Positions 1 through 32,000 of a stretch of 32,000 nucleotides of DNA are shown here, piece by piece. Under the pieces are notes generated by a model. The model saw only the letters and a program-made list of their open reading frames with translations. It had not been told where the DNA came from and did no database searches. Position 1 is the first letter of the stretch; every line of letters begins with the position of its first letter. The position numbers were made by a program, and so were the translations under genes. This DNA is from Candidatus Saganbacteria bacterium (GTDB taxonomy: Bacteria; Margulisbacteria; WOR-1; JAKLHX01), in the NCBI GenBank assembly GCA_026387835.1, contig JAPLKZ010000010.1, positions 296,379 through 328,378 of the forward strand. The letters are read 5' to 3'.

Positions 1-380
1 ATGACGGGACCGGAAACATGCCCGGCTATCAGGTGCGGAGCGCCTGCCATGCTGTGCCGCATTATTATGGCATCGGTCCCGATAGCTTCAAGATTTCTGG
101 CGGTATCTATCAGTGTCTCGCCTTTCACGACGCTGCTGGTGCCGGCGGCAATGCTGTTGGTCGATGCCGAAAGAAGTTTTGCCGCTGTTTCAAAAGAATT
201 CTTTGTCCGCGTGCTCGGCTCGTAAAAAAGCGTGGTCACTATCTTGCCGGAAAGCGCGGGAACGGTCCTCATCGGCCGCGAGAGGATCTCTTTCATGCTT
301 TCTGCGGTGTTGAGTATCTGATTGATCTCGCCGGCGGACAGTTCTTTGAGACCGAGGAGGTCTTTTGACTTTAGCGCCAT
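1..380 (-). CDS. pyrB: aspartate carbamoyltransferase catalytic subunit, N-terminal ~126 codons (gene continues past left edge)
   Basis: Not in the ORF track because it is open to the window edge. Hand translation from ATG 380-378 gives [126 protein letters not shown]. It carries the EPSTRTxxSFE carbamoyl-phosphate motif and the KGETLxDT...RH block typical of ATCase. Confidence 0.8.
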
Positions 381-423
381 GTTGATTTTTGCCTTCGGTT
401 ATTATATCATACACAAGGAAGCA

Positions 424-1686
424 ATGAAAATCTTAGCTCTCAACTGCGGAAGCTCCTCCGTAAAATACCAGCTCTACGATTGGACCCAGAAAAAGGTAAT
501 TTGTAAGGGGATGGCCGACCGCGTCGGACTTCCCTCGGGTTCACTATGTCACGAAGTGCCCGGGAAGCCGGACCTGGTCCTTGAAAAGGATTGCCCAAAC
601 CATTGCGTTGCGATCGACCAGATACTTAAAGTGCTTGTTGATCCCGGTTACGGCATGATCGCGGATATAAAAGAGATATCCGCCGTGGGCCACAGGGTAG
701 TGCACGGCGGGGAAAAATTCCAGCGCTCGGTAAAGATAGATGATGACGTGCTCGCGGCAATAAAAGAAGTCAAGGACCTTGCCCCGCTGCATAACCCTCC
801 CAACATCGAGGGGATTGAAGCCGCAATGAAAGTCCTTCCGGAAGTCCCCCATGTAGCTGTATTTGATACCGCATTTCACCAGACAATGCCGCCGGAAGCA
901 TATCTGTATGCCGTGCCTTTTGAATGGTACAAGATGTATGGCGTAAGGAAATACGGATTTCACGGCACTTCCCATCTTTATGTCTCAAAAAGGGCCGCGG
1001 TACTTTTGAAGAAGAAGCCCACGGAAACAAATGTAATAACTCTTCATATAGGCAACGGGGTCAGTGTAGCGGCTATTAAAAACGGTGTCTCGATCGACAC
1101 ATCAATGGGACTGACTCCTCTTGCCGGCGCGATAATGGGGACCCGGAGCGGCGATCTTGATCCTGCGATCGTCATTTTTATGATCGAGAAAGAAGGTTTC
1201 TACGCGAAAGAGCTTGATAAAATTCTTAACAACAAAAGCGGCTTGCTGGGTATAACCGGCAAATACTCGGACAGACGCGAGATCGAAAAAGCTTCCGCCG
1301 CAGGCGATGAAAGGTGCCGGATGGCAATAGACATGGAAGCTTACAGGCTCAAAAAGATAATCGGTTCATACATCGCTTCGATAGGACAGGTAGACGCCAT
1401 CGTATTTACCGCGGGCGCAGGCGAGATGGACGCAAATCTCAGGGCCCGGACGCTGGCAGGGCTGGAATCTTTGGGGATTAAATTCGATCCCGTCAAAAAC
1501 GGGAACGCAAAGACCCACGGGGTCGAATCCGTAATATCGGCTGACGATTCAAAGATAAAGATCTTTGTTATTCCGACCAATGAAGAGCAGGTGTTCATCG
1601 AGGACGTGGTCGCGATCATTGAAGGCAGGTACGACATTCACACAAAGTTCACCTATTCTTTCCAAAGCGAGGATTACAAAATATGA
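424..1686 (+). CDS. ackA: acetate kinase
   Basis: Track ORF 322..1686. The conserved N-terminus MKILALNCGSSSVKYQLYD begins at ATG 424, after AAGGA at 415-419. The whole length looks like acetate/propionate kinase (GHRVVHGG, FDTAFHQTMP, YGFHGTSH, IPTNEE). The upstream extension overlaps the pyrB start and is discarded. Confidence 0.9.
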   Translation: MKILALNCGSSSVKYQLYDWTQKKVICKGMADRVGLPSGSLCHEVPGKPDLVLEKDCPNHCVAIDQILKVLVDPGYGMIADIKEISAVGHRVVHGGEKFQRSVKIDDDVLAAIKEVKDLAPLHNPPNIEGIEAAMKVLPEVPHVAVFDTAFHQTMPPEAYLYAVPFEWYKMYGVRKYGFHGTSHLYVSKRAAVLLKKKPTETNVITLHIGNGVSVAAIKNGVSIDTSMGLTPLAGAIMGTRSGDLDPAIVIFMIEKEGFYAKELDKILNNKSGLLGITGKYSDRREIEKASAAGDERCRMAIDMEAYRLKKIIGSYIASIGQVDAIVFTAGAGEMDANLRARTLAGLESLGIKFDPVKNGNAKTHGVESVISADDSKIKIFVIPTNEEQVFIEDVVAIIEGRYDIHTKFTYSFQSEDYKI

Positions 1687-2471
1687 GGGTGATCATAACA
1701 AAAGATTACGATGAGATGAGCAGAAAAGCCGCGGAATTCATCGTAAAGGAACTGAAAAATAAACCGGACTCGATATTGTGCCTTGCGACCGGGACCACAC
1801 CTGTCAGCACATATAAGGAACTTGTCCGCCTTTATAAAGATAAGAAAGTCGATTTTTCAAAGGTCTCGACATTCAATCTTGACGAGTATTACGGGCTTGC
1901 CGACGACCATCCGCAGAGCTATCACTATTTCATGAACGAACATCTTTTCAGGCATATCAACCTTAAAAAAAGCAACTCGATGATACCCGACGGAAAAGTC
2001 AAAGACATAGAAAAATACTGCTTTCATTACGAATGGGAGATAAAACAGAAAGGCGGCATAGACCTCCAGCTTCTCGGGCTCGGCCGCGACGGCCACGTGG
2101 GCTTCAACGAACCTGGCTCTTCTCTCGGCTCCAGGACAAGATTGAAGACCCTTACTGAAGAGACCGTCGAGGACAATTCCAGGTTCTTCAAGAAGAAGGA
2201 TGAAGTCCCGAGATATGTCCTGACCATGGGTATCGGCACAATAATGGAGGCAAAAAAGATACTCCTTCTGGTCTCCGGCGAGAACAAGGCCGGCGTGCTG
2301 CAAAAAGTGGTGGAAGGTCCGATAACCTCTATGGTGCCGGCTTCGGCCCTTCAGATGCACAGAAATGTCATACTTATAGCTGACGAAGCGGCAGCGTCCC
2401 GGCTTTCAAGAAAAGATTATTATGTGTATGTTGAAAAGATGCAGGAGCGCCATGAAAAGGGCGAGATCTGA
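1683..2471 (+). CDS. nagB: glucosamine-6-phosphate deaminase
   Basis: LATGTTP, FNLDEY and GLGRDGHVGFNEPGSS are NagB / 6-phosphogluconolactonase-family motifs. ATG 1683 overlaps the ackA stop (ATGA). Confidence 0.85.
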   Translation: MRVIITKDYDEMSRKAAEFIVKELKNKPDSILCLATGTTPVSTYKELVRLYKDKKVDFSKVSTFNLDEYYGLADDHPQSYHYFMNEHLFRHINLKKSNSMIPDGKVKDIEKYCFHYEWEIKQKGGIDLQLLGLGRDGHVGFNEPGSSLGSRTRLKTLTEETVEDNSRFFKKKDEVPRYVLTMGIGTIMEAKKILLLVSGENKAGVLQKVVEGPITSMVPASALQMHRNVILIADEAAASRLSRKDYYVYVEKMQERHEKGEI

Positions 2472-3580
2472 TGGACATTCAATTTTTTGACGATGAGGAA
2501 GTAAGGAACCTTCGGCCGTTGAATTTTATCAAGATGACCGAGGAGCTCCGCTGCGGAGTCCTCACCCTTGAAGAAAAAGCCGGCCTTTTGTTCTCCAGGA
2601 CCAGATCGCCATTTACATTATTATTGAATTCAAGATTGATAGCCGGTCCGGATCTTGCGAAAGAAATAGCAGTCCGCAAACACGAGCATGTTTTTACATC
2701 CAACGGCAGAATAGTCGCGGCCCTTATACGTAAAAAAGATATTGCTTTCTCCCGCACTTCGGCTATCCAGTTTTTCAATTCTTCAGTTATTCACAGGAGA
2801 GAGATAAGGGCCTCGCTTGTTTCCTACCCCTGGGATATCATCCACAAGAACGCCGAAGAGATAAAAAATGACATCGCCCTTCTCAGACCAAAAAGATCCC
2901 TTAATAAAGACATCTACATCGGCAAAGACTGCAAGATAAAACCCGGCGTCGTGCTCGATCCGGAGGACGGGCCGATCTTTATCGACGACGGGGCAAAGAT
3001 ACTCGCGAACTCCGTAATTATGGGCCCGTGCTACATCGGAAAAGGAACAACGATAAAAGCCATAGCGAAGATCTACGGCGGCACATCCATAGGTCCGATG
3101 TGCAAGGTCGGCGGAGAAGTGGAGGGTTCGATATTCCAGGGGTACTCCAACAAACAGCACGACGGTTTCCTCGGTCATTCATATATCTGCGAGTGGGTCA
3201 ATCTTGGGGCTGACACGAACAATTCTGATCTTAAGAATAATTACAGCAATGTAAAGGTCTATATGAACGGCAAGATGATAGACAGCGGCATTATGTTCGT
3301 CGGGCTCATGATGGGAGACCATTCAAAAGCGGGCATCAATACGATGTTCAATACAGGGACCGTTGTCGGAGTGTCTTCAAATGTCTTCGGAGCGGGATTC
3401 CCTCCAAAATTTATTCCGTCTTTTTCATGGGGCGGAGCTGAGAAGATGGTCGAATATGACATCGAAAAGGCCATTCAGACTGCAAAAGCCGTGATGAAGA
3501 GAAGAAGGTTCGTGATGACAATTGATTACGAAAACAAGCTCCGCAGTGTTTTTGCCGAAACCGCTCAGGAAAGAAAATAA
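2471..3580 (+). CDS. GlmU-like sugar nucleotidyltransferase/acyltransferase with C-terminal left-handed beta-helix
   Basis: Hexapeptide-repeat region IGKDCKIKPGVVL...IGKGTTIKAIAKIYGGTSIGPMCKVGGEVEGSIFQGYSNKQHDGFLGHSYICEWVNLGADTNNSDLKNNY. As I remember it, this resembles the alternative bacterial GlmU-like 'putative sugar nucleotidyl transferase' family. The start overlaps the nagB stop (TGATG). Confidence 0.55.
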   Translation: MDIQFFDDEEVRNLRPLNFIKMTEELRCGVLTLEEKAGLLFSRTRSPFTLLLNSRLIAGPDLAKEIAVRKHEHVFTSNGRIVAALIRKKDIAFSRTSAIQFFNSSVIHRREIRASLVSYPWDIIHKNAEEIKNDIALLRPKRSLNKDIYIGKDCKIKPGVVLDPEDGPIFIDDGAKILANSVIMGPCYIGKGTTIKAIAKIYGGTSIGPMCKVGGEVEGSIFQGYSNKQHDGFLGHSYICEWVNLGADTNNSDLKNNYSNVKVYMNGKMIDSGIMFVGLMMGDHSKAGINTMFNTGTVVGVSSNVFGAGFPPKFIPSFSWGGAEKMVEYDIEKAIQTAKAVMKRRRFVMTIDYENKLRSVFAETAQERK

Positions 3581-3635
3581 CCAACAAAGTTCTTTTTTCC
3601 CTTATATTTTTTAGCTCGGTTTTCCGGACTATCTT

Positions 3636-3644
3636 TGCTATAAT
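3636..3644 (+). promoter_or_regulatory. extended -10 promoter element TGcTATAAT, probably the original tRNA-Gln promoter
   Basis: tgctataat at 3636-3644, 9 nt upstream of the duplicated tRNA 5' segment at 3654. No convincing -35 element. Confidence 0.45.
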
Positions 3645-3673
3645 ACTTTTAATTGCCGGATCGGCTAACGGCC

Positions 3674-3705
3674 CGCCCGCAACGCTTCGCGTAGCGATGC
3701 GGGCG
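3674..3705 (+). other. GC-rich hairpin inserted into the duplicated tRNA D-loop fragment
   Basis: cgcccgcaacgct (3674-3686) pairs with agcgatgcgggcg (3693-3705): 13 bp with one A/A mismatch and a tcgcgt loop. It is flanked by the tRNA-derived aacgg and cggtagg. Confidence 0.6.
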
Positions 3706-3726
3706 CGGTAGGACAGGAGCTATAAA

Positions 3727-3969
3727 GTGTATTTCACATATGTGTTGAGGAGCATTAAAGACGGGAAACTTTATGTTGGGTTTACGGAGAATTTAGAAAA
3801 TCGAGTGGCCCTTCATAATAAAGGGGAAATCGAATCAACGTCTAACAGAAGACCTCTGGAACTTATTTATTATGAAGCGTGCAATAATAAACATGATGCT
3901 TTGGATCGTGAAAGACAATTGAAAACAGGCTTTGGGCGAGCATACTTAAAAAGAAGGATATCAAAATAG
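3727..3969 (+). CDS. small GIY-YIG nuclease-domain protein (URI domain, YhbQ/COG2827-like)
   Basis: (V)YFTYVLRSIKDGKLYVGFTENLENRVALHNKG...R...ELIYYE...ALDRERQLK matches the GIY-(x10)-YVG plus conserved R/E/N pattern. GTG start follows AGGAG at 3715-3719. Confidence 0.8.
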   Translation: MYFTYVLRSIKDGKLYVGFTENLENRVALHNKGEIESTSNRRPLELIYYEACNNKHDALDRERQLKTGFGRAYLKRRISK

Positions 3970-3977
3970 GTCTTTAT

Positions 3978-4048
3978 TGCCGGATCGGCTAACGGTAGGC
4001 CATCGCCCTTTGGAGGCGACTATCCTGGTTCGAGTCCAGGTCCGGCAG
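3978..4048 (+). tRNA. tRNA-Gln (anticodon UUG)
   Basis: Hand-folded cloverleaf. Acceptor stem TGCCGGA/TCCGGCA (U1:A72, discriminator G73). D stem GGCT/GGCC with loop AACGGTA. Anticodon stem TCGCC/GGCGA with loop CTTTGGA, giving anticodon TTG. Variable loop 4 nt. T arm CCTGG-TTCGAGT-CCAGG. CCA is not encoded. Confidence 0.85.
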
Positions 4049-4237
4049 TCCTTCGACTCGGCGTTGCGCGCCTCGCTCAGGACAAGTGCCTCTTTCCGAG
4101 GCGAAGGAAACCGAGCAACGAGCGAAGTTGCGAGCTTTGTCGAGCCACGAAGCGAGGAGTCGAGGTTCTATAACCGCTCGGCGCAAGTTATTCTTTTTAT
4201 CTCGGAATAAATATTGGCACCCTGTCCAATTTTTTCG

Positions 4238-4459
4238 CTAAAGATCTATCCCGATAATCTTCTTTCTATTTTTTTCACCGGACAGTATTTTTATCTGTTT
4301 TTTCTTAATTTTGAAATGCTCCATTAACGCCTCTATCACCGCCTCATTGGCCTTCCCTTCTAACGCCGGAGCATTTACGTAAATCTTTAACTGTTTTTCT
4401 TCCTCGATTATCCTTTGCTTTTTTGCATTGGGAATGACCTTTACATTGATGCGTTTCAT
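4238..4459 (-). CDS. DUF167 (YggU/UPF0235) family protein
   Basis: The pattern VKVIPNAKK...LKIYVNAPALEGKANEAVIEAL...I..G..NRKKII matches the YggU family layout (V.P.A...V.V.APP..GKAN). Confidence 0.7.
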   Translation of the reverse strand: MKRINVKVIPNAKKQRIIEEEKQLKIYVNAPALEGKANEAVIEALMEHFKIKKKQIKILSGEKNRKKIIGIDL

Positions 4460-4483
4460 ATCAATATTGCTGGATATTCATAA

Positions 4484-5110
4484 TCATTTAAGCACTTTAC
4501 CGGTTTCAAGATACCAAAGATAAAGATCGAGCTCTCCAAGGCTCATGTTCATTTTTTTTGCGAGTGATCTAAGGACTTTTTCAACTTCAATATATTTTCC
4601 CTTTGACATTGTCTTGAAGCTTTTTATCATTTTGTGTTCTTTCAGGATATCAACAATATGGAAATCAATTATCGCACAGTTGCAGCGTCCGATATTCCTC
4701 AGAAAATGGCTTGACTCCTTATATCCCAGCCCCTTTATATTCTTTGCAAGCCATTCTCTTACGATTTGATCCTCTGATATTTCATTTAAGATCTTTAAAA
4801 TGACTTTTTTATGTTTCCTTGCCTCCACTACGAACTTTGCCCTTGTATTTGGAAAGCGGTGCCCCAGCTCCTTAAGTCTTTTTGATAATTCTTCCAGTGA
4901 GAGTTTATGAAATCCGCCTTTGATTTTGTTTTGTATCTTTATGCTGCGTTCGGCGTTGAAATTGGCAGTCATGAGACAGAAGCAGAGTTCATTGAAAATT
5001 ACATCAATAGAACTATTACCGGCCGACCCAAACTTTTTCATCCGTTGGTCGATGACCTTTTTTATCGGGGATTTACGGAGAGATCTGATGGAGCTGATTA
5101 GTTTATGCAT
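4484..5110 (-). CDS. ogg: archaeal-type 8-oxoguanine DNA glycosylase/AP lyase (Ogg2, HhH-GPD)
   Basis: Collinear with my recollection of Methanocaldococcus Ogg: ELCFCLMTANFNAE, LGHRFPNTRAKF, NIKGLGYKESSHFLRNIG, AIIDFHI and C-terminal LDLYLWYLETGKVLK. Confidence 0.8.
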   Translation of the reverse strand: MHKLISSIRSLRKSPIKKVIDQRMKKFGSAGNSSIDVIFNELCFCLMTANFNAERSIKIQNKIKGGFHKLSLEELSKRLKELGHRFPNTRAKFVVEARKHKKVILKILNEISEDQIVREWLAKNIKGLGYKESSHFLRNIGRCNCAIIDFHIVDILKEHKMIKSFKTMSKGKYIEVEKVLRSLAKKMNMSLGELDLYLWYLETGKVLK

Positions 5111-5116
5111 TATAGA

Positions 5117-5176
5117 GCTGAAGGCTGAAGAGCTGAAGTTCTGAAGATGTCGTACTTCAGCCTTCAGCTCTTCAGC
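5117..5176 (-). terminator. large intercistronic hairpin built from GCTGAAG heptamers (terminator, attenuator or RNA-stability element between rbr and ogg)
   Basis: gctgaagagctgaag (5124-5138) pairs with cttcagctcttcagc (5162-5176). ctgaag (5141-5146) pairs with cttcag (5155-5160). Loop is atgtcgta. The hairpin lies 9 nt after the rbr stop and 6 nt before the ogg ATG. There is no U-run on the minus strand, so classical termination is uncertain. Confidence 0.5.
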
Positions 5177-5185
5177 ACTTTGTTT

Positions 5186-5767
5186 TCAGTAATTCTCCGC
5201 CAATATTTCGTAATAAGCCTGGGGATGCTTGCAGGCCGGGCATTCTGCCGGAGCTTCAGTACCTTCATGGACATACCCGCAATTGCGGCAGCGCCATTTC
5301 ACCGACTTATCTTTTTTAAATACTTTATTTTCTTTCACGCTTGCAAGGAGTTTTCTGTATCTTTTCTCATGCTGGGCCTCGACTTCCGCGATCTCACGGA
5401 AAGATGTCGCAATATCCTGAAAACCTTCCTGCTCCGCGGTATCCGCCGCTTCTTTGTACAGTTTTGTCCATTCCATATTCTCTCCGGCTGCCGCGCCTTC
5501 AAGATTCTTTGCAGTAGTACCGATCACCCCGGCAGGATATCCCGCGGTTATCACCAGCTCTCCGCCTTCGAGATATTTAAAGAATACTTTTGCGTGTTCT
5601 TTTTCATTTTCGGCCGTTTCAAGGAATATCGCCGATATCTGTTCCAATCCTTCCTTTTTTGCCGCTCCCGCGAAATACGAGTACCTGTTTCTCGCCTGTG
5701 ATTCGCCTGCAAATGATGCTAATAGATTCTTTTCCGTCCTCGTCCCTTTAACTGATTTTGCCATCAT
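5186..5767 (-). CDS. rbr: rubrerythrin
   Basis: N-terminal ferritin-like diiron domain ([22 protein letters not shown]) plus a C-terminal rubredoxin-like CRNCG...CPAC domain. AAGGAG SD upstream. Confidence 0.9.
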
Positions 5768-5779
5768 TTTTCTCCTTTT

Positions 5780-6160
5780 TTAAGATTTCCAGAGTCCGTG
5801 CAGATTGCAGTATTCCCTTGCGGACATCGTCCCGTTTGCCAGTTTAAATACTGCTTCGGGCGTCATGCCCGGCCTTAGGAATTCCCGATAAGATCTGTCT
5901 CCCGCTATTATCTGCACCCATTGTATATAATGCTTGTCCTCCATCGGGTGCGCAATGCTCCCGATCTTTACTTTGATCCCTTCGGACATTTTTTCAATGA
6001 CCGGCACGTGTTTTTCTTTTGAAGCATCAACCGTGTTCTCTACCTGAAGGACCATCGGCTGTCCGCAGCAGACCAACTCTCCTCCTCCGACGAATAATAC
6101 TTCGACTATATTTCCGCAGACGCTGCATTTATAGACTTCCAGCCTGTTTGCTACTGCCAT
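5780..6160 (-). CDS. dfx: desulfoferrodoxin (2Fe superoxide reductase)
   Basis: N-terminal desulforedoxin CSVCGNIVE...CCG and a neelaredoxin domain ([25 protein letters not shown]). AAAGGAG SD. Confidence 0.9.
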
Positions 6161-6180
6161 GTTTTGCTCCTTTCGATTTT

Positions 6181-6678
6181 CTATCCGTGAAATTTTCGTT
6201 GCCCCAGCAATGCATCCAATCCGGCAATCTTTTCTTTAGAACCACCTGCCTTTTTAAAATTATTGACCTGCTTTTCCGCTGATTCTTCCTCTTCAACCTG
6301 TTCTTTGACAAACCATTGGAGGAATTTTTCAGCATCGCTTTCTTTTTCCGACCTCGCCATTTCAACCAGAGCGTTTATCAGTCCGGTGACCATTTTTTCA
6401 TGAGCCAGTGTGTGCTCAAAAGCGGCAAGAGGGCTTTCCCATTGAGACTCCGGAGCCTCGATAGGCAGCATCAGCGCTCTTGATCCTCTGGCGTACAGAT
6501 AATCATATATCTTAGTGGCGTGCACCATCTCTTCCTGAAACTGGACCTTCATCCAGTTCGCGCCTCCCTTCAGGCCGATGGAATCAAAATATGAGGCCAT
6601 TGAAAGATAAAGGTACGCGGAATAGATCTCCCTGTTGACCTGGACATTGAGCGCGCCGGATAACTTGTTGGATATCAC
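6181..6678 (-). CDS. ftn: non-haem ferritin
   Basis: [22 protein letters not shown]....[21 protein letters not shown] matches Ftn-type ferroxidase-centre residues. The GTG start shares one nt with the rubredoxin stop (TAGTG). Confidence 0.85.
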
Positions 6679-6839
6679 TATTTTATTTCCTCAAACTGGT
6701 CTTTGGCCGCCCCGCATACCGGACAGACCCAGCTATCTGGCAGTTTTTCAAACGGTGTGCCTGCCGGCGCTCCGTTATCCGGGTCCCCGCTTGCCGGGTC
6801 ATAAACATAACCGCAGACATTGCATACATATTTTTTCAT
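6678..6839 (-). CDS. rub: rubredoxin (53 aa)
   Basis: Absent from the ORF track (under 60 aa). Hand translation from ATG 6839-6837 gives [53 protein letters not shown]. It has the two CxxCG knuckles and the canonical Y.YDP...F..LP..W.CP.CG core. GGAGGG SD sits 5 nt upstream. Confidence 0.9.
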
Positions 6840-6871
6840 TTATTCCCTCCGACTTGCTGATGATAAGACCA

Positions 6872-7687
6872 TTATAGAACATTTTCGACAAGTTCGATCA
6901 TCGGGTAATTTTCTTTGAACTCTTTATGATTAGTTGCCTTTATTTTTTCGGTTTCATTGGCATGAAGAAGATAATATCTACACTTGTCGGCAAGGCCTTC
7001 ATACGCAAAAGACTTAAAAGACACTTTTTCGTAAGGATTAATATCGGATTCTTCCGCCACGATAAAACATTTGTTGTTCAACAGATAAGATATTCTCGGC
7101 GCTTCAAATATTTTTGCATCATAAAAATGCATGCTCAGGGCGATCCTGGTCCTTGCGATGATTTCATCTCTTTCTTTGCCGTATACCCCGAAAAGCACCT
7201 TGACGTTTATGTTCTTAAGTTCGTCCAGTACTTTTTTTCTTCTTTCGTTGATGCTCCCGTAGAACAGGACATCGATGTCTTTGTTGTTGCCGGCATCCGG
7301 AATTAATTCGAGTTTTTCATGGTAGCCGACTGGCAGATATTTTGCTTTAAGGCCTCTTTCGTTCAACCGCTTAATGTTCTCCAAAGAATAATCCCATATC
7401 TCAAATGCGTTCTCCAAAAGTTTTTTCTGGTTTTCGCTGTCCCAGCCCCCTTCCGCACCTATCTGCTCAAATTGATATGGGATATATTTTATTTCTTTCA
7501 TCCCGTCATTAAATGGGATAAGGTGATAGCCCAAAACAATATTGGTTTTTTCTTTGTTCAGATAGTTTTCTTTTATCTCTGCTGCTATTCCGAGCGAATC
7601 AAAAGAGCTTTTAAGTAGTAATGCTATTTCGTCAAAGCATTTTGCGTGAATATAACCATCCGGATGAATGAGACAGATATTATACAT
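6872..7687 (-). CDS. hypothetical protein with glycosyltransferase-family-1-like C-terminal half (CgeB / Glyco_trans_1_2-like)
   Basis: DIDVLFYGSINERRKKVLDELK...VLFGVYGKERDEIIARTRIALSMHFYDAKIFEAPRISYLLNNKCFIVAEES resembles the GT1-type C-terminal module, by recollection only. Its ATG directly abuts the fprA stop (TAAATG). The gene is AT-rich. Confidence 0.4.
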   Translation of the reverse strand: MYNICLIHPDGYIHAKCFDEIALLLKSSFDSLGIAAEIKENYLNKEKTNIVLGYHLIPFNDGMKEIKYIPYQFEQIGAEGGWDSENQKKLLENAFEIWDYSLENIKRLNERGLKAKYLPVGYHEKLELIPDAGNNKDIDVLFYGSINERRKKVLDELKNINVKVLFGVYGKERDEIIARTRIALSMHFYDAKIFEAPRISYLLNNKCFIVAEESDINPYEKVSFKSFAYEGLADKCRYYLLHANETEKIKATNHKEFKENYPMIELVENVL

Positions 7688-8863
7688 TTATAGTGTTTTA
7701 TGTTTTTCTGCTATATTTTCTGCAAGTTCCTGTATCAGCTTATGATCATTCTCTTTAGGATATCCTTTTATTATTACCGGCTCTATCAGTTCCACTTTCA
7801 AATTAGTCAATTGTCCTGTTATTGTCTCGACAAGCTTGCTGCCCCAGCCGAATGAACCGATAAGTGAAGCAAATCTTGTCTTTGGCCTCAGAGCGTTTGC
7901 GAGATAAGCGGCATAGACCGCCAGCGGATGCGCCTGCGCAAGCACAGCAGGAGCCCCTATTACAACAGTTGCCGCATCTACTAAGGACATTGCAAGTTCT
8001 CCGATATCTGTCTTCGGGATATTGAACGGTTTTACTGTGATGCCCTTTTTAGTCAGCTCGTCCGTTAATATCTCTACCATCTTTTGGACACTGCCGTGCA
8101 TGGAAACATAGGGTATCACGACTTCATTGGCAACTTTGTCCGATATCCAGTCTTTATAAGCTTCGATTATGAACTTAGGGGTCTGATAGACCGGACCATG
8201 GCTTGGACAGATCATGTTAATTTCGTATGAGGCAAGTTTTTCAATATGGCCTTTGATACTCACTCTGAATGGCATCATTATCTCCGCATAATATCTTTTT
8301 GCGCTTTTATATACATCCGCTTCGTTCTCAACAAAAAGGCCTGACTGCGCTCTGTGGGAACCGAGAAAATCGCACGGGAATAATATCTTATCTTCTCTAA
8401 GATATGAAAATATCGTTTCCGGCCAGTGTACCCACGAAGCATGGATGAACTCCAGCGTCTTGTTCCCCAGGGAAATCGTCTCTTTATCTTTTACCGTTAT
8501 TATTCTGTCTTCAGCGGCAAGAGAAAGATCCACAAGCATCCCTTTGCACTTCTCGCTCGAGATGACCTTTGCCTTCGGGAACCATTCAAGTGCATTCGGG
8601 ATCGAACCTGAATGGTCCTGCTCGGCATGATTGCAGATGATATAATCAATATTTTTTATTCCTAAAGATGTCAGATTTTCTTTGAGGGTTGCTGTCTTTG
8701 TTGGATCGACTGTATCAATAAGAACGGTCTTTTCACTGCCCTTGATCAGATAAGAGTTATAGCTCGTGCCGTCGGGAAGCGGTATCAGCTCATCAAAAAG
8801 CCTTCTGTCCCAGTCGACCGCGCCAACCGCGAAGATATCATCTTTTATTTTCTGTGCCGCCAT
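7688..8863 (-). CDS. fprA: flavodiiron protein (A-type flavoprotein, rubredoxin:O2/NO oxidoreductase)
   Basis: N-terminus VGAVDWDRRLFDELIPLPDGTSYNSYLI, a metallo-beta-lactamase-like H.E.DH motif (CNHAEQDHSG) and a C-terminal flavodoxin-like domain. Confidence 0.9.
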   Translation of the reverse strand: MAAQKIKDDIFAVGAVDWDRRLFDELIPLPDGTSYNSYLIKGSEKTVLIDTVDPTKTATLKENLTSLGIKNIDYIICNHAEQDHSGSIPNALEWFPKAKVISSEKCKGMLVDLSLAAEDRIITVKDKETISLGNKTLEFIHASWVHWPETIFSYLREDKILFPCDFLGSHRAQSGLFVENEADVYKSAKRYYAEIMMPFRVSIKGHIEKLASYEINMICPSHGPVYQTPKFIIEAYKDWISDKVANEVVIPYVSMHGSVQKMVEILTDELTKKGITVKPFNIPKTDIGELAMSLVDAATVVIGAPAVLAQAHPLAVYAAYLANALRPKTRFASLIGSFGWGSKLVETITGQLTNLKVELIEPVIIKGYPKENDHKLIQELAENIAEKHKTL

Positions 8864-8875
8864 TATATTGCTCCT

Positions 8876-9808
8876 TTACTTTATACCTAATATTATAAGC
8901 CACACAGGCAGGTATATCACCGAAAGAACTGAAGAAATGATCGTCAGCGTCGCGATCAAACCTTTGTAAAAATCATACCTTTCACTGAACACTATCATTG
9001 ATACCGCGACCGGCATTGCGTTCATGAGCAATGCAATGTTTTTTTCTGGCCCATTAAGGTTGAAATATACGCATGCCGCCAGTGCAACCAGTGGCAGAAT
9101 AATTATTCTGAGAAGGCTCAGCACAAACGCGGCAGGGACGCTTTCAAGTCTTTTGCCGAACATGACCATGCCCAGCATGAACAGGGCCACGGTCGCTGTG
9201 GTGCCGCCAAGCATATGAAGCGTCTGGGAAAGAGGAGAAAACATCCTCACTTTTAAAAGCGCCATGATAAACCCGGCGAAGATGGATATTATAAGAGGGT
9301 TCTTGTAAAATACCGAGATCAGCCTTTTTATTCCGCCCAAAAAGGATATCCGCCCCATTTTATACAGTTCCAGTACCAGCACAGTCAAAATAACGCCCGG
9401 TATCGCGATCGCGGCGACAGACAGGACCGCCAATTTCTCCGCGACCAGCGTTGGGAACGCGAACATAATAAAAGGGATCCCGAAAAATGCCGTGCTCCCG
9501 AAGGCAGTACAGAATATCAGAAGATAGAGAAGTTCCTTTTTGAACCTGAAGATTAAGAATAATAATAAATAGAAGGCGGCAATGATCATTGTCGGCAGAG
9601 CGCAAGCGATCATAAAATTGAGCGTACTCTGGTTAAATTCGGTTTCGGCAATGTTTACGAACAGAAGCGCCGGAAGCGCAAAATAATAAACATAGGAACT
9701 GAAAGATCTGTCATCTTCCTTCTTGAATATCTTAAATGCTTTTGACAGATACCCCAGAAGTATCAGCAAAATTATCGGCAGCAATGTCCTTATGATTATC
9801 TCTGCCAT
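8876..9808 (-). CDS. AEC (auxin efflux carrier) family permease
   Basis: 310 aa with about 10 hydrophobic segments. The N-terminus LLPIILLILLGYLSK...F.......Y.ALPALLF is typical of the AEC membrane-transport family. Confidence 0.7.
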   Translation of the reverse strand: MAEIIIRTLLPIILLILLGYLSKAFKIFKKEDDRSFSSYVYYFALPALLFVNIAETEFNQSTLNFMIACALPTMIIAAFYLLLFLIFRFKKELLYLLIFCTAFGSTAFFGIPFIMFAFPTLVAEKLAVLSVAAIAIPGVILTVLVLELYKMGRISFLGGIKRLISVFYKNPLIISIFAGFIMALLKVRMFSPLSQTLHMLGGTTATVALFMLGMVMFGKRLESVPAAFVLSLLRIIILPLVALAACVYFNLNGPEKNIALLMNAMPVAVSMIVFSERYDFYKGLIATLTIISSVLSVIYLPVWLIILGIK

Positions 9809-9820
9809 AGATTTCCCGTT

Positions 9821-10342
9821 TCAGCTCTTCAGCTCTTCAGCGCTAATATATGTCGGCGCCGTTTTCGGGGATTTTCCTTTTAAATACTCATGATAATAGG
9901 AATATGTCATTGGTTCTTTATCGGATAACACCCTTGAATCTGTGATCTCGCCGATGAATAGCGTATGTGTCCCGACATCAAGAGATTTTACAACCTTTCC
10001 TTCAAGGCTTGCGACGGCAAAATCAAGCACGATAGGAACTTTTGAGGTGCCTGTTTCATATTTTGTATCCTTAAATTTATCGGTATCTCTTCCACTTTTA
10101 AATCCGAACTTCCCGATGAATATCATCGGAGTTTCCTGCGACAGGACCGAGACAGAAAATATTCCGCTTGAAGAGATGAATTCATGTGTCAGGTTCTGTT
10201 TATTTATACAAACCGCTATCTGCACTGGCTCCGACGTCACCTGGAATACCGTGTCGGCTATCTGACCGTTGATGTTGCCGTCTTTAGTCGAACAGACGAC
10301 ATACATGCCGTATGACAATTTACGAAGGGCTGAAGTGTCCAT
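9821..10342 (-). CDS. flavin reductase-like FMN-binding domain protein (likely NAD(P)H:rubredoxin-type reductase module)
   Basis: LSYGMYVVCSTKDG..NGQIADTVFQVTSEP..IAVCINK.N.THE.I..SG.FSVSVL and GTHTLFIGEI match the flavin-reductase-like domain, as found in the N-terminus of Moorella Hrb. No SD. TAAAAT lies 6 nt upstream of the ATG. Confidence 0.75.
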   Translation of the reverse strand: MDTSALRKLSYGMYVVCSTKDGNINGQIADTVFQVTSEPVQIAVCINKQNLTHEFISSSGIFSVSVLSQETPMIFIGKFGFKSGRDTDKFKDTKYETGTSKVPIVLDFAVASLEGKVVKSLDVGTHTLFIGEITDSRVLSDKEPMTYSYYHEYLKGKSPKTAPTYISAEELKS

Positions 10343-10400
10343 GGATATATTTTACTACATAAGATGGCGGCATTGAGTATTAACGGCGGGTTATTTATTT

Positions 10401-10436
10401 CCAACAAAAAGGCCCTGTTTTTTAAGCAGAGCCTTT
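10401..10436 (-). terminator. rho-independent terminator after the isomerase gene
   Basis: The minus-strand RNA aaaggcucug-cuuaaaaaa-cagggccuuu forms a 10-bp stem including one G.U, followed by uuguugg. It lies 56 nt downstream of the stop at 10493. Confidence 0.6.
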
Positions 10437-10492
10437 CGTTTAACTTACGGACACGACAGAGAGGGCAGGTGTAGTCGCGCCCGCGTTGGGAC

Positions 10493-11848
10493 TTAATTTT
10501 CCGTCGCGTCCAGCCCCGCAACGATCTTCTCGAACTTCGCCATCGCCTTTGTGCCTTCCGGAGTACCGGCCCTTCTTATGGCCAAGAGGTACCACTGCAG
10601 CGCAGCGTTGCCTCCGCCCATCTGATCATTTACCGCTTTCATCAGTTTTTCATGCGGATGCCTTCTTGCCTGACTGAATGCAGCTGTCAGCTGAGTATAA
10701 TTGATATCCAGGGCCTCGCTTAATGGCATTCTTAGTGGGTTGATGTCCGGCGTATTCACGCCTTTGTATCCTGCCATCTGAAGCGCCCATGCAATCGGTT
10801 CGATCATATCAAATTCATAAGCCCCTACGTTGTCATCGATATCATAATTTCCTTTCGGCTGACCGTTCCAGTGTATGCAGAACAACCTTGAATCCATCAG
10901 GCAATCCATGAATGCAGCTGGCAGATTTTCAAATCCCATCTGCATGTGTCCGATCTCCGGGGTCATTCCTACCATTCTGATCCCATGATCAAGCAATGCC
11001 CTGTTGGTTGAACTGGTAAGCCTTAATTCAATTGCCCTGGCAAATGTCAGTCCTTTTGCCGTGGAATCCATATGGTTAACGCCTCTTGGCTCATATGGTT
11101 TCGGTTCCTTTGTAGCCTGCTGCCCGGGCACCGCATCCATTGCATCTGCTGTCGCACCGGCTATCATATCCCTGACCCATTTGTAGTTGCAACCGAATGT
11201 ATTTTCTACCCCGTCTATACCATACCAGTGGTTTACGGTCGGGATCCCCAAAAGATCTGCCATCTGGAAAGTTTCAAGCTGCCTTCTTCTGGCAAATTCC
11301 CTTATCGCCTTGTTCGTGTTGGTCAAGGAGCCGTGCTGGAAGATCGCATCAGCAAAAAGGAGAGGAACTATCGAATCCACCCCAATGCCGGTTTTTTGCA
11401 TCATCTCTACCCATTTTACAACGTTTTGAGGACCAAGCTCTCCTGGATAGTGGCACTGCAGGGATATTTTAACGCCGATTTGTTTCTGCATCGCTGCCGT
11501 TCTCTCAAAGATCCACTGAACCCACTGGTCGCTCCCTTTCTCACCGCCGCAGAGTTCCTTTACATCTTCGTATCCGGCATGGAATCTTGTTCCGCTCTTT
11601 GGATAATACCAGACGCCCGCCGAAGCATTAAGCGGGATCTCATGTGTCGACATTAATTTGATCCGATCTTTCCCTGTTAATGCTAAATTAACCGCCTGAT
11701 GCCTTGTATCGATCACCTCTCTGTCCGCTACAAAACGCATCCCCAATCTTTGTCTTAGGGGTGCATTTACTTCTCTTACATTTGCCGGAAGCCCCAATGC
11801 TTTCGCGCTTATTTCTGATGGTGCCGGGATCACTAATTTAACTCCCAT
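10493..11848 (-). CDS. xylose-isomerase-like TIM-barrel sugar isomerase (divergent, substrate unknown)
   Basis: Collinear motif pattern with xylose isomerase: W.G.DG.E, KEPKPYEP (cf. IEPKPQEP), EIGHMQM (cf. NIEANHATLAGH), HWNGQPKGNYDIDDNVG (cf. VDANRGD..LGWDTDQF), AGYKG. AAGGAG SD. Confidence 0.6.
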   Translation of the reverse strand: MGVKLVIPAPSEISAKALGLPANVREVNAPLRQRLGMRFVADREVIDTRHQAVNLALTGKDRIKLMSTHEIPLNASAGVWYYPKSGTRFHAGYEDVKELCGGEKGSDQWVQWIFERTAAMQKQIGVKISLQCHYPGELGPQNVVKWVEMMQKTGIGVDSIVPLLFADAIFQHGSLTNTNKAIREFARRRQLETFQMADLLGIPTVNHWYGIDGVENTFGCNYKWVRDMIAGATADAMDAVPGQQATKEPKPYEPRGVNHMDSTAKGLTFARAIELRLTSSTNRALLDHGIRMVGMTPEIGHMQMGFENLPAAFMDCLMDSRLFCIHWNGQPKGNYDIDDNVGAYEFDMIEPIAWALQMAGYKGVNTPDINPLRMPLSEALDINYTQLTAAFSQARRHPHEKLMKAVNDQMGGGNAALQWYLLAIRRAGTPEGTKAMAKFEKIVAGLDATEN

Positions 11849-11975
11849 TGTTCCTTCTCCTTATTTATAATTTATCTTTCGGGTTTCATATGAAGACCTC
11901 ACAAAAAATCTTTTTATTTTGGATTTGTTCCCTCCTTTTCAATTATTATATCTGCTTCGAAAACTCTACATTCTT

Positions 11976-12003
11976 CTATCGAACGCCTTTTCCGGAAATT
12001 TCA
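11976..12003 (-). promoter_or_regulatory. ECF-sigma-like promoter motif, copy D: TGAAAT-N16-CGATAG (upstream of isomerase)
   Basis: Minus strand reads TGAAATttccggaaaaggcgttCGATAG. It overlaps the stop codon of the mutarotase-like gene and lies 127 nt upstream of the isomerase ATG. Confidence 0.45.
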
Positions 12004-13167
12004 CTTCATTTTTGACAGCAGGTATTTTTCGACCAGAGCCTTCGGGTCATTGACCTGATCTGTCTGTATTGCGTCAATAAAAAGTTTTGCCGGATAAAAT
12101 GTGTTCTTGGGCCTGGCCGTTTCAAATGTATCGATGCCGGACAACTGCGCCAGCGCGACTGACTTTTGTATCCCCAGAGGAAATGGGGTGTTGGACGGCT
12201 CGAGCCCCAACACCTGAGTCCTGGGTATTTTCCCGTCTGTTGACCACGGTGTCGCTGTCTTTGATCTGTTCTCTATCCACCTTGCCAAGAACGGCGCATC
12301 CTCTCTTTTCCATGCTGCCATCATCGCTATTCCGAGCTTCGGGTTGTGAAGAAGGAACCATGCGTATTTCAGGTCCTTGGGAAATACCTGGGCAGTAAAA
12401 TCACTCTGCGACATTATGTTTTCGGCCGGGCTGAACGTCGACAGGTTTATGAGCGCTCCTGTCTTGCACAATCCAAAAGGCCAGACTTCTTCACCGCCTT
12501 CTTTCAGGAACTGGCTTGCGCCTCCGAAATCACCCGGAAAATTATGCACGCTTGTCCCATACGGGAGATAAAGTCTGGATGCGAGAGCGAAAGCGCCGAA
12601 ATTCATGTGTTCCGCCCATGTGATATTCTTATTTTTGTCGTCCTTGTTCTCGCATGATGTGCATATTTCAACAGATGTTCCTCCGGGAACGAACTGGAAT
12701 CTTCTTGCCACGGACCAGCCGGTTATAGGTAGTTCCGCCTGAAGGACCATTGCTGTTTCACCAGAAAGGGACCTGTTTAATGTCCATGGAACAATGTTAG
12801 CTTCGCTGTGCAGTCCACCTGTTTCTTCCATCTTTCCCGGGCCGAATGCCGGAAAGCAGAACGATGAGCCTCCGACTGACGCGCAGCGTTTCCTCACGTC
12901 CCTGCCGCCGTACTCGTCGAAAGCGGGATCGTCCAGCCCGACTTGTTGCGGATCATGCAGTTCCCACGGCGCTTGCCAGAGTATATTTGTCAATTCTCCA
13001 TTCCTGTTAAGGACGCTATAACGTCCGATATTGCCGCCGCCTGCAAAAACGGAAAATTCCATGGCAAGCGCGTTTGAAAGAAACCCTTTCGGTCGGAATG
13101 ATTGTGCCCGGAATCCTATCCTCGCTCTAAATGTATCGCCTGAAGAAAAATCTATCCTATTTCCCAT
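12001..13167 (-). CDS. aldose-1-epimerase (galactose mutarotase)-like fold protein
   Basis: Track ORF 12001..13218. The start is probably ATG 13167 (MGNRIDFSS), which has AAGGAG 5 nt upstream. The all-beta-looking sequence (GGLHSEANIVPW, GLEPSNTPFP) is reminiscent of the mutarotase-like/DUF4432 families. This call is weak. Confidence 0.4.
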   Translation of the reverse strand: MGNRIDFSSGDTFRARIGFRAQSFRPKGFLSNALAMEFSVFAGGGNIGRYSVLNRNGELTNILWQAPWELHDPQQVGLDDPAFDEYGGRDVRKRCASVGGSSFCFPAFGPGKMEETGGLHSEANIVPWTLNRSLSGETAMVLQAELPITGWSVARRFQFVPGGTSVEICTSCENKDDKNKNITWAEHMNFGAFALASRLYLPYGTSVHNFPGDFGGASQFLKEGGEEVWPFGLCKTGALINLSTFSPAENIMSQSDFTAQVFPKDLKYAWFLLHNPKLGIAMMAAWKREDAPFLARWIENRSKTATPWSTDGKIPRTQVLGLEPSNTPFPLGIQKSVALAQLSGIDTFETARPKNTFYPAKLFIDAIQTDQVNDPKALVEKYLLSKMK

Positions 13168-13224
13168 AATTACTCCTTTTCTTTTAATTATTATTGATTT
13201 GAAGCCACCGATTTGCACGATTTC

Positions 13225-14841
13225 CTATTTCGATGCTGCATGGGCTTTTACAAGATCTGCCCACGGTCCTTTGTCGTTCGTCGGACAATAAGTAATATTT
13301 TCCGATCCTTTTTCCAGCATATCCATTACTTGGTCACTTTCATACCCCGAGCCTATGAGCAGGGTCGCGGCATTGCCTATCGGGGCAAGAGCTTGAAAAG
13401 TTGTTGTCACGTTCATCTGTGTTACGTTCGCAAGCGCTTGTAGCATCATACGATCGTTGATCAGGCCGCCTCCCACTATGATCCCGTCCGGTGTCCGGCC
13501 GTATAATTCATTCGTCAACGCCGCGTTCTGCCCAACCGCTTTCCCCATCGCGAGCACCATTCCCAGTACAACGCTTTTAACGATCTCGGCCTGGGTGGTC
13601 GGGGCTTCCTGACCAGTATCTGAACAGAATTGTTTTACCGGGCTGATCACCGGCCCGCCTTGCCTGTATAAGAATTTTGGGCTCATGATATCTATGACCG
13701 CGGCTCCGGTATCAGGGTTATGCACACCTGCAAATAATCTTTTGAACCTGTCAGTCTGGTCTTTCAGGCCAAGTTCCGCCAGCAATGAATCTATCAGCAT
13801 TGTTCCCATCACGTTCATGACGCCAAAAGTCGCCGCTGTCCCGCCTTCAACGCCGATCTTATGTTTGTAAAGGATTTTAATCGTCTCGTCTTCAAGCCCT
13901 ACGGCATCGATAAGCGAGCATACAAGGCTCCAGGTGCCCGTAGATATGAACACATTATTACCGGTGGATAGATATTTCAGCGCGGCCACCGCACCGGCCG
14001 TGTCGTGCAATCCTGCCAGGACGACCTCGGCCTTATCGCATCCCATATCATTTAAGATCTCGGGCCTTACATCGCCCATTGACGTGCCGGTCGGCAGAAT
14101 CATCGGAAAAGCCGATACCGGTATGTCGAGCGTGTCTAAGAGCTGCTGGTTCCATCTAAGGCCGTCCCTTTTTGCACAGTTGAACACCCTGGCAAAGCTT
14201 TCTTCGGTTGCATGAACGCCTGTTAGAAAATGGTTCAGTACGTCCGGGGTCCCAAATATTCTTGCATCAGAAGGGATCTTATGTCCGGAAATTGATATGG
14301 CCGCAAGATGGAATAGATTGTATACTGTCTGCCATCCCTGTCCTGCAGACTGGCTGTGTATCATTTTAAATGCTTTTTCAAGATCACCGCCTGCGATCAT
14401 ATCCGCGATATACTGCGCTCCGGCGCTTTGACCGGGATGCGTGTACATCGTAAGCGGCGTATGGATGCTCCCGTCACCGTTCAAAATTTCAAACCCCGCA
14501 CCAAAAGTATTTACCGCGATCGTCCTCGGAATAGAACGGTCGTATCGCCGGCTCACATCGAAAAGACTTTCACTGAAACCTTTCAGAAGTCCCGCCTTAT
14601 CGATCATATGGTCTGTCACAGTAAAGGGAAATGTCGCGACTCTCTCTTTTTGAACAAAAGAGAGCTGTCCGTCTGCATTGTGGACCTCAACTGTCAGCCA
14701 TCTTCCTGTACCTGAAGCTCCAAGATCTCCGATTATCAACAATCTTTCAGGGCGCTGTTCACCGTGCATTGCTGATGGTGCTGTTTTAGGCAGGACCACG
14801 GGTGCGGTCAGTCTTATATTCCTTATTAACGGTGTTGCCAT
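13225..14841 (-). CDS. FGGY-family carbohydrate kinase (rhamnulokinase/ketose-kinase-like)
   Basis: IGDLGASGTGRW (ASKHA phosphate-1), GLHDTAGAVAAL and ISTGTWSLV (cf. RhaB GHDTASAV / SSGTWSL), GGGLINDRMMLQALAN. AAGGAG SD 8 nt upstream. Confidence 0.75.
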   Translation of the reverse strand: MATPLIRNIRLTAPVVLPKTAPSAMHGEQRPERLLIIGDLGASGTGRWLTVEVHNADGQLSFVQKERVATFPFTVTDHMIDKAGLLKGFSESLFDVSRRYDRSIPRTIAVNTFGAGFEILNGDGSIHTPLTMYTHPGQSAGAQYIADMIAGGDLEKAFKMIHSQSAGQGWQTVYNLFHLAAISISGHKIPSDARIFGTPDVLNHFLTGVHATEESFARVFNCAKRDGLRWNQQLLDTLDIPVSAFPMILPTGTSMGDVRPEILNDMGCDKAEVVLAGLHDTAGAVAALKYLSTGNNVFISTGTWSLVCSLIDAVGLEDETIKILYKHKIGVEGGTAATFGVMNVMGTMLIDSLLAELGLKDQTDRFKRLFAGVHNPDTGAAVIDIMSPKFLYRQGGPVISPVKQFCSDTGQEAPTTQAEIVKSVVLGMVLAMGKAVGQNAALTNELYGRTPDGIIVGGGLINDRMMLQALANVTQMNVTTTFQALAPIGNAATLLIGSGYESDQVMDMLEKGSENITYCPTNDKGPWADLVKAHAASK

Positions 14842-14873
14842 GTTCTTTTCTCCTTTTTGTCATCCACAGGATC

Positions 14874-14901
14874 TTATCGATACGATATTCCCCAAATTTC
14901 A
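14874..14901 (-). promoter_or_regulatory. ECF-sigma-like promoter motif, copy C: TGAAAT-N16-CGATAA (upstream of FGGY kinase)
   Basis: Minus strand reads TGAAATttggggaatatcgtatCGATAA, 32 nt upstream of ATG 14841. Confidence 0.45.
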
Positions 14902-14916
14902 CGCAATTGTTAATTC

Positions 14917-16344
14917 TTACGATTCCGAGATCACTTCATCTGCGCCTGCAGACGGTTTTGCCTCAAAAAATTCGGGCTCATAGATATCCGGATAACCTGC
15001 TTCTCGCTGTTTTTGCACATATGATCGTGCTATCTCTGCTTGCGTCTCCGGGGTCATATGTTCCGGAAGGGCGACTCCTGACAGGAATCCTCCCCCTCCT
15101 CCTCCCATCATCTTCCACGCAAATGAAAACGACTGCTTTTGGAATTCACGCGAACCTTTTATGGCTTCCGCAGTCGCCTGCCTTAAAAGATCAAGGTATA
15201 GCCTTTCCTGAACTTTCCCATCCGCATCTCTGACAAGGGTCGCACTCACCCGGAATTTACCGGTCATTGAAAGCTCATCTCCTTCTTCATTGATCGCTTC
15301 CAGGCATCCCATAATATTATTTGCACGAAGGTTCCGGATAAATCTCAAAACCCTTGCCCTTTCCTGCACGACATAGATCGCCCGCATAAGCATATCCGCC
15401 CTTGCGCGGGCATCATATTTTGAAGAACCTTCTCCCGCAGATTTTGCCGCCCTGTGCATTGCTGCATCAAAGTCTCTTCTTTTTGTCGCTGTCAGACTGA
15501 TGATCTGGTTTTCCGAGTAAGCCGAGACATGCAATCCCTTTCCCGCAGGGACTTTAAATATTGTGGGCAGAAGTCTTCCAAGCCGTTCAAGTTCCCCCCT
15601 GCGTTCCATATAATATGTTCCGCCGAGGCCTCTTGCCACGCCGCTGTTGATGAGGTAAAAACCGTAACCGGCATTTGTCAATGGCGACAGGTCGACTGTT
15701 GTTATCTTTGAAAGATCGCCGAAATTTATTAATATTGCCTTGTTCTTCCCGCTGAATAAAGATGCCATCTGGTCAAGCAGCCCGCATTTTACCCGTACAT
15801 ACGGAGAATGCTCTGCTGCCTGGGCCAGATGGGCGATCTCGGTTTTTGATTTGTTCCAGCCGAATACAGCGTTCAATGCGAGGTTCATCCCCACGCAAAG
15901 CGCGGCCGATGCTGAGGCTCCTTTCCCGATAAGGCCGGCGCTGTTACCACTGATCTGGATCCGCATACCTCCCAAGGGCAGTTTGTTTGAAAGAGCTGTG
16001 CTGAAAATACCGAGCATGTATTTGCCCCATGGATCTGACGGGTTTTTGGGAGCTTCCGGCGGATGTTCCAGGGCAAAAGAAAATTCCGGTTCTTTCATTG
16101 CCGGCGAATGGATCTCCACCTTGTTGGTGCCCGGCGTCGGCGCAACGGCAATAACCGTCCTGAACGGAAGGCCAAATGCTATCGTAAGATTTGTGCCGTC
16201 TCCTTCTATTACGGAATAATCAACATGGTCCCCTATCGGCACCGCCCTCAGGGGCGCGGAAAATATCCTTTGCGGGGGGGTCTTAAACCTTCCCGCGAAT
16301 GTACTCTGGATCTGCCTGAATTCAGCTTTCGGTATAATAAACAT
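14917..16344 (-). CDS. GHMP-family sugar kinase, galactokinase-like
   Basis: APLRAVPIGDHVDYS (cf. GalK signature GR.NLIGEH.DY), GKGASASAALCVG (GHMP motif II), RAIYVVQERARVLRF (cf. RARHVVTEN.RV) and MMGGGGGGF (motif III with an unusual Gly6 run). At 475 aa it is about 90 aa longer than typical GalK. Confidence 0.7.
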   Translation of the reverse strand: MFIIPKAEFRQIQSTFAGRFKTPPQRIFSAPLRAVPIGDHVDYSVIEGDGTNLTIAFGLPFRTVIAVAPTPGTNKVEIHSPAMKEPEFSFALEHPPEAPKNPSDPWGKYMLGIFSTALSNKLPLGGMRIQISGNSAGLIGKGASASAALCVGMNLALNAVFGWNKSKTEIAHLAQAAEHSPYVRVKCGLLDQMASLFSGKNKAILINFGDLSKITTVDLSPLTNAGYGFYLINSGVARGLGGTYYMERRGELERLGRLLPTIFKVPAGKGLHVSAYSENQIISLTATKRRDFDAAMHRAAKSAGEGSSKYDARARADMLMRAIYVVQERARVLRFIRNLRANNIMGCLEAINEEGDELSMTGKFRVSATLVRDADGKVQERLYLDLLRQATAEAIKGSREFQKQSFSFAWKMMGGGGGGFLSGVALPEHMTPETQAEIARSYVQKQREAGYPDIYEPEFFEAKPSAGADEVISES

Positions 16345-16394
16345 TTTGTGCCCTCAGATCTTATCTCGCAAATATACAAAACTATTACAACAAT

Positions 16395-16422
16395 CTATCG
16401 GATGATATTTTGGGAAATTTCA
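16395..16422 (-). promoter_or_regulatory. ECF-sigma-like promoter motif, copy B: TGAAAT-N16-CGATAG (upstream of GHMP kinase)
   Basis: Minus strand reads TGAAATttcccaaaatatcatcCGATAG, 50 nt upstream of ATG 16344. About 75 nt of surrounding sequence is homologous to copy A. Confidence 0.45.
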
Positions 16423-16485
16423 GTGAATTTTTAAATTCTTTTTTCTGGCAAGGTCGGCGGCAAAAGAAAAATATTTTTCTTTTTT

Positions 16486-17460
16486 TTATTGTCTGAATAC
16501 ATATCGGACGACCCCTCCCACCTTTACCTTTTCAGCATCTGTAAGCTGTGCTGTGCCGTCGGTGGTCAACGATGAGCATATCGCGAGAAGATCTAGCGCG
16601 TATTTAAGTCCCGCCACTATTTTTCTTCTTTGCCCTGTCAACGGTATCACCGCTTCGTCTATCCTCAGTTGAAATTTGTTCATGGCCTCCAATGTTGTTG
16701 CCTCGAACAGTCTGTTCGGAAAAGGAAAGACATTCCCCATGGATGCCACGGAAAAGGTCGCCCCTGCCTTTAGCGCTTCTACTATTCTCGTTTCATCTCC
16801 CTGTCCCACTTCCACGAACCTGCTGTAACTTTCTATCCTTTCAAGGTCGCCTGAACTGTCCTTGATAGCGGGGACAATATTTGCTATGGAAGCCATCGTT
16901 TCCGGCAAAACATTCTCCCCTCTTGTGATCCCGGGATTATTATAGAAAAACAAGAAAAGCCCGCTTCCTTTTATTGTTTCATTCAGCCTTTCGGCGTGCC
17001 TGGCAATATCTCTGTTATTCCTGATGTAATATATCGGGGCTGCGACTATCCCTTTAATGTTATTGTGCACATTTGTTTCGGCTTTCCCTGCCGCGGTCCT
17101 CAATCCCGCGACAAAAGCCGCGTTTTCCAGGGTCTCCTCCTCTGAATCACCCGTAACATTCACAAAGACATTCAGGCGGGTACCCGCGCATGCCGAAAAA
17201 CTTCTGATAGTTTCTCTTCTGACCCCGCTCGGAAGGAATCTGAACTCCCCTGTTTCTCCCATTACGAAGATTGATGTACCGCCGATCTCTGTCAAATGCC
17301 TGACCAGACGACCTATCCCTTTGACATCCGGCAATAATCTTCCATCCTCCCTTATTAGCGGTGTTACGACCGGTGTGATATTTTCCCTCGCAAAAAGCGT
17401 TTTTCCTCTATGAACGATTTTTGTTGCCGGCTTTAGCGGTAATGCGTGATTGATGTTCAC
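16486..17460 (-). CDS. DHDPS/N-acetylneuraminate-lyase-family class I (Schiff-base) aldolase
   Basis: VTPL...G......L..L...G...IFVMGETGEF (GTTGE-like), FFYNNPGITRG (YN.P motif) and VPAIKDSSGD (Schiff-base Lys position). GTG start, with AAGGAG 10 nt upstream. Confidence 0.7.
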   Translation of the reverse strand: MNINHALPLKPATKIVHRGKTLFARENITPVVTPLIREDGRLLPDVKGIGRLVRHLTEIGGTSIFVMGETGEFRFLPSGVRRETIRSFSACAGTRLNVFVNVTGDSEEETLENAAFVAGLRTAAGKAETNVHNNIKGIVAAPIYYIRNNRDIARHAERLNETIKGSGLFLFFYNNPGITRGENVLPETMASIANIVPAIKDSSGDLERIESYSRFVEVGQGDETRIVEALKAGATFSVASMGNVFPFPNRLFEATTLEAMNKFQLRIDEAVIPLTGQRRKIVAGLKYALDLLAICSSLTTDGTAQLTDAEKVKVGGVVRYVFRQ

Positions 17461-17499
17461 TGAATTATGGCTCCTTCTTATCAGAACTTTTACAAATAT

Positions 17500-17527
17500 C
17501 TATCGGCGGGTATTTTTTGAAATTTCA
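17500..17527 (-). promoter_or_regulatory. ECF-sigma-like promoter motif, copy A: TGAAAT-N16-CGATAG (upstream of aldolase)
   Basis: Minus strand reads TGAAATttcaaaaaatacccgcCGATAG, 39 nt upstream of GTG 17460. Confidence 0.45.
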
Positions 17528-17568
17528 GCGAATATCAGGGAGACACATAAAAAGGGAGGCTTGGGTCC

Positions 17569-17991
17569 CTATCCTATCTTTAGAAGCCAGACCCCTATCA
17601 CAGCGAGGATGACTCCGAGCAGCTTCAAAAGGCTGAAGGATTCTCCTAGAAGAAAGATGCCAAGTACAAATGTTATAAGAGGGTAACTGCCCGATATTGG
17701 GACGATCCTGGACATTTCTCCCCATTTAAGCGCGTGGTAAAAAAGTATCGTCGCCACAAAACTCGCCAGGAACCCGCCGGTCATGACAAGCAGGGCTGAC
17801 CTGAGGTCGACTGATCTTATTTCCGCCGGCTTTAAAAAGAAAAGTACAAGTATCACCAGACCGATCAAAACGCCGCAGCTCCGGTAAAAAAGCCCGACAA
17901 GGGGTTCTATCTTCCCGAGTCCTATCTTTTCAAGCAGGGGGACAAATCCCCAGATGACGGCCGCCATTATCGCTAACCAGAAAGAGCTCAT
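17569..17991 (-). CDS. small single-domain EamA/DMT-superfamily membrane protein
   Basis: Start taken at ATG 17991 (MSSFWLAIMAAVIWGFVPLLEK). 140 aa with 4-5 TM segments and an EamA-like end (YPLITFVLGIFLLGE....LLGVILAVIGVWLL). The upstream part of the track ORF overlaps the DUF1805 gene. Confidence 0.6.
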   Translation of the reverse strand: MSSFWLAIMAAVIWGFVPLLEKIGLGKIEPLVGLFYRSCGVLIGLVILVLFFLKPAEIRSVDLRSALLVMTGGFLASFVATILFYHALKWGEMSRIVPISGSYPLITFVLGIFLLGESFSLLKLLGVILAVIGVWLLKIG

Positions 17992-17995
17992 CTTA

Positions 17996-18292
17996 TTACA
18001 TTCTCTCCAGTGTTTCTTTCCCCGTAAATCCTTCTTTGATACCAAGCAAGACTGCCGGCGCGTTGACTGAGACCGCGCTTGCTTTGAGCAGATCATCTAA
18101 TGTATTAATAGAGCCTTCAGCGGCTTTAACTTTTACCGCGGGAAAACCGAACTTTTCAAATGTCGCAATATCTATTATCCCGCAGCCCACAATGCCTTTA
18201 TTCGTCTTTGCAAATACGAGCTTGACCGGGCCAAAGTCGATAATGTATCCGTCCGCGCTTTTTGATGCTAATTGAATTTTTTCGGTTTTCAT
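17996..18292 (-). CDS. DUF1805 (YunC-like) protein
   Basis: Start at ATG 18292, with GAGGA 8 nt upstream. KGIVGCGIIDIATFEKFGFPAVKVKAAEGSINTLDDLL.A.V.SVN..A..LGI..G.TG.E.L..M matches my recollection of the YunC family. Confidence 0.6.
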   Translation of the reverse strand: MKTEKIQLASKSADGYIIDFGPVKLVFAKTNKGIVGCGIIDIATFEKFGFPAVKVKAAEGSINTLDDLLKASAVSVNAPAVLLGIKEGFTGKETLERM

Positions 18293-18335
18293 TTTTAAAA
18301 TCCTCGCCCCGCCTTGGCCGGGACCGGCGGTGAGG

Positions 18336-19304
18336 TTATATCGCCAGGACCTTCGCCAGTTTATAAGAATCCATATCAATCTGTTTTTTCGCTTTTAATA
18401 CTTCTTTTATCGGGAATGAAGTGATCTTATTTTTGTTGGTCGCGACCATCCTGTTCATCTTTCCCTGCAGGATGAGATCGACCGCCTCTTCACCGAATTT
18501 ACACGCGAGGATCCTGCCGAACGCGTTCGGTGTTCCGCCCCTCTGTATATATCCGAGGATCGAAACTTTGACATCCAGGTCCGTTTCTTTCCTTATCTCG
18601 TCCGCGACTTTGTTCGGATCTCCGGCGCCTTCCGCCATGACAATAATACTGCTTGATTTGCCTCTTTTGTGTCCTGCCAGAATATTCTTTACGACACTGT
18701 CGATGCTCCACTTTACTTCGGGCACAAGGATGACTTCGGCCCCGCAGGAGAGCCCTACCTCGACCGCCAGGAACCCGTGCTCCCGGCCCATCACCTGTAC
18801 TATAAAGACCCTCTCGTGTGAAGACGCGGTGTCCCTGATCTTATCTACAGCTTCGACCGCCGTGTCTACCGCTGTCATATATCCGATCGTGAAATCGGTG
18901 AGCGGCAGATCGTTGTCGATCGTCGCCGGGACCACAACGCACGGAAAGCCAAAATCATCTTCAAGTTCTTTTGCTCCGTGAAGTGACCCGTCGCCGCCGA
19001 TTATGACCAGGACATCTATCCTGTTCTTTTTAAGGTTGGAAAAAGCTTTTTTTCTTGAACTCTTTTGCTTGAACTCCGGGGACCTGACAGTATGAAGGAT
19101 GGTCCCCCCCCTGTTGATTATTCCGCCAACCGATTTAACGTCAAGAGGGCAGATTTCCCCTTTTATCAGTCCCGCAAATCCTTTTTCGATGCCGACGACC
19201 TCAAGGCCGTTAAAGATCGCTGACCGGACAACCGCCCTTATCGCCGCGTTCATTCCTGGAGCATCGCCGCCTGTCGTAAGCACACCGATTCTTTTAATTT
19301 TCAT
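18336..19304 (-). CDS. pfkA: ATP-dependent 6-phosphofructokinase
   Basis: MKIKRIGVLTTGGDAPGMNAAIRAVVR, IGGDGS, PATIDNDL, MGR, GYIQRGG. The start is preferred at ATG 19304 (AAGGA 7 nt upstream) over 19322, which has no SD and directly follows a TATAAT. Confidence 0.9.
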   Translation of the reverse strand: MKIKRIGVLTTGGDAPGMNAAIRAVVRSAIFNGLEVVGIEKGFAGLIKGEICPLDVKSVGGIINRGGTILHTVRSPEFKQKSSRKKAFSNLKKNRIDVLVIIGGDGSLHGAKELEDDFGFPCVVVPATIDNDLPLTDFTIGYMTAVDTAVEAVDKIRDTASSHERVFIVQVMGREHGFLAVEVGLSCGAEVILVPEVKWSIDSVVKNILAGHKRGKSSSIIVMAEGAGDPNKVADEIRKETDLDVKVSILGYIQRGGTPNAFGRILACKFGEEAVDLILQGKMNRMVATNKNKITSFPIKEVLKAKKQIDMDSYKLAKVLAI

Positions 19305-19337
19305 GATTTTATCCTTTGGCATAATTATATCACTAAG

Positions 19338-20276
19338 CTAAAAAGGATTATTCTTGCTGAAATCCGGCAGATATGTTTCCGTCGACGACATTTCCTGTAT
19401 CAGATAGTTTTCCAGCTTCAAGCTCTGCGCGTGCCTTATCACATCCCAATATTCTTCCGGTGTTATCTTCCTGTTAAGCTCGGGATATTCTTTAGCTTTG
19501 TTCTGCGGGCTGTACTGCGACATTATGCTTATCCATATATCCTTTGATATGGAGGACAAAAAATCAAGAACTTCTTTTCCGCCTGAAATATTGTTTGGCA
19601 GGCCCAGGTGCCGCACCAAGAGGCCTTTTAGGGCGATATCTTCTCCATCCAAAACTAAATTGCCGGCCTGCCTGAACATTTCTTTTATCCCGGCCTTTGC
19701 GGTCTCGACATAATTCTCGGCGTTGGAATATTTTTTAGCTTTTTCATCATCAAAATATTTAAAGTCGGGCATATATATGTCGGCTATTCCGTCAAGTATC
19801 TTCAAAAGCTCTAAAGAATCATAACCGTTGGTATTATAGACGACCGGAATATCCAGGCCTTTTTCAAAAGCGATCTTCAAAGCCGCAAGTATCTGCGGCA
19901 TGAAATGGGTCGGCGAAACAAGATTGATATTATGGCAGCCTTTTTTCTGCAGAGACAGCATTATGTCCGCAAGTTCTTTTTCGCTGACTTTTTTCCCGAG
20001 GTGCTTCTGGCTTATTTCGTAGTTCTGGCAATAAGCACAAGAAAGGTTGCAATAAGTAAAGAATATCGTTCCCGAGCCTTTTGTCCCTGAAAAAACAGGC
20101 TCCTCTCCGAGATGCGCCGTATAAGATGAAATATATATATCTTTTCCTGCTCCACAGATGCCTAGCCCGCCTGACGTCCTGTCCGCCCCGCACCTGTGCC
20201 CGCATAAACAGCAGCGCTTTAAAAGTTCCTGCGCCTGTTTTATCCTCTCCTCTATGATTGTTGCTTTTGATGGCAT
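19338..20276 (-). CDS. radical SAM protein, PflX-like (putative glycyl-radical-enzyme activase family)
   Basis: CxxxCxxC cluster motif CNLSCAYCQN preceded by the Cys-rich CCLCGHRCGADR...GICG, as in the COG1313/PflX family. Confidence 0.7.
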   Translation of the reverse strand: MPSKATIIEERIKQAQELLKRCCLCGHRCGADRTSGGLGICGAGKDIYISSYTAHLGEEPVFSGTKGSGTIFFTYCNLSCAYCQNYEISQKHLGKKVSEKELADIMLSLQKKGCHNINLVSPTHFMPQILAALKIAFEKGLDIPVVYNTNGYDSLELLKILDGIADIYMPDFKYFDDEKAKKYSNAENYVETAKAGIKEMFRQAGNLVLDGEDIALKGLLVRHLGLPNNISGGKEVLDFLSSISKDIWISIMSQYSPQNKAKEYPELNRKITPEEYWDVIRHAQSLKLENYLIQEMSSTETYLPDFSKNNPF

Positions 20277-20310
20277 TGTTAGATATCATTATATCAACCC
20301 AAAAAGCTCT

Positions 20311-21930
20311 ATGAAAAGACAACAGCCTATAAAGATCGCCCTCTGCCAGATCAACCCGACCGTCGGGGACCTAAAAGGCAATGCACAAACAATAATTGGG
20401 AATATCAACAAATGTAAAGAACTCGGGATTGATATTGCCGTTTTCCCCGAGCTTGCTGTCACCGGCTATCCTCCCGAAGATCTTCTTTTAAAGGCGAATT
20501 TTGTCGGCGACAACATCGCCGCATTAAAAGGAATAATCAAAGATTGCAGGGGCATAGTCGCCGTTATTGGTTTTGTTAATAAAAAAAGCGGGAGGCTGTT
20601 CAACTCCGCTGCAGTAATAAAGGACGGAAGAATTATCGGTATCTATGACAAGATATGCCTTCCTAATTACGGCGTGTTCGACGAAAAAAGATATTTCTCG
20701 GCCGGGAACCGTATTGTGAAATTCAAGCATAAAAATCTTACTGTCGGTATCTGCATATGTGAGGACATCTGGGACGATGGCGGGCCCGCATTCAAGCTCT
20801 CAAAAGAAAAGGTGGATTTGATATTTGCAATAAATGCTTCCCCGTATTCCGTTGAAAAGTGGAAAGAAAGAGAAAAACGGGCAAAACGGCTGGTGAAAAA
20901 CAAAAGATCTGTTTTTGCTTATTTGAACCTTGTTGGCGGCCAGGATGAACTTGTTTTTGACGGCCACTCCTTTGTCATGGGGCCTCAGGGAAAGATCCTT
21001 GCCCGCGGTAAACAGTTCGAGGAAGATCTGATCGTTTTTGAACTTCCCTTAGCCCGCGAACCACACGCCACGAACCATGCACCACTTTCAAGGGCTGCCG
21101 AGATCTATCGCGCACTCTGCCTGGGCCTTAAAGACTACGTCAGGAAAAACGGCTTTAAGAAAGTCTTCCTCGGCCTTTCCGGCGGTATAGACTCGGCGCT
21201 GGTAGCAACCATAGCCGCTGATGCTCTCGGGAAAGATAATGTTGAGACGCTTTTTATGCCTTCACGGTACACTTCGGAGCAGAGCCTGGCTGATGCGATG
21301 CTTCTTGCGCAAAACCTCGGCATCGAATGTAAGGAGATCGGCATTCAGGGCATACTTGAAAAATATATCGGGGAACTGGACCACTATTTCAAGGGGATCC
21401 CTTCAAACGTCGCCGAAGAGAACCTTCAGGCGCGCATCAGGGGAAATCTTTTGATGGCTTTCTCGAACAAGTTCGGCTCCCTGGTCCTGGCGACCGGCAA
21501 CAAAAGTGAAGTCTCTACAGGCTACGCCACTTTATACGGGGATATGGCCGGAGGCCTTTCGGTAATTAAAGATGTCCCTAAAACCACTGTTTATGAGCTT
21601 GCGGATTATAGAAATTCGGTCTCGCCGGTCATACCGCGCACAATAATCGAAAGAGCGCCCACGGCGGAACTAAAGCCGGGCCAGAAAGACCAGGACACCC
21701 TGCCTGAGTATGATGTGCTGGATAAAATAATCGATCAATATGTCGAAAAGGATAAAGGCGCCGGCGATATAGCAAAAAAAGGGATTAGCAAAGAAGTCGT
21801 TGAAAGAACGGTCCGCATGATAGACATGAATGAATACAAAAGACGACAGTCCGCCCCCGGGATAAAGATCACTCCGAAAGCTTTCGGAAAAGACAGAAGG
21901 CTGCCCATAACAAACCGTTATCCCGGATAA
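20311..21930 (+). CDS. nadE: glutamine-dependent NAD+ synthetase
   Basis: N-terminal CN-hydrolase domain (IALCQINPTVGDL, FPELAVTGYPPEDL, GICICEDIW) plus a PP-loop synthetase domain (LGLSGGIDSALVA, ATGNKSE...GYATLYGD). Start taken at ATG 20311 (MKRQQPIK). The track extension overlaps the divergent radical-SAM gene. Confidence 0.9.
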   Translation: MKRQQPIKIALCQINPTVGDLKGNAQTIIGNINKCKELGIDIAVFPELAVTGYPPEDLLLKANFVGDNIAALKGIIKDCRGIVAVIGFVNKKSGRLFNSAAVIKDGRIIGIYDKICLPNYGVFDEKRYFSAGNRIVKFKHKNLTVGICICEDIWDDGGPAFKLSKEKVDLIFAINASPYSVEKWKEREKRAKRLVKNKRSVFAYLNLVGGQDELVFDGHSFVMGPQGKILARGKQFEEDLIVFELPLAREPHATNHAPLSRAAEIYRALCLGLKDYVRKNGFKKVFLGLSGGIDSALVATIAADALGKDNVETLFMPSRYTSEQSLADAMLLAQNLGIECKEIGIQGILEKYIGELDHYFKGIPSNVAEENLQARIRGNLLMAFSNKFGSLVLATGNKSEVSTGYATLYGDMAGGLSVIKDVPKTTVYELADYRNSVSPVIPRTIIERAPTAELKPGQKDQDTLPEYDVLDKIIDQYVEKDKGAGDIAKKGISKEVVERTVRMIDMNEYKRRQSAPGIKITPKAFGKDRRLPITNRYPG

Positions 21931-21948
21931 CATATCCGGATTTGTCTG

Positions 21949-21977
21949 TTTACATTCTTTATAAATGAATATATAAT
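21949..21977 (+). promoter_or_regulatory. sigma-70-type promoter TTTACA-N17-TATAAT for the acyl-ligase operon
   Basis: tttaca at 21949-21954 and tataat at 21972-21977 with a 17-nt spacer. ATG 21988 lies only 10 nt after the -10 element and has no SD, so the mRNA would be near-leaderless. Confidence 0.5.
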
Positions 21978-21987
21978 TTCTAAAACA

Positions 21988-23679
21988 ATGAGTTTGGAAC
22001 GCGTCACTATCCCGCGGATGCTGAAAGACTGCGCCGACAAGTTCGGGCCTTATGTCGCGCTGCAGATGAAGGCTGAGAATGGCGGTTATAAAAAGATCAC
22101 CTACGCCGAGCTTCACGCTGCCGTACAGGACATCGGATTCTTTCTTCTTAAAAACAGGATAAACAAAGGCGACAGGATCGCCTTGTTCTGCGAGAACAGG
22201 CCTGAATGGCCTTTTGTTTATTTCGGTATAACTAGTATCGGAGCGATAGTGGTGCCGCTCGACCCGAAATTGGAATCCGGAGAGATATTAAATCTTTTAG
22301 AGAACAGCGGAGCACTGATGGCCTTTTGTTCGGACACGCTTCTTTCAAAATTGGAAAATATAAAGGCGCGGGTCCCGTCATTGAAAGAGATCTTGAACAT
22401 CGACAAAGACCTTGAGGGCATCTTGAGCTCGTCTTACTTTGACGCCATGCCGGTCGACCGGGCGGAACCCGATGATATCGCGTCCATAATCTACACGTCC
22501 GGAACGACCGGCAATCCCAAGGGAGTTATGCTTTCGCATAAAAATATTCTTTCGAATGTGGTTGAAATAGCCCCGATATTTCACATGATAGGCCCGGGCG
22601 ATAATTTCCTGTCGGTGCTGCCGAACTATCACGCTTTCGAGACGACGGCCGGCATGTTCTGCCCGATCTATTTGGGCGCGACGATCACTTATGCCGAAAG
22701 CCTTAAATCTTACAGCCTCATCAAGAACATGCAGGAGACCAAGGTGACGGTCCTTTGCGCCGTGCCGCTTTTATACAAACTTTTCCTTGACGGGATCAAG
22801 CGGCAGGTAGAGGAGAAAGGGGGGTTCGCCAGGGTCCTTTTTGCCCTTCTTTTTCTGCTTTCGCGGCTGTCACGGTTATTCCGGGCCAATATCGGAAGGT
22901 TTCTTTTCGGCATGGTCCACAGGACGTTCGGAGGAAATATAAAATTCTTTGTCTCGGGCGGAGCCGCGATCGACCCGGATATAATAAAAGAATTTGACCT
23001 GATGGGTTTTACCATCCTGCAAGGTTACGGTCTTACGGAGACAGCCCCCATCCTTTCCGCCTGCACCCTGGATAATAATGTCTTTGGTTCAGTCGGAAAG
23101 GCCCTGCCCGGCATTGAGATAAAGATATCGAATCCAAACAGCCGGGGAATAGGAGAGATCACGGCAAAAGGCCCCAACATAATGAAGGGATACTATAAAA
23201 ACCCGGAAGCGACCGCAGAGATCTTAAGGAATGATTGGTTTTATACCGGCGATCTCGGGCGGATCGATGACAAAGGCAATATCTACATCACCGGCAGGTC
23301 CAAAGATGTGATAGTGCTGGGGTCCGGCGTCAATGTATATCCTGACGAGGTTGAATTCATCCTTTCCAAAAGCCCGTTCATTCAGGAGATCTGCGTCTTC
23401 GGCGGTTCTATCAGAAAAGGTGCAAAGGCCGGGACAGAAGAAGTCCGGGCCGCGGTGGTGCCGAATATCGAAAAGATCGCGGATTGGGTACTAAAAAGAA
23501 ATTCCCATCTGACGGACGATCTGATATCCGAGATCCTCGGCAAGGAAATAGACAGTTACGGAAAGTTGTTGACGGAATATAAAAGGGTCTCTAAATATTA
23601 TGTTTCGAGAGAAGAGCTCCCAAAGACCGCGACAAAAAAGATAAAAAGGTTCCGGGTAAAACAGACTTTTAAGGAGTAA
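21988..23679 (+). CDS. AMP-dependent acyl-CoA/acyl-ACP synthetase (long-chain fatty-acid ligase-like)
   Basis: AMP-binding motifs YTSGTTGNPKGVMLSHKN, QGYGLTET, TGDLG..D..G...I.GR.KD and a C-terminal K in TATKKIKR. Confidence 0.85.
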   Translation: MSLERVTIPRMLKDCADKFGPYVALQMKAENGGYKKITYAELHAAVQDIGFFLLKNRINKGDRIALFCENRPEWPFVYFGITSIGAIVVPLDPKLESGEILNLLENSGALMAFCSDTLLSKLENIKARVPSLKEILNIDKDLEGILSSSYFDAMPVDRAEPDDIASIIYTSGTTGNPKGVMLSHKNILSNVVEIAPIFHMIGPGDNFLSVLPNYHAFETTAGMFCPIYLGATITYAESLKSYSLIKNMQETKVTVLCAVPLLYKLFLDGIKRQVEEKGGFARVLFALLFLLSRLSRLFRANIGRFLFGMVHRTFGGNIKFFVSGGAAIDPDIIKEFDLMGFTILQGYGLTETAPILSACTLDNNVFGSVGKALPGIEIKISNPNSRGIGEITAKGPNIMKGYYKNPEATAEILRNDWFYTGDLGRIDDKGNIYITGRSKDVIVLGSGVNVYPDEVEFILSKSPFIQEICVFGGSIRKGAKAGTEEVRAAVVPNIEKIADWVLKRNSHLTDDLISEILGKEIDSYGKLLTEYKRVSKYYVSREELPKTATKKIKRFRVKQTFKE

Positions 23680-23681
23680 AC

Positions 23682-23921
23682 ATGGAAAACCTCGATCAGG
23701 AAATAAGATCCATCATTTCAAGGGTGATAAAACTCCCCGAAGACAAGATCGAACCGAACACGGACCTTTTTAGGGACCTGGGGGTGGATTCCCTTCTCGG
23801 GGTCGAGATATTTGCGACGCTCGACAAAAAATACAAGATCGATCTTCCGGAAAAAAAGCTGGAAAAGATCCGGACTCTAAATGACATAATAAGCCTTGTC
23901 AAAGAAAAGACGGGCGGATGA
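23682..23921 (+). CDS. acyl carrier protein
   Basis: 79 aa with DLGVDSLLGVEI, the phosphopantetheine-attachment Ser in a DSL motif. The start lies 2 nt after the ligase stop. Confidence 0.85.
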   Translation: MENLDQEIRSIISRVIKLPEDKIEPNTDLFRDLGVDSLLGVEIFATLDKKYKIDLPEKKLEKIRTLNDIISLVKEKTGG

Positions 23922-23925
23922 AACC

Positions 23926-24654
23926 GTGAATGAAGACACCTCTTCATATTGGCGGAAGGTCCTGAAACTTGACGAATTGAACATTTGTGATGTCGCCTTG
24001 AAATGCGACAGGCATCTGATATCGCTCAGACGGCCTTTAAGGGCTTTTGCATCTTTGTTGTTCTTCAAGATGTTCCGCCTGTCTTCATCCGGGGTGGAAA
24101 ACCTTCCCGAAAAAGCGCCTTTCATCATCGCATCCAATCATGCAAGCAGTTTTGATTTCCCTGCCGTCTTTTTGTGCCTTCCAAAATTTCATCGGGATAA
24201 GGTTTGCGTTATCTATAAGGGGCTTTACGATAAGATCCCTTTTGCAAGGATGTTCATAAAAAGTTTTGCCCCATCATTCTCCGTGGACAGCAAAAGTGAT
24301 TTTTTGAGCGCGATGTCCACCGCTGCGAATGCTCTGATGTGCGGCAGGATCCTTTATATAGCTCCCGAAGGGACCAGGAACTCGGGGGAGATCCTTCCTT
24401 TTAAGGTGGGGGTCGGTGCTCTCGCAGTTGAGACCGGGACTCCTGTTGTCCCGGCTTATATTAAAGGCTCCGACAAGGCTCTGCCTAGAGGCAGTTTCAT
24501 CCCGAGGAAGCATCCCATAAAAGTATTTTTCGGAAAACCGCTTGATCCGCGGCCTTATTTTGAGAAAAAAAAGAGCACTGCTGCTTATGATGTATATAAA
24601 GAATTCGCGGACGACCTCCGGCTTTCAATAATAAGGCTTAAAGAAAAGGCCTAA
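23926..24654 (+). CDS. lysophospholipid (1-acyl-sn-glycerol-3-phosphate-type) acyltransferase
   Basis: HX4D motif NHASSFD, block III APEGTR and VPAYI. The start is ambiguous: GTG 23926 (after GGCGGA) or TTG 23896, which overlaps the ACP gene. Confidence 0.75.
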   Translation: MNEDTSSYWRKVLKLDELNICDVALKCDRHLISLRRPLRAFASLLFFKMFRLSSSGVENLPEKAPFIIASNHASSFDFPAVFLCLPKFHRDKVCVIYKGLYDKIPFARMFIKSFAPSFSVDSKSDFLSAMSTAANALMCGRILYIAPEGTRNSGEILPFKVGVGALAVETGTPVVPAYIKGSDKALPRGSFIPRKHPIKVFFGKPLDPRPYFEKKKSTAAYDVYKEFADDLRLSIIRLKEKA

Positions 24655-24732
24655 GAATGATTTGATTTACAATATCGGGATCTTGTTATATCATATCCTT
24701 AGCTTTCACTTTTATTCATCAAGGAGTAATAA

Positions 24733-25473
24733 ATGAAAAGAGTTTTCGTTTTGGTTTTCGTTCTTATGTTCCTTTCTTCCTTGGTTTTTGCGTCGCCCCG
24801 TCCTGTCCCTGGCATCTCACCCGCCAAAGGGAAGGTCATTCCCGAGACCCCTTTCCTGAAACAGGATGAGCAGAATACGCCCACTATGGGAGAGCTGTCT
24901 CAGCCTATGGTGATGAAAAGGCTGAACCTTCCTGCGCTTCTCACCAGAAAGGATTACCGTCTCGGGATAAGGTTCGGCTTGATGGCCCCTTGCGACAGCG
25001 TGTCCGTCACGAAGGATTGGCCTTTTGCCATCGGTTTTGATTTTGACGGCAAGCTCAATAAAAATCTTGATATCGGGCCCAGGATCACTTATGTGAACAA
25101 GAAATTCAATAATGGCACAAGCGTCAATGCTAACTATGGTTTTCTCATGCTCGGCTTCGGCGGCAGGCTATACCTTGCATATTTTGGTGACTATGGCAGC
25201 GCACACGGTTTTCTCAACGCTTACCTAGCGGGGGATATTAATTATGCGATAGCAAATAAGGGCTTTGATCTGTTGCCCTCTTCGTCTTCTCCTTCGTCTT
25301 TCAGCGGTTTCGTGGCAAATGCCGGCATTGGTATGGAGGCGGCATTTAGCCCCAATAACACCGGGTTCGTGGATGTCCGTTATCAAAAAGGCAGCACTAA
25401 GGACTCGAACGGGATAAGTTTTCCTGATGAAGGGTTCTTGTTAAGTCTCGGAACACGATTATCCTTCTTTTAA
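24733..25473 (+). CDS. outer-membrane beta-barrel protein (paralogue 1)
   Basis: Signal peptide MKRVFVLVFVLMFLSSLVFA, alternating-hydrophobic strands and a C-terminal LGTRLSFF with terminal Phe. AAGGAG SD. Confidence 0.7.
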   Translation: MKRVFVLVFVLMFLSSLVFASPRPVPGISPAKGKVIPETPFLKQDEQNTPTMGELSQPMVMKRLNLPALLTRKDYRLGIRFGLMAPCDSVSVTKDWPFAIGFDFDGKLNKNLDIGPRITYVNKKFNNGTSVNANYGFLMLGFGGRLYLAYFGDYGSAHGFLNAYLAGDINYAIANKGFDLLPSSSSPSSFSGFVANAGIGMEAAFSPNNTGFVDVRYQKGSTKDSNGISFPDEGFLLSLGTRLSFF

Positions 25474-25480
25474 GAAGGGC

Positions 25481-25509
25481 TTGAATTGATATAACATTTG
25501 CTATATAAT
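25481..25509 (+). promoter_or_regulatory. sigma-70-type promoter TTGAAT-N17-TATAAT for OMP paralogue 2
   Basis: ttgaat at 25481-25486 and tataat at 25504-25509 with a 17-nt spacer, 28 nt upstream of ATG 25538. Confidence 0.5.
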
Positions 25510-25537
25510 TTAATAAATTTTTTATAAGGGGGTAATC

Positions 25538-26224
25538 ATGAAAAAAGTATTGTTTGCAGCGCTTGCCGTTTCTTTTATTATCATTGGCCTTTCCGCTGTA
25601 TCCCAGGCCGCCACACCTGGCAGTGTTGCCGTCCCGGTGGGGGAAAGCATGTCAAAAGCTACTCTTGTCACGCAGGTAGATCTCCCCGCATTAATGAACA
25701 GAAAAACGTACAGGCTTGGGGTAAGGGGCGGGCTTATATCTGTTTCAGACACGACAAACATTCAAGCCGAGGGTACCGCTACATTCGGTTTTGATTTTGA
25801 CGCGAAGCTTAATGAAAACCTCGATACGGGCCCGAGATTCACTTACATCTGGAAACGTTATAACAACGGGACCACCGTCAACGGGAGCTACGGCATAATG
25901 GCTTTCGGTTACGGGGCAAGAATATATGTCACCTATTGGGGCGATTACGGAAGCACTCACGGGTATTTGAATGCTTACCTGACGGGCGATATTAACTACT
26001 GCGCCGCAAACAGATTGACGGACAGTCGGACGGGTGGTTCTCCGTCCTCATTTTCCGGATTCGCGGCCAATGCCGGGGCCGGAATAGAGGCGGCATTCGG
26101 ACCAAACACGACGGGTTTTGTCGAATTAAAATATCAGAAGAGCGGGCTTCGGGATTCTAATAATGTAGAACTTCCGCTCGACGGATTTGTGTTTAACCTT
26201 GGGACAAGGCTGGCATTCTTTTAG
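25538..26224 (+). CDS. outer-membrane beta-barrel protein (paralogue 2)
   Basis: Signal peptide MKKVLFAALAVSFIIIGLSAVSQA. Collinear with paralogue 1: PALxxRKxYRLGxR, FGFDFDxKLNxNLDxGPRxTY, YGSxHGxLNAYLxGDINY, SPSSFSGFxANAGxGxEAAF, LGTRLAFF. Confidence 0.7.
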   Translation: MKKVLFAALAVSFIIIGLSAVSQAATPGSVAVPVGESMSKATLVTQVDLPALMNRKTYRLGVRGGLISVSDTTNIQAEGTATFGFDFDAKLNENLDTGPRFTYIWKRYNNGTTVNGSYGIMAFGYGARIYVTYWGDYGSTHGYLNAYLTGDINYCAANRLTDSRTGGSPSSFSGFAANAGAGIEAAFGPNTTGFVELKYQKSGLRDSNNVELPLDGFVFNLGTRLAFF

Positions 26225-26248
26225 AAATTGATTTAAAAGGAGAGGATT

Positions 26249-26404
26249 ATGAATAGACGCGTGTTTTGGGGATCATTGGTGATCTTGATCGGCATTATTC
26301 TGCTTCTTGAGGCTGCGGGAATTGTCACAGGGAATATCTGGAGATATTTCTGGGCGGTATTATTGGTCCTTATCGGAATAGGAATACTGGTACCTGAAAA
26401 ATAG
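26249..26404 (+). CDS. 51-aa two-TM membrane protein (LiaF-N-terminal/DUF5668-like)
   Basis: Absent from the ORF track. AAGGAGAGG SD, then MNRRVFWGSLVILIGIILLLEAAGIVTGNIWRYFWAVLLVLIGIGILVPEK*. Two hydrophobic helices with the LIG(I/V)xLL pattern. Confidence 0.55.
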   Translation: MNRRVFWGSLVILIGIILLLEAAGIVTGNIWRYFWAVLLVLIGIGILVPEK

Positions 26405-26407
26405 TGT

Positions 26408-27649
26408 TCACCGGACTGCTGTTGCCCTTCTGAAGAACAAAAAGAGTGCCGGTAAAAAACTTATTACGGCTCCTATCAGAAGCGTGTGCGGGGCACCTAT
26501 GAAATGCGCCAATGCTCCCGCCTGAAATGCCCCTATCGGCATCAGCCCCATAAAGGACATCGAATAAAAGCCCATAATACGCCCGCGCAATTCATCCGTG
26601 ACCGTGTACTGCAGAAACGTGTTGACCGATATGGCCTGTGTCACTATATTAAACCCCAATATCAGCAGCGCCGCGCATGAAAGAAGGTAGTTCCTTGAAA
26701 ACGAGAACAGCACGGCCGCCAGCGCCATCATCGTCGTGCTTACGATTATCGTCCTGGTAAAATCTTTTTTTGCCCCGAACTGTGCAAGAAAGAAAGCCCC
26801 GAGCAACGCACCAACCCCTGAAAATGACATCAGGACCCCAAGTCCTTGCGCCCCTACATTTAGTATGTCTTTTGCAAATACGGGCATAAGCACGGCATAA
26901 GGCATTATGAACAATGACGTGAACGCCATGAGCACCAGCGAGAGCAGCACTTTCCTGTTTTGCAGCACATATTTTACTGAATCCATGAACGCTTCTCCAA
27001 AGTTCGCCTTTTGCATGGTTTTTACTTTGAATATACCTTTTATCATAAGCAGGCTTACTATAACTGCCAGGAACGAGACTGCGTTAAGATAAAAACAAAG
27101 TCCGACGCCGAAAGCTCCGATCAGATATCCCGCAACAGCCGGACCGATCACCCTTGCACTGTTGAAGGAAAGTGAATTGAGCGCTATTGCATTTGAAAAA
27201 TGATTGCGTTCCACAAGGTTCACTACGAACGCCTGCCTTACCGGAGAATCGACAGCGTTGGCCAATCCAAATACAAGCGCCAAAAGACATAGATTAAAAT
27301 AGTTGATCTGCCCGGTGGATATCAAAAGTCCTATCAAGAAAGAAGCAATGGCAAATACTATCTGTGTGGCAAGGAGCAGTTTTCGCCTGTCCATGCGGTC
27401 CGCCATGAACCCGCCCAGCGGGGACAAAAGAAGCACCGGGATGCCCGCGATAAAGTCCACCAGCCCCAGAAGGAACTTTGAATTTGTTATGTCATATGCA
27501 AGCCACCCTTGCGCTATCATCATCATCCAAAGACCCACAAGAGAGACGAACTGGCCGATCCAGAAAATGCGGTAATTCTTGAACCGCAGCGCATGGAACG
27601 CTTGCGGCAGTCTTTCCCAGATATCTTGAGCTGCTTTATTATTTGCCAT
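26408..27649 (-). CDS. MFS transporter (EntS/MFS_3-like)
   Basis: 413 aa with about 12 TM segments. The N-terminus FRFKNYRIFWIGQFVSLVGLWMMMIAQGWL and GGFMADRMDRRKLL (MFS loop 2-3 motif) support the call. No SD. An A/T-rich -10-like sequence abuts the ATG. Confidence 0.75.
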   Translation of the reverse strand: MANNKAAQDIWERLPQAFHALRFKNYRIFWIGQFVSLVGLWMMMIAQGWLAYDITNSKFLLGLVDFIAGIPVLLLSPLGGFMADRMDRRKLLLATQIVFAIASFLIGLLISTGQINYFNLCLLALVFGLANAVDSPVRQAFVVNLVERNHFSNAIALNSLSFNSARVIGPAVAGYLIGAFGVGLCFYLNAVSFLAVIVSLLMIKGIFKVKTMQKANFGEAFMDSVKYVLQNRKVLLSLVLMAFTSLFIMPYAVLMPVFAKDILNVGAQGLGVLMSFSGVGALLGAFFLAQFGAKKDFTRTIIVSTTMMALAAVLFSFSRNYLLSCAALLILGFNIVTQAISVNTFLQYTVTDELRGRIMGFYSMSFMGLMPIGAFQAGALAHFIGAPHTLLIGAVISFLPALFLFFRRATAVR

Positions 27650-27723
27650 ATTTATATAATAACTTTGATGGATCGCGAGAAATTGCTTGTTTTGACGTTA
27701 GAGCACGGATGTTCTTTAATCAG

Positions 27724-28235
27724 TTAAAAGTTAAAGAACTTTGTCCCCGAAGAGGTCCCCGGATTTTCCTGCTTTCTTAACGGCTTGACGCTGGGCATTG
27801 CCTGCTTCGGCAATATAGGATTAAACGCTGCGGCGGATGGTCTTTTCTGCTGGGGCTCTTTTTGCATTTCATCCCGCATTTTCTGGAAGTTTAGCACCAC
27901 TTTATCCGCGCTCTCGGTCGAAATTCCGCTTTTTTTATCCGCAAAATAGATTATGTCGGTGTCCCTCACCGGTCCGTAGACCTTTATCCCGACTCCGTCG
28001 CCCTTTTCGCCTTGAGGACGCGGCTGTGTTCTATCTGGATGGATTCGACGGTCTGGACCATGTCCGTTGTGTGCCCTTTTATATGTATTATATCCCCGAC
28101 CTTTAACGGCCTCTTAAGTGTTGTTGTTACTACATGGAGCTTGTCAAAGTAATGCTCGGCGCTGCCGATGACTTTTTCTTTTGGCTTGGACGCCTTCCTG
28201 GATGCCGTTTTTTTCGCTTTCTTTTTTAATACCAT
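27724..28235 (-). pseudogene. EF-Tu-domain-2-like small beta-barrel protein, interrupted by a -1 frame change in an A4 run; Lys-rich N-terminus and a ~65-aa unique tail
   Basis: Track ORFs 27984..28235 and 27724..27969 lie in adjacent frames. Frame 1 reads ...KVGDIIHIKGHTTDMVQTVESIQIEHSRVLKAKRATESG*. The -1 frame continues (K)GDGVGIKVYGPVRDTDIIYFAD. Joined, they give the family pattern as I remember it (I.I.GHTTDF.Q.V.SMQIEH..V..AKKGD.VGIKV...VR.GD.VY). The junction is gcgaaaagggcgac, minus strand of 28001-28010. Confidence 0.55.
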
Positions 28236-28332
28236 AGAAATTTTCCTCCTTTTTATGTTTTGGCGAAATTATAGCATAATTTTTCACCAAAAGTATTTAA
28301 TGGTATATCGTCTTGCGTGATATACTAAAATC

Positions 28333-28968
28333 ATGACAACCTTGATACTTATGCGCCACGGCGAAACGGCCTCAAATGTGGAACAGATCTATCAGGGTCA
28401 AGGCGATGGAGAGCTTTCGAAGAATGGGATAGAACAAGCCGGGCATGCCGCCAATTTTCTTAAAAAGACCGGCATTTGCGCTGTATACTGCTCTGACCTT
28501 AAAAGATCTGTCGATACGGCAAGAATTATCGCCAAACCGCATGGGCTCAAGGTCAGGCCGCTTAAAGATCTGAGAGAAAGATTTTACGGGGAATGGGAAG
28601 GGTTGAAATATTTTGAGATAGAGAAAAAATATAAGGGCCTTTATAAACTGTGGCTTATCCATCCAAATAAAGCTGACATTCCAGGGGCTGAAAAACTAAA
28701 GGGGCTGCAAAAAAGGGGCGTAAGAGCGGTTGAAAAGATAGCAAGATCTCATAAAAATAAAACGGTTTTAATCGTAGGCCATGGGGGCATTAACCGCACC
28801 ATATTATTCCATTATTTAATGCTCGGCCTGGACAACTTCTGGCGTATTAGGCAGGAGAACTGCGGTATGAATATAATCAAGTTCGCGGCTCCCTATCCGA
28901 GGATCGTCCTGCTCAACAGCACTTCACATCTCGGTAAAGATCACATAAAAGAGAACACTTTATCATAA
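28333..28968 (+). CDS. histidine phosphatase family protein (phosphoglycerate mutase/GpmB-like)
   Basis: LILMRHGETASN (RHG motif), SDLKR, ERFYGEWEG and VGHGGINR (second catalytic His). TATACT lies 6 nt upstream of the ATG and there is no SD. Confidence 0.75.
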   Translation: MTTLILMRHGETASNVEQIYQGQGDGELSKNGIEQAGHAANFLKKTGICAVYCSDLKRSVDTARIIAKPHGLKVRPLKDLRERFYGEWEGLKYFEIEKKYKGLYKLWLIHPNKADIPGAEKLKGLQKRGVRAVEKIARSHKNKTVLIVGHGGINRTILFHYLMLGLDNFWRIRQENCGMNIIKFAAPYPRIVLLNSTSHLGKDHIKENTLS

Positions 28969-29032
28969 CCTTTCGGGCCCACAAACGCCTTTCTTTTTCT
29001 GATAAAATAGAAATTGGCGCGAATTTTATTGA

Positions 29033-30373
<1,341 letters not shown>

Positions 30374-30385
30374 AAGGAGGAAAAC

Positions 30386-32000
30386 ATGTCTGAAGCAAGT
30401 ATAGTTCTGCCGATTTTGAGGCCTCTTGAGATCCATCTGCTCTGGTTCGTTCTGGGTTCCGCGGTGATCGCTCTTTTGTACGGTATGTATATGGCGTGGA
30501 AAGTCCTCAGGGCCCCTCAGGGTTCTAAGGAAATGGTTGATGTGGCCAAAGCGATCCAGGAAGGATCCACGGCATATTTGGCCCGACAGTTCAAAGTAAT
30601 GGGCATATTTATCGCCCTCATAACTGTCGGCCTTTACTTTATGTACGTGCCTGTTTATCCGAACAACCCTTCGCTCCCGATCGGCATTGCGGTCGCATTT
30701 CTGCTGGGAGCCTGCGCTTCGGCAGGAGCGGGATTTGTGGGCATGAGCCTTGCCGTCCGCGCTAACGTGAGGGTGGCAAACGCCGCACTCACCAGTTTTA
30801 AAAAAGCCCTCGAAGTCGCTTTTCAGGCCGGCACTGTTTCAGGGATGTTCACGGTGGGTCTCGGTCTTTTGGGTGCGACAATAATATTCATGATATTCAA
30901 GCAGGACGCGATGAAAGTATTGGTCGGGTTCGGGTTCGGAGGATGCCTGGTCGCGCTTTTTATGAGGATAGGCGGCGGTATCTATACAAAAGCTGCTGAC
31001 GTCGGAGCTGACCTGGTCGGTAAAGTTGAAAAAAATATCCCCGAAGACGATCCCAGGAACGCAGCTGTCATCGCTGATAATGTAGGCGACAACGTCGGCG
31101 ACTGCGCCGGTATGGCCGCGGATGTTTTTGAAAGCTATGAAGTCACGTTGGTTGCCGCATTGATACTTGGTGCGGCGACTCTGGCTGACAAGGGCTTTCA
31201 GGCTCTCTTTGGCGGAATGGCCGCTCTTATGGCCCTTAAGCTTATAATGTATCCCCTGCTGGTCAGGGCCGTGGGCGTATTTGCATCGATCTTAGGGACC
31301 TGGTCAGTCAGAGGAAAAGATACTGAGGAGATCGGTGATCCGATGAAGCCCATCAATTTTGGTTTTTGGGTCGCTTCAATAACTTCTATCATCGGTTTTG
31401 TGGCTATCTGCTATCTATATCTGAATTATCCCGTCAAAGGCGCTGAATGGTGGAGGTTTGCACTGGCAACTTTTGTAGGTATAGTTCTGGCGGTCGTGAT
31501 AGAAAACCTGACCAATTACTTTACTCACACAGAAAATAATCCTATTAAGGAAACGGTTGAATCTGCCAAGACCGGCCCGGCAACACTGATACTGTCGGGT
31601 TTTGCGCTCGCTCAGGAATCTTCTGTTTGGTCCATTGTCGCTATCGCGGCAACGATCTTCGCATCAATGGCAATATTCGGCGGGAATTTGGCTCTATCCG
31701 CATACGGCGTTGCGCTGGCGGGCCTTGGGCTTTTGACAACGACGGGGTTCATTCTTGCTATGGACACCTACGGACCTATATCGGATAACGCTAACGGCAT
31801 ATTTGAAATGTCCGGAACTTACAGGGGCGAAGGCAGCAAAGCTGAAAAAATAGTCACCAAGCTGGATGCCGTAGGCAACACGACAAAAGCTCTTACAAAA
31901 GGTTTTGCTATCGCGACAGCGGTGATCGCTGCGATCGCACTGTTTCGGTCCTTTGTTGAAGAAGGAGGACTGCTTAAAACGGGTATCCAGCTGAATATGT
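30386..32000 (+). CDS. hppA: membrane-bound H+-translocating pyrophosphatase, K+-independent type (3' end beyond window)
   Basis: Absent from the ORF track because it is open-ended. GAAGGAGG SD, then MSEASIVLPILRPLEIHLLWFVLGSAVIALLYGMYMAWKV...IQEGSTAYLARQF. In frame: GGGIYTKAADVGADLVGKVEKNIPEDDPRNAAVIADNVGDNVGDCAGMAADVFESYE (30971 onward) and DAVGNTTKALTKGFAI (31865 onward). Confidence 0.9.
   Translation, partial: MSEASIVLPILRPLEIHLLWFVLGSAVIALLYGMYMAWKVLRAPQGSKEMVDVAKAIQEGSTAYLARQFKVMGIFIALITVGLYFMYVPVYPNNPSLPIGIAVAFLLGACASAGAGFVGMSLAVRANVRVANAALTSFKKALEVAFQAGTVSGMFTVGLGLLGATIIFMIFKQDAMKVLVGFGFGGCLVALFMRIGGGIYTKAADVGADLVGKVEKNIPEDDPRNAAVIADNVGDNVGDCAGMAADVFESYEVTLVAALILGAATLADKGFQALFGGMAALMALKLIMYPLLVRAVGVFASILGTWSVRGKDTEEIGDPMKPINFGFWVASITSIIGFVAICYLYLNYPVKGAEWWRFALATFVGIVLAVVIENLTNYFTHTENNPIKETVESAKTGPATLILSGFALAQESSVWSIVAIAATIFASMAIFGGNLALSAYGVALAGLGLLTTTGFILAMDTYGPISDNANGIFEMSGTYRGEGSKAEKIVTKLDAVGNTTKALTKGFAIATAVIAAIALFRSFVEEGGLLKTGIQLNM

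Follow-up and report, generated by a model that had tools for sequence, protein, structure and literature searches.

The classical xylose route pairs the genes xylA and xylB, and rhamnose- and fucose-type catabolism runs from a mutarotase through an isomerase and a ketose kinase to a class II aldolase. To our knowledge, the known enzymes of the DHDPS/NAL family act on pyruvate, 2-oxo or 4-hydroxy-2-oxo acids, not on ketose (1-)phosphates. Here we analyzed a window of 32,000 nucleotides from a Candidatus Saganbacteria MAG, in which five genes encode a DHDPS/NAL-like protein, a GHMP kinase, an FGGY kinase, a mutarotase-like protein (MUT), and an isomerase (ISO) (Table 1). Full-text literature searches returned no description of this five-enzyme combination. 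We propose that the genes form a native, lineage-specific and modular sugar-utilization locus of Candidatus Saganbacteria rather than a fixed five-step pathway, a reading to which we give about an even chance.

Table 1. Features of the sugar-utilization locus and its immediate flanks (window coordinates).
Feature	Position	Strand	Evidence
Intrinsic-terminator-like hairpin and U-tract, downstream of the isomerase gene	~10401..10436	-	Sequence reading, centroid fold
ISO, xylose-isomerase-like (class-I-type) TIM-barrel aldose-ketose isomerase, 451 aa	10493..11848	-	Pfam/NCBIfam, AF2, residues
MUT, distant relative of aldose 1-epimerase/DUF4432 (galactose-mutarotase-like superfamily), 388 aa	12001..13167	-	Weak Pfam matches
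FGGY carbohydrate kinase, RhaB/FucK type, 538 aa	13225..14841	-	Pfam, NCBIfam, PDB, motifs
GHMP, long GalK-like anomeric sugar kinase, distinct "G6" subfamily, 475 aa	14917..16344	-	Pfam, NCBIfam, residues
DHDPS/NAL-family class I (Schiff-base) aldolase-like protein, not DapA, 324 aa	16486..17460	-	Pfam, NCBIfam, alignment
Weak terminator-like hairpin just past the EamA stop codon and 5' of the DHDPS-like gene	17553..17570	-	Consensus scan
Half-size EamA/DMT membrane protein, possible transporter, 132 aa	17569..17967	-	PF00892, 66.9 bits

The first-pass annotation had described five co-oriented minus-strand genes, and an ORF is present at each of the five positions, with a Shine-Dalgarno-like sequence 5' of every start. 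Its family calls also hold for all five proteins in Pfam and NCBIfam profile searches. The NCBIfam equivalog scores are all 4-10 times below cut-off, and no curated ortholog model is reached, which agrees with the earlier view of an enzyme set outside the textbook pathways; every enzyme specificity given below is therefore extrapolated. Gaps of 57-152 nt separate the genes, so they do not make up a tightly packed operon and their co-transcription is unproven. The hairpin downstream of the isomerase gene pairs GGCUCUG with CAGGGCC across a 9-nt loop and is followed by UUUUUGUU. It is contained in the centroid fold, and a consensus terminator scan with a loop limit of 8 nt did not report it. This site had been called a clean terminator. 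The hairpin and U-tract are indeed there, but the 81-nt stretch containing them has a fold z-score of only -0.78, which leaves the terminator plausible and unproven. The hairpin beside the EamA gene has a 5-bp stem and an 8-nt loop before a T-run; it is suggestive at most, because the region has no more such sites than expected from shuffling.

ISO has about 70 extra residues at its N-terminus and scores 29.4 bits on PF01261 and 75 bits on TIGR02631 (cut-off 447). Its AF2 model has a pLDDT of 91.4, and the top 50 PDB matches of the model are all class I xylose/glucose isomerases (TM(target) ~0.70, ~20% identity). The metal and catalytic residues are retained except for two, D245 being replaced by H326 and K289 by N370. 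The description of ISO as a very divergent xylose isomerase (XI) has to be qualified: identity is ~20% to the solved class I enzymes, but 37-40% to the members of a large XI-like clade of ~385-aa proteins and 53-61% to about 10 relatives. A true XylB (578 bits, over cut-off) adjoins the ~385-aa relatives in 29 of 78 loci. We found no characterization of the XI-like clade whose metal site 1 contains His.

The FGGY kinase scores 42 and 32 bits on FGGY_N and FGGY_C, both above the Pfam cut-offs. Its best NCBIfam model is rhamnulokinase (TIGR02627, 98.6 bits, cut-off 528), which is also the best-scoring model for all Saganbacteria orthologues, and its best PDB match is the L-fuculose kinase of S. 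pneumoniae (4C23, 79 bits, residues 38-500). The RhaB-like motifs noticed earlier are present as HDTAGAV (279-285) and STGTWS (300-305). In the window, a RhaB/FucK-type kinase thus stands beside an XI-type isomerase, unlike the classical xylA-xylB pairing. This non-classical combination, together with the lack of a ketose-1-phosphate aldolase gene in the window, sits awkwardly with the modular reading proposed above.

MUT is assigned to its family on the basis of Pfam matches that are weak, collinear and all under the gathering scores. DUF4432 matches 6/6 family members (best 1.7e-5; 21.5 bits for MUT itself) and Aldose_epim matches 5/6 (best 3.5e-5). No sequence match was found in the PDB, a profile-profile comparison was not significant, and the AF2 model (pLDDT 40.6) did not capture the fold. 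Among 5.8 billion proteins MUT has only five relatives, at 46-53% identity. The ATG start at 13167 is backed by the N-termini of homologues and by AAAGGAG upstream.

The GHMP kinase is, as had been noted, longer than an ordinary GalK (~385 aa), and it carries the Gly6 motif III as MMGGGGGG (412-419). It scores 42 bits on GHMP_kinases_N and 22.3 bits on the GalK signature (cut-off 23.1; relatives 42-45 bits), and its best NCBIfam galactokinase match reaches 101 bits (cut-off 443). The residues that align with the sugar-binding and catalytic set of GalK are kept (R33, D39, H40, D42, D191, and Y245), with D39 being Glu in relatives. A HMMER scan of 1.84 billion representatives returned only about seven full-length stand-alone relatives; the next-best matches are domains within giant multi-enzyme proteins, and ordinary GalK proteins score <=165 bits. 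In the closest outside relatives, the domain is fused to aldose 1-epimerase, hexokinase, PfkB, and GH15, an association that fits the handling of free aldoses with a mutarotase. No characterization of this GalK-like "G6" subfamily was found.

The DHDPS-like protein, named "dihydrodipicolinate synthase family protein" by NCBI, scores 49.3 bits on PF00701 (cut-off 22.1) and 47.8 bits on the dapA model TIGR00674, against a cut-off of 206. In alignment with solved DHDPS chains, K200 (AIKDSSG) falls on the Lys of their KDSS/KEAS/KDAT motif, a residue that we interpret as the Schiff-base lysine, and Y173 (FYNNPGIT) falls on the catalytic Tyr. Compared with DapA, it has Ile in place of Arg138 and GETGE in place of GTTGE. 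We found the gene only in the window and in contigs that match it exactly or almost exactly.

There are only about a dozen related loci, and all belong to one lineage. Most lie on short contigs, and the comparison covered only ~10 kb of flank per side, so "absent" here means absent from the neighborhood rather than the genome. The arrangements are FGGY-GHMP-ISO-unk267-EamA in L008 and L014, FGGY(split)-GHMP-XylA2-unk266-EamA in L174, GHMP-XylA2 in L094 and L095, GHMP-ISO in L005, FGGY-MUT-GDH-ISO in L176, and AckA-FGGY-MUT-XylA2 in the P0130 contig. The five-gene set is therefore not conserved, above all with respect to the DHDPS-like gene, an outcome that the first-pass annotation had itself named as counting against it. 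The isomerase slot holds either a class-I-like ISO or XylA2, a class II XI homologue that retains the canonical XI motifs and reaches 350 bits on the model for class II xylose isomerase. FGGY orthologues (39-50% identity) adjoin the isomerase in L008, L014, L174, L176, and the P0130 contig, and L008, L014, and L174 have EamA orthologues (54-60% identity) next to the cluster. The EamA protein, which has only weak NCBIfam matches (DMT/SMR/ArnF models), is possibly a transporter accompanying GHMP-type clusters. The two kinases also occur apart, GHMP with an isomerase in L005, L094, and L095, and FGGY with a mutarotase and an isomerase in L176 and the P0130 contig. The first-pass annotation had offered two entry substrates or a doubly phosphorylated intermediate to account for two kinases; since each occurs without the other, two substrates or branches fit better than double phosphorylation. 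The GHMP-isomerase pair of L005, lacking FGGY, is hard to explain if the isomerase only feeds FGGY.

A foreign origin of the locus, as a horizontally acquired genomic island bringing in a carbohydrate cassette, is already contradicted, and we regard it as highly improbable. All that speaks for it are the three earlier 60-nt GC spot counts (0.60, 0.35, and 0.417), which are numerically right but unrepresentative, and the terminator at one boundary. The supposed compositional break disappears over longer stretches. GC content is 48.6% in the block and 46.5% in the remainder of the window, the block's per-gene GC (0.478-0.504) is at the level of AckA, PFK, and enolase, and both GC and GC3 fall inside the housekeeping-gene range. 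Tetranucleotide distances of the block windows (0.0126-0.0167) are not outliers against the window-wide mean of 0.0147 (sd 0.0012). No mobile-element genes were seen. Several Saganbacteria have the locus in the same place, with a conserved FlavRed-MemTrans-flavodiiron block downstream of it, and it is therefore native. The nearest relatives of ISO, GHMP, MUT, and FGGY sit in loci with this shared synteny. Identity to relatives is 64-72% for the housekeeping neighbors versus only 37-61% for the sugar genes.

The comparison of related loci also bears on the strong form of the first-pass interpretation, a single new linear pathway in which mutarotase, isomerase, and ketose kinase, with a second phosphorylation by GHMP, would lead to a Schiff-base DHDPS-family aldolase replacing the class II aldolase of the rhamnose/fucose type. 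The adjacent, co-oriented genes with their ribosome-binding sites and the terminator after the last, the alignment of K200 and the retained Tyr, and the absence of a class II aldolase gene from the window all speak for it. We nevertheless consider it improbable. The DHDPS-like gene is missing from every related locus, each kinase does without the other, and the cluster encodes no dehydrogenase or dehydratase able to make a 2-oxo acid. A role in ketose-phosphate cleavage would also be chemically awkward, given the known substrates of the family. Somewhat less unlikely, though still doubtful, is an island of independent, essentially classical functions that are neighbors because catabolic genes cluster and not on account of a common substrate. 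MUT, ISO, and FGGY would then form a xylose (or rhamnose-type) route, GHMP would be a very divergent galactokinase for Leloir-type entry with galT and galE elsewhere, and the DHDPS-like protein an unrelated aldolase for 2-oxo acids. The full retention of GalK residues, the fusions of GalK-like domains to aldose 1-epimerase (an echo of GalK/GalM), the separate modules in relatives, the link of the XI-like clade to XylB elsewhere, and intergenic gaps that could hold separate promoters are consistent with this. However, galT and galE are absent from the window and all flanks examined, FGGY is not XylB-like (44 bits for XylB), and GHMP accompanies an XI-type isomerase of varying class in the window, L005, L008/L014, L094/L095, and L174, more often than unrelated genes would.

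For the modular locus that we favor, we infer an order of reactions, a position of phosphorylation, a branch logic, and a substrate. Its core would be the XI-type, metal-dependent aldose-ketose isomerase and the RhaB/FucK-type kinase, which would phosphorylate the resulting 2-ketose, probably at C1 by analogy with the RhaB/FucK clade. MUT may provide the anomer required by the isomerase, the anomeric kinase, or both. The "G6" GHMP kinase would form a parallel branch from aldose to 1-phosphate, with galactose-type hydroxyl recognition retained, serving nucleotide-sugar salvage or a second sugar; it would not phosphorylate the same intermediate a second time. The associated membrane component may be the half-size EamA protein. 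The DHDPS/NAL-like protein would be an addition specific to this genome, working on a 2-oxo acid derived from pyruvate and not cleaving the ketose phosphate; the aldolase for that cleavage, if needed, would be encoded elsewhere. The most parsimonious substrates would be D-xylose or D-glucose-like aldoses, since the isomerase slot can also be filled by a class II XI homologue that looks bona fide; the kinase clade suggests a 6-deoxyhexose as the alternative. That related genomes shuffle and swap these genes points to a flexible sugar-use locus in this lineage, and not to a fixed new pathway.

The sugar-related genes of the window fit a modular locus, in which a xylose isomerase (XI)-type enzyme and a RhaB/FucK-type ketose kinase would form the core, a mutarotase and, in parallel, a GalK-like branch would be accessories, and a DHDPS-like gene would be a local addition. 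The five genes are separated by gaps of 57-152 nt, and a Shine-Dalgarno-like sequence lies upstream of every start; the ATG start of the mutarotase-like protein agrees with the N-termini of its homologues. A consensus terminator scan with a loop limit of 8 nt did not report the hairpin beyond the last gene, which has a 9-nt loop. The Rfam scan found no riboswitch at the sugar locus, and its sole match in the window was a tRNA gene (3978-4048).

Features of the sugar locus, in window coordinates
Feature	Coordinates	Strand or placement	Detail
DHDPS-like protein	16486-17460	minus	324 aa
GalK-like GHMP kinase (GHMP)	14917-16344	minus	475 aa
FGGY kinase (FGGY)	13225-14841	minus	538 aa
Mutarotase-like protein (MUT)	12001-13167	minus	388 aa counted from ATG
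XI-like TIM barrel (ISO)	10493-11848	minus	451 aa
Hairpin + U-tract	~10401-10436	3' of last gene (ISO)	9-nt loop

Pfam and NCBIfam searches bore out the family assignments made in the first-pass annotation, that of the mutarotase-like protein by no more than a sub-threshold DUF4432 hit, and the motifs that it had picked out (HDTAGAV, STGTWS and a Gly6 motif III) were all found. None of the five proteins reaches a curated NCBIfam ortholog cut-off, and in the Candidatus Saganbacteria metagenome-assembled genome they are annotated as hypothetical or at family level. The block had also been described as compositionally distinct, a break that is absent from the GC, GC3 and tetranucleotide scans; the three 60-nt GC counts behind that description are numerically correct but unrepresentative. 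GC content is 48.6% in the block vs 46.5% in the rest of the window, the per-gene values of 0.478-0.504 match those of AckA, PFK and enolase, GC3 of the five genes falls within the range of the other window genes, and the tetranucleotide distance of windows over the block stays within ~1.7 sd of the window mean.

The sugar genes occupy the same position in related genomes, directly upstream of a block encoding flavin reductase, Mem_trans, flavodiiron protein and rubredoxin/rubrerythrin. The neighbours in this conserved block are 64-72% identical to those of relatives, compared with 37-61% for the sugar genes, which marks the locus as native and rapidly evolving, not as an acquired island. On composition and synteny together, horizontal acquisition was rejected. 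In the window, the corresponding oxygen-detoxification block (5186-10342) lies downstream of the sugar genes, is conserved in Saganbacteria and anchors the synteny; it encodes flavin reductase, a Mem_trans/AEC transporter, flavodiiron protein, a 271-aa protein, rubredoxin, ferritin, desulfoferrodoxin and rubrerythrin. Elsewhere in the window, 1683-3580 encodes a NagB-like glucosamine-6-phosphate deaminase followed by an NTP_transf_4 and hexapeptide-repeat sugar nucleotidyltransferase-like gene, and the syntenic gene at locus L008 is a 649-aa fusion of Glucosamine_iso and PIG-L deacetylase. Two tandem paralogues (24733-25473 and 25538-26224) are 53% identical, each with a hydrophobic, signal-peptide-like N-terminus and a ...RL(S/A)FF end; visual inspection makes them candidate small outer-membrane beta-barrels.

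The arrangement of the sugar genes varies among the loci found around homologues, for which flanks of ~10 kb at most, and often much less, were inspected.

Gene arrangements at the window locus and at loci around homologues (L-numbers and the P0130 contig)
Locus	Arrangement
Window	EamA-DHDPS-GHMP-FGGY-MUT-ISO
L008/L009/L014	FGGY-GHMP-ISO-unk267-EamA
L174	FGGY(split)-GHMP-XylA2-unk266-EamA
L094	GHMP-XylA2-unk267
L095	GHMP-XylA2
L176	FGGY-MUT-glutamate dehydrogenase-ISO
P0130 contig	AckA-FGGY-MUT-XylA2
L005	CBAH-GHMP-ISO-HlyIII
L015	lone ISO, contig end
L006/L007/L010	lone ISO fused to ACP-like domain
L011-L013	lone MUT

XylA2 replaces ISO in some relatives. It is homologous to class II XI, is 528-537 aa long and keeps the canonical XI motifs; its TIGR02630 scores are 350 and 240 bits. 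We found no significant similarity between the N-terminal extensions of ISO and XylA2 that would mark them as a shared module. The GalK-like branch is often accompanied by a half-size EamA membrane protein and a 267-aa protein. The latter, 266-267 aa long (unk267/unk266), follows the isomerase in GHMP-type loci (L008 11431-12234, L014 11428-12228, L094 3394-3711, L174 10292-11092); it has no Pfam, NCBIfam or PDB match in sequence and profile searches, and it is not present in the window. At L174 (5422-7010) the FGGY orthologue is divided into two ORFs of 245 and 281 aa. This is probably a frameshift or a pseudogene, and again suggests that the module is dispensable.

ISO has about 10 close relatives at 53-61% identity and is 37-40% identical to a large clade of ~385-aa XI-like proteins from Planctomycetota, Brocadiaceae, Rhodothermales, Anaerolineae, Bathyarchaeia, Brockarchaeota and others. 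Ordinary XI and GalK dominated the matches when GTDB genomes were scanned with the ISO alignment and metagenomes with the GHMP alignment, and the two scans contributed only a handful of close loci. On the XI model TIGR02631 ISO scores 75.4 bits and the ~385-aa clade only 79-99 bits, below the cut-off of 447. The AlphaFold2 (AF2) model of ISO (pLDDT 91.4) has the (beta/alpha)8 barrel and C-terminal helical tail of the XI fold, and the top 50 PDB matches in Foldseek are all class I xylose/glucose isomerases, at TM(target) 0.66-0.71. In S. rubiginosus XI numbering, based on a sequence whose residue identities agreed at 19/19 positions, the whole clade including ISO keeps H54, W137, E181, K183, E217, H220, D255, D257 and D287, and has His at the metal-1 ligand D245 and Asn at K289. 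ISO lacks the full class I metal-ligand set (E181, E217, H220, D245, D255, D257 and D287, with H54 and K183) at one position, D245->H326; its further changes are K289->N370, D57->G and T90->V. His at the position of Asp245 is the arrangement found in L-rhamnose isomerases.

ISO can be classed as a branch of the XI-like clade, a clade that probably isomerises xylose-type aldoses. A bona fide XylB (578.6 bits, cut-off 380) neighbours the ~385-aa clade in 29 of 78 loci (L016-L093); at L078, for example, the XI-like gene lies at 2291-3406 and XylB at 3970-5502. These neighbours, together with the replacement of ISO by a class II XI homologue, would point indirectly to D-xylose/D-glucose isomerase activity, and the ~385-aa clade may represent a third xylose isomerase class that has gone unrecognised. 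In some ISO homologues (53% identity) the C-terminal part is a phosphopantetheine-binding, ACP-like domain (L006/L007 10001-12004, L010 10001-11662), giving fusions of 667 and 553 aa; at L010 the next gene (11663-12763) also encodes a PP-binding protein. Such a fusion of a sugar isomerase to a carrier-protein domain is unusual.

FGGY matches PF00370 (42.4 bits) and PF02782 (32.3 bits), both over the cut-offs, and its HDTAGAV and STGTWS motifs correspond to the HDT...GTW pattern of the RhaB/FucK clade. Rhamnulokinase is the top model for FGGY and its Saganbacteria orthologues, and S. pneumoniae FucK (4C23) is its closest solved relative. FGGY stays below the cut-offs for rhamnulokinase (98.6 vs 528 bits), fuculokinase (34.6 vs 471) and XylB (44 vs 380). 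By analogy, it is probably a ketose kinase acting at C1. Xylose is utilised through xylA and xylB, to which some Firmicutes add the xylose mutarotase XylM. The window locus resembles this system in placing an XI-fold two-metal isomerase beside a mutarotase-like protein and a kinase of the FGGY family; its isomerase slot can be filled by a class II XI homologue, and the wider clade of ISO adjoins true XylB. It differs in that the kinase is RhaB/FucK-like and not XylB-like, in the His for Asp245, Asn for Lys289 and low score (75 bits vs 447) of ISO, and in the additional GalK-like kinase and DHDPS-like gene.

GHMP belongs to a small subfamily, here called G6. A word-index search returned just three relatives at 41-43% identity, and a HMMER scan of 1.84 billion representatives found ~7 stand-alone full-length relatives (as 50%-identity representatives). 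The next best matches in that scan were domains in proteins of 855-7248 aa, and ordinary GalKs scored <=165 bits. Ordinary GalK has EHTDY and a motif III of GGGFGG/GAGFGG; the G6 marks are IGEHVDY, GLLDQ/GYLDQ and MMGGGGGG, the last taking the place of the canonical motif III in GHMP and the whole subfamily. R33, H40, D42, D191 and Y245 of GHMP align with the sugar-binding and catalytic residues of GalK. GalK Glu43 is Asp39 in GHMP, a substitution confined to the window protein, which scores 22.3 bits on the Pfam GalK signature (cut-off 23.1) vs 42-45 bits for its relatives. On the best galactokinase model it reaches 101.5 bits, below the cut-off of 443.

The large proteins combine the Gly6 GalK-like domain with aldose 1-epimerase, hexokinase, PfkB, GH15 (glucoamylase) and NDK domains, combinations that point to G6-type proteins such as GHMP being anomeric kinases that would act on free aldoses alongside a mutarotase. 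These proteins (P0141-P0152, 855-7248 aa; P0147 is L096 3449-7207) look bacterial, and one of their genes lies directly upstream of a bacterial rRNA operon whose 23S is 3352 nt, compared with a 2925-nt model.

MUT belongs to a family of six members in all. Collinear, sub-threshold matches to Aldose_epim (PF01263) or DUF4432 (PF14486) occur in all six, with best scores of 24.2 bits (cut-off 32.5) and 23.8 (cut-off 27). PDB sequence and profile searches with MUT found nothing, a comparison with three Aldose_epim domains by hhalign gave no significant match, and the AF2 model from the 6-sequence alignment, with a pLDDT of 40.6, is unusable for judging a beta-sandwich fold. The invariant motifs GGLHxEAN, WAEHMNFG and GLEP would be compatible with the His/His/Glu set of mutarotases.

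The DHDPS-like protein scores 49.3 bits on PF00701 (cut-off 22.1), and its K200 and Y173 align with the Lys and Tyr motifs of three solved DHDPS chains, the Lys being, we assume, the Schiff-base lysine and the Tyr the catalytic one; these features it shares with DapA, NanA, KDG aldolase and YagE/YjhH. It does not reach the cut-offs for dapA TIGR00674 (47.8 vs 206 bits) or archaeal KD(P)G aldolase (36.7 vs 390). DapA Arg138 binds aspartate semialdehyde. Ile at this position (YNNPGIT) and the score rule out DapA identity, as does GETGE in place of DapA GTTGE. By its sequence, the protein is a DHDPS/NAL-family enzyme with putative 2-oxo-acid specificity.

Taken in its strong form, the first-pass annotation would make the locus one linear five-enzyme pathway, with the DHDPS-like protein as its aldolase. 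The order of logic from mutarotase to isomerase to ketose kinase is indeed that of RhaM-RhaA/RhaI-RhaB-RhaD and FucU-FucI-FucK-FucA, and FGGY is nearest to rhamnulokinase and S. pneumoniae FucK. Unlike those operons, the window contains no class II aldolase (RhaD/FucA) or FucI, MUT is a large aldose-1-epimerase-like protein and not of the RhaM/FucU type, ISO is structurally nearest to XI, and all scores are far under the ortholog cut-offs. The role of pathway aldolase is unsupported, because cleavage of ketose phosphates is not known for DHDPS/NAL-family members, and near the gene no enzyme able to make a 2-keto-3-deoxy acid is encoded. In the inspected flanks of related genomes only subsets of the five genes occur together, and the DHDPS-like gene was not seen beyond this genome's own contigs in the flanks of loci found via ISO, GHMP and MUT. 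The related idea of a doubly phosphorylated intermediate is disfavoured, since GHMP and FGGY are each found without the other. We regard a linear pathway as unlikely. Adjacency in one genome suggested five steps, and the relatives reveal a modular locus.

A more credible alternative, which we still consider doubtful, is that the genes form an island of independent functions, namely a xylose-type route, a divergent galactokinase and an unrelated aldolase. The DHDPS-like gene is not conserved with the cluster, and GHMP resembles the Leloir pair GalM and GalK (also GALK2 and Gal1) in its GHMP fold motifs, the GalK Arg/Glu(Asp)/His/Asp signature, the catalytic Asp and the Tyr, and in its pairing with a mutarotase-like protein; at 475 aa it is close to the 478-aa GalNAc kinase chain 2A2C. 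It differs from the GalK family in its GGGGGG motif III and IGEHVDY-type signature, which set apart a separate subfamily, and from the Leloir system in its surroundings: galT and galE are absent from the window and the inspected flanks of relatives, and the constant neighbour of GHMP is an XI-type isomerase. Since either ISO or XylA2 fills the isomerase slot, GHMP, FGGY and MUT appear functionally tied to an XI-type activity. As in the first-pass annotation, we conclude that the substrate cannot be inferred from sequence.

An unlikely but consequential proposal is that G6 kinases have a new anomeric specificity coupled to XI-type isomerases, for example as a natural D-xylose/D-glucose 1-kinase, and/or that the RhaB/FucK-like kinase makes a ketopentose 1-phosphate such as D-xylulose-1-P. 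If true, Saganbacteria would have a natural xylulose-1-phosphate route, which to our knowledge exists only as an engineered pathway, with its cleavage products passing to the 267-aa protein or to the DHDPS-like enzyme. The Gly6 domain within giant proteins that also carry hexokinase, PfkB, mutarotase and glucoamylase domains hints at unrecognised channelling of free aldoses.

Nothing here is categorically new, in that all proteins belong to known superfamilies and the mutarotase/isomerase/kinase logic is classical. The new element is that XI-type isomerases are paired here with kinases other than XylB and with a separate GalK-like subfamily, in a phylum that has hardly been studied; full-text literature searches returned no description of this pairing. 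Saganbacteria are an uncultured sister lineage of Cyanobacteria; the literature searched contained nothing on their sugar metabolism, and sugars are not a topic of the Saganbacteria genome paper. The locus shows Saganbacteria pairing XI-type isomerases with non-textbook kinase partners. It also brings to light three groups for which we found no characterised member: the XI-like clade whose metal site 1 contains His, linked genomically to xylB in many phyla, the long Gly6 GalK-like subfamily and the six-member mutarotase-like family. A new substrate specificity could lie in any of the three, which would make them interesting for biocatalysis with pentoses and hexoses.

Follow-up and report, generated by a model that had tools for sequence, protein, structure and literature searches.

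The four copies of a TGAAAT-N16-CGATA motif in a Candidatus Saganbacteria sugar cluster are probably promoters of a single alternative-sigma class that is spread across the phylum Margulisiibacteriota and is sigma-28-like in character, their likeliest reader being a FliA-like sigma factor of ~195 aa. The stretch of DNA analysed, referred to here as the window, comprises 32,000 nucleotides of contig JAPLKZ010000010.1. A pattern search of the window finds the motif four times and no more, always on the minus strand (17527-17501, 16422-16396, 14901-14875, and 12003-11977). The initial annotation of this DNA had described these four copies with invariant spacing and no further full copy, which the search bears out. 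The features concerned are listed below in window coordinates.

17553..17570, minus strand: terminator-like hairpin following an EamA transporter gene and immediately preceding promoter A (consensus scan)
17500..17527, minus strand: predicted promoter A, before the DHDPS-family aldolase gene; exact match, 25.9 bits; -35 box TGAAATTT at 17527-17520, -10 box CGATAG at 17505-17500; predicted start G at 17493
16486..17460, minus strand: DHDPS-family aldolase gene, 324 aa; Pfam PF00701; GTG start with a Shine-Dalgarno sequence in front
16395..16422, minus strand: predicted promoter B, before the GHMP (galactokinase-like) kinase gene; exact match, 30.0 bits; predicted start 16388
14917..16344, minus strand: GHMP/galactokinase-like kinase gene, 475 aa; Pfam PF00288 and PF10509; weak NCBIfam galactokinase matches
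14874..14901, minus strand: predicted promoter C, before the FGGY kinase and DUF4432-like genes; -10 box CGATAA; exact match, 24.7 bits; predicted start 14867
13225..14841, minus strand: FGGY-family carbohydrate kinase gene, 538 aa; Pfam PF00370 and PF02782
12001..13218, minus strand: DUF4432-like gene; weak Pfam match to DUF4432
11976..12003, minus strand: predicted promoter D, before the xylose-isomerase-like gene; exact match, 30.7 bits; predicted start 11969, leader of ~120 nt
10493..11848, minus strand: xylose-isomerase-like TIM-barrel gene, 451 aa; Pfam PF01261, under the curated cut-off
10406..10433, minus strand: terminator-like hairpin GGCTCTG-loop-CAGGGCC (loop 9 nt) followed by TTTTTG, closing the isomerase transcription unit; read by eye

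The motif yields 0 matches in 100 dinucleotide-preserving shuffles of the window, one-mismatch copies are absent from the window, and two-mismatch copies occur at chance level (15 found vs. 14.5 expected). When scored with a weight matrix built from the sites of relatives, the window is bimodal, with four sites at 24.7-30.7 bits and the next best position at 10.1. All four copies contain the extended core TGAAATTT and the CGATAR hexamer lies 39, 50, 32, and 127 nt from the start codons of the aldolase, GHMP kinase, FGGY kinase, and isomerase genes, respectively, exactly as annotated. At promoter D, the TGA of the motif also terminates the reading frame of the gene before it. Every transcription unit of the sugar module is headed by the motif. 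The DUF4432-like gene, which has no copy of its own, comes after the FGGY kinase gene and is presumably cotranscribed with it. The sigma-70-type boxes at 21949, 25481, and 3636 are as previously described and differ from the motif, and a consensus scan found no sigma-70-like consensus on the coding strand of the four intergenic regions. The likeness between the flanks of copies A and B is also real, although it is shorter than the ~75 nt first proposed, with roughly 80% identity over ~52 nt and, beyond an 11-nt indel, a short GATAAGA block in common.

The initial annotation regarded the motif as private to this cluster, and advised a wider pattern search and an alignment of orthologous upstream regions. 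Both reveal a phylum-wide class: across 1.7 Mb of Margulisiibacteriota DNA there are 268 non-redundant copies, an excess of roughly 20-fold over nulls, and nearly all of them are intergenic and face a gene. Species-representative loci (874 kb) contain 92 sites at a threshold of at least 14 bits, compared to 3-5 in reversed or Markov nulls. An independent metagenome scan returned at least 120 matches, with those carrying taxon labels assigned to Margulisiibacteriota or WOR-1, and its DNA (817 kb) provided 75 further sites vs. 4 in the null. Overall, the motif heads roughly 18% of transcription units, and the genes downstream are very diverse, including rpoD, a tRNA synthetase, triose-phosphate isomerase, sugar catabolism genes, and many unknowns. 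Isomerase orthologues in five other lineages (L007, L009, L011, L012, and L014) are preceded by the same motif, aaGTGAAATTTyy-N12-CGATAa, as are the FGGY orthologues in L007 and L009. Upstream of the isomerase orthologues, essentially only two boxes are invariant, GTGAAATTT and CGATA, with spacer and leader otherwise unconserved. The many copies per genome and the ~52 nt shared by A and B could also be read as a dispersed repeat or mobile-element remnant without a regulatory role, but we consider this extremely improbable. Conservation is confined to ~14 positions between unrelated flanks, the copies are not randomly oriented with respect to genes, lying almost never within a gene and always facing one, and the motif is kept at orthologous positions even where protein identity between lineages is only 50-60%.

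The placement of the motif is that of a promoter. All but 2 of the 92 species-representative sites lie outside long same-strand ORFs and nearly all face a downstream start codon, the median distance from CGATA across the 268 non-redundant sites being 32.5 nt. In this larger set, position +33 is a pyrimidine in 81% and position +34 a purine in 88%, a step which sits 7 nt past CGATA and from which the predicted start of promoter A was derived. Position +34 is also precisely where ATGs with no Shine-Dalgarno sequence peak (15 vs. ~1.2 expected), the pattern that leaderless mRNAs would give. We also weighed whether the motif could instead be the operator of a DNA-binding transcription factor, for example at the partly palindromic GAAATTTC or TTCCGGAA, considering that three of the window's four copies have GAAATTTC in palindromic form and that TTCCGGAA is mildly enriched as a spacer sub-motif (6 observed vs. 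0.7 expected). However, this is very unlikely given that the information in the 268 sites resides in two boxes, non-symmetric and unlike each other, whose spacing is fixed and whose spacer is barely conserved, that orientation to the gene is strict with the pyrimidine-purine step and leaderless ATGs at a set distance, and that the four intergenic regions offer no alternative sigma-70-type promoter. The motif would therefore seem to be transcriptionally active as a -35/-10 promoter, to judge from its sequence features.

The sigma-28 promoter consensus is TAAAGTTT-N11-GCCGATAA. The motif shares the register of promoters read by sigma-28 factors (FliA/SigD/WhiG) base for base, with AAA at -33 to -31 followed by a T-run, CGATAA at -13 to -8, and a start ~7 nt on. 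It differs in having G rather than T at -34 and T rather than G at -30, and in that the GC of the extended -10 is unconserved. In Pseudomonas aeruginosa, the fliC promoter carries TCTAAAG at -36 to -30 and GCCGATAA at -15 to -8 (PMC12784957). The initial annotation favored an ECF (group 4) promoter on the model of Bacillus SigW, with the ECF sigma/anti-sigma pair that reads it located elsewhere. The B. subtilis SigW consensus is TGAAAC-N16-CGTA, and the two share two short boxes, TGAAA, and the 16-nt spacer. However, the two most diagnostic bases are replaced in 96-97% of sites, with AAC becoming AAT in the -35 box and CGT becoming CGA in the -10 box. Additionally, well over 100 promoters, housekeeping genes among them, are unlike typical ECF regulons, and nothing was found in support of the suggested parallel with the ECF/anti-sigma glycan loci of Bacteroides.

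The candidate sigma factor also points away from the ECF group in most respects. The window encodes no sigma gene, as was initially noted, and the proposal that the regulator lies elsewhere fits with the alternative-sigma behavior of the motif; the candidate itself is known from the genomes of relatives, not from the window's own genome. It is 60-95% identical across the phylum, a range seen in 56 fetched species loci, with 345 homologues found and 74-95% identity among the 120 of these that were listed. Its best NCBIfam model is FliA_WhiG, although at 72 bits it falls below the cut-off of 190, and it scores above the cut-off of TIGR02937, the generic sigma70-ECF superfamily model (66.8 vs. 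42.9 bits). A profile search against solved structures returned FliA, WhiG, SigF, SigB, and RpoS; at E below 0.01, ECF sigmas were absent from the results. Pfam recognizes Sigma70_r2 and Sigma70_r4 but neither region 3 nor r4_2, and the structure model, whose closest folds are group-3 sigmas, has one helix joining regions 2 and 4. The absence of region 3 sets the candidate apart from sigma-28 and gives it the two-domain architecture of ECF sigmas, though in regions 2 and 4 it is FliA/WhiG-like. Its recognition helix reads SESQVSR where FliA has SESRVSQ, and the second swapped residue aligns with FliA Q228, a glutamine that contacts -36/-35 (PMC12784957). Gene position tells a similar story, as the candidate occupies the fliA position: 28 of 49 loci have it after flhA, in many genomes it closes the flagellar export cluster (flhB-flhA-sigma), and in the complete genome behind L033 it is preceded by fliK-flgE-fliMN-fliP-fliR-flhB-flhA. 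Its operon has the order sp1-sp2-sigma, where sp1 and sp2 are two small proteins of unknown function which could be anti-sigma factors, although no membrane anti-sigma factor was recognized. Taken together, a promoter of the ECF type is unlikely.

The motif also precedes the operon of the FliA/WhiG-like candidate itself. It does so in 18 of the 30 species having sp1, compared to roughly 18% of transcription units, a signal only about three-fold over the high background of the motif and phylogenetically clustered. In one clade, this copy overlaps a sigma-70-like TTGCCA-N17-TAAACT, and one species keeps only that box. With enrichment this moderate, the association could be incidental and the motif read by a different sigma, either another group-3 or a divergent group-2 factor. 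This is also suggested by targets that include rpoD and general metabolism; among ~130 sampled downstream genes none was flagellar, with flagellin, motAB, and che genes, the universal sigma-28 targets, all missing from the sample. Nonetheless, this seems quite unlikely. Both the -10 box and the register are specifically of the sigma-28 kind, no other candidate sigma apart from rpoD was seen in the 1.7 Mb examined, and the FliA-like sigma shows the unusually high conservation that a large, conserved regulon would lead one to expect. We therefore favor the FliA-like sigma as the probable reader, the link being correlative.

FliA-family sigmas with non-flagellar uses include Chlamydia sigma-28 (late genes) and Streptomyces WhiG (sporulation), the regulons of which are small and developmental. 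These resemble the present case in placing a FliA-family sigma on genes unrelated to flagella through a sigma-28-like promoter. Here, however, the motif heads perhaps 15-20% of transcription units, with sampled targets far more numerous and diverse than those of sigma-28, and many genomes still keep flagellar genes adjoining the candidate sigma. The candidate appears to control many non-flagellar genes and seems to serve a broad regulon in the phylum, taking in about every fifth or sixth transcription unit, within which the sugar cluster would form one densely controlled island. As proposed here, the alternative sigma would bring RNA polymerase to TGAAATTT (-35 to -28) via its region 4 and to CGATAA (-13 to -8) via its region 2, and transcription would begin at the purine 7-8 nt past CGATA. 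This would generate four separately initiated transcripts, encoding the aldolase, the GHMP kinase, the FGGY kinase with the DUF4432-like protein, and the isomerase.

The identities originally assigned to the aldolase, both kinases, and the isomerase have Pfam support. The FGGY kinase is identical to a Candidatus Saganbacteria protein at NCBI. The DUF4432-like gene is called as 388 or 405 aa depending on the contig, and its true start is likely that of the 388-aa form, an ATG at 13167 with a strong Shine-Dalgarno sequence before it. The NCBIfam xylA and RhaI models match the isomerase-like gene far under their cut-offs. Its orthologues are 53-61% identical, and hairpins analogous to the one at 10406..10433 are also found after them.

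The pattern TGAAAT-N16-CGATA matches the window exactly four times, each time on the minus strand, and has no match in 100 dinucleotide-preserving shuffles. One copy stands before each transcription unit of the sugar cluster, as the initial annotation had described, and the distances it gave to the start codons were reproduced. These copies and two related features are listed below, with positions given in window coordinates.

Motif copies and related features of the window
17527-17501, minus strand: copy A, predicted start 17493, 39 nt before the start codon of a DHDPS-family aldolase
16422-16396, minus strand: copy B, predicted start 16388, 50 nt before the start codon of a GHMP (galactokinase-like) kinase
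14901-14875, minus strand: copy C, predicted start 14867, 32 nt before the start codon of an FGGY kinase
12003-11977, minus strand: copy D, predicted start 11969, 127 nt before the start codon of a xylose-isomerase-like TIM-barrel protein
12001-13218, minus strand: DUF4432-like gene, following the FGGY kinase without a motif copy of its own
3978-4048, plus strand: tRNA gene, the one element of the window that Rfam matches

The window holds no copies with one mismatch, and those with two mismatches occur at chance level. When scored with a weight matrix, the four sites reach 24.7-30.7 bits and the next best position in the window 10.1. Copies A and B have ~52 nt in common at roughly 80% identity, which is shorter than the 75 nt initially claimed. 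Gene calls for the DUF4432-like gene differ by contig (405 aa from GTG 13218, or 388 aa), and the ATG at 13167, with its strong Shine-Dalgarno sequence, is the likelier start. Hidden sigma-70 promoters were considered for the four intergenic regions and rejected, as a consensus scan detected no sigma-70-like promoter on the coding strand of any of them. A known RNA element in the leaders was also rejected, given that Rfam matches just the tRNA and that the long isomerase leader is unconserved among orthologues.

The FGGY kinase and the isomerase are identical to proteins from a metagenome-assembled genome of Candidatus Saganbacteria, a group within the phylum Margulisiibacteriota. Five independent relatives of the sugar cluster were compared (genomic or metagenome loci L007, L009, L011, L012, and L014), the isomerases of which are 53-61% identical to that of the window. 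An alignment of orthologous upstream regions had been suggested as a check on the motif, and it is kept before the isomerase gene in all five relatives, with essentially only GTGAAATTT and CGATA invariant and the spacer and leader otherwise unconserved. The FGGY kinase of L007 and L009 also has the motif upstream. Other genes behind the motif in these relatives encode glutamate dehydrogenase, a HIT-family protein, and several products of unknown function, and the motif is therefore not private to the sugar module.

The distribution of the motif was followed with a weight matrix refined on 874 kb of non-redundant DNA, in which 92 sites score at least 14 bits, the threshold applied, vs. 3-5 in controls that were reversed or Markov-generated. 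Metagenome contigs, scanned independently with the pattern AAGTGAAATTTYY-N12-CGATAA, yielded at least 120 loci (817 kb) with 75 further sites, compared with 4 in the control, and the proteins of these loci are named Margulisiibacteriota or WOR-1 wherever taxon labels exist. Of the 92 sites, which come from species-representative loci, only two fall within long same-strand ORFs, and almost every one faces a downstream start codon. A dispersed repeat or mobile element, against which the initial annotation had cautioned, was rejected on the grounds that flanks are unrelated and orientation is strictly gene-ward. A transcription-factor operator or palindrome was likewise rejected, the spacer being nearly information-free across the 268 non-redundant sites pooled from all loci (1.7 Mb). 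These sites are very probably promoters, and the motif, as judged by its conservation and placement, is a phylum-wide promoter class of Margulisiibacteriota; their number and the diversity of the genes behind them overturn the earlier description of the motif as “private.” From ~1 additional site per 11 kb, roughly 150 sites would be expected per ~1.7 Mb genome, and by a rough estimate the motif precedes 15-20% of transcription units.

Some sites carry the palindromic TTCCGGAA in the spacer (copy D, at 12003-11976 of the window; L049 99; L100 1431; L131 10673; L168 867), a mild enrichment of 6 vs. 0.7 expected from shuffled columns that arises partly because some such sites are orthologous. 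The palindrome could represent an overlapping operator or simply common ancestry.

Across the 268 sites, the distance from CGATA to the start codon has a median of 32.5 nt. Counting from the T of TGAAAT, position 33 is a pyrimidine in 81% and position 34 a purine in 88%, while ATGs that lack a Shine-Dalgarno sequence and open long reading frames peak exactly at position 34 (15 vs. ~1.2 expected), with none at position 33. This step and the accompanying ATG peak are the signature of a predicted fixed transcription start, a subset of the mRNAs being leaderless. Predicted leaderless sites, with ATG exactly 7 nt past CGATA, are found, among others, at L011 14541, L015 9517, L041 1318, L046 15715, L139 9130, and L151 3962.

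Two families of alternative sigma factor were weighed as readers of the motif. Promoters of ECF (group 4) sigma factors have AAC in the -35 and CGT in the -10 element. Those of sigma-28 (FliA/SigD/WhiG) have GCCGATAA as the -10 element, with CGA as its critical core, and TAAA(GTTT) as the -35 element 15 nt upstream of GCCGATAA. The motif was initially described as ECF-like, however, its -35 GAAAT has T in place of C in 97% of sites and its -10 CGA has A in place of T in 96%. The -10 composition across sites (C 88%, G 99%, A 96%, T 73%, A 86%, A 56-78%) agrees with that of sigma-28 promoters. With CGATAA set at -13 to -8, positions -36 to -30 read G-T-G-A-A-A-T; on the Pseudomonas aeruginosa fliC promoter, as placed in the open complex of sigma-28, TCTAAAG spans -36 to -30 and GCCGATAA -15 to -8 (PMC12784957). 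The AAA triplet, the T-run behind it, the -10 core, and the distance to the start all coincide. The motif departs from sigma-28 promoters in having an invariant G instead of T at -34 and T instead of G at -30, and in lacking a conserved extended -10 GC. Judged by its -10 bases and register, the motif resembles sigma-28 rather than ECF promoters.

The other part of the initial proposal, an alternative-sigma promoter with its regulator encoded elsewhere, is supported. No sigma factor gene is encoded in the window. A candidate sigma was found in L011, where a weaker motif copy ~3 kb from the isomerase heads an operon in which a 196-aa sigma factor is encoded together with two small proteins. The best NCBIfam model for this protein is FliA_WhiG (TIGR02479), at 72.4 bits and thus below the cut-off of 189.6. 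Members of the FliA/WhiG family have regions 2, 3, and 4; in the candidate, Pfam detects Sigma70_r2 and Sigma70_r4 (PF04545 type) but neither region 3 nor r4_2. A profile search of solved structures returned FliA and WhiG (the best matches), SigF, SigB, and RpoS, with no ECF sigma among the matches. In the structure model (mean pLDDT 76), which likewise lacks region 3, one helix and a disordered linker connect two helical domains, and the closest folds are group-3 sigma factors (SigB, SigD, WhiG, and FliA). ECF sigma factors consist of regions 2 and 4, are autoregulated, and share an operon with an anti-sigma factor. The candidate has the same two domains and frequently a motif copy before its own operon, but its region 4 is of the PF04545 type and the two small proteins of its operon show no recognizable anti-sigma domain.

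The HMM alignment to FliA places SESQVSR in the recognition helix (region 4) of the candidate vs. SESRVSQ in FliA, with the second swapped residue aligned to FliA Q228, a glutamine reported to contact -36/-35 (PMC12784957). We infer that this substitution would be consistent with the altered -35 bases. In the sigma-28 open complex (PMC12784957) a FliA pocket receives the A at -11, which is flipped out of the helix, and the region-2 aspartate and tyrosine aligned with this pocket are kept in the candidate.

A search of the protein database gave 345 homologues of the candidate, which are 74-95% identical among the 120 matches listed and, where named, are Margulisbacteria, Saganbacteria, or WOR-1. 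A scan of species-representative genomes gave 56 loci (748 kb), nearly all labelled Margulisiibacteriota, Saganbacteria, or WOR-1. In 28/49 of these loci the sigma operon directly follows flhA, and in locus L033, which belongs to a complete genome, the order by Pfam is FliK, hook protein, FliMN, FliP, FliR, FlhB, FlhA, small protein, sigma. In many bacteria fliA is located within or at the end of the flagellar cluster (flhA-...-fliA), and the candidate, in following flhA, therefore occupies the usual place of fliA. None of the 120 homologues listed maps to the window's contig; from other Saganbacteria genomes we infer that the gene is present in the window's own genome. The short FliA-like sigma probably reads the motif sites.

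The two small proteins, sp1 and sp2, are conserved in the sigma operon, in the 250-750 nt upstream of the sigma gene, in L015-L070 (e.g., L027 9558-9827, L033 9795-10001). The former has 87-139 aa and the core SAKEL..IV.AALE.EYG.SFTLS.GF.KMV..LAD.IVTNPELRRQAL, the latter 46-83 aa and the core PxGIPPxLRxFWxF...MA..F. As for a FlgM-like anti-sigma identity, neither has a Pfam match at E up to 1 or a significant match among solved structures, and both are candidate sigma partners or anti-sigma factors. A strong site (at least 18 bits) stands right before the operon, 475-760 nt upstream of the sigma gene, in 18 of the 30 species with an sp1-first operon, against a background of roughly 18% of transcription units. 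This enrichment, which is indirect evidence for transcription by RNA polymerase with a FliA-family sigma, is real but moderate and clustered in a few clades, and the motif is absent where sigma follows flhA with just sp2 between them. Within one clade this site and a sigma-70-like TTGCCA-N17-TA(A/T)ACT overlap (L011 14541, L016 9498, L022 4511, L027 9514, L035 9526, and L038 1537), and in L025 (about 3345) the sigma-70-like boxes alone are kept. The overlap may constitute a dual promoter. In some genomes, dense islands of sites are also seen near the sigma gene, with six in ~8 kb in L063 (12176-20488) and six in 20 kb in L069 (688-14709); downstream of these sites are a GH4 glycosidase, a short-chain dehydrogenase, a Memo-like protein, a methyltransferase, and several unknowns. 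The window, with four sites in 5.5 kb, has an island of comparable kind. The four transcription units of the sugar cluster are probably switched jointly by a global factor and not by a dedicated sugar-specific regulator.

Classical sigma-28 targets are late flagellar, motility, and chemotaxis genes (flagellin, motAB, che, flgM). No flagellar families were detected among the approximately 130 downstream proteins examined, and the 1.7 Mb covered held no flagellin, motA, or che locus, a search for flagellin, motA, and cheY giving only three cheY-like receiver matches (L033, L034, and L132). Many of the downstream proteins, including 19 of the first 30, lack a Pfam family. The others include RRM RNA-binding proteins, Com-type zinc ribbons, Ser/Thr kinases, and peptidases, as well as enzymes such as arginase, a tRNA synthetase, starch synthase, triose-phosphate isomerase, GH4 glycosidase, short-chain dehydrogenases, and methyltransferases. 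The gene of the primary sigma factor, rpoD, lies behind the motif in three lineages (L076 3669, L094 3597, and L159 6412), which suggests cross-regulation between two sigma factors.

The evidence for the promoter class and its link to the sigma factor is all computational. Taken jointly it would allow a broader reading, which we offer tentatively and consider somewhat less likely than not: the region-3-less, FliA-derived factor would be a second general-purpose sigma of Margulisiibacteriota, reading aaGTGAAATTT-N14-CGATAa at roughly 150+ promoters per ~1.7 Mb genome, or roughly every fifth or sixth transcription unit. Its targets would comprise rpoD, central and sugar metabolism, many lineage-specific genes, and many leaderless mRNAs; the factor would still be linked to flagellar export genes yet persist without flagellar flanking genes, and sp1/sp2 would represent a novel type of sigma partner or anti-sigma factor. 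If true, this would offer a clear example of sigma factor evolution, with a flagellar-type factor reduced in length and given a broad metabolic role.

Margulisiibacteriota, which are related to Cyanobacteria, are uncultured, and literature searches turned up no account of promoters in Margulisbacteria or of the candidate sigma. A promoter class recognizable from sequence, together with a named candidate sigma, would provide annotation with operon starts and predicted transcription starts and would define a regulon for mining, in which many genes are lineage-specific and of unknown function. It would also supply a part already tested by conservation for future genetic tools in this phylum. A second major promoter class might also partly explain why, according to a recent promoter-prediction preprint, sigma-70-based prediction often gives incomplete promoter lists in Margulisiibacteriota.

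Two further observations concern the region downstream of the isomerase. An oxygen-defence gene set lies directly after it (window 4484-10342, minus strand; L009 12727-17061), consisting of a flavin reductase, a Mem_trans permease, an ODP/metallo-beta-lactamase-fold protein, rubredoxin, a ferritin-like protein, desulfoferrodoxin, and rubrerythrin. The window and L009 share this gene order beside the isomerase, which L007 retains in part, and none of the set has a motif upstream. Right after the isomerase stop codon there is also a ~45-nt conserved element (TCCCAACGCGGRCGCGACTA...CYCTCTGTCGTGTCCG; window 10448-10492, minus strand; L007 6019-6075), which is absent from L009, L011, and L012 and has no Rfam match. 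It is common to the window and L007 despite proteins that are just 61% identical, and it is followed by a terminator-like hairpin.
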